Assembly (NCBI GenBank): GCA_044225505.1
Contig: JBGAIN010000007.1
Coordinates: 62,001-124,523, forward strand
Reading direction: 5' to 3'
DNA from: Limisphaerales bacterium
GTDB taxonomy: Bacteria > Verrucomicrobiota > Verrucomicrobiia > Limisphaerales > SIBE01
Length of the DNA: 62,523 nucleotides
Shown here: piece by piece, positions 1 through 62,523 of the stretch
How positions within the stretch are numbered: position 1 is the stretch's first letter
Layout: every line of letters starts with the position of its first letter
The notes under the pieces: generated by a model
What the model was told of the DNA's origin: nothing
Seen by the model: only the letters and a program-made list of their open reading frames with translations
Database searches by the model: none
Translations under genes and position numbers: made by a program

Positions 1-141
1 CAACGCAACAATCCAAGCTCCGAAACCCGCACCGCGGGAATGGAGTGGACACGACTTTGCTTTGCGCTGTTTCCAGAGGGTCGATGCGCCAATCAAAGCA
101 AACGCGACCGCCGAAATGAGGAGACCAGCACGAATGTCCAC
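1..141 (-). CDS. Possible 5' end of a membrane protein running off the left edge
   Basis: GTG at 141 opens a frame with no stop to position 1: MDIRAGLLISAVAFALIGASTLWKQRKAK..., a hydrophobic segment followed by basic residues. Only 47 codons are visible. Confidence 0.3.
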   Translation of the reverse strand, partial: MDIRAGLLISAVAFALIGASTLWKQRKAKSCPLHSRGAGFGAWIVAL

Positions 142-334
142 TAGATCTGTGGTCCGCTAGTTCTGTAGCGGCTCCAGGTCATTGCGCGCGAGCGCCCGGA
201 ACACCCGGTGGCTTCGCACCTGCCCAACCGCATCGGGTTTCCGTATCATGTGTGCATCGCAGATGCCGACCTCAGCGAGTTCGGCTTTGGAGAGCCGATC
301 TGCAATTGGGGTCGAGCCGGCCGGCCTCTGGCGA

Positions 335-1087
335 TCAAGATTTTCGGGCCGCCCAGTTGACGGCATTAGCCATGATCTTTTGCACGGGTTCGAGGTAGAA
401 GTCTTTATAAGTTTCGTGGCCGGGAACAAAGTAGAACATTCGTCCTTTGCCCAGACTCCAGCACAAGCCCAACCGCGTCGGTTCTTCCTTCCCGTCGGGA
501 TACACGTAGATGCCGTTCAATGGGACGGACTCGGGCGTCGGGACTTGGTACGGTTCGCTGTAGCGTTCGATGGCGGGAAGGGTGAATTCCTTAACGCCTT
601 TGACGATGGGATGAGTCGGGTCCTTGATGACGACCTTACATTTGCATCCATCATTCTCATAGGCAGCCCAACTGCAGGGAGTACCAAGAAGGCGTTTCGT
701 GGCCTTGGCAAAATGGGCGGAGTGAACGCCAATGTAACCCATGCCGCCTTCTTTGACGCGCTGCACAATCCGGGCGACATGCTCATCTTTGACATCGTTA
801 TGCTTCTTGTGGCCCCACCAAATCAGAACATCACATTCATCCAGAGAGGTCTGGCTGCAGCCTTGTTCGGGATCGCTCAAGGTGGCGACATCGATTGTCC
901 ATGCCGGAAGATTTTTGCGCAAGCCGTCGGCGATGGCGCTATTGATATCGTTGGGGTAGGCCTTGTCTTCCTGGGCGGTGCCTTCGGACCAGACCACCAC
1001 TCGCGGAGAGGCGGCTCGTGCCCGAGTCACGAGCAAAGAGCTGGCCGCAGCCATGGCAGTAACGCCGACAAAGGAACGACGATTCAT
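335..1087 (-). CDS. ThuA-like (trehalose utilization / class I glutamine amidotransferase-like fold) protein with Tat signal
   Basis: Start moved to ATG 1087 (MNRRSFVG, twin-arginine motif). ThuA-family motifs VVVWSE, DVLIWWGHKKH, GVHSAHFAK and GRMFYFVPGHETY. Confidence 0.85.
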   Translation of the reverse strand: MNRRSFVGVTAMAAASSLLVTRARAASPRVVVWSEGTAQEDKAYPNDINSAIADGLRKNLPAWTIDVATLSDPEQGCSQTSLDECDVLIWWGHKKHNDVKDEHVARIVQRVKEGGMGYIGVHSAHFAKATKRLLGTPCSWAAYENDGCKCKVVIKDPTHPIVKGVKEFTLPAIERYSEPYQVPTPESVPLNGIYVYPDGKEEPTRLGLCWSLGKGRMFYFVPGHETYKDFYLEPVQKIMANAVNWAARKS

Positions 1088-1605
1088 CACGGAACAAGGA
1101 CGATTCGTCCGGAGATCTAAAAGTGGGATACGCATTCTGGGAATAATGAATGCAGTCGCCGCTCAGGGCAAGAGCGATTCGGCCTGCACTTCATCGTTAA
1201 CAAAGAGCCGCTCTCTTCAAACCAGCGGCATCCCTTGGCGAGTGCGATTCGGCCTGGAGCCGTCTCCCTGGTTCATCGGGCGGTCCTTAAGAGTGACAGC
1301 GCTTGGCAGACTGGGTTGACGAACCCTTTTAGTGGCCGGCCAAATCGCGGCATCATGAACCCTCGCCATAAACAAGCTCGGGCCAATATGCCTGGCAGCA
1401 CCGGGTTTTCCATTGGCCGCAGCTGCCAGAGCTCCACTGCGGGCCAGCGCGATTTCCTGGCACACCGTGTTCCTGCGCTTGGTGTCGTCCCGAGAGTCTA
1501 GTACGAACAACGGACTGGCGACTCGATGATGGGAACAGTTCATAGCCTCTTCGCCGCCCTCCAGTCGCCAGCCGCCCTCCGCTCGCCAAGGGATATGCGG
1601 AAACT

Positions 1606-2022
1606 CTACTCAGCATCCCGTCTCAGTCGCCCTTTCATATCCAGGTAGGCTGTCTCAATTAACTTCCTAAGCGCGATCGCGTTCACGTCGGATTCCGGCC
1701 TGAGTTTCACATGGCGCATGAACTTGCCATTGCCCTCTAACAAACCCTCAGGATCGGCGAGCTCCGCCCCGCGAAAGAATCCGATATTAACGTGCGCTTT
1801 GAACACATTGACGTAGCCGAATGCGGCATCAGTGACACACGCCGTTGGGTGGCCATCATGCAACAACTCTCGGACGTCTCCTCCACAAGCGCGCATTATC
1901 TCGAACCAGTCTTGTGCCATCACCGCCAGTCTACCGGAGTGCTTCTGCATCCAGACGTCAATGGCCGGGTCTCGCTTGACGGCTTGGGCGAATCGAAAAA
2001 GTTGGCTCACGGGCGCTTTCAT
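1606..2022 (-). CDS. DUF1801 (YdhG-like) domain protein
   Basis: Motifs ELLHDGHPTACV, FKAHVNIGFFRGAELADPEGLLEGNGKFMRHVKL match my recollection of DUF1801. Start set at ATG 2022. Confidence 0.8.
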   Translation of the reverse strand: MKAPVSQLFRFAQAVKRDPAIDVWMQKHSGRLAVMAQDWFEIMRACGGDVRELLHDGHPTACVTDAAFGYVNVFKAHVNIGFFRGAELADPEGLLEGNGKFMRHVKLRPESDVNAIALRKLIETAYLDMKGRLRRDAE

Positions 2023-2136
2023 GTCGATGGCATCGGCTGGGGCGTAGAACCTCGACTGCCGCCCACGCCCGATCGGCACGTTCGCGGCAGCATAACGAGT
2101 GAGTTTTCAAGCAACGAAGGTGCGCGCGAGTGATGC

Positions 2137-2427
2137 TCACACAGAAGGTGGCGAACTGGAGGGAGGCGTTCCTGAAACGCCAGCTGCAATATCACGGTGG
2201 ATTCTCTGGAACAAATCATCCCGCAGCTCAACCCTTGATTTCACCAAGGCCCCTGGGTTAAGCCCCAGCTTGTCGCCAGCCATGAACAACGTGCCTTGGA
2301 CGGCACCGACTTCGGCTCGCAGCAAACAGAGTTGCTCCAAAACAACGTTGAGAATCCGTGCTTGCCCGTCTGGATGGAGGAGAGGATTCAATTCTCCCGT
2401 TGGAATAAAACTCATAGCGTCAACCAT
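2137..2427 (-). CDS. Hypothetical protein, predicted helical
   Basis: 96-aa ORF with ordinary composition, co-oriented with its neighbours; no recognisable motif. Confidence 0.4.
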   Translation of the reverse strand: MVDAMSFIPTGELNPLLHPDGQARILNVVLEQLCLLRAEVGAVQGTLFMAGDKLGLNPGALVKSRVELRDDLFQRIHRDIAAGVSGTPPSSSPPSV

Positions 2428-2720
2428 TCATTCAATGAACGTCACGATCGAACGTTTGCTCAATGACGACACAGCGGATCGACTCAGATCTGGTCGAGCA
2501 CGCAGCAACTGCATTCTCAGTAATAGATCAATGTCTTCCATGGCGCAGGTAGCGAAGTATCGTCTCCTCAAATCCCCCACCCGGATGATTCTCGTGCACG
2601 GGCGGTTCGAACCACTCGTCATTGTCCCTTTGTCGACTGGCGGGGACCACGACGGCGTCAGCCCGCTCTGTCGGCAAGCCATGCTCCACCGTTAAGCAGC
2701 AAGGTTTCGCTGGTGCCATG

Positions 2721-5369
2721 TTACCTGACCTGGACCGTGTAGCGAAAGCAGTCTGCGGTCGCCCAATCCTGCGGATTTGGCTCCTGCCCGTAGGTGGTCA
2801 GGTAAAGGACCAACTCATGACTCCAACGGTCCTCCACGAGCGAGAAATTCGAAAACTGGATATCGCCCTGACCGAGTTGCCGATCGTCCAGTGCCGTCAC
2901 CGTGTTCCGTCGCAGGGCGGCCGCCGACTCATCCACCTCCGCAATGACCAAGGGGTAACGCGGTGAATTACCTACCGGCGGCGTCGCGCTGATGTTGCCC
3001 AACCAGTAAAGCTTGCCTGTCTGGCTGTGCCGCACCAAACGGTGAAACGACGACGGTGAATAGAAACTGGAGCCGTTGGAGTACTTCCATTCTGCTGGCG
3101 CCGTAAGCGTCCGGCCGTCATCCCGGGAGAGGCTGTAAAGCTTCCGGCCCGGCGCGGAAGCTGTTGTGCCGTCCCACCCCTGAGTTGATGCGCGCCACAC
3201 CACCAGCAATCGACCGTCCCTCAGGTCGGCGACTTCCGGCTCCATTAATCCGCGTGCGGAAATCTCAGGCGCAACTTCGACGCGCGCACCGGCTTGCCAC
3301 TGGTATTCCTGACTCGCACCGTCCCATTGACCCGAAAAACAGAGCGATCCCATCCGCCAGGGACGAGCGTTGTTCTTCGGATCTCCGGGAGCATTGGCGT
3401 GTGCCAGACAGACCACCAAAGTTCCGTTGGATCGGACCAGGATGTTGTTGCCTGGATAACCCTCGTTATGGTCGAGAAAGCCAGGTTGCAGCGGATTGCC
3501 TGGATCAAATGCCTCACCGGTTTCGTAGCGAAGCTGCCGCGCGTCACTCCACGTTCGGCCCTGATCGAGCGAGGTGCGGACATAAGTGAAATTGTGATAG
3601 GCACGGTTCACTTCTATTTGCCGAAGCCAAAGCTGAACCAACCGGCCGGACGCCGAATCATACGTGCCAACACTCTCTCCCTCCCAAACCGCAGTCCCTT
3701 GATAGAACACCTTGTTGGACGGCTGCACCGGAGCGAATGCCGACCAAGTGCGGCCATTGTCGCTGGACCAGCGCGCCTGGATCTCCTCACCCACATCGGA
3801 CTCCCGTTCATTTCCATGCACTTCACGTAACTGGAAACCCGGACCGACGTATTGGAGTGAAACCCAAGGGGCCACCCGGGGCGCGGCATGTTCCCGGTAA
3901 ACTTCTTTGCGGACCCATGCGATCGGCAGATTTGCTTTCCAGGGCACGGCGGAAGCTTCGTCCGCGTCGACCGACAAGACTCGGCGAATCCCCTCTAGCA
4001 AGCGGGCTTCGGAGCCCGGAGCTACCCACGACCAATCGCTCAAGTTTCCGTCATGCTCCGCGATGTGACGATCCGTCGGCACATACCCGGTCGCTCCTTC
4101 GCCATAACCAGCAACGAGGACAAACTGGTCAGGCCGCATCCTCTGCGCGGCGAGCTGGAATTCGACATATGACTCGCCAGGCAGCAAGAGCCATTGGGCG
4201 ATACCGAGGTCCAAGCAAGGGATCGCGACCCTGTGCCCCGCGTCCGCGCGCTTTCGCCAACTCAAGCCCATCGCGGCCAGACATCGCCGAAACGGGCGCG
4301 ACGGGTTGGCAATTTCCCTATCCAGGTCGCTCACGGTGAAACCAGGATCGTCACGTGGCTCCAGGCGAACCCGCTCGACGCGGAAGTCCGCACGCGTGAG
4401 CGGTGCGCGCCGGGTTGAAGTCCAGGCTTTGACCATGGCCTGATACAATCGTTCAGCGAGTGCCGGCCGATTCGTGGTTGCTCCCGTATTGTATTTGCCG
4501 GCGACCAGGTTACCAGCGCAGCCACTGACATAGATCTGCTTGACCTCGGGCAGGTCCCGTTGCCGACGACGGCGTGCCAGCCCGGGGAAATCTGCCGACA
4601 CCTCCCCCTTGCCATAGTAGCTCATGGGATGCACGGCGTAAGCGCTCACCGCCGCGATCGGGACATCTCCATCCCAGAAACTGAGCGTCTTCAACCACGG
4701 GTCGATCAGATTCTCCGGCGCGTCCCGGGCAACCGGATCCTGTGTCGCACTCATGCGATCGAAACGCACTGAGCCGTCCGGCCTGGTATAGCGGCGGTTC
4801 GACGCCACGCGTTCGACGGGCGCTTGGCCAACACCCACGTGTGTGACGCTTCGCGCCGAGGCCAGGGAGGCCAGGAGGGCTTGAGCAACTCGCTGAACGG
4901 CAATTTCGTGAAAGGCGGGGTCGCAGACGGTTTCAGACACCTGACGCTCGCGCAGAATTCGCTCCGCTCCCAGGTCGGCCACCGGCGCATCATGCTGATG
5001 AACCGTGGAAACCATCACTCGCTCGGAATCTGTGCCAGCCGCCTGCGCCAGGGCCTGTTGCCAGCGTTCTAAGGCGTCATTTCGAATCTCACACCAGTCC
5101 ACCGCGACATAGACCACCGGCTTTCCCGGTCCCATCAAGACAAGGCCGTGCGCTTCCAGAGGGTCAGCAACTGTTTTTGAGAGCCAGGCTCCGCCCATCA
5201 TGCCGTGCCCGGCGGGCACGGTGACGTCAGCGGAGAATGTCGATAACCTAAACGGCGGCGTGGCTTTGTTGATCCCGCTCCCCGGTTCCTGTGCGAAGAG
5301 GACGGTCGATCCACAGAACACCGCGATCATCAGAATCGGGACCTGTGCGCGCATTTCTCGAATATGCAT
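2721..5369 (-). CDS. Secreted two-domain protein: neutral/alkaline ceramidase-like N-terminal domain plus Asp-box (BNR) sialidase-like propeller
   Basis: Signal peptide. N-half has FSADVT...ADPLEAHG, VDWCEI, STVHQHDAP, YAVHPMSYYG and LPGESYVEFQ. C-half has Asp boxes SSDNGRTW, SLDQGRTW and SRDDGRTL. Confidence 0.7.
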   Translation of the reverse strand: MHIREMRAQVPILMIAVFCGSTVLFAQEPGSGINKATPPFRLSTFSADVTVPAGHGMMGGAWLSKTVADPLEAHGLVLMGPGKPVVYVAVDWCEIRNDALERWQQALAQAAGTDSERVMVSTVHQHDAPVADLGAERILRERQVSETVCDPAFHEIAVQRVAQALLASLASARSVTHVGVGQAPVERVASNRRYTRPDGSVRFDRMSATQDPVARDAPENLIDPWLKTLSFWDGDVPIAAVSAYAVHPMSYYGKGEVSADFPGLARRRRQRDLPEVKQIYVSGCAGNLVAGKYNTGATTNRPALAERLYQAMVKAWTSTRRAPLTRADFRVERVRLEPRDDPGFTVSDLDREIANPSRPFRRCLAAMGLSWRKRADAGHRVAIPCLDLGIAQWLLLPGESYVEFQLAAQRMRPDQFVLVAGYGEGATGYVPTDRHIAEHDGNLSDWSWVAPGSEARLLEGIRRVLSVDADEASAVPWKANLPIAWVRKEVYREHAAPRVAPWVSLQYVGPGFQLREVHGNERESDVGEEIQARWSSDNGRTWSAFAPVQPSNKVFYQGTAVWEGESVGTYDSASGRLVQLWLRQIEVNRAYHNFTYVRTSLDQGRTWSDARQLRYETGEAFDPGNPLQPGFLDHNEGYPGNNILVRSNGTLVVCLAHANAPGDPKNNARPWRMGSLCFSGQWDGASQEYQWQAGARVEVAPEISARGLMEPEVADLRDGRLLVVWRASTQGWDGTTASAPGRKLYSLSRDDGRTLTAPAEWKYSNGSSFYSPSSFHRLVRHSQTGKLYWLGNISATPPVGNSPRYPLVIAEVDESAAALRRNTVTALDDRQLGQGDIQFSNFSLVEDRWSHELVLYLTTYGQEPNPQDWATADCFRYTVQVR

Positions 5370-5543
5370 CGGTATCGTCTCCAGTCGCCGAGAGATTATT
5401 CCTTTCCCGGAGCCCTAAAGAACATTTTAACCCGGCTCCGGAGTCATGACCAATTGCTCACGGACAGCGAGCGCAGCAAAAATCCTTCGCAGCAGCTCAT
5501 GGCCCCGGGGGAACGCGACCTGCCACGACACCCGTGCCGCTGG

Positions 5544-6740
5544 CTATTTGATGCCGGTGGTTCGCACCTCTAGCGTCGGCATGGGCGGCAGTTGGTGCGC
5601 CGGCTTATCCAGGTAAAAGTAGGCTGTTCCGCAGTAATCGTCCTGACGGTAGAAGTTGACCCAGCCCTCAGCAAGACTCGGATCGTCCAAGCTCGGTGCA
5701 TTGGGCTCGAGCAATTTCGTGAACTTGCCGTTAAGATCCACCGAAACTGGAATTACGGGCAACCCGCGTTTAACAAACTCCCGGACTTTGGCGGCACCAG
5801 TTCCGCCAATCTCTTGGATTGTCACCTTCAGATCCTTTTCAAAATACACCGGGTCAGGAATGTGGAATCGGTAGAAGGCCCACCGGCGGTGGGGAGCGTC
5901 TGCTACGGAGCAGCCCTGATAGCGGTTAAAAAACTTGCCCAGGCCCCAGGCGGTGCCGATGTAATCCTCCGTGCCCGTGCCAGCGATGGTAGGATGCTGG
6001 TCGTCCCCGTCCAAAAACATTTTCACTTCGCCTTCGCCCCACCAACTCTCCGCATAATCGGGATTGCTCAGAACGCCCACGTTAACTCCGAGCAACCGGC
6101 CTCGACCCGTGACATGCGGCAAGATCTGGTAATCCTCACCCAATGGAGTCCGCACCTGGCGGTTCCAGTAGCAGTGGAAGTAGAGCGAATCCTTGGGCAG
6201 TGCGTCGACCGTCTCGAAATCGACGTCATAAAAGAGGTGCGGCAGGTGTTTGCTAGACTCATTACGCAGGACAATGCGAGCTGACCTGTGAAACGGCATT
6301 GGGATGTTGCAGTTGAACGAACGGCCTTCCGGGTTGGACACAATTGCGCTCTCGAAGGCGCATAGTTGACCGTGCGCAATCCCGAAGAAATCGCCGAGCG
6401 GAGCGAGTACAGCGGGAGTGGCTTCGCCGTCCCAATACGCGGCCAAGGTGAGGGACCGGACCATTTCGGGGCTGCGATCACTGATCGTCATCCAAACACG
6501 CCGAATGATGCCACTGCCGTTGTATTCCATCAAAGTGACGGATTGACCAGCTTTGAGGGACCCAAAAGCGTGGCCCTTGGCACTCTTATTCTCACGTCCC
6601 GCACCGCCTTTCTCCGACTTCGGATTCTCGAAGCTCGCCCAGCGCGGAGCTCTGCCCACGCCAGCCTGGAACAATTCCTGCCCTCCTGCGGAAAGGACGA
6701 CGGCGAGCAGGAGACCTGCCGTTCGAGCGCATTGTATCAT
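5544..6740 (-). CDS. DUF2961 / GH172-family glycoside hydrolase, secreted
   Basis: Start ATG 6740 with signal peptide (MIQCARTAGLLLAVVLSAGG). Motifs SFENP, YWDGE...PLGDFFG, WWGEGEVKMFLDGD, GTGTEDY and YRFHIPDPVYF. Confidence 0.85.
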   Translation of the reverse strand: MIQCARTAGLLLAVVLSAGGQELFQAGVGRAPRWASFENPKSEKGGAGRENKSAKGHAFGSLKAGQSVTLMEYNGSGIIRRVWMTISDRSPEMVRSLTLAAYWDGEATPAVLAPLGDFFGIAHGQLCAFESAIVSNPEGRSFNCNIPMPFHRSARIVLRNESSKHLPHLFYDVDFETVDALPKDSLYFHCYWNRQVRTPLGEDYQILPHVTGRGRLLGVNVGVLSNPDYAESWWGEGEVKMFLDGDDQHPTIAGTGTEDYIGTAWGLGKFFNRYQGCSVADAPHRRWAFYRFHIPDPVYFEKDLKVTIQEIGGTGAAKVREFVKRGLPVIPVSVDLNGKFTKLLEPNAPSLDDPSLAEGWVNFYRQDDYCGTAYFYLDKPAHQLPPMPTLEVRTTGIK

Positions 6741-6967
6741 GGTGAAGCGAGTTTGAAGACCGAACGTGGCATAATCAAGAGACAACCCAATGCGTCTGGT
6801 GAATGTTGTCCGCTGGTATCTGCCGGGCGATACGGGCCGCAACCAGGTCGAAGACCAACCGCGGAACCTAACTTCGTTTTGGCAGGCGGATCGCTCTCTG
6901 ACCGTCGCCAGTGCCAAGGGTTCATGCACAATCCGCCTTCCTTCGTTCTCCCCTGGTTTGCCCGCTC

Positions 6968-7013
6968 CTCACAGCTTGGTCACAGCTTAGTCACAGCGTC
7001 ACAAGGCTGTGAG
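6968..7013. repeat. 11-bp-period array of TCACAGC with an inverted copy
   Basis: TCACAGC at 6969, 6980 and 6991, partial TCACA at 6999, inverted GCTGTGA at 7006-7012. Confidence 0.75.
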
Positions 7014-7160
7014 CAAGCTCTTACCACGCTGTTAGGAAGCTGTCCGCTCCGAAGCATCTGCGCGGGAGCGACCTGCGAGGCCGCTATCTCTGGTCCGTCG
7101 CGGCGTCGAACAAGGCCGCCGGAAACCAGCATGTCCCTGCATCCTTCTGGGGCAAAGCCA

Positions 7161-7203
7161 GTTGCGATCCGTCAACAATTTGCGGACAATGTGTGAGACA
7201 AAT
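7161..7203 (+). promoter_or_regulatory. Non-coding motif CGTCnnCAATTTG-N8-GTGTGAGACA shared with 54274-54322
   Basis: TCCGTCAACAATTTGCGGACAATGTGTGAGACA aligns to 54277-54322 in both orientations. Confidence 0.5.
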
Positions 7204-7377
7204 CGCCAGCCGCTTTACCGCCTTCGGGAATACGCTGGCCCCAGAGGATCATTCGCTGGTGACAATTCGTCACCACGTATAGTTATCCATCAACGGTGCC
7301 CGAGACACGCAACCGCCGCGACTCGCGAGAACCGGTTTGATCTCTTTAATCGTCTGCGGGCGGGAATTCCCGGACGC

Positions 7378-7450
7378 TGAGAACCCGGTCAGAACCGTAT
7401 GAGAACCCTATGAGACCCCTATCGCCATCCTGTTCTCATCCTGTTCTCAT
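7378..7450. repeat. 11-bp-period mirror array of TGAGAAC
   Basis: TGAGAAC 7378, TCAGAAC 7389, TGAGAAC 7400, TGAGACC 7411, then inverted GTTCTCA at 7432 and 7443. Confidence 0.85.
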
Positions 7451-7823
7451 CGGGTTTGGAATGGGTCTAGAACGAAGGTGGGGGGGTATCCACGCACGTT
7501 TCCTCCAAACGGCAGGCTAACGACGTGGGTCGAGTGTCGAAAAGGGGTTATCCGTACGTAGCGCGCTCTCGCGGACAATCTTCGACCGTCGGGGAGCGGG
7601 CCGTTTGCCGCGGAGTTCTGGTTTTCTACGTAATCCAGCTTCTTAAGATCACCAGCCAAGTCGGGGACCAGTCAGGGCCAAAAACTTCCTCGACCGAGCG
7701 ATTCGATTTATGGAAAGGTTCGCTAGTCACCAGATGCTGTGAGGTTAGAAATGATACGACGTTTTCGAATGGAGATGCCGCGGCCCAACGCCACTGCCCC
7801 GTGTCTCTAGGCCTTTGATTCCC

Positions 7824-8177
7824 ATGACAACCAAACATCGCATTCTTACAACGAGCTTTGCTAGCGTCTATCCTCTTTATGTCGCCAAAGCGGAAAAGAA
7901 GGGGCGAAAAAAGTCAGAAGTGGATGCCGTCATTTGCTGGCTCACCGGCTACAGTCAGAAGGAGTTGGAAGCACAATTGAAAAAGCAGACCGGTTTTGAA
8001 ACCTTTTTCCAGGAAGCTCCGCGGATGAATCCTTCCCGCGTGTTGATCAAGGGTGTGGTGTGTGGCGTCCGCGTCGAAGAGGTCCCAGATCCGACCATGC
8101 GGGAAATTCGCTACCTGGACAAACTTGTCGACGAACTCGCCAAGGGTAAGGCGATGGAAAAAATTCTAAGAAGTTGA
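7824..8177 (+). CDS. DUF2200 family protein
   Basis: [30 protein letters not shown] and [18 protein letters not shown] are typical of DUF2200. ATG at 7824. Confidence 0.9.
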
Positions 8178-8299
8178 CCTGGTCCCTCCCGCGGAATTAT
8201 GCGACGCAGCCCGTGCGACGTCGACGAGGCAACCGAAGTGGCGGCATTGTGACGCTTCGAGCAATAGCTCACTTATTGAGGATGTCCACCGGGGGTATG

Positions 8300-11200
8300 T
8301 CAGGCGCTTTTGGTCCGTGGCTTCCCCGCCCGCAACACACGCAGGGAGAATCCGCGTCCATTCTCGAACGGCTCGACGGTTGCAGTGACCTCGAGCACCG
8401 GATAGCGAACGGTGGCCAGACCGTAGCTGCGATACGTCGGCGCGAATAGCTCGGTTTCGACCATGCCCGTCCAGTCGGCCAAAGTCAGGAACTTCATCGG
8501 CTCGCCCGTGACCTGGTGGTGGATGCGCTGCTCGATGATGAGGCCGCACGTGACCAACTCTTCGCCAAGGTGCTCGCCCAGCCGGTTCACGGGGCAGTAG
8601 GTGTTCCAGTCAACGTCATCATGAAGTTCCAGCGGATGACCACTCGCCGCGAAGTCGAGCAATTCTGTTTCCCATTCCAGACGCTGGCGTCGGGTCGGTT
8701 CCTGTAACGGGATCGAGGGGAGTCGATCGGTCGCGGGCGGAGGTAAGAGCCAGCCTTGGCCCGGTTCGGCGCTGTGAGAGAACGCCTGATGCAGGTGGCG
8801 CGACTCCCAGAACTGCGCGGTACGAGTTTTGCCGAAACTGTCGAACGCGCCTACCCGGATCATTGCCTCCATCTCGTCTTGGGTTGGAATGAGGCGTCGA
8901 TAGAAATCCGAGAGAGACGTGAACGGGCCTCGCTCGCGTTCCTTGAGAATGCGGGCGATCAAACGCTCAGTCAGACCCTTCACCCGGACGAGCGGGACGC
9001 GAATTGACTGTCCTTCCACTAAGAATTGAGGGCCAGGACTGTTCACGGATGGAGGCAGGATCGGTATGCCTAAGCGGTGGCATTCCAGGATGTAGACCAG
9101 CGGGCTATAAAAGCCTTTCCCATTGCTCAAGACGCCAGCCATGAACTCGACCGGGTAGTAGTGCTTTAGCCAGGCGCTCTGATACGCCTCCACCCCGTAG
9201 GCCGTGCTGTGGGCCTTGCAGAACGCGTAGCCAGCGAACCCGCTCACCAAGCCCCAAACCTCAGCGATCTTCTGTTCGTCGTGGCCACGTGACTGAGCGC
9301 AAGCGTAGAACTCTTGGTGAATCTGTTCGATGATCAGCTCGCAATTCCGAGAGAGAGCCCGGCGCAATACGTCGGCCCGTCCCGGCGGCAGTCCCGCGAA
9401 GGCTTCACAGACTTGCAGGATATGCTCTTCGTAGACGACCAGCCCAAACGTGCTCTTGAGACACCCCGCCAGCGAGGGGTGCGGGTAAGTCACCGGTTCC
9501 AGTCCTTGGTAACGGCGGGCAAAGGCTTGCTTCTTACCCTCATTGGCCGCACCCGGGCGGATAACGCTGACGATGGCGATCAGGCCATCGATGTCCTGGA
9601 CGTTGCATTGGCGACACAGCCCGATCATGGCCGGAGACTCGATATGATGGACGGCACGAGAGCCTCCGTCAGCGATCATCGCCCAGACACCCCCGTCCGT
9701 CCAAGGCTCCAGGCCCACGAGGTCGACCTCGATCCCCCGCCGGGCGAGCGAGTGTTTGGTGTCGCGCATCGCCGCCAGCCCCCCCTGTGCCAGGATGTCA
9801 ATCTTCACCAACCCGATCACCTCCACCGCATCCATGTCGAAATGGGTGGTCGGATAGCCTTTGTTCGACGTGAAAGTCGGCGTCAGTTCCGACATTGGCT
9901 GACGAGAAAGCACGACCCCACAAGGATGCATCTTCGGATAGCGCGGCAACCCGTCGAGAAACTCAGCCATTAGGATCGCCGTCCGATAGGGTTCTTCATC
10001 CAGGGGGAGATCACGGTTGGCGGGGTTGGCTTTAAGCAACTCCATCAGTCCAGGCCTGCGACTCGGCGCAGGCTGGCCTGGAACCCAGCCGCCGCCAAAG
10101 CTCCAGGGGAAATGGTCCGTGAACTTACGCACCTCGCGCTCGGCTACCCCAAGCACCTTGGCAACCTCGGCGAACGCGCTTCGGGCCTGGAAGGTGGAAA
10201 AGCCACCGACGACAGCTGTGTTCGCAGAGCCGTACTTCTGAAACATCAGCTTGACCACGTCGTCTTTTCGGTCGTGTGCGAAGTCGATGTCGATGTCCGG
10301 GAGCTTTTTCATCGCCATCCGCTCTTTGTTAAGAAAGCGCCGAAAGTAAAGGTCGAAGCGGATTGGGCACACATCCGAAATGCCCAAGCAATAACAGACG
10401 AGCGAGTCCGCGGCGCTACCTCGCGTGATCCACTGGATGCCCCGCCGTCGACATTCCTGGAGAATGTCCCACACCACGAGGAAATATTCCTCATAGCCTA
10501 CCTCAGCGATAATGGAGAGCTCCTCGAACAGCTGCGAAGTCAGATTTGGAGCGCGGTCGCCATAGCGACGTTGCAGGCCTTCCAGGACGAGCTTGCGCAG
10601 GAAGACGTGGGGTGCTGATCCATCGTCGGGCTTGAACGCGGGAAACTGCGGCGAGCCCATCCGCAACTCAAATGAGCAACGGTCGGCCAACTCGAAGGCG
10701 TGAGCCAGCACCTGGGGATACTCTTGAAAAAGATGGCTGATCTCTGCGGGCGACCGAAAGTGGAAATCTCCATTGAGCAGTTTTCCAGGATGCGCCTCTT
10801 GTAGCAAGGTGCGCGTGCGGATCGACTGAGCGATATTCCACTTCCAGCGGTCTTGGGGCTGAGCGTAGTGGACGGGCAGCACGGCAACGCACGGAGAGCC
10901 CAAAGCGGCTTTGACGTCCTTGGCGCTGGTAACCCCGTGATAAAAACGGTCGCCAAAGACCGGCCCCAGTCGAGCGTCTGGGGCGACCGCGATTAAGCTC
11001 TCATTCGCCTCGGCGAGCTGATCCAGGCCAATGCGCACCTGACGTTGCGCGGCGGCATCGCTCTCGTTATCCGCATGCCGCACTGTCGTAGACAGCAAGC
11101 GGCACAGGTTGCGGTAGCCGGTCGCATTCTCGACGTAAAGGCAGACGGTGCTGTCTTCGACCGGCACTGTCGCCCCTAGGATCGGCTTAATGCCAGCCGC

Positions 11201-12616
11201 CTTCGCCTGGAGTGTAAACTCAACCGCACCGTGTAAGTTTCCGGTATCCGTGAGCGCAACGGCCGGACAGCCATGGCGCTGGGCCAATCTCACGATGGCG
11301 TCCATGGTCAGTGCTGAGTTGAGGAACGAATATACACTCCGGACACCCAAAGCAACGTAACCCGCCGCCTTGGCGCGAGGTCCCCGGACACCCACTCTCC
11401 GGTCGAGGATGCGTCTGCGCTCTCGCGAGAGCGTTTTAGCTGTATCCGTCGGGGTCTCGCGCAGCAGGAAATCATGGCCGCGAAGCAACACTCCGTGACC
11501 ACGATCATGCCGAAGTTGGTCTACCACGTCAGCCAGCCGCCTTCGCGCCTCATGTTGCTCAGCGGAGCGCTCCAGGGCAAGTTCGGCCCGGAAAACGCCA
11601 TCGTACACATTCGACAGCTTCAGGGCGACCAAGCGCAAGCTCACCCGCCGCTTCCAGGCTTGGCGGAAGAGCTTGTGAATGCCCCCATACAAGTCGCTCT
11701 CCAGATCGGTAGGTTCAGCGAGGCTTTCGCTCCGCTGATCCTCCTCCATGTCGTTGTAGCGGACCTTGACCGTGAAAGTGCGGATGCTCTTGCCATCGGC
11801 TCGCACCTTTGACATCAGGTCGTCCGCCATTCGCCGCAAGATCGCCTCCGCATAATCTTCGTCCGTCAGGTCGGCGTCGAACGTCTGCTGATGGCCATAG
11901 GACTTGGCCGGGGCGCTGAACGGGATCACCGCCCGTTCGTCGATTCCATCAGCGTGCGGTTTGAGGGAGAGCGCCAGTTTGCCCACCAGCATGTGCAGCA
12001 TATCCGTAGGCGTCGCCGACACGTGCCGGATCAAGGCCAGACCAGCGGCATTCAGCCGTTGCGCGGTCGCTGGACCAACGCCGGGAAGCCAAATGTTCGG
12101 CAGCGGATGTAGAAATGGAATCTCTTGACCAGCAGGCACTTGATTGAACGCAGCGGGCTTGGTCAGTTTTGAGGCGATCTGGCTCACGAGCTTGTTGCTG
12201 GCAATCCCCTCGCTGACGGAAATCTTGAGCGACTGCCGGATCGCAGTGCGAATCGTGTCCGCCACGTTCAGTGGCGGTCTACGCACCGCGCTCAGGTCAA
12301 AGTAGCCTTCATCGATCGATGCAATCTCCACGTCGGGTGTGAAGTCCTGCGCATAGCTGAACATCCAACGAGAGAAGTGCTCGTATTTATCGAAGTCACC
12401 GGGCACGACGATAAGCTTGGGACACAGCCTGCGGGCTCGCACCGTCGGCATCGGGGTGTAAACGCCGAACTTGCGAGCCTCGTAGGACGCGGACGCGATG
12501 ATGCCGCGCTTCTCGCCGCCGACCGCTACGGGCTTGCCGCGCAGGCGAGAGTCGGCTGCCTGTTCCACCGACGCAAAGAACGCGTCGGCATCCAGATGAA
12601 CGATGACGCGGGGCAC
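8300..12616 (-). CDS. dinB-dnaE2: Fused Y-family DNA polymerase (DinB/Pol IV-like) and error-prone C-family polymerase (DnaE2-like)
   Basis: Residues 1 to about 385: HLDADAFFASVE, SASYEARKFGV, SIDEGYFD, PGVG and a little-finger domain. After a linker: degenerate PHP (YVALGVRSVYSFLNS, ALTDTGNLHG), RGSAADSLVCYCLGI, PDIDIDF, HPCGVV, KIDIL, GYAFCKAHS and an OB fold. No stop or gap between the halves. Confidence 0.92.
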   Translation of the reverse strand: MPRVIVHLDADAFFASVEQAADSRLRGKPVAVGGEKRGIIASASYEARKFGVYTPMPTVRARRLCPKLIVVPGDFDKYEHFSRWMFSYAQDFTPDVEIASIDEGYFDLSAVRRPPLNVADTIRTAIRQSLKISVSEGIASNKLVSQIASKLTKPAAFNQVPAGQEIPFLHPLPNIWLPGVGPATAQRLNAAGLALIRHVSATPTDMLHMLVGKLALSLKPHADGIDERAVIPFSAPAKSYGHQQTFDADLTDEDYAEAILRRMADDLMSKVRADGKSIRTFTVKVRYNDMEEDQRSESLAEPTDLESDLYGGIHKLFRQAWKRRVSLRLVALKLSNVYDGVFRAELALERSAEQHEARRRLADVVDQLRHDRGHGVLLRGHDFLLRETPTDTAKTLSRERRRILDRRVGVRGPRAKAAGYVALGVRSVYSFLNSALTMDAIVRLAQRHGCPAVALTDTGNLHGAVEFTLQAKAAGIKPILGATVPVEDSTVCLYVENATGYRNLCRLLSTTVRHADNESDAAAQRQVRIGLDQLAEANESLIAVAPDARLGPVFGDRFYHGVTSAKDVKAALGSPCVAVLPVHYAQPQDRWKWNIAQSIRTRTLLQEAHPGKLLNGDFHFRSPAEISHLFQEYPQVLAHAFELADRCSFELRMGSPQFPAFKPDDGSAPHVFLRKLVLEGLQRRYGDRAPNLTSQLFEELSIIAEVGYEEYFLVVWDILQECRRRGIQWITRGSAADSLVCYCLGISDVCPIRFDLYFRRFLNKERMAMKKLPDIDIDFAHDRKDDVVKLMFQKYGSANTAVVGGFSTFQARSAFAEVAKVLGVAEREVRKFTDHFPWSFGGGWVPGQPAPSRRPGLMELLKANPANRDLPLDEEPYRTAILMAEFLDGLPRYPKMHPCGVVLSRQPMSELTPTFTSNKGYPTTHFDMDAVEVIGLVKIDILAQGGLAAMRDTKHSLARRGIEVDLVGLEPWTDGGVWAMIADGGSRAVHHIESPAMIGLCRQCNVQDIDGLIAIVSVIRPGAANEGKKQAFARRYQGLEPVTYPHPSLAGCLKSTFGLVVYEEHILQVCEAFAGLPPGRADVLRRALSRNCELIIEQIHQEFYACAQSRGHDEQKIAEVWGLVSGFAGYAFCKAHSTAYGVEAYQSAWLKHYYPVEFMAGVLSNGKGFYSPLVYILECHRLGIPILPPSVNSPGPQFLVEGQSIRVPLVRVKGLTERLIARILKERERGPFTSLSDFYRRLIPTQDEMEAMIRVGAFDSFGKTRTAQFWESRHLHQAFSHSAEPGQGWLLPPPATDRLPSIPLQEPTRRQRLEWETELLDFAASGHPLELHDDVDWNTYCPVNRLGEHLGEELVTCGLIIEQRIHHQVTGEPMKFLTLADWTGMVETELFAPTYRSYGLATVRYPVLEVTATVEPFENGRGFSLRVLRAGKPRTKSA

Positions 12617-12623
12617 TTCGGAA

Positions 12624-13244
12624 TCATTTGCGTTTTCGAATGAGCGCGACCATGACGCCTTGGATGACCAGTTCCTGCGCGGGGATCAGGTCGGGATAAC
12701 GAGGGTTCTCCGCCCGAAGAAACGGTTTGCCACGGTTGAGGAGGAATGTCTTGAGCGTGCTCTCGTTATCGATGAGAGCGGCCACCACATCGCCGCTACG
12801 AGGAGTCATGCCGTGTTCCAAAACCACGAGATCGCCGCTCATAATGCACTTGCCAATCATCGAATCCCCCCGAACCTCGAGCGCAAACGTACGCGGCGTC
12901 GGTTTGAGGCCGAGCGATTCGATATCGATAGACACGCAGCCTTTGGCTTCCTGCTTCTGGTCGTCGGCGAAGCCGGCCGGGATCGAGCCGTAGATCGGGA
13001 TGTCTGCCACTCGCTTGCGCAGCGACTGCAGCGGGGAAATAACTCGCAACGATCTGGCGCGCCCCGGCTCGGTGGCCAGGAACCCTTTCTGCCGAACCAA
13101 GCGCAAATGGTCGGCGACCGTGGTTAGGCTTTGAAACCCAAATCGGTCGGCGATTTCCTGGAACGACGGCGTGACACCGTTTTCACGCGTTTGCGAATCG
13201 ATGAAATCGACAATCTGGCGCTGTCGCTTGGTCAGTTCTGGCAT
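12624..13244 (-). CDS. lexA: LexA repressor
   Basis: Winged HTH (LTKRQRQI...PSFQEIA), Ala-Gly cleavage site GSIPAGF, catalytic Ser in VRGDSM and Lys in STLKTF. ATG at 13244; ends 7 bp before the polymerase GTG. Confidence 0.95.
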   Translation of the reverse strand: MPELTKRQRQIVDFIDSQTRENGVTPSFQEIADRFGFQSLTTVADHLRLVRQKGFLATEPGRARSLRVISPLQSLRKRVADIPIYGSIPAGFADDQKQEAKGCVSIDIESLGLKPTPRTFALEVRGDSMIGKCIMSGDLVVLEHGMTPRSGDVVAALIDNESTLKTFLLNRGKPFLRAENPRYPDLIPAQELVIQGVMVALIRKRK

Positions 13245-13287
13245 ATACCGTATATCCGTACGGTATTCCTCTACCAACCGCTGTCAA
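13245..13287 (-). promoter_or_regulatory. Sigma70-type promoter of lexA overlapped by a palindromic operator (putative SOS box)
   Basis: Minus strand reads TTGACA-N16-TACCGT. Perfect inverted repeat ATACCGTA-tatccg-TACGGTAT at 13245-13266 covers the -10 element and abuts the ATG. Confidence 0.8.
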
Positions 13288-13558
13288 TCTCGCAGTTTGC
13301 AGCTCGCGGCCCAGCGTCCCTTGTGGAGCGGCCTTGGGAATCCGCCAACCCGGATACCACGGCCCAGGCAACGGGCTTCAGCAGCCTTAGCGATCCAGCC
13401 GATACGGATGCGGAAGCGCCATCAAGTTCCAACAAATACCTGGTCCAAAGCGGTTAGCCAGCCTCACGACAAGCAAGTCGGGCCGGGTTTCGACTAAAGC
13501 CGTCGCAAATCTGAATCGGCGGGAAGCCTTGAATTCGACCCGTCTTACGGATTATCGA

Positions 13559-14014
13559 TTACGAGTTGACCGGGCTGAGCGGAGGGACACTGGCAAGCGC
13601 AATATAGCATCCAATGGTAGCGATTGCGGCAGCGAAGCTATCATAGTTGATCGGCTTAACGATGTAGTTGGAACAACCAATGGTGTGGCACCGATCGACC
13701 TCTGACGGGTCGTCCGCCGTTGTGAGCATGACAACGGGCATTCTTCGCAATGACTCGTCAGCTTTGACCTGGCGCAAGACCTCGACGCCGCTCACCTTCG
13801 GCATGTTGATGTCCAAAAGCAGAAAGTAGGGTGTGTCCGATGCACGATGGTCTCCTGACCCACGCCCAAAAAGGAAGTCGAGGACACTTTGTCCGTTATC
13901 GAATTTTATAATCGGTGAGCGTAAGCCCGATCGGGCCAAGTTCTTTTCGATCAATCTCAAATGTCCAGCGTCATCCTCGGCGATTAAGGTTACGACCTTT
14001 TTTGAGAAAGGCAT
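13559..14014 (-). CDS. Stand-alone response regulator receiver (CheY/Rcp1-like)
   Basis: LIAEDD, LLLDINMPK (phospho-Asp), VVMLTT and YIVKP; no output domain. Confidence 0.9.
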   Translation of the reverse strand: MPFSKKVVTLIAEDDAGHLRLIEKNLARSGLRSPIIKFDNGQSVLDFLFGRGSGDHRASDTPYFLLLDINMPKVSGVEVLRQVKADESLRRMPVVMLTTADDPSEVDRCHTIGCSNYIVKPINYDSFAAAIATIGCYIALASVPPLSPVNS

Positions 14015-14121
14015 AAATGTTCAGGACTGGAAGTTTCCTGTTTACTCCACTTTCTAACGCAACAGCAAGGAAAAGGTTGCCAAGAGACATTGAAAACCCA
14101 GCCCGCCCCTCATGGACAATT

Positions 14122-14882
14122 TCACCGAGGGTCCGTGATCGCCTTACGCGCTCCGATTATTCGATAAAGCCGATTCTTAGTGATGCCTGAACGGAGAATA
14201 ACGATCCACGCCAGAACAGGTACGGTGAACCAAGCTACCGGCAACTCTGGAATGACCGTGATGAGAGCAGTGCCGAACGTCGTCTTGGAATCAAGGTCTT
14301 CCCCTACTCCACTGACAAAGACCGTCTCGTTCGGCCCAACGGTCCCAAAGACGTCCAAACGAATCGGATACGAGGTGCCAGGGATTCCCGAGACGTCCCT
14401 ACTCCACTGACAAAGACCGTCTCGTTCGGCCCAACGGTCCCAAAGACGTCCAAACGAATCGGATACGAGGTGCCAGGGATTCCCGAGACGTCCGTGATCG
14501 AAATCGTCGCCAGGGTCGCTCCCAAGTACGGCTGCGCCGGGGACAGGAAAAAATCGACCGTTCCTTTCACCCCAGCCGCGCCGTTCTCGATAGCCCGTAG
14601 CGCGCCGGGTCCTGCCACGCCATTGAAATCCATCGGAGGAGGCACCACTATCGCCGCCGCATTGGCCACGCGGGCCATGATTTCGTCGTAGGCAACCTTG
14701 ATCCCAAAACTAAACAGACCTTGCGGAGGTGTGGGATCAATGACGACTCCAACAGAGACGGTCCCGCCCGGTGTCACAGAATAGGTAGCCTGGTCAAATC
14801 GGACGCGGAATGTGCCTTGCGCCAAACTGACCCAAGGGAAGCTGGCAGCCAGCAGCGCGGCAAGAATGAAAATTCGCTTCAC
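14122..14882 (-). CDS. Signal-peptide, cohesin-like beta-sandwich protein with PEP-CTERM-like tail; frameshifted here by a 95-bp tandem duplication
   Basis: Removing one repeat copy joins ORFs 14304-14882 and 14122-14358 into 221 aa. The joined protein has a Sec signal, GGTVSVGVVID...GLFSFGIKVAYD...TLATISIT (cohesin-like) and VIPELPVAWFTVPVLAWIVILRSGITKNR (IPE + TM + basic). Its GTG overlaps the giant gene's TGA (GTGA). Confidence 0.7.
14302..14491. repeat. Perfect 95-bp tandem duplication
   Basis: 14302-14396 is identical to 14397-14491, with CC microhomology at the junction. The length is not a multiple of 3. Confidence 0.95.
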
Positions 14883-17800
14883 GGCGTCACTCCCGGTTCG
14901 GATTCGAATTCAAAAGTCGACGCATCACGGATGGCATAGGCCGGCGTTGCGCTCAAGCCAAGAGACCTTGGGCTCGATGCCCTCCTGCCGTCTCGCCCCA
15001 AAGTGGGGAAGTCGCTGCTCAGCGGGGCCAGCCTGGAGGACGATGTTAGACGCGATTCCAAGCGCTGCCAGACCAAGACAGGCTCGGTCACGCCAAGAGG
15101 AATCACACCACTGAGTTCGACGGAACGAATCGACCCGGGCCGGCTTTGACTTGACCGCGCCGGATCCGCGGCCGCCACAGGACTCGCAATAGCCAGCGGG
15201 GCGCTCCGGATGCCCAATGCCAGATTGCGATCCACTCGACTGCCGACGACTACCGATGGCGCCGCAACAGCCCGAGGGTCGCCGTGCGAGAGAACGCTCA
15301 CCCCTCGCTCAACTCGGCTACTCTCCAAGACGTTGGGCTGGCCAATCGCGCTAGGTCCGATGCCCGTCGGGAGAGGTGGCGCAGGCGCGAGCACGGTCAG
15401 ATAATGCTGTTGATAGCTCTGGATATCGACATTGTTAATCTGACCGTCGCCATTGACGTCGAGAGCGGGATTGTATCCAGGCTCCTCAATCTTAGTCCCT
15501 GAGGAGGCTTGGAACCGATACAGATCCAGGAAATCGACATCGCGGTCGCCATCGAGGTCTCCAAAGTAGCGGAAGAACTCCACCTGGGATGAACTCGCCT
15601 CGATGACCAGCTTGTTCCCGGCCGCATCCGTCAGTGACTCCGTCACCACCCGAGCCACGTAATTCCCATCGGCTAACGATCCGCCTTCCAAGCTCGGGAA
15701 TGTCCAAATCGCGGTATTGGTTGAGCGATCGAACTGGAACGTTAATGCCGAACCAAGCACTTGCTCGGTAGTGCCCAAATTGAAGATGTTCAAACTGGCC
15801 GCCGTTAGACTGCCGGAGACGTCTTCACTGAACCGCACCGCAATGGAACTAACCTTGGAGCGTTGCGCCTGGCCGTCATTGAGAACGATGCCTAAAATCG
15901 TGGGAGCCGTCTGATCGACAGTGATCGTTCGCCCACGGACCGTCGTCCCTTCCGTATCCGTAGCCTGGACGCGGAGCGTGTGTGACCCGAGCCCGAGGTT
16001 CACGCCCGTGAAGACGAACCGGCCATTTTCATCCGCGGTCGCGGTCCCATCGTTGAAACCGTCGCCATTCAGATCGAGTAGGACTGTCTGGCGCGGACTC
16101 GCCGTGCCTGCGAGCACGATCGGGTTGAAATTGGTCACGTCGTCACCCACGGTGCCCGAGTCGGTGCTCGGATCCAGGTGCACTTCCAACGGAGGCCCCG
16201 TGACGAATTCCACATTGCTCACCGTGACCGAGCTGTCGAGCGCGCCGAAGCCAACAAGGTCGAACAACAGCGTGGCAACCGTCCCTGGCGCCACCCCCTT
16301 CAAATCGATCGTCACTTGCGTGCTCGCGCCAGTGAGGTTTCCGCCGGAGGCTGCCACCCCTTGCACGTTGACCATCGAAGAGAATCGGATCGCGCCGCTC
16401 GCCTGCAGGTTCAGGATCGCGTCCGTATTCCTCAGACCGGGTAACGCTGGCACCAGCGGCTTTGCCGTTACGGTGTTTAGAAGTGCGACTTCAAATGCGT
16501 CCGGCGCGTTCAAAGCTCCCGCTTTCAGCGTGGGACCATTCAACGTGAAGCGCAGCGTAAGAGCGCCGTCGGGAACCGCAAATGTCTGAGAAAATTCCGT
16601 AAAGAGAAGCGGGCCTTCGTTCAGGATCGCACGGTTATTGGAAATTGATCCATTGCCAAACACACGCCATCCAAAGTCTGTTGACTGCGAATCTGTGACC
16701 GTGAAGCCGCCGTTGCGCAACTGAGGAGCAGCGGTGTTTGAATCTTGCGCCATCGCCTCGGCCAACAACTTGAAGCCCACGATCCCGGGGGCCATTGCAA
16801 AGGCAGGACGCCCAGGCTGCGCAAGCGCGATAAGGGCGGCATTTTCCCAGGCGGCATTTAGGATCAGGGCATCCAAGACGGAGGGCAGTCGCCTGACCCC
16901 GAGAGCTAAGCTGGGAGTCATTAGGTCTCCAGCAAACTGCATTGCCGAGACATGATCTTGATCTGGAGTCAGCAGGACAGAGGAGCTTCCTGTGACGAAC
17001 CAAGCCGACCCGTCTGCCCGTGTCTCAACCAGTCCGGAAAATCCGCTGAACTGGCTGGTGAATCCGAGCAAGTGTCCCATCTCATGGACAATGAGCGTCA
17101 ATAGGTCGTAGCGCCCGCTCTTCTCCAGAACATCGAGGGAGCCGGTGTGGTCACTGTTCCAGGAAGTCGGGTCCGCGAACCAGCCGTGTCCGTCTCCGTC
17201 CTCGTCGTAGACAAGAAGGCCACGCGCAGGCAATCCATCGCTACCCAATTCAGTAATGACAGCATGGCCCAGCTCACCGGCAGGGAGATCTACTGGCACC
17301 AGTTCGAGAGTTAGTGCCACAGGACGACCCAAGACCCGCGTCCAGAGCTCGCGCGCGAAAACCGTAATGTCCATCGAAGCCGGTGGGGCTTGTTCCGCCG
17401 GCCCGGGCTGAGGCAGGCCGCTCGCCTCGGATACCGAAGTTTCGGGTTCAGACTGCAGTTTCGGCGGCAGCGGCAGGAACTTGGCCGGCGGCACATAAGG
17501 CGACGGCGGCGGGACAAGTGATTTATACGCGCCTGGCTCGATCGGCAAATAGTTGCCCGGAGCTAAGAAAGGGGTCGGCGTCACCGCTGGCGGGTTGTAG
17601 TTTCTGAACTCCCCAGGAACAAGTGGAAGGTAGTTTTGAGGCGGCATCGGGGGAGGTTCGGGCGGGACGACGTTGTTCTTCCACTCGCCCGGAATGATCT
17701 CAAGGAAAGCGGGTTTGGCTGGCGTTAAGGGAGCGGCGGGCGGCAGAAGATCCGCTGGGCCGTTAATGATCCGCGCGGGATTAACACCCCAATCGTCCAG

Positions 17801-20800
17801 CATACTCCTGAGCGCGCTCTTGCCGCCATCCGCCGCGGGAACTGGAGTCGTAGAAGCTGTCGCCTGGGTCGGAGCAGAGTTCCCTTTGATCATGGCGTCG
17901 ATTTCCGCGCGCGTCGGCTGCTCCATCAACGATCGAACCACATCCGGTTCGAGCGGAGGCGCTGGATAGGGTGACTCCGGGAAAGGTCCACGCGTGGGAA
18001 TGTAATCGGTCTTTGGCCCAAGAATCCGCTCTGTCCCTCGTTGTGTAAACAGGCGCACCTTGAGCTTGCCGGCGTCCAGTCCTTTATCGACCAGGTTAGT
18101 GACGACGGCATCAATGGCGCCGCCCTCAGCGCCCGTCCGCTTCAACAGCGAAAGTCCGAAGTGCCCAGATGAGTCTGTAATCCGTCGCAGTTGGCCACTG
18201 GCATCGGTGACAATCGTCCCGGCGGCGGCCACAGGTTTATCCGGCCCGAAGAAGCTTGAATGTTTGACGTTGATCCCCAAAGGGTCGCCGCGCCCTTGAT
18301 ATCCAAACATCCGCCCATGCTCATCAACGACGAAGATGAATTCCTCTTTCGGCCCTAATTTGGTGACCACCGGTGAACCGTCTCGCGCCCAAGCGAGTTT
18401 GCCGTCTTTAACAATGATTTCAAAATGAGACAGGATGCCGCGCGCGGCAAAGTTGGCGGCTGGTTTCTTGAACTTGGGCACGGGTTTGCCATCGGCAATT
18501 GCTTTCGACACTATCTCGACAACTTCTGCCCGACTGTAGTATTCGAACCAACCAATAAGCCCAGGGGTACGATCCACTGGATAGTATTGATAATCTGAAT
18601 AACCAAACACTTTGCCTCCCGGCCAACCATTAGGTCTTTCACCGAGACCACCTCCAAAACTGATCTTTCGTCCATAACCCATCGGCGCGTAATTCGGATC
18701 GCTCAGTTGTTCACTCTCGGAATACCTTAACAGGTTCTTGAACGGGGGCTCGCCCGGCGCTCCTCGGTTGGCACCTTCAATCGCCGCCGCGGCCTCAGGC
18801 TGGGCTGCCGCGGGTGAAGCAGCCGCTGCCTCCTCGGAAGCTGCTGCTGCGGGAGAGGCTTCTGGCAATCCCGGAGGCTCGTATTCTGGAATGGCCAGCG
18901 CATCCGCCTCAGCCACCATCCGCGCCCTCAGTTGAGCGGCCTCTTCCAGTCCGCCCTCGGCTTTGGCCACAATCGAAGCGGCGACTCCCTTGCCATTCCC
19001 GCTGGCTCGATCGACGATGGCCGCGGCCACGCCAAGGTCGTAGGATCGCATGACTTCCCAGATCTTAAGCGGACCAATGGTACCCGCTCCTTTCGCTGCT
19101 ACTCGAAGGCCTTCCCCGAGATCCACGACCTTCTGCGCCACGCCGTAGGCCGACATCAAAGAATCGGTCGCCGCAGTCGCGGCATTTTCGAGCACACGGT
19201 CTATCATCGCCTCAGCCCCTCGGCCGACGAATCGGCCGACCCCAACTAACCCGCCACTCCCAAACACACCGCCGCCCACCTCAAGACCCGCCCGTAAGCC
19301 TTGAACTACCGCAGATTCGCCGACCAGCGTTCTGACGGCACCTACTCCACCAGTGCGAAATTCAGCTGCCGCGCGTGCCCCAAACCCAAGCGAACCCGTG
19401 ACTTTTCCGATGGTCGCCTGGGGAGCGACGATCATGGCGATGTTGAAGAGGGCTTCTCCGAAAGCGATTGAATCTCCCGCGGCGGCGGCGTCCCACGCCT
19501 GGACGAAAGGCGCCACAAACATTCCGTATCCTAAGGTCGCGGCGGCTTTTTTAGTAAAGTCCCATCCGCCAGTGCTCTTGGCCGCAAGCTCTTGAGCCAT
19601 CTTTCCAAAGCTGCTGATCGCCTTGTAGTCTCGCGGACCGAACCACATATTCAGTGCGTCCCAACTCCCCAGTGTCAAAATCTCGCCAATTCCCAGTAAG
19701 AACTTGCCAGCCCCGACCACCAGACCGGCTCCAATTCCGAGGGTTGAAATTGCCGCGTTGCCAGCCATCTTCAGGGCGCTTAAGCCCGCGCTTAAAGCGA
19801 AACTCCCTGCCGAGAGCAAAGTGTTCGCCGCCGTTCCCGCAAAACCCACCGTGCTTCGCAACGCTGGCATGATCAGGTTCTCCACCGTTGGACCGAGAGA
19901 GTATTGACCGCCAACAAATCCGCTCGCGTCTTGAGAGACGTCGTATTTCACAAAGCCCAACGACAAGAAGCTTGTCCAAAAGGCGGTATTACCTTCGGCC
20001 TGTGCATCCAAGAATCCAGGACCCTCGCTGCTCAGCCCGGTCGGGTCGGTCAAATTAGCGACGTTATTCCCAGCATAACGATAGGCGTTGTAGTCGCCGG
20101 AACTCATCCCGGCAGGATCGGCGCTAATGAACCTACCTAGGCGTGGGTCATAATAGCGGGCGCGGTTGTAATACAGACCCGTATCCGCGTCCAGCTCTCG
20201 CCCCGCGTAGAGGTATCGAGTGGGAAGCGTGTTCGCCAGGCGGCCCAATAGATTCCCGAACGAATCGATCAGGAAATGATCCAATCCTTTCCCGTCGTTC
20301 TTGGCCGTATCACGAATCGTGCCCTGCGCGTCCGCGAGCAGCCACAAAACCTGCCCATTGCCGTCGTCCTGGGCCAGCACTTCGTCCGTGCCGGGCCCGT
20401 GCAGATAGGCGCGTGCGGGAGCTGACGGCAACAGACCTTCGCTTCCATCGCCGTCGCGCATCTCCAGAGTGATGTTTTGCCCGTCGTAAACGTAATAGGT
20501 AATCGGCGCCCGTCCGGCTGACGTTCCGGTCTCAATCGTCGTGCTGGATACACGTCGATTCAGGCTGTCGTATTCATAACGGATGGTCCGTTGGATCTGA
20601 CCCTGGTTATTTCGCACTCGCACCTCGGTAAGCCGATTGCGATAATCCCAATCAAACTCTTCCGAAACACCATCAATTCGGAAGGTCAATTTCGTCAAAT
20701 TCCCTTCATTATCGTAATCATAATTCGCTAAGTCATCGCTGATCACTCGATTATCGTCTCCTCGGGTGACACTACCTTGGCGGGAGGAGACCAACGGATT

Positions 20801-23800
20801 GCCCGCCGCATCATACGTATAGGTCTCCGCGCCGAAAGCGGGGTTGCTGTAGCTGACCGAGACTAACTGCGAGCTCTTGTCGTATGAAAATGTCGCTGTC
20901 CCATCGATGTCCTGGCGCAGTTTGACGAATCCATTGCGATCGTAAGTAAAGGCGTAACTGTTGATGGCCGAAGTCTGCCCCGAACCGCTATGGGTCAGTG
21001 TGGCAATGTAGTTTGCCGCGTCATAGGTAATCTTGGTCGCAACCACGGCCGAACCCCCGGATGCGGAGTTAAACCGGCTAATATTGGAGAACTGGAACAA
21101 ACCCGGCTCGTAACTAAACTCAACGCGCTTGGGTGTGACAAACGCTCCTGTTTGGGTGATAGCGGTCAGCCGGTGGTTGGCCGAATCCAAAGTGTACGTG
21201 TTGGTCACCGCCGGGGTCTGATTGTTAATGCTGAGCGTTGCACTCGTCACCACTCCCATTCCATCCAGACCCCACTTTACCTCAGTGCGTCCGTAGCCCG
21301 CCGGTCCAACAACCACTTCCGAAGTACGCAATCCACGCGCATCCTCCGTATAAGTCAAAGTGCTCGTCCACCGACCGTCACTTATCGAATAAAGCCGGCC
21401 GACACTATCATAAAGCGACGTAATCGCACCCGACCCGACCCAGGTCTCGCTAATCCGCTGATTCAAACCATTGTAACTATAGCGTATCTCACGGTTGTTC
21501 CGATCTACATAGCTGATCACATTTCCTGCGGCATCATAGCTGTAGCGGCGCGTGCCACTTTTGGTCTCCTCAGTCAGACGCCGATTCGCGAGGTCATAGG
21601 TATACCTCGTCACCGTGCCTTCTGGATCACGCACCCTCGTGATATTGCCGGACCCGTCATACTCCGTAAGGGTATGGCCGCCTCTTGGATCCAACACGTC
21701 TTGAACGCGGTTGAGACGATCGTAAGTATACTTCGTGGGATTTCCCTCCGCGTCGATCGTCTGGCTGATGTTGCCCACTTCGTCATAGTCTGTGTGAACG
21801 GGGTAGCCGAGCTCATTGAAATCGTCTGTTCGCCGATTCAGGGCATCATAGCCGTAGCGATGGTGAGTTCGACCGCTATCCATTGTCTTCAAGTTACTTG
21901 CCAGATCGTACGTATAATCTGTCGCCTCGGCCTCGCGCTTTTCTGTCCGCACCACCCGATTGGCTCCATCGTAAATCGTTTTATCCGCAACGCTTCCGAG
22001 TGCGTCCGTGTGGGTGACGATAAAAAGACCGTCTTTGTGTTCATAGGTCCAGGACGACTGCAACTGCCCTCCGTTGCCTGGCGATTCGATGATCTCAGAA
22101 GTCAGTCGGTTCGCCCCGTCGTACCCACGAATGGTGTGATGCTGGAGTGCGTTGAACATCTCAACGAGCCGCCCAGCATCGTCGTAAACCATACGCTCCG
22201 TAACCCGATGGGGTTCCGTCTGCGTTCCCACATTGTGAGTGACAGCGATGAGATTGTTTCTACGGTCGTAGGTGTAATCAACGGCAAACGCTTCCCCGCG
22301 CCCAGGAACCTCGTGCCGCAGATTACCCAGAACGTCATAACTGAAAGTTTCCACGATGGACGGCAAGCCTGCGCCGGTGGCAGTAGCGCGGCTAGTGGTA
22401 TGCCCCAGGTTATCTCGGGTGTAAGTAATAGTCTGCGCCGAGCTGCTGAACCCGGTCTCTTGCTTAAGCCACCCCATGATGTCGTACGATTTCGTCGCAG
22501 TCACCGTTTCTGGAGTTCCTACTGCTAGCTTTTGCGTCAAGAGCAGATTACGCGCATCGTAGGTAAACTCGTTACGGGTCCCACGGCGATCGGTGACGGT
22601 TTTTCGATTTCCGACCGCGTCGTACTCATACAGATCGCTGTTGCCCCTCGCATCGGTCTGTTTCACCAACCGATTAAGCCCGTCCATGATTTGCGTCGTT
22701 GAGTTCTGAAGCGGATCGGTGACGATAATCACGTTTCGATGTCCAGGATAGCTCTGACTGATTACATTCTTCATCGGATCCATGGATGTCAGGAGCCGGT
22801 TCCGCTTGTCATAGGTGTAAGTGGTGACGCCGAACGGAGTCGTATGCGTTAGGGCGTTCCCAAACCGATCGTAGGTCCAACTCTCCGTCTCGCCAGCCGG
22901 GTCAGTGTGGGACTGTTTTCGATTTAGCTCGTCGTAAGTGAAGATCTCGGTGAAGCGTATGCCTCCTATACCCACATGCCTGAGCAGATTGCCCTCGGTG
23001 TCGTAATCGTAGCTTTCAGTCAGAGTCTTGGGTGAGGCGTCAGTGCCTCCCGGTGAAGCCATGCTCCGGATGCGGTTTAAGGCATCGACGACGTAGGTTG
23101 TCACGTAACCTGATCCACGAATGTCGGTGAAACGAATCCGATTCCCGGCCAAGTCGTAATCAGTAGTTTCTACAAGCTCGATCGGCGCTTCCGGAGTTCC
23201 CCCGACCGATCGCTTCTGCAGGACCAAACCTCGAGCGTCGTAGTCAAATCGGCTTGTAAAGGCGGCACCCCGCGCATCCTGATACTCGATTTGATGGCCT
23301 GCGGGATCGTAGACATATCGTTCCACCGCATCTGGCCCAGGCTGCTCTGCGGTGCCAGTTGGTGTCGTCACTTTCAGGAGCCGATTCTTGTAATCGTACT
23401 CATACTTCACGGTATAGAAATCCCCTCGCCCATCCGTTATCGAAGTCAGATTTCCAACTTCATCGTAGGTATGCTTGGTGATGTTCTTCTCCGCGTCCGT
23501 GATCGTCCGAAGCCGATTTCCTCCATCATAAACGAAAGTTGCCACGTATTTCTGCCCTGTCTCGTTCTCGAATGGTCCCGTTTGTTTGGTCAGATTTCCG
23601 ACCGCATCATACTCAAAGCTCGTCACGTAGCCGGCAGCGTCGGTAGTCTCTTTCACGCGCCCGAGGCTGTCGAAGGCCATGGTCTCGACCCGTTCCGCAC
23701 TTCCAGCAGAAGCTTCGTAGGTGATTCTTTCCAGATTACCCTCCGCATCGTACTGGAAGCTGGTGACATTTTTGAGTGGATCGACTTCCTTAGTACGGTG

Positions 23801-26800
23801 GTTCAGGGGATCGTATTCGTAAGTGGTGGTGCGGCTAAGCGAATTCGTCTTAGATATCAAGTTTCCGATCGCATCATAATCGTATTTGGTAATTGCGGGC
23901 GGACTGGAAATTTCGGGAGAACCTGTCGGTTGGGTTGTCATCTTCAACCGATTAAGGAAATCGTAAACGTGAACGGTCTTATAGTAATCTCCTCGAGGAT
24001 CCACGGCGGTGAGGAGATTGCCCGCGGCATCGTAAGTCATCTTTGTGACCGCAGCAGAGCCTGGCTTAGTCGAGGAACCGGTGGGTTGACGCCGCTCGAC
24101 GAGCCGATTGAATACGTCCCAAACCTGGATGACGTCATAAAAAGTCCCGCGCGGATCATGGATCGTGATCACATTGTCCGCCGCATCGTACTCGTAGCCG
24201 GTCACGATCGCTTTACCAGGGATGGATGGCGATCCTCCCGGCTCCGTCATCGTGCTTAACCGATTCAGGGCGTCGTACTCGTAGGAAACTGTATAATAGG
24301 AGCCGCGGCCATCTTGATAACTCTTGAGATTCCCGATCTGATCGTAGACGAAAATTTCCGTTGCGACTCCCCCGCCCCCCAAACCCAAGGTTCGCGTCTT
24401 GGAAGCAGCGCGGTTGAGTGCATCATAAGTAATGGTCGTGCGATAATTCCCTTCACCTTTGAAGGTCCGCGGATCGATGGCTTCCGTGAGCATGCCAACT
24501 TCATTATAATTATACTCCGTCCTGTTCTTCTCGGGATCCGTGACGATTCGCAGACGATTTAGCGCATCCCACTCTTGGACCGTCGTATAGCCGGCTCCAA
24601 CCTTTCCCCCGGCGCGAGGAGTTGTGATTGTCTTAACGTTGCCCACCGGATCGTAACTCCACAGGGTAACGCCCTGAAGCGGATCCGTTTGACTGATGCG
24701 ACGATTCAATCCGTCATACTCATAGCTCGTCAGAAACTCGGTATTGCCTTCGTCTCCACCACCTCGCGGGTCGATCGCACCGATCAAGTTACTAACTCCG
24801 TCGTATTTGAAGATCGTGACCCCTTTTTCAGCATCGGTGCGCCGGATGGTACGATTAAGCGCATCGAAATCGAAGATCGTCGTAACTGAGCTGTCACGCG
24901 GATCAGTGAGCGATATTAGATTGCCGGCCTTGTCATAGTTTGAAACGACATGGTAGATCGGACCGGGAGAGGACGGGGTCCCAGTGTTTCTGGAAACGCT
25001 TTTTAAGCGGTTGACTCTGTCGTAAGTCTTAGTTGTGTCGTAGAACGCACCCCGTGGGTCATGGATAAGTAGAACATTACCCACGAGGTCATTTTCATAA
25101 GTGGTTTTGCGTTCAACCGGTGTCCCCTTAGCCTCCACGACGCCGGCCAGAAAGTTAAGAGTGTCATACGCGTATTCTATTCGGTGCTTCAGGGGATCTA
25201 CAGTCGCTGCGATTTTTCCGAGCGGAGTGTATTCGGTGATGTATGGCGCAGCTTTATTGGAACCGGCGGCGAGCGTAACGGTAGTTTGCCGGTTGAGCTG
25301 ATCGTAGGTATAAGTGACGTCGTGCTCAGCGCTTTGTGGGCCGCTAACGCGAATCACATTGCCGACCTGGTCGTAGGAATAGCGGGTAATCTGCCCGAGA
25401 GCGTCCGTGGTCTTTTCGAGTCGGCCTGACTTATCGTACTCCATCTTGGTTTGATATCCCGCACCTCGGGAACCCTTCGCCCGCGGATCAATCACTAAGG
25501 TCAGCTTGTTCAACTCATCGTATTCGTAGATCGTGATACCACCTTCTGCATCGATCATTTGAGTTTTCCGTCGGGCGCCATCGTAGGAATAGGAGGTCCG
25601 GTATTTGGTGCTCCCGGGGTCACCCTTGGCTCGCGGGTCGATCACAAATTTGAGATTCCCCACTTTGTCATACCCCGAGACCGTGATCCCACCGACCGCG
25701 TCGGTCTTTTTGATCAGCCGGTTCGCGGCGTCGTACTCAAAGGTCGTCCGATATTTCGAATCATTGAAATTTCCACCGCCCCGAGGGTCTATTTCCGCGG
25801 TAAGGTTACCCTCCCCATCATAGATGCGAAGAGTGACTCCATCCTCGGCATCCTTAATGTAATTCAGACGGTCCATCCCATCGTAATGATACTCGGTGAG
25901 ATGCTTCATCGGATCCAGCATGGTCTCGAGCTTCCCAGTCGGGGTATAGGTATAAACGGTTTTGGCCTTTTCCTGACTTTCTCGCTCAAAAAGGCGATTC
26001 CGTTTGTCATAGGTGAACTTGGTCACATATGGCGAATTCGAATCCGCAGCCTGGGTTGACTTCTTGAGATTACCAGCCGCATCATACTCGTTGCGGGTGG
26101 TAAGTTTTTCCGGGGCGTCCTCCTCTGCCACCTCGTCCAAAATATTGTAGATATACGTGGTGACGTGATCCCCTCCGATATTGTTCTTCACCGTCTTCTT
26201 CATCAGGCGGTTAACTTTATCGTATTCAAACTGAACCACCTCGACGGTCGGACCCTTCTGTTCTTTAATTCGACCGCGAGCGTCCAGCGTCAGGATGATC
26301 GAAGCCTTATTAGGCAACACGACTTCCCGCTTCCGATTAGCTTTGTCGTATCGAGTTTCAGTCACTCTTCCGATCTGGTCGATTTCGTAGCGGACTAGAC
26401 CATCCTTGTTGGAGACCTGCGCCGTGATATAGCCCTCCGGATCCTTCGTGAAGAAGTAATAACCGTACAGTTCAGTAGGAACGTCATAGGACGGAGTGAA
26501 TTGTCCAGGTTCGTAGGCGTATTGTGTCCTTAGGTCTAAAATCCCTTTCGCATCGATCCGTTCAATCACACGGTTTAACGCGTCATAGGCGAGTGTGGTG
26601 ATATTCTGGTTCTTCTCCTTGCTATCGGTCTGTTGTATGAGATTACCTGCCGCGTCATATTTGTTAGTCCAGGTATAAGTCGTGGTGCCTGTGGGATCAT
26701 TGGATATCACCCGGCGCACCGTGGGCCGATTGAGAGCGTCATAATCCAATTCCGTGCGGTGTTTAGACTCATCGGTCATTGCTCTGATATTGCCGGTGAG

Positions 26801-29800
26801 ATCATCATTGTACTCCTGCGTTCGAGTGGAACTATCAGCGAAGGCAGTCTCGGTCAGGCGCCCGTATTTGTCGTAAGTGTATTTCGTCACGTTCCCGATC
26901 GGATCGGTGCTAGTTTTAAGCAGGCCATTTGAGTAATAGGTGTAAAGAGTGGCCGAGAGCCCGGGATTACCAGCGGGAGCTGGGCCCTGCACAGTCACGG
27001 AGAGGATGTCGCCGTTGTTTTTGTCGACCTCGTATTCGGTGGTCCGATTCTCGCCGTCGGTGTGCTTTTGGAGACGGTTAAAGCGCTCTGGCAAATAGAC
27101 CCAGCTTTCCTCGCCAATCGCGTCTTTTCGGTAGATTAGATTGTTAAACGCATCATAGCGGTATTCGACCTCGTTTTGTTCCTGATCCTTTTCTTTGATG
27201 ATCAGCCCATTCGCCTGCCGTTCCGAGGTCCGGACAGCGCCATTGGCATCTTTCGACGAAAGGAACTGACCAAAGGGCGAAAGTCCGTAGCGAATCGTCT
27301 CTCCGCGCACGTTCGTATATTGAGCGATCGCTTCGATCTTCTTTGGATCGGTGCTGGTCACCAACTGTTTCACTATTGGAGCGCTAGCGGGGCGCGCCGT
27401 GTTCTTTGGATCGAAAACAGCGAACATCTGTGCCGGCGTTACCTGATACGACTTTCCATCCAGCCGCTTCCCACTCTGCATTCGACCAAACAAATCGTCG
27501 TAAACGTAAGTCTCTCTGAATTTCTCGGACGGTAGCGGCTCCGGTTCCGGCCACGGATTGCCGCGTTTTTGCACCTCAGAGGTCATCAGACCTGGAAAGC
27601 GTGGATTTTGATAAAAGAATGTCCGCGCGCTGGTGTCCGGGTCTGTAATCTTGGAAAGGTTTTTTCCGTCGTAGTCAAACTTAGTGACCCGGCCGGCGGG
27701 GTCAGTAATGGTGGAGACATGATCCCCTGAGTAGATGAAGGTGCTGAACAAGTCGCCAGGAACGACAATCTTAGATAATTTGTCGCCTTCGTAAAGATAC
27801 CGAGTTTCATTGCCATTCCGATCCCTCATGATAGCCAGCTTGCCCTTGTTGTTGAACTCGTAGATGGTTCCATCGAGCATTCGACGCTCAAAAGTACCGT
27901 CCTCGCGTTGGCGCAAGGTTGAGTAATCTGCCGAGGACAAAGCTGTAAACGGATCGCCTTTGCTGCGAGGGGCCAAGTAGATCTGCTCGTTGCCGTTTCC
28001 ATCTACCAGCAGGACCCCGCCGTCTCCCGAGTAGATTTCGAAATAGTTTGCCAAACCCCATCCCGCCCCAAACATGCCGTCCTTGGAGTTCACAACCGCG
28101 ACAGGTTGCGTTGCCGAGAGCATCCGTCCGACGTATCTCCCATCGCGCAGGGTAAGCAGACCGTATTCGAGCGTGAAAGTGTAAAGGCCAGTCTTGGCGT
28201 CCGTAAGATCGATCTGAATTCCTGCTCCGAAGGGCAATTCTGCACTTAAGGTCGCAGGCGGACTAAAGAAGTTCTCGCCACCAGCTAGACCAAGGGCCGA
28301 GGCCTCCTCAGCGCTGATGCCTTTGGCGTGATAGACCTTGTCACCTAACCGAGCCGTCAGACGAATTACAATCTTCGAGTCGCCGGACGGCTCTTTCACA
28401 GGATTCGCTGCGTCGCCGGACGCCGTACCGAACCCTGCCAGATTGAAGTAGAATATAGGTCGAGCCTCAGCCCGGGTCGAATCATAGTAAATGCTCAGCC
28501 CGCGATTTTGGCCCAGCGTGGTGAACCCAGCCAGTTCGTGGAGGTCGAGCAGTGCTCCGGTATGAAGCTCCACTGAGGAGTGGCTGCCGGCCTCTACGGT
28601 GAGCGGACCATTCGGGAAGCCTAAGAGCGTGGGTTGTTGATTATACGGATTGCTTACCAGCAGCAGTCCCGCGCCTTGAGGCGCAGGCAGCGAACTCAGA
28701 TCACGCACCAGGCGTCCTCCGCTTAGGGGCGCGGGGCTGATCTCCAGGCCGGGGGTCGGCGGCGTCCCAAAAGTGTAGGCTCCTGAACTATCCTTGTACC
28801 AGCGGTAAAGCGACTTCACGTTGACCCCGGGCTCGTATACATCGATTGGGATCGTCGAGAGGGGGCCTTCCAACAAGCGGGAAAGGGAGCCGGGAACCGG
28901 CTCCCTCTGCAGTTGGCTAAAACCGGAGACGGGCTTTCCTTGAGCCTCGGTTTCGATCGTGGCAATCATGGCCGCCGCGTTATAGACAAAGACCTGATTC
29001 TTTGCCTGCATCGCGGCGGCCAACATGGTGTTCCCGAAGCTCAGCGCGATGCCTTCGGCAAAGCCGTTGATGATTGGCATGGTCGCCGCAACCAATCGAG
29101 GCCGAGTCAAGGGATTGGAGGGATCCGCAGGATCAATTTTGGGCATGCGGATAATGCCCACGTTGGAGCCGGCGGAAACTTCCACCCCAATGGTTGTGCC
29201 GAGGAGTTCACTAATGACCTTAGGTTCCAACCCCAGCGATCTCAACATCTCAAGGGTATACGTGTAGTTCGGATTGTAGGTTTGAATGGGTTGCCCGCCG
29301 TTGGTCACCGCGGGGTCATGCTTGGGATCCGTCTGCACGAACTTGTTGTATCCGGTGACAAACGCGAAAGCGGGATGCTCCGAGATCTTGCCCTTAGTCA
29401 GCTTTTTCAGGACCTCACTCAGTGAATTGGCCGGTAGATACACAATGCTCGAGGCATTGCTCACTCCGAAAGCCTGGGTCGGTCGGCCCTCTACAAGGCG
29501 CGGTATTTGACCATAGCCAGTCATATCGACTCGGCCGACCACGGTATGAATGGCTGGCAAATCGGCCCGCACAATCTTGCGCTGAATGATTCGGACTGCG
29601 AAGGCATCGTTCATCCGATCTACCAGCAGCATAATATTGGGGTCCTCGGTCGCAGTGATATCATACGGCTCGTCCCCTACAGGAATTACGCCGGTCGCAG
29701 TGTTGAAGCTGGGCAGTTCCCCTTTGGCGACGTTTGTGTCAACGACGAGAACCGCGCCTCGATCCGCTCCCAGCTGGCCCATCAGAGTTTTTCCGGGCGC

Positions 29801-32800
29801 TGTCACATAGACGCGTTCTCCGTCGGCACTGATGGCCAGGCCGCGCAATCCTAAAGGCGCCGGGGAAACCGACAAGGTTTTGACTACTTTGTTATAGGTG
29901 GGAGAGAACGGATCGATATCAATCACATAGACTGTGCCAGTCGCCGCGACCCGGTCCACCGGTGCCCGCGAGTCGGAAACAAACAGATAACGCCCTGACG
30001 CCTCAGCGGCCGCGTCAAATGGCCGCGCCCCGTTCGGCAGCTTGATCACTTGAATGCCAGCGGTGACAGGATCCGCATCAATCTGCTGGAAGACGACTGT
30101 ATCAACGACGGCGATTCCGCCGCCATTCTCCAGCGGCACGTAAGCCCGTGTCCCGTCCTTGGTCAACGCCGCCTGGCGCGGGCCGCCGCCTGCGATGTCC
30201 TGCAATTGAATGCGGGCCACCTCCACTGGGTCGGGCGCCTGCGTCTCCTGTCCGTTGACATGGGTTGGTGAAAAGTTACCGAGATCAAACACCGAGAGAC
30301 TGTTCGCACCACCATTGCTGCCGAAGACATAACGTGGTTGCGCGACGAGCTGCACCGGGTTGCTGGTAATCAGTTGCAGTTTGAACTTACCGTCCAGAGG
30401 CAAGTTCATCTTCCGTGTTACTGTGATGAAAGAACCTCCGACTTGCGCGCCTCCTGGAAGATCAACTTTAAGCGTGTTCGGATCGGCTAACGTCAATGCT
30501 GTTCCCTCGATGATCGTATCTGGTCCACCCACGTAATTGACGGTGCCATCGGGGTTGAAGCTGTCTCTGCCTCCGACTTCGATGGTCACAAACAGATCGG
30601 CAGCCTGGCTGCCGAGCGTGCCTCCGTCTCGCCACGGGTTACTAAGAGTGAAACTCTCTCCCGTCAAAACCAACTGCGGTTTTAGGCCATTCCCTTGGGC
30701 CACGAAGCTAAACGTGCCCTTCGATACCGATGGAGGAACGATATCCCTGACCGTAAATCGCGGTGGGAATGGAATGGCCACGCCTTGAATCTCACCTGGT
30801 AAGACTTGGACCGTCGACGTGCTGACTGGGCGCAAACCTTGAGGTTCTATCAAAGCCGCCACCATTTTGTAGCCCAGACTAGCCACTGCCGGGACCAAGA
30901 CATCACCTATCGGACCTGTGATGGCATAGTACTTAGGTCCGCTTCCACCTCCGCCCAGCGCCGTTTGCATTGAGATTGTTTTCCCAAACGCCGCTTCGCG
31001 ATCACTTACCCCACCAAACGCCTGCACTGCGCCAACAATGCTCGGCGCCATCGCAAAGGCCTGACCCACGGCCGCAGGGATAAAGAAGATGTTCGAACTT
31101 GCCCCGGAATGCGCCCCACCAACCCCAAGATTCGGACGCACCGGCGTCGGTCTGGTATTCCCAGTCAACGATGCTAACTGAACGCCGGCGCCTCCAAGGT
31201 CCTGCGGCGCCGTCCGCATGATGCCGTCCGGCCCAACCACCATTTTGTCCAAGACAAGCCAAGCGATCTCATCGGGTTGGCCAAATCCAACTTTCACAGT
31301 GACCGGTTGGAAAAGCCAAACTTCACGGCCCGGCGAATATCCCGCGGGAGCAGGCATCTCCACGCTAAGCGCGTGTTTGGTTGTGCGACCACCCCAGTCG
31401 ATATTAAAGCCACCTGCAAAGTCAAACCCCTGGGGTGCGGCCAGCGGCATCGCATTCTGCCCCAGCGGTGTGATGGTAACTCCCGCGGTGTCCTCAAAAG
31501 TGCCCGCCGGAACTCCCACAGAATAATTACCGTTCGCGACGACAGCGCCGGCTGGCCCGACGGTCGATCCATTGGCTACGGACGTGGCGATAATGATATT
31601 CGCCACATGACTTTGCCCCCCATTAACGACGGTTACCGCCACCTCGCCGCCTCGCAGCGCTGTGAGCAGACCATTAATCGTAATCGTCGCCACCGATGGG
31701 TCGCTCACAAAATAGCGGGTGCCAGTTTGCTCTGTCGTTCGATACTCCGCATGATCTTCAAAGCCTTCCCGAACAATGAACTGAACCTTCTCGCCCGGAC
31801 TGAGCGCGTAGGCGTCGGGGAAGAATTCAAGAAGTCGAGTATCGGGCAAGCCGACCGTTACAGCGGTTGCAGCGACGAAACCTTGCGCCGTCACGATGAC
31901 GGTTGTAGATCCAAGTCCAGTTCCAAGAATCGTCCCAGAGGAAGAGACGGTTACAGTCGTGGGTTGCTCGCTGCGGAAGCTAAGCAAGTTCTTCGGAACG
32001 GCCTGCTCGGTCCCGTCGGAGTAACGAAAGACCGCGTGCAAGTCGAGCGTTTGGCCAATCGTAAGAACGGGGTCACGCGGAGAAAGGACTAATTCCACCG
32101 GCGATGTCGGAAGCACATTAATGCTGATCGACGTGGATACAGATACGGACGTGCCATCGTCGGCCGAGAGATCAAATGCTGCCGCGCCGCTAAAACCTTC
32201 TGAAGGAGTGAAGATCAGAGTGCGTCCGTCACCCGCGAGTTGGATATTTCCGTTCCGGACATTGCTCGTCCTAAACAGCAGTGAATCCCCCTCTGGATCA
32301 GACGCGAGCGCGCTCAAATCGATGGTCAGCGGGAATCCGCGACCGGTGGTGAAAGTCTGAGGCTTGGGGACAGGAGCTTGGTTCGCCACAAAACCGAAAT
32401 TAGCGATTAGGTTCTGCTGGTCGACGAAGTCGACATTGCCGTCGCGATCGGTGTCAGCGCCCGCGTTGAAGATTGGATTCCCCAAAGAAGAACCAACGGC
32501 CTTTTCCATTGCTGCGCTATCGATTCCATCAACGCGCTGGTCGCTGTTGACGTCGCCGGCCAAGTAAACCTCGATCGTGTACGATCCCGACGTCTGACCG
32601 TTCGCGCCTTGGACCTCGATTACGTAAGGTCCGGGTTGATCGAGGGCATAAAGACTCCCACTTCGACCGCTCTCCACCTTGCTCGCGATGCTTGACTCGC
32701 CGAGAATTGTGGCCGAAGCCGGGTCAAGTCCCGTCGTGCCCCGAACCTCAATCCCGAGGATGACTTTGCCGTGGGCGGCCGTGTTGAGTTCGCGCTCGGT

Positions 32801-35800
32801 AAGGACGAAGGCGTAACGATCCGTTTCGCCAGCCTTCAAGCTTTCCGCAATTGGGAGGTCCAAAAACTGCCGAGTCGCGCCTAGCACAGACTGAACAGAA
32901 TCGGTTCGAGCGACAGCCCCATTCGCATATGCAACCGAAAGACTCTCGCTCGCACCAGGTGCGACGATTGCGCTCAACTCGTGCCCCGAGCTCCCGGCAT
33001 AGCCGTAAACGGTTCGCTCTCCCGTGCGAACGTTCGTAGTGGATTGTAGGTTGCCGCTACCGTCGTAGCGGTAAACGAGCTGGGTGCCGTCAGGCGCTAG
33101 CACCGCGGTAATTCGACCGGCAGCGTCGCGTTGGAAGCTAAGGCGCTCCCCGTTGCTCGCAGTTACGCCACTGTCGCTCCAAATCAGATGCTCACCATTT
33201 GCGCCCGAAAGCCCGCGCAGTTGACCGCGTCCGTTGTAGTCGTAACGTGTCCCATCCGTGGCGACCAAGGAGAACGCGGCCGACTGGTTCGCATCCGTGA
33301 CGAACCCTTTCAGGTTATAGGGCAGCCCCGTTCCGACCATGTAAAATCCAGCACCGGCTTTCTCCAGCAGACCGCCCGTGGTCAGCAGCTGGTACGTGAC
33401 TCCGGAATCGGCTGTCCAGCCTGGCCGGTAGAGAGTGGTGCCGCCAACGGAAACCGCCTGCGGCGTGAAGGAAAAACCCACGCGTTGGCCAGAAGGCAAG
33501 TTGATATACGCGCGCGTCCCGGTGGTATACGGCGACACGTCGCCCGCTCCGCCGTCAGGCGGCAACACAACGTTCGTAGCGAAATGGGGATCAACTCCCA
33601 GCATTGCCCATCCGAAACCGAAACTGCCGATGACACTCTGCTCAGCGCTTGAATAGCGTCGGGCCACGACAACACGAACTCCCCCAAGCGTAACCGTTAG
33701 ATCGGTTGTGGATCTCTCAAATGCAGCTGATTTGGTTGCGGAGCTGATTTCAAGGACACGCGAAACGGCTGTGACCCGGCGGGCCATGTCCTGCGCCGTC
33801 AGACGCAGGACGTAAGCCCCATTGTTCAATCGAGCCGGATCAAGCTGGGCCAATTCCCCGTTGATCGCAGTTCGCCCCTGAACGAGCACCTGAAGGGAGT
33901 CACTTCCAAGGGGGCCGAATTCCAGGCGATAGAAATCAAGATTGGCGTCAAACACCGCGCCGTTGACGCTCACCGGGTTGCTGATGTTCGCGCCTTCTGC
34001 GGGCGAAGCAAGTTGAACGACTGGCGCTTGTTGATCCGCCAAATCGCGCACCCGCAGGTCGGCCGTGGCCGATCCGCTGAAGCCGTCAGCATCTCGCGCC
34101 GTGGCCGTGATGGTGTATTGCCCGGGCGCCGACGGTGTGAAGCGCACTCGTCCAAAGTCATCTGCAGATTGCACCTGACCGTTGATCGCGATTGTAATTC
34201 CGGTGATATCAGCCACGCTTGAAGCCCGCGTCTGAATCAGGACAGATTGTCCGCTCGGTACCGGGAAGCTGGGCGTGAACTCAATTGAGACGCTTGGAGG
34301 AACAGGCTCTCGCGATACGACCACGCGCAGGGCGCGACTTGCCTGTAGTTCGCCATCACGGACCGTAAATCGCAGATTTTGCTCGCCTGCTTGCGTCGGC
34401 AATGGCGTCCAAACGAGCTCTCCAGAGTCTTGGTTAAAAGTTGCCCCAGAAGGTAAGCCCGTCACCGCATATTCAAGCTTAGTGCCTTTGTCGGGATCCC
34501 GCGCCGGAACGATAAAACGAAATGGTGCGCCCACCAGGACGGTATGCGCGCCAAACGCATCGATGACGGGCGGCCGATTCAAGTTGAGCACCTGCAACGA
34601 AACGGTGCTTTCAACGGAAGCACCTTGCGGATCAGTAGCACGAAACCGGAGCGAGTACTGGCCGGCAGCGTCGTAGCTTGGAGTCCATTTAAATCCGGCC
34701 GTCGTCGAATCGAATTCAGCACCTGGCGGAAGCGTGCCAACATACTCGTAGCTAAGCGAATCGCCGTCGAGATCGCCGGCCACGACCGTAAATCCGAATT
34801 CGGCGCCTTCTTGTGCAATCAATCCTGGAGGTGTCGCGAAGCGTGGTACTGTGTTGGAATTGGTCACGGTAATTGTGAAAAGAATTTGCCCGCTGGCTGC
34901 TCCATCACTTGCGACCACTGTGATGGCGTATGTTCCCGCTTGCACGAAGTCAGGGGTCCAGAGCAAGCGGCCCGAATCGGGGGATAAAACGGCGCCGCGT
35001 GGGAGGCTCGCGCTTGACCAGGTCAGCTTATCACCATCGGGATCGCTGCCGGCGAAATCAATGGCGAGAGTCTGCTGTTCTGCAATCTGCCGATTTCCTG
35101 GGGACTGCAGCGTTGGAGGCGTGTTGGTGGCTCGAACCGTCAAGCTCACCGTTCGTTGGTCCCCCAAGGCGTTCGCCGTGACTCCATTGCCGGAATCTAT
35201 CACACGGAAAGTGATCGGATAGCTTCCGGCGTTCTCAGCCGCTGGGGTCCAGCGGAATTCGCTGACGCCATAAACTTGGGTCGGCTTGAACGTTGCCCCA
35301 GGAGGCAACCCCGTAGCCGAGAACGTAAGTTGATCCTCATCCAGATCCCGGGCTCTGACTTGGAAAACGATTTCCTTTCCAATCAAAGCTACCTTGTCAC
35401 CAAGGTAGTCGAGCTGCGGCATTGCGTTCGGAAGTTCAGCGGTTAGGACAAAGGTGTATTCGCCAAAAAGGGACTTTGAGGCATCGCCATTGCCATCGTC
35501 GGCAGCTCGAACAGTGATCGTGAAGTTGCCACGGTCCGTTAGGCCCGGATTCACCGTAATCTTCCCGTCACCATTGCCAACGCTCACGAAGTTTCCAAAC
35601 TGCGGAAGGCCAGACACCGTCAAAATCGGAGCATTCCCATCGGGATCGACGGCGTGCACTGGTATCTCCAGAACCTGGCCAGCTTTGACGGTTTGATTTG
35701 TCACCGGGCTCACGACGGGGACGAGATTGGCGTCCGCGACTTCGATCTGGATCGTGATTGAATCGTTGAGGGGTTGACCTGTCTCGTCCCCATCATCGGT

Positions 35801-38800
35801 GGCGGTAAAAGTGATCGAGTACGTTCCCGCCTGATTCGACCCAGGTGTCCAGCCTACGATCTGAGTCTTATCGTCATAGGTCATTCCAGGAGGGAGAGTG
35901 GTGTGCGTATAAGCAACTGTGTTCGTCAATCCGCTCAGCTCCGTCTCCACATCCGGCCCTGCCAAAATCGAATTTCCCACCAAGTTCGGATGATCAGGAT
36001 CATCGGCCGCGACGCGTATCAGCAGTTTCTGGCCTTCCAGCAAGACGAGCTTGTCGATCTGAGCAAACATGACGGGAGCATTGACGTTCAGCACCACCAG
36101 CTTCATCTCTTGGCTGGATCGCGCCTGACCATCCTCGGCATAGAATTGAAGCGTATACTCCCGGTGCTGGTCGTATCCTGGCGTCCAGGTGAACGCACCC
36201 GTGTCGGGATGCAGGAAGGCGCCCGGGGGCAAAAGCGGCGCTGAAAAAGTCACCGGATCGCCGTCGACATCCCGCGCGCTCAACGTGAAGCTGATAGTCT
36301 CGCCTTCCCGAATGGTTCGATCCACTACGGGTGCCAGTTCCGGAGCCTGATTCAAGTTCAAGACCAGAATTTCGAATCGCTCTGACACCACCTCGAAGCC
36401 GTCCGTGACAAACACTTCAATATCCGAGTAGCGACCGGCCGATTCCCCATCCGGACGCCATCGCAAGACTTGATCTATCGGATCGAATAACGCCCCGGGA
36501 GGAAGGCCATTGATCCCAAACGTCAGGCGATCTCCATCCGCATCGAAGGCGCTAGGCCGAACCTCGATTAGTTCGCCCTCCTTAACCGTTTTATTTCCAA
36601 CCGGGAATAGCACGGGTGCGGTGTTGCCCCCCTCCACTTGCACCTGCCACGACTGAGCAGCATACCCGCCGCGGTCGTCGTAGGCACGCAATTCAAACCC
36701 GACTTCGTTTCCTTCCCCCGCAGCGGGTGTCCAGTTGAGCTGTCCCGTCTTAGGATCCATGGTCACACCGGCCGGAGCGTCCACTAACGCATATACGACG
36801 CCCGTTCCATCCGGATCAGACGCAGCGGCGGTATAGGCATAGGCTTGTCCCACTTTCGCAAGCTTGCCGGGGATTGAGGAGAATTGCGGACGTTGGTTGG
36901 TGGGCAAACCGGCGAGTACTCTCGGCTGCAAATCCAAACGCAGCATCCCAGGGTCGCTTACGGTCACGGTCTTGATAATGGTGTCGCCGGGATTCAACAA
37001 AAGATTCGGCGAATCGTTTAAGTCAAGATACGGATGACCGTCAGCGGTGTGGCCACCCAGGCCGAGGAGTTCCGCTCCTTCTGTAGCTAATCCGGCAAAG
37101 ATCAAACGGATCGGCGCTGCCACTGCAAAGGAGAGTGCATTCTTTACCTCCACATCGAAGGAGACAGTCCCTTCGGCCCGATTTAGGCGCGTATCACTAA
37201 ACTTGGGGATCAACTGGTCCGTTACCTCGGTTAGGACAAAAAACTCGGTCGTGAAGTCCTCTGGTAATGCTACCCCAAGCTCGCTTTGTACGCCTTTAGA
37301 AACACGCAGCTCATATTTGTCCGGTGTCAACGNNNNNNNNNTCCGGCGAGTGGGGTCGTACTTTGCCAAACCCACCGTCACCGACTGTCCCGTGTTGAGA
37401 TTGCGAAGTTCGTAATTCGTCGGATTCAGCACCGAGGCCGCATCTCTTACCGTGCCCGCGAGCATATCGACATTAAAGGTCAACGAAGCACGGTTCACGA
37501 TAGGTGTGACGGCTGCGTCGGACAGAGGATTGCTCGCGATAATCTGCGGGGCAACCACTGGGAACAGCACCGTCACTTGGTCGCTCTGCGTGACAAAAAC
37601 CCGGCCATCTTTGTCGACATGAATGAAGTCGCCGCGGCTTCCACCTGCGGCCAAGTCGGAGTGCCGCAGCGAGACAGTATCAACCACCGTCAGTATTCCA
37701 CCTTCCGCATGCGTGACAAAAAGAAGGTTGGCCGTCGGCGTGCCAGGCGTTCCAAACGCGAGCCCTTCTGCTTCGTGCGCCAGTTCGAGGACGATCTCCG
37801 CCCGACCCCGCGAGTTGAATCGCACGATTTGTCCGCCTTTGGGCCACGTGGTTCCCCAAAGCGTCCCGTCGGGGGCAAGAGCAAGACCATCAACTCGTGT
37901 TTCCGAAAATGCACTGAACTGGGCCGTTTTCGGGTCGAACACCTCAACGCCGTTCCGAGTCGAAACGAAGAGTCGGTTCCGTGCAACGTCAACGGCAAGC
38001 CCAAGGTTAATTCCGTCGCCGTATTGTTGAAGAATGACGCCTGTCGCAGGATCAAGTTGAACGAGCGGCCCGCCTCCGGTGGTGGCCCACAACAAGCCGT
38101 TCCCGTCGAAACCCATGTCATAGATCGGCAGGTCCAGGGTCGCGAGTGGCTGTGAGGCGATTTCGCCCGCCAATGAAAACTTCCAAACCTGATTGCGACC
38201 AGGACCGCCGCTGATCAGCACGGATTGGCCGTCTGGAGAAAAGGCAATGCCCAAAGGTCCAATCCCGGCACCTGACTGCGGTATGTTTGTTGTAAAGGCC
38301 GACGCGGAAAAGGGTTCAAAGACAACGCCAAATGCGGATGGCCTAACGGTCGATTGCCGCCCAGGAGTCCGAAGCAAAACCTGAGTATAGAGCGGGTTTG
38401 TGGAAGGCCCATCCGGGGCCGGAACTCGAGTCAGTTCAGATGCGCTGGGAGCAGGCGCTTCAGGAAGCGTTCCTAAATTGACCGACGGGAACAACGGCGC
38501 GACCAACACCCCTTCTGGGCTCCGTTCAATGTTGCCCGCGTTGTCCTGTGCCCGAACGACGAACAAAGCCGGCAGGCTATCCGGGCTTTCAAACACTAGC
38601 GAAGTGTCCGTCGTCCTGCTCTGGAACACCACGAACGGTCCGCCGTCCAAGGAAACGTAAACCGTGTATTCTTTGACTCCCGATCCGAGCGCATTATCTG
38701 TGGCGCTCCAGTTCAGCGAGTAAGTGGCACCGGTCTGAGCCACCTGGAGATTGGTTTGAGGGGCGGCGGCATCGAGCACAGCGTCGTGGGTATTGGAATC

Positions 38801-41800
38801 CAAAGGCGCGTCGGCGTTGTAGATCACGCGGGCCGTGGCCGACAGGGTGGCCCCGCTCACCGCCGCGCCACTCGCCTCAATCGTATATCCCACAACCCCG
38901 GCAGCCCCTGGCAAGAGCAAGCCTTGCGGCTGGTTGGTTTGCGCGTTGCGCCCGCGCAACACGAGCCCCGTGTCAGGGTCGATCGCTCGAATGAGCCAGG
39001 TGGCCAGGCCGGATTCCACATCCACTCCCGCCGTGACTTGAATCACGTAACCGCGCGTGTCTGAAAAATCGAATTCACCCGTAAACGACGCGCGTTCGGG
39101 CAAGTCCAAAAGCAAATCCCCCAATTGCAGATCGCTCAGCCGGAACGTTCGCGGGTCCAGGTCAGCGTCCAATTGCTGCAGGATGCGGATTTCATTCACG
39201 GCTTCCTTCGCTTCCGATAGTTGTTCAAACCGGACGCTATACGGGAGTCCAAGTCCGGCCGGCACAAAGTTGGAATCACCAAAGCCCGTCGGACCGGTTA
39301 ACCGGACTAACCGGCTGCGTGCGCCTGTCAGCCCAAAGAGGTCATTCAAGGGCGAGTCCTCAATCACGGGTGCTGTCTCCAGAGCTTCCACCAGGGCCTT
39401 GGCCGTCACCCGGATCACGAACGCTTCAACGCGCGTCGGTGTGCTCTGCCCCAGATCGAACCGGGACGCATCGGGAATATCCGATGAGCCGTAGGCATCG
39501 GGCTGATCTCCCGCCCAACGCCGCAGCAGTTTAAAAAACGACGCTAGATTACCCGCCGCCACTAGCGGCGCACCATTTTCCCCGCCCAAGAGTCCCGCGG
39601 CCATGACAGCGACCGCTCCTGTGAACTGCGGCGCCTCCCGAATCCCGGGCGGAAGGTCCTCCTGCCGAAGTTGGCCCGAATCGGCCAACGCGGCTAGATA
39701 GAGATTGGTGAAATTGGTCTTATCCGCTGCCACGGTGCGGAGGGCTTGCGGGGCTTGGTCATCCGCGAGAATCGCCTGGCGCAAGGAATCCGCCTTGGCG
39801 CTTTGGTAATCGACATACTCGCGGGCCGTCATGGGGGTGACCGTGGCGAAGATGTAAAACTTGAACTCCAAGTCCGACGCTTCAAAAGCCGCTAATGATT
39901 CCAGGAACTTCGGGTTCACCCGCAGGATTTCGTTCAGCTCCGGATACACTTCCACCAGGAACGAAACCGCTCCGAAACCCTGGTTATGCAAATCAAACAC
40001 GAACCCTTCCGCCGTTAAAATGCCGTCTCGATTAATCACCGGGTCCAGTTCTGGCCAGGGCACCCCGGCCAGGGTCGGCGAGCCGGTGAAGTTGGTCGAG
40101 AAACGCAGCTTCTCGCCGGTCGACGTCAATCCGCCTCCTAACGGTTGCCCGGCCAGGAGCGGATTGTTCGGCAGCCGGGGAACACCAAAGGAGATATGGG
40201 CGTAGGGAACGTCCAGATTCGAGAGGTTGAGAGTTCCAGATTGATACAGCGCGGGCGAAGTTCCCGTCAGGGAGACAGGGATTTCACTCGGACCTCCGAG
40301 GCCCACGGTTGCGTCGATCGGCAACGCTCCTTCGATCAAGAAGCGGTAGGGCACAATCGCCGTCGCCCCGTTCGGGTTGGTCACCTGCACGTCATAAAGT
40401 CCGTGCGGCGCCCCGCGCAGATCGAATGTGGCGACGATCCGGGTCGCATCCATCACCTGGTAGCTAACCGGCGCGAACTCCGCAAATTGAGGACGAATCA
40501 ATTTTAAGGTCGCTTGGGGATCAAATCTGGCGCCGGTCACAGTCACTGTGACATAACGCCCGTCCCCGCCCGTGTCTGGTGTGACATCCGAAATGCCGAA
40601 CGGCACCAAGGTGGCCGTGAGGGTCATCGGAACGTCTTTGAACCGCGGGGGCGAGTTCAGGCCGAGGGACGGGTCCCGGAAGTTGCGCACTCGGATATAG
40701 TAAGTCCCACCTTCGGTCCGCCCGACGAGCGCCGTTTGGTCTCCTTGCAACCCACCTGAGAACGCCGCATCAAAGGCTCGAGAACTGGGCAGGCCTTCAT
40801 GGAGGACATAGAGTTCATTGGCCAACCCATCGTTAGCGCTGTTTAAAGCGATGCGCAACGTCTCGCCCGCTGGCACCTCCACTCGGAAGAGCAGATCTTC
40901 GCCGTCGGAAAGCAAGTCGCTAAACGGCACGCCTATTTGGAGTGTGGGAATCGTGATCGCAATCGTCCCCGCGGAAGCACTGGCATTATTCCGATTGTTC
41001 TCTCCTTCGTAGATGTCATCGAAAATATCCGTGCGCACAATGATGCGGTAATCCGCGGGCAGTGCGACCGGCATTTGCACGGTGGCACTGAACGTGTAGC
41101 TGGCTCCTGGGGCCAGGGTTTGCGGCGCAAAATCCTGGTTGATGATCAGCCGGTCTCCCAAATCCCACGTTGTATCGCGGGAGAGAAAAGCCGCATCCGC
41201 CCAGCGACCGATGGCCGGTTCCACCCCTTTATTGGTCACCTTCCACGTGAAAGTTACTTGCTGGCCGGGCAAGGCTTGCGACGGCACGGAAATCAGATCG
41301 ACTTGAAGATCGGACGGTGGCGGGATTTCGATCAACATCGGCACCGCCGTCGCCGCGCTGTTATTGAGCTCATTGCTCCCCTCGTATACCTGTCCCCGTG
41401 GCCGCAGGCCGTCCGGAACATCGGTCAGAACCATGACATAGTACGGCCCGATCAGCCCGCGCGGGACGTTCAAGGTCAAGGTGACGGTATAACTGCCATT
41501 GGCTGCGAGCGCTCCCTTGTGTTGCACCGCGCTGACGTAATGATCCCCCCGGGCATCCAGATACTGATCGCGCGAGAGGTAAACGTAATCCAGCCATTCG
41601 CTCTGCCGTTCCGGAACGAGCCCCGCACTCGCGTTCCGCACCGTGTAACTCACCTCAAACTGCCGGCCCGTAAACACTCGTTCCGGACTCGTGACACTCG
41701 TTACCCGCAGGTCTGGCGCAATCACGGGCGTCACCACAATCGATTGCACCGCGGTATTGTTAAACTCGTCCCGATACTCCAGCACCAGACCATCACCCCC

Positions 41801-44800
41801 ACCCCCCAACCGCGCGGGGCCGCTTGTCTCCGGATACGGCAACGATACCGCTCCAGAGGCAGGCGGAGCGAACGGGGAATCGGCAAACGCAACCAAATTG
41901 AAGTTGCCTGAAAAATTATCCGGCAACTGCACCTCACCGGTCACCGTGTATTCCGCCCCGGGTTCGAGCACGCCCCGGTGGACGAAATCACCCACCAAGG
42001 CATCGTACAGGTCCAGCGATCCATCGATCGAAACGTAGACTCGATCCATCCAACGGTCCGTCCGCGTGGCGCGCGTGCCGGCGTTCTTGACCGTGAAGGA
42101 GACGTTCAAGAAGGAGCCCGATCCAGAGGTCGTCGGCACGACCGCGAAATGGGTGACCCGCAGATCCGCTTCCCGATACGTCACCGTTATCGGGCTGGAT
42201 GTGCTCAAGTTGTTCCGCCGGTCGGGCTGCTCCCAGACTGTGCTACGGAAGTAATCCGGCCAATCCGGATAGGAACCTTTCCCTGGAGCCTCGAACGAAG
42301 GGCCAAAGCGGCCCACGGTCGTCGAGGTCACAACGTGCACATAATAACGTCCTTCCACCCCCGCTGGAACATTCACGCTCAGCTTGGCCGTGTAAGTAGC
42401 CCCCGGGGCCAACGGCTCCGCGGACACGTGCACCAAGGACCCGACGTACGCGGACCGTTCCCAGATGAAAGTCGGATCCGGCGAAATGAAAACGTGATCG
42501 GTCCAGCGTTGTGTCCCGCTGTAGACAGGGTTCGCGCCCTGGTTCTTCACGGTCCAGGTCACTTCGATCGCCTCGCCCGAGAACGAAGTGGCCGGCACGA
42601 CGATCGACGTGACCACCAGATCCGCTGGGATATCGGTGATGTTACTCGCTGCCGCCCGCGTGTTATTGGCGGTCAGTCCACGTTCAAACACCAACTTCGG
42701 CCCGGCCTGCCCATCGCCCGTCAGAATCTTGAGAATGTCATTACGAGAAAACTTCTGCAGATCCACTCCGCGTGCTTCGGCCAACGGTTTTCCGATCGCT
42801 TGCTCCGCCCGCTGCACGATGCCGGCGATCTGGGCCAGGAACGAATCCTCCACGGTTAAAAGCCGGTCTGGATTCGCATTGGTTTGCACGATAAAGTGCG
42901 TTCCGTGCGCCGAGGGAGGCAAAACAAAAGTCGCCGTTTCCGTATACGACTGGCCCACTTCCAGTCCCCCAAAGTGAGGCAAGCCAAAAACCAGCGTGTC
43001 GTTACCGTCGAAAACGTCGTTATCCGACAGGTAAATTAACTCGGCCCAACGATCCACGTCCGTCCGCGCCGATCCTTTATTGGCGACGGTGTAAGTCAGC
43101 GTTACCGACTCCCCTCCTTTCCCGGCCGAGGGCGCTTGCACGTTGGTCACTTCCAGATCCGCCGGCGGCGTTGGAATGATCGTGATGGGGGTCGCCTTGA
43201 GATTGCTGCTCTCCAGATCATGGGGGATCGCTGGATTAAGGTTCTCGTCAAAGGCGAGTTCAAACACACTGTCGCCGCTATCGGCCCAGACCATCAGATA
43301 GTAAAGCCCGCCTTGATCCAGCAGCGGAATCTTGACCGTCGCCGACGCTTCGTAGAACTGTCCGGGATCCAGCGCTCCGTTATGTCCCACCGTTCCCAGA
43401 TAAACATCACCGAACACCCCAGGCCGACGATTGGCCGCAGGGACTAGCCAGACGCTGTCACTCCAACCCGCTGGACGAGTCACACCGGCGCCCAAATTGG
43501 CCACCCGATAACGCACCGTGATGGTGCTCCCGTCAAACGAATCGAGCGGCGCGGCCACGCTTTGCACCACCAGGTCCGGGGGTGGGACCGGCGTCACGTC
43601 GACAAAAAGCGGCGCCGCTTTAGAGTTATCATTCTCGCCAATATCCTCTCCTTGCCCGTTGCGTCCCTGAAACTCGTCGACTTGCCGGAATGCGTCCGCA
43701 AGAACCACGATAAAATATTCGCCAGCCGCCTCCCGCTTGACGGTGAAGGTCGCCCGGGTGCTGTAAGCCTGTCCAGGTTCCAGGGCACTGCCGTTGGCTA
43801 TTGCACCCAGTAGTAAGCCCCCTGGTTGATTGTTATTGGCCAGATATACGTAATCCGTCCAGCGCGATCCCCCGGTCGGTGTCGGGGCCGAACCGGTATT
43901 GGTCACCGTAAATTCCACATCTATCACCGCGCCGCTGGTCACCTGGACCGGTCCTGACACTTGCGTCACTTGCAGGTTTGGACGCGCCAGCAATCGAACG
44001 GTCGTGGGGGCACTGGCCAACGTGGTATTGTTCGTCTCAATATCCTCCGCCACCTCGGTGCTGGCATCTGTCCGCACCACCACTTGATAGATCCCTTGCA
44101 TGTGCGCCGGGACCGTCACCAGTTCGGTGCGTGTATAAGAGCGGCCCGCTTCCAGGATCTGCGCTTGGCGGAACGATCCGATCACTATCCCTTGCGTCAC
44201 GTCGCCATTAGGTGCCAGATAGATGGTGTCCACCCAACTGCCGCTCACCGGATCGCCTGACGGATCGGCATTGCGCACGGTCCAGCTCACTTCCATCGCC
44301 GCCCCATCCAGCACCTGGTCCGCTGCTTTGACCCCTTCCACCACCAGATCTCCCGTGGGCGGAGCCACGTAATTGACGCTGATAGCTTCCGAACGGGCTT
44401 GATTATTGTTCGTGTAAATGAACTCAAACGGCCCACGGGTTCCAACGTAGAGGTATTGCGCTCCGGCCGGCGTATCCATCGGCAAGCTCAGATCCACCGA
44501 CGCCGTGTAGCTCTGTCGCAACCCGAGCGCCCCAAAATGGGTCAGAGAACCGATCGCTCTCAAGTTTCGGCCGTCCGGGCTCGCACTCAGGTAAATTTGA
44601 TCCGACCAACTTGAATCATTGGTCGCTCCAATCCCGTTGGGCGAGACGTTGGAGACAATCCAACTGACCCGAATCGGGGCGCCGTTGCGGTATCCGGCCG
44701 TGGCGTCCAGCGCCTGCACCGTCACGGTCTCTACGGTTAGGTCCGCGTAAGGAATACGGACCACATCCACCGGGGCGCGCTGTCCAACGTTGCTCCGCGT

Positions 44801-47800
44801 GTTGGTATGCTCAAACACCACGTCGGTAGAGTCAGTCTGCACAAACAGCGTGAACCGGCCCTGCAAACCGGGCGGCAGCGCAATCACCTGCGAGACCGAA
44901 TAGGATTCATTCACCGGCACGAGGCCGTTGTGCAAATACTCCCCTAACAGGCGGTCATCGCCGTTGCCCAACTTATCGTCCGTCGATAGCACCACCCGAT
45001 CGATCCAAGAATCCACCGCGCCGATCCCCGTGCCGTGGTTGGCTACGGTCCAGGACACCGTCAAATCCACCGGGTCTCCCACGAGCAAGTCCTGCGCGCT
45101 GACCTGGGTGACTTCAAGATCCGCGTAGGGTTGCAATGCCACCGCCACCACCCCGGAAGCTCGAACATTGTTCCCTTCCCCAGCCGCCTCCACCACTCCC
45201 TCCGCCGCATCGGCCACCACCAGAATGCGGAAGTTCCCCTCGATCCCCTTGGGTAACCGAACCTGTGCGTTCCCCTGGTAGGTTTCGCCCGGTGCCAGCG
45301 TTCCGCCATGGGAAAGTTCGCCCAACCTCACATCCTCACTGGACAACCGATCATCCACGGAGAGATAAATTCGGTCCACCCACGCCCCTTGGACCGCTCC
45401 GGTTCCCGTGTTCTGCGCTGTCCAACTCACGTCCACGTCCGCGTCCGATTGGGACGCCGCGGGCGCGTTGACCCCCGTGACGACCAAGTCCCCGTGCGCA
45501 ATGGCGAGGGCCTGCCCTGCCGCCCGGACGTTGTTCCCTTCCGCGTCCCGCTCGAAGACTTGCTCCGCCTGATCGGTGACCACAACCACGTAGTAGTCCC
45601 CGTCCGCCAGGTTGGGAACGGCCATGGTTTCTGTGCGCGTATACGTGGTTCCTGGGGCCAGGTCGGTTTGGCGGACGAACGATCCGATGGGTGTCGCTCC
45701 ATTGATAGAGGCGGCGCTGCTCTTGGAGAGGTAAACACGGTCTAACCAACTGGCCCGAGCCGACCCTCCACCCTCGTTACGCACCGTCCACGTCACCGAA
45801 ATCGGTTGAGCAACAACCCCCGTCGCCGAAGATTTAACCTCGAGCACCACCAGATCCGCCACCGTCGAAAGCGCCACTTGCAAGCTGGAAGCACTGCGCG
45901 CGGTGTTGTTCCCTTCGGCCCCTTCCTCCGTCAACTGATTGAGCGCGTCCGTTTGGACAAACACCCAGTAGACACCTGCGGTCAGGTTCTCGGGCAGCGC
46001 GACCGTTTCATTTCGCGTGTAGGACCCATCCACTCCCAGCGGCGCCGTATTGGCCACGGTCCCGAGGAGGACATCGTTGCCAAACTTATCGTCACTCGAA
46101 AGGTAAACTCGGTCGGACCAAGTCCCGGAGGTGGTGGCCGCGCTTCCTTGATTGGTAACTCGCCACGACACGGCAATCGGCGCACCACTGGCCCCCGTGC
46201 CCGGAACGCTCACCGAATCGACGATCAGATCGTTAGGCGACCGCGCCGCTCCGATGGTCAGATCCGCAACCGTTCGATTGTTCGTTTCGTCCGCCTCTAA
46301 CACCGCCCCCCCGGCATCGAGGACAACAAAAAGCTTATACGCCCCTTGGATGCCGAAGGGCACCGTGGCCGTCACCGCTGCATCGTAGGAAGCTCCTGGA
46401 GCCAGATCAGTGGTGCGTTGGAACGTTCCCAGCACCACATCGTCCGCATTGCCGTAAACATCGTCTTGCGACAGAACGACCCGATCGGTCCAGGGTCCCT
46501 TGGCATTGTCGGTGCCGCCGTTGGCCGCGGTCCATCGGAGCGCCACGCTATCGCCGTTGCGTGCACTCGCTGGCAAGTTCGTCGATCCAATCGCTAAATC
46601 TGGCGAAATCACCGTCACGGAGAAGGCATAAACATCACCGCCAGCCTCCCCGTTCGTTCCGTTTTGGTTCTGATCCAGCTTGTTCCCCAGCAGATCCTGA
46701 ATATCCGGCCCGACCCCAATCTCCAGTTTCCCAGCCTTCTGCTCGGTGAACCGGATCGTATAATGCGTTTTATCCACGCGCTGCACCCCACCAACCACAA
46801 TCGCTCCCGCCGGTCCGTTCAACACCACGTCCGCTCCCGTAAACGTCTCCGGTTTGATCTCTTCGCTGAACTCCAGCGTTATGGAGCTAAGCGGGGCTGC
46901 CACCGTCCCAGTCGCTGAGCTTCCGATCACCCGCGGACCGGTCGCATCGACCGTGAACTTCCCACGATACTGATCCTCGGTCGCTTCCCCAGGGCGACCG
47001 TCCTGGTCTTGATCCATCCGGGTTCCCCCGGCATCGGCAATATTCGGTCCAACCACTAGAGTGTATTCGCCGCTGGTGACAATGGGTCCGAGCGTGACCC
47101 GGTAGGTCGAGTCCTTCACCAAACTTATCGCCGCCACGGGAACGATCCCTTGGGGGCCCGTCACCACGACGGTGTCCGGGGTCAACGTCGCCAGGCGCAA
47201 GGGCTCACTGAACACCAACTCGAACGCGTTGACCGGTCCAGCCACGATTCCTTTCAACGATTGATCCAGAACCAACGGCCCGACGTTATCCACTCGCAAA
47301 TGGCCAAGGTATCGATCGTCAAACTCACCGGACGTGCCGTTCCCGTTCTGGTCGAGAAGATTCCCCGCCAGATCCGTTAAGTCCGGTCCCACTTGTAACT
47401 CGTAATCGCCTTCGGAAGTGATTTGGGTGAATTCGACTCGGATCTTTTCCGGAGCCAATTGCCGAATTTGGGTCGGCGTTACCAACCCATCCGGCCCACG
47501 CAAGCGGAAATCCTCCACCGACACACTCGACAAGGCCACCGCTGCCGAAAAAGTCACGTCAATGTGATCCAGAATGCCAAGGATGCGATCCTGCGGCTCT
47601 TGCCCAATCACACGCAGCGGCTGCCGGGCTATTTCGAAGGATCCAGCGTAAACGTCACTCTGTTCCCCCCGAACCCCATTGCCGTTTTGATCCAAGGGAT
47701 TGCCCGAGGCGTCGTTGATCTCCGGCCCAACTTCAATCCGGTAACTACCGTTCGGCGCGATCACTCCGAAGCGAACCCGAAAATCGGTCGCCACCAGACC

Positions 47801-50800
47801 TTGGGTCGTTCCCTGCCCCGCATTCTGAGGCAACGCCTGGGAATGCACGGTCAGCCCGCCGTTACTGGTATCACCAACCAACCGGAACTCTGGAGTCCAT
47901 TGGGTCAGTTCCCCAGGGGCGGCAAACAACTCCACCTCCGAACCGCCGCCCCTTTCGAAAAAGACTAGCTCCAGGTCATACTCACCCGCCGCCGCAAAGT
48001 CGACCGTCAGCAAGTCCGTGCTTGGAGCTCTGAGGCCCGTAAAGCTCTTCTCTTGACCGTTCACGCGCAAACGGAAGCCGTCGTCGCTATTGACGCCGAA
48101 CGTCCATTTGCCTGCGCTAGGAATGACCACCTTGCCTGAGCTAACCGTGACAAAATCATCGACTATTCCCCCCGGGAAGAGGCGGTTCCCCACCGAATAG
48201 AGGCCTTCGTTGCCCGCCTCGATATAGTTAATCAAAGCGGAATTGTCATTGATCACCCTGGAATACCTTTGTGAGTCTCCGATGATCGCCAAGGCCGTGG
48301 CCAGGTCATTGACCGTTTCTTTGCTCTGATAAAGTCGCGTGGCAAACCCGTTCCCATCGAAGATCGTAAACGGCGCGTTCACTTGCGCCACGACCGGGTT
48401 GATCGCCTCCACAGCCAGGATCTGTGTCAGAGACGCTAACGGCGCTGACGCCGCCGTCACCGCGAGCCCCCCATTGGCCACGTCGCCCACCAAGCGAAAC
48501 GTATTGTTGAAAGCCGTCTGGTTGCCCACAGCCGCCGACAACTCGACCGCTTCACCCCCGCCGTTGTCGAACTGGAGGAGTTCCAAATCGTATTCGCCTG
48601 CACTGGCAAAGTTCACCGTCAGCAAATCGGGCTCTCCCGCTCCGCGTAGCCCGGTAAAGGCCTTTTCCTGTCCGTTAACGCGCAATCGGAATCCGTCATC
48701 GCTGCTCACCGCAAAGGTCCATTCGCCGGCCGTCGGAATCGCGACCCGCGCCGTGGCCACGATCACGAAGTTATCCGCTGGAACCCCAGGGTAGGGCTTC
48801 GCATTCGGAAACTTCACGGCCGATCCGAACTGAACCGTTGGCGTATTGGTCAGGCTTAAATTGGTCCAGTTCCCCGCGAGCACACTCAAGGCCGCGTTGA
48901 GATCGCTCACGGCAAATCGGCTGGTATAACCCCGCACGAGAAACCCAGGCACCGTCCCGGGCAGGTTCAACGCGCTGGCCAAGAGCACCCGCACATCCGC
49001 CGGCGAGAACGTCCCCACGTTGATCGGTTCGTTAAAGTGAATCACGGCCTCATCCAGGACCGTGGTCACCGTCCCGGATGGGGTTTGCCCGGTCACGCGC
49101 GGTCCGCTCAGATCCAGGCGCACCGTTCCCGTGAACACATCGCCCGCCGCCTCCCCACCTTTCCCATCCCGGTTCTGGTCCAGGAGCGTGCCGGAAAGCC
49201 CGGCGATATTCGGGCCGATCTTGATCTGATACACGCCGTCAGCGCTCAGTGGCGTCTCCAGATTTAACCAGTAAGCGTTGCCACCGATGAGCGTGGTCGA
49301 AGCGACTCGCGGTGTTTGCGGTCCCGTGATCGAGATGTCCTCCGGACCAAACGTTAAGAGATCGATGGGCTCGGAGAACGTGACCCGCAATGCCGGGATC
49401 GGTTGCGGCGCACTCAAGGGCGTTAATCCAACGATAAATGGTCCGGGCAGTGGCACCGGCGGGGTCCCGACAAATCCAGTGTAATCGATAAAATCACTGA
49501 CCGGCAGCCCAGCCGCATTGTCATTGGCCCGCCCATCTACCCCAGAAGCATCGTTCGGACCGCCTGCCGCTCCCCACCAGTTCCCCGTCGCCACCACTTT
49601 CGTAAACGTGTCGTCCTTCATCGAACTCACCACCCCACTGCTCATGTTGGCCAAGGAAGACCCGGTTACCTCCACCGTCGAACTCCCATCCACTCGCACT
49701 CCTGTCCCCACCGAATCGATCGCGATCGCCTCGATGTCCGCCGTCGAACTACGCACCCATAAGCCGTCGCTAGGACTTCCCGAAATCCTCCCGCCACTCC
49801 ACTGCAATGTCGCCCCATCTAGAACCGCCACACCTCGGGTGTTGGACTGCAACACCGAGACATTCGCAAAGGTCGGCTTGGCAGAACCTCGGATATCAAT
49901 CGCCCCTTCGTAGGCGCCACCTCCGTAGCGCACCTCCACGTTCTCCAACACCGTCCCTTCCGCCACATTCCACAGCAGCAACGATTGCCAGTTCCCTCGC
50001 CCCGGCTGGCTGCGCGTGCCATCTCCATTGGTATCTCCACCCGCACTATCATCGGCCGTTGAGGTAAAGATAATTGGCGCTTCCGGCGTCCCTTTGGCCT
50101 CCAGGATCCCTCGATTGATGTAAAAATAGCCTCCCGACGACTTGATGATCGTGCCCGGGGTTAAAGTCAGCTTGGCTCCGCCGTTAACGTCGATGTTGCC
50201 ATAGTAAGCCATCGGCAACCCGCCGAAATCCCAGGTCCAGGTCGACTCCCCGCCCAGGCTGCCTCCCTCCAACAACACATATGCCCCACCCGGGGTGTTC
50301 CGCGCACTCAGATTCTTGTAAGTCGGCCGGGCGGCAAATCGCTGGAAGAAAGCCGCATCGTTCGCTCCGTCGACGGTAACGTTTGTCAATTGGGGTGTCC
50401 CGCTTTCGAGGTATACCCCTCGCCCACTCGACTCCTTCACCACCACGTTCGTCAGCGGCGTCTTGTTTTCCGCTCCCCGAATATCGATCGCCCCCTGGTA
50501 CCCGGCACCGCCGTAGCGCACCTCCACGTTCTCCAGCACCGTTCCTTCGGCCACATTCCATAGCAACAACGATTGCCAGTTGCCCCGCGCGGGTTGAGTC
50601 GCCGCCCCGTCGCCATTCGTATCTCCACCCGCACTATCGTCCGCATTCGAGGTGAAAATAATGGGGGCTTCTTTCGTTCCTTTGGCCTCCAGAATCCCGC
50701 GATTGATGTAAAAATAGCCCCCCGAAGATTTGATAATCGTCCCGGGCAGCAAGGTCAGCTTGGCTCCGCCGTTGACTTCGATGTTGCCATAGTAGGCCAC

Positions 50801-52978
50801 CGGTAAGCCGCCGAAATCCCACGTCCAGGTCGACTCCCCGCCCAGGGTGCCTCCCTCCAACAACACATACGCCCCACCCGCAGTGTTTCGCGCACTTAGA
50901 TTCTTGTAAGTCGGCCGGGCGGCAAATCGCTGGAAGAATGGCGCTCCGTTAGCTCCATCCACAGTTACATCGGATAACAGAGGAGATCCGCCGTCGATGT
51001 AGACCCCTCGCCCACTCGACTCTTTGACCACCACATTACTTAATGTCGGCTGGTTCCCTCCACCTCGAGTGTCAATCGCCCCCTCATACCCACGGCCGGC
51101 GTAGCGCACCTCCACGTTCTCCAACACCGTCCCCTCCCCCACGTTCCACAGCAACAACGATTGCCAGTTGCCCCGCGCGGGTTGAGTCGCCGCCCCGTCG
51201 CCATTGGTGTCTCCCCCAATACTGTCATCCGCCGTGGAAGTAAAAACCACTGGCGCTTCCTTGGTCCCTTTGGCCTCCAGGATCCCTCGATTGATGTAAA
51301 AATACCCCCCCGACGATTTGATGATCGTGCCGGCGGGCAAGATCAACTTGGCTCCCCCGTTCACTTCGATGTTGTTATAATAGGCAACTGGCAAACCCCC
51401 AAAGTCCCACGTCCAAGTCGCCCCACCCCCAAGCGATCCCCCTTCCAACACCACATAAGCGCCTCCCGGCGTATTCCTCGCATTGAGGTTCTGGTAAACT
51501 GGCCGAGCGGCAAATCGCTGGAAGAAGGCGGCGTCGTTGGCCCCGTCGACCGTCACATTCGTCAACCGGGCCGTGCCATTGTCAATGTAGACTCCTCTCC
51601 CACCCGACTCTCGAACCACGACGTGGTCTAACGCTGTATTCGACGTGTCTCCCCGGATATCAATCGCCCCTTCGTAGTTACGACCGGCATACCGCACCTC
51701 CGCATTCTCCAGCACCGTCCCCTTCGCGGCATTCCAAAGCAACAACGCTTGCCAATTCCCTCGAACCGGCAACGTCTTGTCTCCATCCCCGTTCGTATCC
51801 CCACCCACACTGTCGTCGGCGTTCGACGTGAAAATAATGGGGGCTTCTTTGGTCCCCTTGGCCTCCAGGATGCCGTGGTTAATGTAGAAATATCCTCCGC
51901 CAGACTTGATGATCGTGCCCGGCGTCACCGTCAACTTGGCCCCGCCGTTCACCTCCATGTTGTTGAAATACGCCACCGGTAACCCACCAAAATCCCACGT
52001 CCAGGACGTATCCCCTGCCAACGCTCCCCCCTCCAACAACACATACGCTCCTCCCGGCGTGTTCCGCGCACTCAGGTTCTTATACACCGGCCGCGCCGCA
52101 AACCGCTGGTAAAACGCCGCATCCTTGCTCCCATCGACGCTGACATTCGTTAACTGCGGCGTGCCGTTATCAATGTAGACCCCCCTCCCGCCCGACTCTC
52201 GCACCGTCACCCCAGTCAGCGCCGCTTGCGTCCCAGGACCCCGTATATCAATCGCTCCCTCGAAGCCCCCACCCCCATACCGCACTTCCACGTTCTCCAG
52301 AATCGTTCCCGCCCCCGTGTTCCACAGCAACAACGCTTGCCAATCCCCTCGCCCTGGCTGGCTCTGCTCCCCGTCCCCATTCGTATCCCCACCCACACTG
52401 TCATCGGATGCCGAAGTAAATATAATCGGCGCCTCCGTCGTTCCCTTCGCCTCCAGGATGGCTCCGGAAATCTGCACATACCTGCCCGCAACCTTGATCA
52501 CCGTCCCGGGATCAATCGTCAGTTTTACCCCGTTGACCACGGTCACGTTCTGCGTCACGAGAATCACCCCTGACCAACGGGTGTCCGCAGAAATCGCTCC
52601 TCCCACCGTCTGCACCGTCGGGGTGCCCAGCAATCCCACTCCTCGCTCCACTCGCCCACTCTCTCCGGGCGTATCCGCGCTCTGCAATCCTTCCCGCGTC
52701 ATCGCCGCAGAATCCGGCTCCGCATTATCTTCCGTGATCCATGGAGAACTGGGAACATCTGCAAACAGGTCAGTGGAATGACTCGGAGAATACTCGAGCG
52801 TTGCGGTCGCCGTCGGAACCTCCCCGGACGCCAAGAAGGCAGCCTGCGGATCACTCGCCATCGCCGCAGAAGCAACACTTCCAGCCCCCCCTGGGTCTGC
52901 CGACAACAAGACTCTCGCTTCGAGCAATTCGAGCTCAAAGCGCTTCCGCGAACCCGAAAGCGTAGCTGGCGACCTCAA
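14879..52978 (-). CDS. Giant (12,699 aa) LEPR-XLL-type surface protein with an internal RHS/YD toxin module, HExxH protease and two dockerins
   Basis: N to C: [15 protein letters not shown] (LEPR-XLL), 196-aa beta-helix repeats, Ig-like domains, two PA14 ([11 protein letters not shown]), about 14 CARDB (xDLxV...W.D.vYLS), propeller, about 9 putative-Ig/cadherin-like repeats, short YD stretch, dockerin (about 32395-32560), YVTN-like propeller, long YD array (about 28570-20220), RHS core ([30 protein letters not shown]...DPTGL), Gly/Ala hydrophobic region, toxin-like domain, Pro repeats, HEMGH, Ig, dockerin (about 15400-15566). The frame crosses a 9-N gap. Confidence 0.88.
   Translation of the reverse strand: [12699 protein letters not shown]
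37333..37341. other. Assembly gap (9 N) inside the giant ORF
   Basis: Run of n. The flanks read as one Ig-like domain (KYDPTRR....LTPDKYEL), but the true gap length is unknown. Confidence 0.95.
49850..52560 (-). repeat. Five intragenic repeats with an exact 588-bp (196-aa) period, right-handed beta-helix type
   Basis: The DD codons of [17 protein letters not shown] fall at 52400, 51812, 51224, 50636 and 50048. Each unit has W(Q)xLLLWN and LENVEVRY. Confidence 0.9.
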
Positions 52979-53000
52979 GGGACAAACGATCCAAATGCCT

Positions 53001-53110
53001 CAACGAGAACTGGGTACTATAAAACGCCAAAACGCCGCTGCTTGTAAACGGAAATATGCGCAAATACGTAATCCACCGTATCAGACATTCCAAGCACCGC
53101 CTTACCTCTG
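53001..53110 (-). promoter_or_regulatory. Conserved upstream element of giant gene, copy A
   Basis: 37 bp at 53037-53073 are identical to 55579-55615. Contains TACG-N8-CGTA (53065-53080) and an adjacent degenerate copy AACG-N8-CGCA (53047-53062). Confidence 0.8.
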
Positions 53111-53316
53111 GCTATCCTTCCTGGGCTCCCGTCAGTGCTGTCCGGGAATCCGAGTCAGGCGGACGCAGAACAGAGGTAGTCGTGCCGTCGACCGAGCTCG
53201 TTCCGACCTCCGAGGCGGGTTCGCCCATCACGCTGCCTCAGAGGAAGAGAAATAGGAACCGGCGTGCGAGCGTTTGTGGAGTTACATTGAAGTGTGGCCA
53301 GGCCCGAACCGCAGGA

Positions 53317-53760
53317 CTAAGTCAGCGCTTGCGGCTCGTTGCCGCGGAAAGTGCCGTCAACGCCACCAGCGTCCCGATGACCCGCAGCGCTGCTCGAATT
53401 CTCCAGAAGAGGGGCAACGTCGCGCAGCGCGTCCATGATTCTCTTACCTGAAAGCCGTACGCCAACGGTGTTGCGCATAAAGCCCCCCTTCCTGCGATAC
53501 TCTGAGCGGTAAACATCGAGCTCCGACCGGAATTCCGCGGAACTGCGGGCATTGCCGAGGAATCGAAGAGTGCGCAGTTCCAGGTCAAAGTAAGAAGGTG
53601 ACAGAAGGCGGACTGCCCAAACGAAAGGACGAGCACGCCGATGAAGTCCGGCCTGAAGCAGCCTGCGCTCGAAGACTTCACTCGGACATTGATGGCGGTT
53701 TGCGTAGGCTTCCCGGAAGCTTTGCGCCCATGTCGTTGTTAGCGGAATTGGTGCCAACAA
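53317..53760 (-). CDS. Hypothetical protein (start uncertain)
   Basis: 147-aa ORF with protein-like composition (W.xSFREAY...CPSEVFE...GGFMRNTVGVRLSGKRI). Resembles small conserved hypotheticals I associate with Verrucomicrobia; not verified. Confidence 0.6.
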   Translation of the reverse strand: MLAPIPLTTTWAQSFREAYANRHQCPSEVFERRLLQAGLHRRARPFVWAVRLLSPSYFDLELRTLRFLGNARSSAEFRSELDVYRSEYRRKGGFMRNTVGVRLSGKRIMDALRDVAPLLENSSSAAGHRDAGGVDGTFRGNEPQALT

Positions 53761-54059
53761 AAAGATCGTATAGGAAACCGCGCCGACGAATCACGCAAAT
53801 TCTGACCTCGGCGTCGGTCCCGGGCTCGCGACAGCCCAGACGACACCTGCGCCTTTCGCAAAAGGCGTTCAAAGACCCAGTGCGAGAGCCGGTTACACCC
53901 GCTGGGCGAAAAGGCGATAGCGGTCGGTTTCCGCCAAGACGTTGAGCCCGACGTCGAAAAGAGCTTGGACTGAGCGGACGGAGGCGTGCTTAGCGGAATC
54001 CCATTGAACGGCTGCCCCTGCCGTCGACTGTCGGTGCGCAGACGGGTTCGAACCGCTGC

Positions 54060-54102
54060 TGACCCACTGGTAACCCACTTGGAGTGGGTTACCAGTGGGT
54101 CA
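54060..54102. repeat. Perfect 20-bp inverted repeat with 3-nt loop, built from ACCCACT units at 11-bp period
   Basis: TGACCCACTGGTAACCCACT-tgg-AGTGGGTTACCAGTGGGTCA. ACCCACT at 54062 and 54073; AGTGGGT at 54083 and 54094. Confidence 0.95.
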
Positions 54103-54273
54103 CCTCCGAATGAAGACCGGGAGACGGTCGGACGGGGCTGAATCGAGAAAAACAGCGGCGCGCGCGAGACGGATCACTGAAGCGGAGGATGCGGCCAAAA
54201 GGAGAGAGGCACGCGGAGTAGTTGAAATAGCGATTTGAACTCGCGCCGCGCCACCGGGGCTCCGAAGGAGGGT

Positions 54274-54322
54274 AAATGTCTCACACTCCGAGAACAAATT
54301 GCGGACGTAGTGTGCAACATTT
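54274..54322 (-). promoter_or_regulatory. Imperfect palindrome sharing a motif with 7161-7203
   Basis: AAATGTctCACACT...AGTGTGcaACATTT. The minus strand reads CGTCcgCAATTTG-N8-GTGTGAGACA. Confidence 0.5.
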
Positions 54323-54527
54323 GGGAGTCAACGAGCGGGTCGCAGCTTAGCAACTTTCGATAGCGCAACGCATTACGCCAAAAACGCCCAACTTGCCTAG
54401 TCTCGCTGAGTGAGGCGCCTATTCCTCCAGCAGTCGCTCCAGGTTTGCCCATGACCACAGCGGCGACACCTTGGCGCCCCAGCTTTCCGACGTGACTTTG
54501 GGCCGGGGCAATCCCAGATTCGGGTGG

Positions 54528-55383
54528 ATGAAAAAACGTTCTCCGGTCTCCCGCAGCGGTCGTTTTGCTGAGGGACCCAGTGCGGATGTCGCTGAGTTCA
54601 CGCAGTCGGTTTCGTTTGATTGGCGGTTATGGCGGCACGACATTCTGGGATCCATGGCGCACGCTGCCATGCTTCGCCAGATCGGCTTAATCACAAGGGC
54701 CGAGGAACGGGCGATTGTGCAGAACCTGGATGCGATCGCGGAGGAAATCGCCGAGAAGAAGTTTCGATGGCAGCCCGAGCTCGAGGATGTGCACATGAAC
54801 ATCGAAGCGGAATTGACGCGCCGGACACCAGCGGGCGCCAAGCTGCATACGGGCCGGTCGCGGAACGACCAGGTAGCGTTGGATGTTCGGCTTTGGCTGC
54901 GCGACGAGATTGTCGAGATGGTGCAGGAAATCCGTGGGTTGCAATCGGCGCTGGTGACATTGGGGACCCGGAATGGGGATGTTGTGATTCCCGGATACAC
55001 GCACTTACAGCGGGCCCAACCGGTTTATCTGTCCCATCACCTCCTCGCTTATGTGGAGATGCTCGAGCGGGACCACCAACGCCTCTCCGACTGTTTCGGG
55101 CGTGTCAACGTCTGTCCACTCGGCGCCGGTGCGCTCGCCGGCTCAACGCTTCCCTTGGACCGGGCGATGGTCGCGCAACTCCTCGGGTTCGTCGATGCGA
55201 AAGGCCGACCGCAATTGGCGCAAAACTCGATGGACGCCGTGAGTGATCGGGATTTTGTGATTGAGTTTTGCAGCGCCGCCGCGGTCATTTCGATGCACCT
55301 TTCCCGGCTGGCTGAGGACGTCATTCTCTGGGCCACGACGGAGTTTGGGTTTATCAAGCTGACCGACGCCTATACGACGGGAT
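54528..55383 (+). CDS. argH: Argininosuccinate lyase, 3' part lost at an assembly gap
   Basis: EDVHMNIE, LHTGRSRNDQVALD, PGYTHLQRAQP, PLGAGALAGS and NSMDAVSDRDF. Sequence stops at AYTTG, just before the expected GSSxMPxKxNP signature, at the n at 55384. Confidence 0.93.
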
Positions 55384-55384
55384 N

Positions 55385-55520
55385 ACGCGCCCGAGAGCGC
55401 CAAAGAAGCAGAAGAAACATCACCCGGTCCGGTCGGATCCGCAGACAACAGAACTCTCGCCTCGAGCTGTTCAAGCTCGAAACGCCTCAGCGAATCGGAA
55501 CGCGTAGCCGGTGATTTCAA
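55385..55520 (-). CDS. 5' stub of a second LEPR-XLL protein, paralogous to the giant gene and cut by the gap
   Basis: TTG 55520 gives (M)KSPATRSDSLRRFELEQLEARVLLSADPTGPG, versus (M)RSPATLSGSRKRFELELLEARVLLSADPGGAG at 52978. Confidence 0.85.
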
Positions 55521-55542
55521 CGGACAAATCGGCAAAAGGCAT

Positions 55543-55652
55543 CAACGAGAACCGCCCGGTATAGAACCCTACAAAGCTGCTGCTTGTAAACGGAAATATG
55601 CGCAAATACGTAATCTCCCGTAGCAGGCATTCCAAGCGCCGCCTTACCTCTG
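55543..55652 (-). promoter_or_regulatory. Conserved upstream element of giant gene, copy B
   Basis: Colinear with 53001-53110. TACG-TAATCTCC-CGTA at 55607-55622 differs from copy A only in the spacer. Confidence 0.8.
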
Positions 55653-55865
55653 CGCATCTTTCGCGGGCGCCCTCCTCTTCGATCTCTCCGACCCACTGTG
55701 TCGCGCTCCGTTGGCGCGGAACGGCCGTGCCTTTCGCACGTGTGACGGTCGCCGTTTCCAAGCTTGTCGGGGAGGTGAGAATCAGCCATGATCTTTTAAC
55801 TCAACGCGCCCGAACCATCTGCCCTCGAGGTATTACCTCGAACGACATTTCAGATTGAAGCAGCT

Positions 55866-57398
55866 ATGAAAAGATTCGCATCTCAGACCCCCTCCGTTTC
55901 ACGACGGCAGTTCCTTGCGGGCGCCAGCGTCGCTGCCACAGCGCTGACTATAGTGCCTCGTCACGTCCTGGGCGGCCCTGGCCAGATTGCGCCAAACGAC
56001 AAGATCAACATCGCTTACATCGGCTGCGGGTCGCAGGGCTTGCGACAGCTCATGCCAGCGCTTGAAAAGCCTGAGCTGAACATTGTCGCCGTTTGCGATC
56101 CAAACACCAAGAGCGACGACTATCCAGAATGGGGCCCGCACGAGCTCAATGATAAAGTCAGAAAGTTCCTCGAGGATGATAGTTGGGCGAAAACCGCTCG
56201 CGGAGGCCTGTGCGGCCGCGAAGTCGGACAAGAACTGGTCCGCCGATCCTATGCGCGCCAGAAACGATCGGGATTAGCGGATGCCTGTCGCGGTTACGCA
56301 GATTTCCGAGACCTGCTCGCTTCCGAGAAGAATTTGGATGCGGTTTACATTATGACGCCAGAACATTTGCACGGCGTGATTGCCGTTCGAGCGATGCAAG
56401 CGGGCAAGCATGTTATCACGCATAAGCCGATATCCAACGTGCTCGAAGAGGTTCGAATCGCCCGGGACACAGCACGTTCCACTGGCCGGGTCGCGCAACT
56501 GTTCTGCGCTGCAAGCATGGCCTCAACGCCTACATTAATGGAGTGGCTCGGCAGCGGAGCCATCGGTCCAGTCCGGGAGGTCTATAACTGGTCGTCGCGA
56601 CCGTTCTGGCCGCAAGGAATGACAGAATTGCCTGCGGAAAAGCCGCCCATCCCAGCGGGTTTCGAGTGGGATCTTTGGCTGGGACCGGCGGCATCGCGCC
56701 CTTACAATCCCGCCTACACTCATGCCGTCTTTCGCGGCTGGTATGACTTTGGCACAGGCGCTTTGGGAGACATGGGGCACTACAGCTTTCACCAGATATT
56801 TCGCATCCTGCAACTTGGCGCCCCGGCCTCTGTTCAAGCGAGTCACAGCGAGTTCTGGAAGATCAGCGAGTACGGCTGGCACAAACAGAACAACCGCCTG
56901 TCCTATCCTCAAGCCTCCACCGTGCACTGGGAGTTTCCCGCGCGGGGTGATGAGCCGCCTGTCACGCTTCACTGGTATGATGGCGGGCTGCGGCCGCCCT
57001 TACTCCCTGAACTCGAGCAAGACGGCGAGGAGATGCCCGACGAAGGACTCCTCCTGGTGGGCAGTGAGGGTAAGATCCTCGGCGACTTTAACGGCGGCAG
57101 CCCACGACTTTTGCCGAAGTCGCGAATGGCTGCATTCCAGCCGCCGCCGCAGACACTGCCTCGTCCGAAAGACGAACTGGACCAGTTTATCGCCGCCTGC
57201 CATGGAGGTCAGGAACCCGACGCCAGTTTTGAGCACGCTTATCCGTTTGCGGAAAGCATTCTGCTCGGCACCATCGCGTTACGGGTCAACAAGAAGCTCC
57301 GCTGGAACTCCGCCGCGTTCGAGTTTACGAATTCCGACGAAGCGAACGGCTTGCGGTCGCGGCGTAATCGCCCGGGCTGGGAATTGAAGCCTGCCTGA
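55866..57398 (+). CDS. Tat-exported Gfo/Idh/MocA family oxidoreductase
   Basis: SRRQFL Tat motif, IAYIGCGSQG Rossmann motif, TPEHLH, KP, WDLWLGPA and FGTGALGDMGHY. Confidence 0.92.
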   Translation: MKRFASQTPSVSRRQFLAGASVAATALTIVPRHVLGGPGQIAPNDKINIAYIGCGSQGLRQLMPALEKPELNIVAVCDPNTKSDDYPEWGPHELNDKVRKFLEDDSWAKTARGGLCGREVGQELVRRSYARQKRSGLADACRGYADFRDLLASEKNLDAVYIMTPEHLHGVIAVRAMQAGKHVITHKPISNVLEEVRIARDTARSTGRVAQLFCAASMASTPTLMEWLGSGAIGPVREVYNWSSRPFWPQGMTELPAEKPPIPAGFEWDLWLGPAASRPYNPAYTHAVFRGWYDFGTGALGDMGHYSFHQIFRILQLGAPASVQASHSEFWKISEYGWHKQNNRLSYPQASTVHWEFPARGDEPPVTLHWYDGGLRPPLLPELEQDGEEMPDEGLLLVGSEGKILGDFNGGSPRLLPKSRMAAFQPPPQTLPRPKDELDQFIAACHGGQEPDASFEHAYPFAESILLGTIALRVNKKLRWNSAAFEFTNSDEANGLRSRRNRPGWELKPA

Positions 57399-57416
57399 GC
57401 GAACCTCCACGTTCAC

Positions 57417-57445
57417 CACCAGGAACGTCTGTGACGATCCTGGTG
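57417..57445. terminator. Hairpin between convergent genes (possible terminator, no U-tract)
   Basis: CACCAGGA-A-CGTC-TGT-GACG-A-TCCTGGTG, starting 19 bp after the oxidoreductase stop. Confidence 0.35.
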
Positions 57446-57537
57446 AGCGTCTCGCGGACCGCCATTGACCACACTTTTGGGCCTTGAGGAAAGACCAGGA
57501 GCGGGGTCGGCGGCGGTGTCCGCGATTCAGCGGAACC

Positions 57538-58314
57538 CTAGTCCAGAGGAGTGATTTGGATATTGTCGAGCCAGAGGTCCACATCCTGGCTGACTGAGGA
57601 GATATCGTTGAATGTGATCGTTGTCGACGGACCACTGGCCTCGAACACTGAGACCTGTGATAACCAACGCATCCCATTGGCTGGCGCCCAGACCGATCGT
57701 GTCTGCGAGAATGACTGGCTGCCATTCCAAAACACCACTTCCAATCGCTGCTCGTTATTGTTGACCTCGGAATAAGCTCCAATATCGAACCGGAGCATGT
57801 AGAGGTGCCCCGACTTCGTCGGGACTGTCTGCCAGATCGCACCATCCGGAGTGCTCTGACCAGCGTTGAACTGGATGGCAGAACTGCCGTCGGTACTGAT
57901 GCCAGAAACGACTCGCTGGTTTCCCATGGCGCCCCAGCCCGCCAGGCCCGATTCAAAGCTGCCATTGATAATCTCGATTGGACGATCTGCCTCAGGCACC
58001 GCAAAAGTGATCACGTTCGAGGGTTCACTTTCCATCCCCCACAGGTCTACGGTGGTTGTGTAGAACTGGTAGGTCTTGCCGGAACCTAATTCGTTAACGT
58101 CGGCTTGAGTTGTGTTTCCGACATCAACACGATTCAGTTGATCAGCTCCTACCTCACCGAAATAGAGGGCATACGAGGCGGCGTGTAAGTCTGGACTTGG
58201 ATCCCATGCAAGCGACAGCGCTGAGACTGCCAACACTTCAGGGGCGAGACCGGTAACCATGGCCATACTCGCGACCGTAGAGGCGAGCTGGCCAGAACAA
58301 AATTTACGGATCAT
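57538..58314 (-). CDS. Secreted fibronectin type III plus DUF642/CBM-like protein
   Basis: LAWDPS...YALYFG...DVGNTT...TYQF...ESEPSN (FN3), then INGSFE...IWQTVPT...YMLRFD...LDNIQI (jelly-roll CBM-like). Confidence 0.75.
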   Translation of the reverse strand: MIRKFCSGQLASTVASMAMVTGLAPEVLAVSALSLAWDPSPDLHAASYALYFGEVGADQLNRVDVGNTTQADVNELGSGKTYQFYTTTVDLWGMESEPSNVITFAVPEADRPIEIINGSFESGLAGWGAMGNQRVVSGISTDGSSAIQFNAGQSTPDGAIWQTVPTKSGHLYMLRFDIGAYSEVNNNEQRLEVVFWNGSQSFSQTRSVWAPANGMRWLSQVSVFEASGPSTTITFNDISSVSQDVDLWLDNIQITPLD

Positions 58315-58324
58315 GCGGCGCCCT

Positions 58325-58341
58325 AAGCATCTGCTGTGCCG
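58325..58341 (-). promoter_or_regulatory. Putative sigma-54 promoter
   Basis: Minus strand CGGCAC-AGCAG-ATGCT has GG-N10-GC spacing, directly upstream of the FN3 gene. Confidence 0.45.
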
Positions 58342-58661
58342 AGATTCACTCGTTGCAGACGTGCGAAGCGGCCTTTCCTAGAGAATTCACAGATTTGTCG
58401 CTAAACTGTTGCCACAGGGCCGATTGAAGCCGCTTCACCAGCCCATGACACCGGCATTTGTTTGTCCCATTCTTGGCTCCTGCCCGCGAATCGTGTCTTG
58501 AGCCGAGACAACTCCACCTAAACCAACCGTCCGCTCGCATGTTTCCTCGGTTCCCAAAGCTTCGCAATGGCCACCGGTTTTCGATCTCAGGGTTTCCCTG
58601 ACGAAATCGAGCCCGCGAGCAGCTGCCGCACCGGCAGTTTTTCTTCGACAGCAACCTTGGA

Positions 58662-60032
58662 TTGGAGTCGTCTATCTCCATGCGTTGTTGTTTGTTGAAG
58701 CTCGTTGTAAAGCTGTGCGGAGCGTCGACTCAGCCCTGGCCTTCGAATCGTATCCACAGATTCTGGCGATGGTTTGTTTTCGTTGCATGGATGGCTGGAA
58801 GCATTCTTGAGCCACTGCGCGCGGCCGTGCCGACCGCTGATCCAGCCGTGGTCACACGTTGGCAAGCGCTCCGCTTCGGCCTCTTCATTCATTGGGGTCC
58901 CGTTTCCCTAAAGGGCACGGAGATCGGGTGGTCTCGCGGCAGTGAACGACGTGGCTACGGCTCCACCGGCACGGAAGTTCCCGCGGAAATCTACGACAAT
59001 CTCTATCGCGAGTTTAATCCAACCAACTTTTACGCCTCCGATTGGGTGGCGTTAGCCCAAGACGCTGGGATGAAGTACTTGGTGTTCACCAGTCGGCATC
59101 ACGATGGGTTCAGTATGTTCGACACGCAAGCGAGCGACTACAAGATCACCAACCCTCATTCTCCGTTCCGTCGGGATGTCGTGAAAGAGCTTGCAGACGC
59201 TTGCCATGCCGCCAACCTGCGATTCGGCCCCTACTATTCGCAGCCGGACTGGCATCATGCCGACGCCTTTACCAAAGACCGCCACGAGCGTTATCTCAAT
59301 TACCTGAAAGCGCAAGTTACGGAACTCTGCTCTAATTACGGTCGCTTGGATGTCTTCTGGTTCGACGGCCTTGGCAAGTCCGCAGCCGAGTATGATGGCG
59401 AAGGCTTGGTTCGCATCATTCGCCGACTGCAACCCGAGATCATTATCAACGATCGGACAGGCTTGCCGCAAGACCACGACACTCCCGAACAGCGGATCGG
59501 AAAGTACCAGGATGATCGACCTTGGGAATCGTGCATCACGATCGGCCAGCAATGGGCCTGGAAGCCAAACGATACGATCAAATCCCTTCGGGAATGTTTA
59601 GAAACCCTGGTTACCTGTGCCGGTGGAGACGGGAACCTTCTTTTCAACGTCGGTCCGATGCCCGACGGCCGTATCGAACCAAGGCAAGCGGAGCGGCTGC
59701 GCGAAATGGGCCGCTGGCTCGCAGTCCATGGAGAGAGCATCTACGGTACTCGCGGTGGTCCCTGGAAACCGACCCAGACCATGGCGAGCACCCGGAAGGG
59801 ACAAGTGGTGTACCTGCACCTGTTCCACGGCGCCGGAGCCCAGGTCGAACTGCCGGCACTGCCTAGGGAGATTCAATCGGCCACACGGCTGAACGGCGAA
59901 GCCGTTTCCGCACGCCAGGTCAACGGAAAACTCTTGGTAACCTTGGATGAAGGAGCGCGCGATCCGATCGACACGGTGATCCGGTTAAATCTAGACGGGC
60001 CGGCAACTGACATTCCGGCAATCTTCCGATAA
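58662..60032 (+). CDS. Alpha-L-fucosidase, GH29 (start uncertain: 58662, 58680 or 58791)
   Basis: FGLFIHWG, AGMKYLVFTSRHHDGF, FWFDG (nucleophile), GNLLFNVGP and GESIYGTR. Confidence 0.92.
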   Translation: MESSISMRCCLLKLVVKLCGASTQPWPSNRIHRFWRWFVFVAWMAGSILEPLRAAVPTADPAVVTRWQALRFGLFIHWGPVSLKGTEIGWSRGSERRGYGSTGTEVPAEIYDNLYREFNPTNFYASDWVALAQDAGMKYLVFTSRHHDGFSMFDTQASDYKITNPHSPFRRDVVKELADACHAANLRFGPYYSQPDWHHADAFTKDRHERYLNYLKAQVTELCSNYGRLDVFWFDGLGKSAAEYDGEGLVRIIRRLQPEIIINDRTGLPQDHDTPEQRIGKYQDDRPWESCITIGQQWAWKPNDTIKSLRECLETLVTCAGGDGNLLFNVGPMPDGRIEPRQAERLREMGRWLAVHGESIYGTRGGPWKPTQTMASTRKGQVVYLHLFHGAGAQVELPALPREIQSATRLNGEAVSARQVNGKLLVTLDEGARDPIDTVIRLNLDGPATDIPAIFR

Positions 60033-60165
60033 CCGGATGGCAAAATTTTTAGGTATTTTTGGGAGTTGAGATGGGCTGAAGATCGTCGCCGAGAGCGTTC
60101 TCTAGCCTCCGTCCTGCCTGCGACTCAGGCATTTGCTAAAACTGCGATTTTTTCTAAAAAAGTGC

Positions 60166-60256
60166 TTGCCGATTTAGGACGGAAATCTATGGTAGCGTTA
60201 ATTCAGCAAGCACTATATGTTGTGCTATGAATCGGCGACTCACCAACTAATAGCGT
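60166..60256 (+). promoter_or_regulatory. nrdJ promoter with tandem NrdR boxes
   Basis: TTGCCG-N16-TATGGT (60166-60193). GCACTATATGTTGTGC (60210-60225) matches the NrdR consensus acaCwAtATaTwGtgt; a weaker CACCAACTAATAGCGT starts 31 bp later. Confidence 0.75.
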
Positions 60257-60374
60257 AAAAGCGCAGTTCCATGAAAGTTCACTTTATAGCCTTTTTATCG
60301 AGATTCGTCGAGCGGCGCGCCGCCCTGTTGGTGTGAGATAGTTGCCAATTGGAGTTAATTTAACCGAGACACCT

Positions 60375-62523
60375 ATGATTGATGCCCGTGACGCTGTTGT
60401 CGCCGCTCCTTCGACCCAGACCCCTCGCCGTTCCGGCGCCAAATCGGCCAGCCGATCCGCCCGCAACGCCAGTACTTCCCAAAACCTGGCGATGGAACGG
60501 GTTTTTAGCGATGCGAAGGTAAATCCGTTCGATGAAGTGCAATGGGAGCAGCGGACGGCGGAGATCACGGACGATGGTGGAAAAGTGATCTTTAAACAGG
60601 AAGCGGTTGAAGTTCCTAAAACCTGGTCGGTCCTGGCCACGAAGGTCGTGGTCTCAAAATACTTTTATGGAGAGCAGAACACTCCCGAACGCGAGACTTC
60701 CGTTCGCCAACTGATTCACCGCGTATCGCGCACAATAGCGGATTGGGGAATTCGGGATGGCTATTTCACGCCGGAGGACGGCGAGGTCTTTTACAACGAG
60801 TTGACCTGGCTATGCGTCAACCAGTATGGCGCGTTCAACTCGCCGGTTTGGTTTAACGTTGGTCTTTATCACCAGTACCATGTCGGAAAGGATTCCGGGC
60901 GCGGCAACTGGTTTTACAACCGCAAGAAAGGCGAAGCCGAACGGGCAGCCACCCAATATGAATACCCGCAAGGAAGTGCCTGCTTCATTCAGTCAGTCGA
61001 CGACAATATGGAGAGCATCATGAATCTCGCCTATAGCGAGGCGATGCTTTTCAAGTACGGTTCTGGCACTGGCACGGATCTCTCCCCGATTCGGTCGAGC
61101 AAGGAAAAGCTCAGCGGTGGCGGTCGGCCGAGCGGTCCATTGTCCTTCCTTAAGGTTTATGATCAGGTGGCCAATGTCGTGAAGTCTGGGGGCAAGACCC
61201 GCCGTGCCGCCAAGATGAATACCCTGCGTGATTGGCACGGAGATATCGAAGAGTTTATCGATGCCAAACAACGCGAGGAGAAGAAAGCCTGGGCGCTAAT
61301 CGAGCAAGGCTACAGCGGTTCTTACAACGGCGACGCCTATGGCAGCGTGATGTATCAAAATGAAAACCTTTCCGTCCGCATTAGCGATGCGTTCATGGAA
61401 GCTGCCTTGGCCGGACAAGAATGGTGGACTCGGACGGTCACCACAGGAAAACCTCTGGAGAAGAAGGATGCCCGCGGCTTGCTCAACAAGATCGCTGAAG
61501 GCACCTGGATTTGCGGCGACCCTGGCCTCCAGTACGATGGGCCCATTCAGAAATGGCACACGTGCAAAGGCACCGAACCGATTCATTCGACCAATCCCTG
61601 CTCCGAGTACGTGTTTCTCAATAACACGGCCTGCAACCTGGCTTCGTTGAACCTGATGAAGTTCAAGCGTGCGGACGGTGTATTTGATGTCGAACGGTTC
61701 AAAGCTGCCGTCCGCATTTTTATCACCGCCCAGGAAATCCTGGTCGACAACGCGAGCTACCCAACCAAGGAAATCGCCGAGAACTCGCACATTTATCGCA
61801 CGCTCGGTTTGGGCTACGCTAATCTGGGGTCGTTGATCATGAGCTATGGCTTGCCGTACGACTCCGACGGGGCGCGGGCGTTGGCGGGAGCGATCACGGC
61901 GGTGCTGACGGGCCATTCCTATGAACAATCCGCGGAGATCGCACGCGTTACCGGGCCGTTCCAAGGGTATCGCGACGCGCGCTGCGCCCACGTTACCAAG
62001 CCGCTGCAAACGGATAACGTCAGTTCGATGCTCGGCGTGATGAAGCTTCACCGCGCTGCGGTCGAAAGCATTCAACCGGATCAAGAATTTGGATTCTTAA
62101 AAGAAGAAGCACGCCGTTGTTGGGATCGGGCCCTGGAGAGCGGGACCAAGCACGGTTACCGCAACGCGCAAGTCACGGTGCTCGCACCGACCGGCACGAT
62201 CGCATTCCTCATGGACTGCGACACGACCGGTGTGGAGCCGGACATTGCGTTGGTCAAATACAAATTGCTGGCCGGCGGCGGCATGTTGAAGATTGTCAAT
62301 CGCACGGTGCCGGAAGCGTTGCAGCGCCTCGGTTATAGCGCGGAAGAGATCCAAAAGATTGAAGCGCACGTGGAAAAGTTCGACACGATCGAAGATGTCG
62401 AAGAGGAAGGCAGTGCGGTTCGGTGCGGACTCAAGCCGGAACACCTGGCCGTGTTTGATTGCGCATTCAAAGCATATCGTGGCAAACGGAGCATTCATTA
62501 CTTGGCGCACCTGCAAATGATGG
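60375..62523 (+). CDS. nrdJ: Vitamin B12-dependent (class II) ribonucleotide reductase, running off the right edge
   Basis: Translated by hand because it is absent from the ORF track. ATG 60375, VVVSKYF, FNSPVWFNVG, PQGSACFI, KSGGKTRRAAKM, TNPCSEY, ACNLASLN and APTGTI. Confidence 0.95.
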   Translation, partial: MIDARDAVVAAPSTQTPRRSGAKSASRSARNASTSQNLAMERVFSDAKVNPFDEVQWEQRTAEITDDGGKVIFKQEAVEVPKTWSVLATKVVVSKYFYGEQNTPERETSVRQLIHRVSRTIADWGIRDGYFTPEDGEVFYNELTWLCVNQYGAFNSPVWFNVGLYHQYHVGKDSGRGNWFYNRKKGEAERAATQYEYPQGSACFIQSVDDNMESIMNLAYSEAMLFKYGSGTGTDLSPIRSSKEKLSGGGRPSGPLSFLKVYDQVANVVKSGGKTRRAAKMNTLRDWHGDIEEFIDAKQREEKKAWALIEQGYSGSYNGDAYGSVMYQNENLSVRISDAFMEAALAGQEWWTRTVTTGKPLEKKDARGLLNKIAEGTWICGDPGLQYDGPIQKWHTCKGTEPIHSTNPCSEYVFLNNTACNLASLNLMKFKRADGVFDVERFKAAVRIFITAQEILVDNASYPTKEIAENSHIYRTLGLGYANLGSLIMSYGLPYDSDGARALAGAITAVLTGHSYEQSAEIARVTGPFQGYRDARCAHVTKPLQTDNVSSMLGVMKLHRAAVESIQPDQEFGFLKEEARRCWDRALESGTKHGYRNAQVTVLAPTGTIAFLMDCDTTGVEPDIALVKYKLLAGGGMLKIVNRTVPEALQRLGYSAEEIQKIEAHVEKFDTIEDVEEEGSAVRCGLKPEHLAVFDCAFKAYRGKRSIHYLAHLQMM

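Follow-up and report, generated by a model that had tools for sequence, protein, structure and literature searches.

Related systems

In Gram-positive cellulosomes, anchoring through cohesin and dockerin is an established mechanism. Single-cohesin anchoring scaffoldins were described as SLH-anchored in Acetivibrio and sortase-anchored in Ruminococcus (PMC11557425). The window (the whole 62,523-nucleotide stretch of Limisphaerales contig JBGAIN010000007.1 analyzed here) contained two overlapping genes that likely constitute a cellulosome-style cohesin-dockerin tether for a giant protein with swappable toxin-like cargo, as judged from the fold, the pairing of the genes, and the matching of types. 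The host was a sludge bacterium.

The window's pair resembled the anchoring scaffoldins (PMC11557425) in having one putative cohesin plus a putative C-terminal envelope anchor and a large partner ending in (X-module)-dockerin, but differed from them in two respects: (i) a Gram-negative host with PEP-CTERM-type or RFYR-type tail, versus SLH or LPXTG, and (ii) as the partner, a LEPR-XLL giant that lacks a signal and bears RHS cargo, versus a glycoside hydrolase-bearing scaffoldin. It was not a cellulosome in the strict sense, having a single cohesin and no multi-cohesin scaffoldin; no glycoside hydrolase was present among the Pfam matches of the window's giant, the one scanned of the genome's seven dockerin-bearing frames.

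The "Planctosome" of freshwater Planctomycetes, itself a hypothesis (PMC6461901), was likewise a non-cellulosomal cohesin/dockerin system of a PVC-superphylum lineage and was proposed as a surface complex, but its anchor was a 2,210-aa lamin-tail protein and its clients were peptidases; neither a PEP-CTERM anchor nor a giant or an RHS cassette figured in the available part of its description. Bacterial teneurin-like proteins and RHS polymorphic toxins (PMC13018210) shared with the giant the YD shell, the bipartite DPxG autoprotease, the variable domain past the cleavage site, and the long adhesin-like N-terminus, and the giant's autoprotease spacing of 13/24 equaled that of R2103/D2116/D2140 of BiTLP in the same source. 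The C-terminal product of teneurin-like proteins was reported there to average ~15 kDa and to be followed by an immunity gene, whereas that predicted for the giant was 179 kDa, went on through a peptidase-like motif and an Ig module to a dockerin, and had no adjoining immunity gene. The Omnitrophota dockerin-type giants (bioRxiv 10.1101/2023.11.21.568195) were also giant extracellular proteins of the PVC superphylum with dockerin-like modules, but the available description gives them internal repeats of dockerin/CBM35-like type and a secretion locus resembling type II, versus the separate cohesin anchor gene here. As in PEP-CTERM/exosortase sorting (PMC4960237), a candidate signal peptide, a hydrophobic helix, a basic cluster, and an exosortase in the genome were recognized, along with a PEP-type motif of which the window's copy was degenerate (IPEL). 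Neither a cohesin as PEP-CTERM-sorted domain nor a giant/cohesin pair was found in the literature searched, in which supplementary domain lists could mention such pairs; dockerin, cohesin, and PEP-CTERM were not mentioned in the available part of Zhang et al. 2012 (PMC3482391).

Giant LEPR-XLL gene

The giant gene had the following features:
14879..52978, minus strand: giant LEPR-XLL gene, 12,699 aa, 1.35 MDa, read across a 9-N gap at 37333-37341
52886..52939, minus strand: LEPR-XLL N-terminal motif, aa 14-31; NF012209 17.6 bits (cut-off 17)
32402..32560, minus strand: dockerin 1, internal, duplicated EF-hand; PF00404 38 bits, motif at aa 6808
20033..28081, minus strand: RHS/YD core, ~aa 8300-10982; PF05593, TIGR01643, TIGR03696
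20033..20158, minus strand: autoprotease set R10941, D10954 (DPAG), and D10978 (DPTG-L)
18029..18451, minus strand: toxin-like variable domain, FVVDEHG..KHSSFF..AAAG..DSSGHF
17069..17083, minus strand: HEMGH zinc-metallopeptidase-like motif; NF038122 E 5e-6 (below cut-off), Peptidase_M10 E 0.015
15571..15913, minus strand: Ig-like (Big_5) module before dockerin 2, conserved together with it, X-module-like
15404..15562, minus strand: dockerin 2, terminal, DRDVDFLD type; PF00404 31.4 bits, motif at aa 12473

The giant displayed the domain order beta-helix repeats–PA14–Big_5–CARDB (11 copies)–propeller-like regions–He_PIG/cadherin-like Ig–dockerin 1–RHS core–variable domain–HEMGH motif–Ig–dockerin 2, and its N-terminus was assigned to LEPR-XLL by NF012209. 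The preliminary description had credited it with no Sec signal or membrane anchor and with two duplicated-EF-hand dockerins, one on either side of the RHS cleavage site, and these points were borne out: (i) the hydrophobicity scan detected no Sec-type hydrophobic region at the N-terminus, and the top 19-aa hydrophobic window of the entire giant was only 1.75, so no clear membrane anchor was recognized; (ii) both quoted dockerin motifs were found, and both dockerins exceeded the Pfam Dockerin_1 (PF00404) cut-off of 22.9 bits; and (iii) DPTGL, at aa 10978-10982, lay between the motifs at aa 6808 and aa 12473. Searches of the genome for secretins, HlyD, and VipB identified no export route for the giant: VipB was not matched, no HlyD exceeded the type I cut-off, and none of the six secretins was tied to the giant's locus. 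In RNA runs, only ~5% of the words were present.

Small partner gene and its predicted cohesin fold

The small partner gene had the following features:
14122..14882, minus strand: small partner gene, 221 aa, with candidate signal peptide (aa 1-21), predicted cohesin-fold domain (aa 22-178), and IPEL-hydrophobic-basic tail
14302..14493, no strand: exact 95-bp tandem duplication, breaking the frame of the small gene
14122..14253, minus strand: degenerate PEP-CTERM-type tail, IPEL, with prolines within the hydrophobic stretch

As first described, the small gene overlapped the giant's stop: its GTG start at 14882 shared GTGA with the giant's TGA. Without the second 95-bp copy, the frame encoded 221 aa with IPE at aa 179. 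The most likely source of the duplication is an assembly error: in two studies (runs X1 and X2), contigs skipped exactly the 95 duplicated bases, one 1,519-bp X2 contig covered the entire small gene without them, and contig C103 started precisely at the boundary of the 95-bp unit. The check applied to X1 and X2, X3 and X12 having no contig that spanned the place, and a real inactivation was rejected for the strains in X1 and X2.

The hydrophobic windows of the 221-aa protein were aa 1-21, a candidate signal peptide on hydrophobicity, and aa 182-198. The preliminary description had read this protein as a signal peptide, a cohesin-like sandwich, and an IPE-TM-basic tail, of which the hydrophobic start, the sandwich (through a paralogue), and the IPE stood, but the tail read IPEL, and the window's small ORF and its tail matched nothing in Pfam or NCBIfam, PEP-CTERM models included.

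The intact C65 paralogue was 51% identical to the window's cohesin domain, and its AlphaFold model had a pLDDT of 95.4. With this model, all 41 rows listed by Foldseek were cohesin entries (best E 3e-9), while VIA gave Z 15.6 (139 residues aligned, rmsd 2.6), against Z 10.4 for the first row that was not a cohesin. The small partner protein is thus, by the model of its paralogue, a nine-stranded jelly-roll cohesin fold, and the proposed fold was upheld on that model, not on the window's own protein. The assignment rests on structure, not on Pfam, because the Pfam matches of the family were sub-threshold: PF00963 matched 5 of 23 family members weakly (best E 0.0097, below cut-off), the C65 paralogue at E 0.071, and the window's small-gene fragment not at all. 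The PDB sequence search with the family profile returned a cohesin at E 0.43 as its sole match.

Pairing of cohesin and dockerin genes

In the host genome, five of seven dockerin-bearing frames had a cohesin-type gene directly downstream. The proposed pairing was conserved across 400 genomes of the order, among which 35 had both the Ig+dockerin module and a cohesin-fold family, 7 dockerin only, 2 cohesin only, and 356 neither; the counts included kin, which are not independent, and left out two weak family A matches, G350 and G135 (E ~5-8e-4). In other genomes, a LEPR-XLL gene start came directly after 10 of 11 PEP-tailed family members, the 11th lying at a contig end, and the three giants traceable to their end had 10,800-11,100 aa and two dockerins each. 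At the metagenome loci, a LEPR-XLL start followed in 8 of 11, and a porin plus dockerin gene in one. There were also counter-cases: (i) the RHS paralogue on C139, its 5' end missing, had no downstream cohesin; (ii) G091 (95% complete, with a two-dockerin RHS giant), G106, and G012 had no match to family A or B; (iii) an 11,302-aa giant in G070 had no cohesin neighbour, another G070 dockerin gene having one; and (iv) no giant lay within 6 kb of the cohesin gene at one metagenome locus, seen twice.

Cohesin families A and B adjoined distinct dockerin types at 13 and 22 loci, respectively, with no crossover (family B having first been defined from 11 of the loci counted), and the 13 A and 22 B dockerins separated cleanly (100/98); alignment A4 was without L036. 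The DRDVDFLD type accompanied family A. Family B was also modeled with a cohesin fold, and hhalign detected no similarity between the two families (probability 0.6%). The cohesin genes of families A and B and of C121, the last a Pfam-type cohesin adjoining a dockerin gene, lay upstream, downstream, or convergent to dockerin genes. Type matching and co-occurrence can also be yielded by co-inheritance of an operon.

RHS cassette and the two dockerins

The giant carried YD repeats, an RHS-associated core, and a bipartite DPxG autoprotease. Its DPxG-x20-DPxG site was intact, with Val in place of the first Pro of PxxxxDPxG, and cleavage predicted at DPTG-L would give a 1.17-MDa N-terminal product and a 179-kDa C-terminal product, the latter including dockerin 2. 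The conserved giant frame comprised ~7,250 N-terminal and ~500 C-terminal residues, with a dockerin near either end of a swappable cargo slot (~aa 8010-12080), which was delimited by the alignment gap versus RHS-free homologues and contained the RHS core. Since four RHS-free homologous giants (G286, G151, G165, and the C65 paralogue) kept both dockerins, the RHS cassette was regarded as swappable cargo and the two-dockerin frame as independent of RHS cleavage. Slots of other giants carried unrelated beta-rich cargo; beyond ~200 shared residues, the window's slot aligned with none of the five other RHS-bearing homologues, and C139 and G202 had one slot in common.

The variable domain was toxin-like in sequence and may be toxic. 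It had no named family in Pfam or NCBIfam and no match in two protein searches or PDB, it fell in unnamed clusters of low recognition score in Atlas, and a Nocardia plasmid carries, at a WXG100 locus, the gene of a protein whose C-terminal domain was 40% identical to it over 93 aa. Three weak matches in 300 genomes of the phylum were rejected as wrong-strand or unrelated frames. The giant was adjoined by no immunity gene, the downstream genes being the cohesin gene and a response regulator gene.

The preliminary description had the small cohesin holding both cleavage products, with one dockerin per product as the rationale. That the cohesin binds both dockerins, so that each of the two RHS products is displayed by a separate cohesin, appears unlikely. 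It would suit the intact autoprotease with one dockerin on either side, the second-loop F-V pair of the window's dockerin 1, which resembled the F-L pair of dockerin 2, and the G-I pair that dockerin 1 shared with the C292 dockerin, beside a divergent family A member. The persistence of two dockerins in the four RHS-free giants left that rationale unsupported, and the claim was further weakened by the dockerins themselves: the F-L signature conserved beside family A was on the terminal dockerin, whereas dockerin 1 had small residues at these first-loop recognition positions, and its F-V pair recurred in none of the nine homologous giants with an internal dockerin.

Sorting and location

The PEP-CTERM-like tail proposed earlier held at family level, where 17 of 19 homologues of the small protein ended in a [VI]PEP-hydrophobic-basic tail, but not in the window's degenerate copy. 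Pfam PEP-CTERM matched 8 of the 23 family rows, and P0010 exceeded the TIGR02595 cut-off. An exosortase was indeed available: the host genome had two, both above the PF09721 cut-off.

The binding may be real and yet serve something other than surface display, with the cohesin released into the floc or biofilm matrix, where it would cross-link the giant to exopolysaccharide, or acting as a periplasmic folding or export partner. This was considered improbable, although several observations are in keeping with it: both exosortase genes sat among polysaccharide-type genes (read by eye); near-identical DNA was found in bioreactor and activated-sludge runs; Zoogloea floc formation was reported to need PEP-CTERM proteins (PMC9012009); in Akkermansia, intracellular fractions were reported to contain more of the PEP-CTERM proteins than outer-membrane fractions did (PMC4960237); and many family members carried an RFYR-type C-terminal domain in place of PEP-CTERM. 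Every family member nevertheless had a sorting-type tail of some kind, which fits an anchor role, and the one-to-one pairing with giants fits a dedicated tether.

Proposed tether

The cohesin-dockerin tether is the likely reading because dockerins and cohesin fold were conserved as a pair across the order, in two types without crossover. The small protein would be exported by Sec, and its PEP-CTERM-type tail would be handled by exosortase, so that a single cohesin would be presented beyond the inner membrane, with the cell surface or the attached polysaccharide layer as its most likely location. The giant, its export perhaps directed by its LEPR-XLL start, has no clear anchor of its own, and Ca-dependent binding between the cohesin and its terminal Ig+dockerin module would hold it in place. 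Its slot is here filled by an RHS shell with intact autoprotease plus the variable toxin-like domain; after self-cleavage at DPTG-L, the 179-kDa product would keep dockerin 2 and remain tethered.

A wider generalization is possible but doubtful: in the order's Verrucomicrobiota, a typed cohesin-dockerin code, comprising no fewer than families A and B and, in one genome, a classical cohesin, might tether signal-less giants of >1 MDa to the envelope via exosortase-sorted or RFYR-tailed single cohesins, one class being a surface-tethered RHS weapon with a non-terminal variable domain, docked to its producer after self-cleavage, and with no neighbouring immunity gene.

To our knowledge, few molecular roles have been defined for PEP-CTERM proteins. 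If true, the wider generalization would give the first defined job of such a protein as a receptor and an undescribed mode of display and delivery for polymorphic toxins. The two-gene cassette is a small testable pair (~160 + 175 aa) that bears on the Gram-negative use of cohesin-dockerin binding to hold giants and on the destination of exosortase substrates; it offers a retention mechanism for anchorless LEPR-XLL giants, and the two matched types would extend the orthogonal binding pairs available for protein assembly.

It is rather improbable that the modules do not bind at all, with the dockerin-like loops binding Ca for stability and the cohesin-fold protein being a small adhesin that is co-regulated and co-inherited with the giant. 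Adhesins often contain jelly-roll sandwiches (domains of pilins and adhesins reached Z 9-11), and 7 of 42 dockerin-bearing genomes had dockerin only; against this, two unrelated-looking cohesin-fold families and the Pfam-type cohesin of C121 each adjoined dockerin genes, and the presumed docking face was conserved. Strands 3 and 6 of cohesins form the dockerin-binding face, and the outward-facing positions of these strands were conserved in the family (S37 98%, G39 94%, and K85 85%), while strands 1, 2, and 9 varied at such positions (commonest residue ≤36%).

A role for the small gene in immunity to the RHS toxin domain, as its directly downstream position and stop/start overlap would suggest by analogy with the immunity genes of teneurin-like toxins (PMC13018210), is highly improbable and was rejected, given its signal peptide, cohesin fold, and sorting tail and its conservation beside RHS-free giants, usually upstream of them.

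Giant protein and its putative cleavage site

A single 12,699-aa frame on the minus strand (window 52978 to 14879) encoded a 1.35-MDa protein (the giant) with a LEPR-XLL start, followed by adhesin-type repeats and an RHS core. The preliminary description had placed two dockerin-like modules on either side of a DPTGL site, and both proved to be Pfam dockerins with the site between them:

Features of the giant
window 32402-32560, minus strand: dockerin 1, internal (Pfam)
aa 10978-10982 of the giant: DPTGL site, between dockerins 1 and 2
window 15416-15562, minus strand: dockerin 2, terminal (Pfam)

The putative autoprotease residues R10941, D10954, and D10978 were spaced as in a bacterial teneurin-like protein, whose catalytic residues are R2103, D2116, and D2140 (accessible portion of PMC13018210), and thus self-cleavage at DPTGL was plausible from sequence, with calculated products of ~1.17 MDa and 179 kDa. 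The latter would be >10 times the ~15-kDa average given in that portion for enclosed C-termini of teneurin-like proteins, and therefore at least the dockerin end would lie outside the RHS shell.

A second LEPR-XLL gene start (window 55143-55900, minus strand; upstream region 78% identical over 238 bp) stopped at a single N (55384), where it was joined to a truncated argH-like gene; it probably belonged to a further giant paralogue whose 5' end had been mis-scaffolded here.

Small gene and its predicted cohesin fold

The next gene overlapped the giant's stop as previously claimed, its start lying within the stop codon. An exact 95-bp tandem duplication broke its frame in the window; this was most likely an assembly artefact, because aligned contigs from two of four public runs skipped exactly these 95 bases (the other two runs gave no contig spanning them) and contig C103 of the same assembly, bearing a near-identical paralogue tail, began at the duplication-unit boundary. 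The gene would thus encode 221 aa. DNA near-identical to the window came from bioreactor and activated-sludge runs, and all named homologues and loci belonged to Verrucomicrobiota. C103 (1-260) held the C-terminal half of the cohesin paralogue (identical over 140 bp and diverged from there on) and, after it, an ECF-sigma-like gene, with no giant partner assembled beside it.

The small protein had no Pfam match; its family (family A) comprised 348 representatives at E ≤1e-10, repeat proteins among them. The fold was predicted on the intact own-genome paralogue of contig C65 (51% identical; pLDDT 95.4): (i) all 41 Foldseek matches listed were cohesin entries (best E 3e-9), and (ii) in a Foldseek-independent search the top 20 were cohesin entries (Z 15.6 to 10.9), the first pilin following at Z 10.4. 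The cohesin-like sandwich claimed earlier was thereby upheld at the level of a predicted model. Among 117 aligned family members, outward positions of strands 3 and 6 were conserved (S37 98%, G39 94%, K85 85%, and T/N87 87%), and those of strands 1, 2, and 9 were variable. Strands 3 and 6 are the presumed dockerin-docking face; the argument is indirect, the inward/outward assignment having been deduced from hydrophobic alternation.

The supposed PEP-CTERM-like anchor stood for the family, 17 of 19 homologues ending in [VI]PEP-hydrophobic-basic (the others being one with a different C-terminal domain and one fragment); the window's own tail (IPEL), like that of the C65 paralogue (IPEF), was degenerate and matched no model. 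Two exosortases were found in the own genome, where ~20 of 29 pattern matches were judged by eye to be canonical PEP-CTERM tails. Another recurrent C-terminal domain, S-x-D-L-x-x-W ... FYR, ended 28 own-genome frames by a crude pattern, on many contigs (also at loci L071, L073, L079, and L081-L085), and replaced PEP-CTERM on many cohesins; it had no name in Pfam or NCBIfam and is a candidate second sorting signal of Verrucomicrobiota.

Gene pairing

The gene pair is real and conserved, and it is probably a new form of cohesin-dockerin anchoring. In the own genome, a cohesin-type gene lay directly downstream of five of seven dockerin-bearing frames (contigs C311, C65, C292, C36, and C121; none at C139 or contig-end fragment C44), and an additional paralogue lay directly upstream of a LEPR-XLL giant on C232. 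Strong family A matches occurred in 18 of 400 genomes of the order, two weak matches being left out. The pairing was kept across neighbourhoods: a LEPR-XLL start directly followed 10 of 11 PEP-tailed members (the 11th was at a contig end), and partners readable to their end in three genomes (G286, G151, and G165) had 10,794-11,095 aa and two dockerins each. At 11 metagenome loci, a LEPR-XLL start came next in eight (two identical in sequence) and a porin plus a dockerin gene in one, with no partner within 6 kb in two (one locus counted twice). The Ig+dockerin module and a cohesin-fold family (A, or B as described below) co-occurred in 35 of the 400 genomes; 7 had the module alone, 2 a cohesin family alone, and 356 had neither of them (Fisher p 7e-41, overstated because related genomes are not independent).

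Members with what we call an RFYR-type tail lay one or two genes upstream of secreted proteins with this Ig+dockerin module at their start; RHS repeats were present in several of these proteins. Loci L001, L005/L025, L021, L030, L036, and L107 had a cassette made up of an RFYR-type-tailed cohesin, a gene resembling those of outer-membrane beta-barrels, and a secreted protein that opens with Ig+dockerin and often contains RHS; the barrel-like protein may contribute to export or anchoring.

Inspection of genes downstream of Ig+dockerin matches yielded a second cohesin-fold family (family B), whose sequences had no detectable similarity to those of family A. Its model (pLDDT 92.5) was closest to cohesins (Foldseek E 1e-6; Z 14.2, versus 11.4 for non-cohesin adhesin domains). 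Family B occurred in 22 other genomes, every one of which also had the Ig+dockerin module (present in 42 genomes); 10 of these genomes had contributed to the family B alignment. Dockerins adjoining A (n=13) and B (n=22) fell on opposite sides of one branch (support 100/98), with recognition residues mostly F-L and D/E-L/R, respectively; co-inheritance without binding could also account for this split.

Conserved frame and swappable cargo

The giants shared ~7,250 N-terminal residues (~50% identity) and ~500 C-terminal residues around a differing middle: (i) both dockerins plus RHS in the window, C139, and G091; (ii) both dockerins without RHS in G286, G151, G165, and C65; and (iii) RHS and, on each contig, a single visible dockerin in G126, G202, and G106. 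The dockerin pair therefore belonged to this frame rather than to the cleavage site, which weakens the proposal that it serves two cleavage products; docking of both products, a sub-case of binding, is accordingly unlikely, though worth keeping in mind. Dockerin 1 had small residues at first-loop positions in 10 of 10 examples, and the F-V pair in the second loop of the window's copy was absent from the other nine; by sequence, the terminal dockerin would be the better candidate partner. As assembled, two paralogous giants were each split into two frames near the N-terminal part (C65:41785-46167 / 16709-42148, and C232:12534).

Behind DPxG, ~200 residues were shared with RHS-bearing homologues, past which the window's giant aligned with none of five other such homologues up to the HExGH region, a pattern of polymorphic toxins. 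The variable domain (aa ~11510-11650), with ~1,050 further residues C-terminal to it, shared 40% identity across 93 aa with the C-terminal end of a Nocardia plasmid protein, which lay in a WXG100-type locus and was followed by a small gene; family, protein, PDB, and cluster searches gave the domain no family name. Whether it would be toxic is about evenly balanced. The variable domain of the C139 RHS paralogue (G000:C139:15229-17850) differed from it and was 35% identical to that of G202:C249; these two contained a GSFxTDxxTFAxRH stretch, without Pfam match, reminiscent of HxGH nucleotidyltransferases. An 822-aa frame upstream of a cohesin gene (G001:C49:7744-10209; L004, L100), also without Pfam match, ended in what we take to be an AHH-like nuclease motif.

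Proposed tethering and alternatives

Folds (by prediction), motifs, gene pairing, type matching, and swappable cargo are established; from these, the cohesin probably tethers the giant via the terminal dockerin. The giant would be exported, the small protein would be handled by exosortase, and binding would be Ca-dependent. The location of the pair is likewise presumed, and the alternative that the two bind within the matrix or the periplasm is improbable. Failure of cohesin and dockerins to bind at all, which co-inheritance would allow, is more improbable still. No immunity gene adjoined the toxin-like domain, and the small gene itself can hardly be one.

The closest known systems, in the accessible portions of their sources, were single-cohesin anchoring scaffoldins (PMC11557425), the hypothetical planctosome (PMC6461901), and teneurin-like/RHS toxins (PMC13018210); cohesin and dockerin domains were mentioned within PT-TG toxin architectures (accessible portion of PMC13483458). 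The literature search, covering mostly non-subscription papers, found nothing on cohesin with PEP-CTERM, with or without dockerin; mentions of LEPR-XLL were incidental, and none of the other matches described this gene pairing.

Elsewhere, a 4,328-aa frame (G000:C260:88460-101443) ended in a secretin domain and was uncommonly long for a secretin, and window 8300-13277 (minus strand) held a lexA-like gene, then a 1,438-aa protein that by eye resembled a fusion of a Y-family with a DnaE2-type polymerase.
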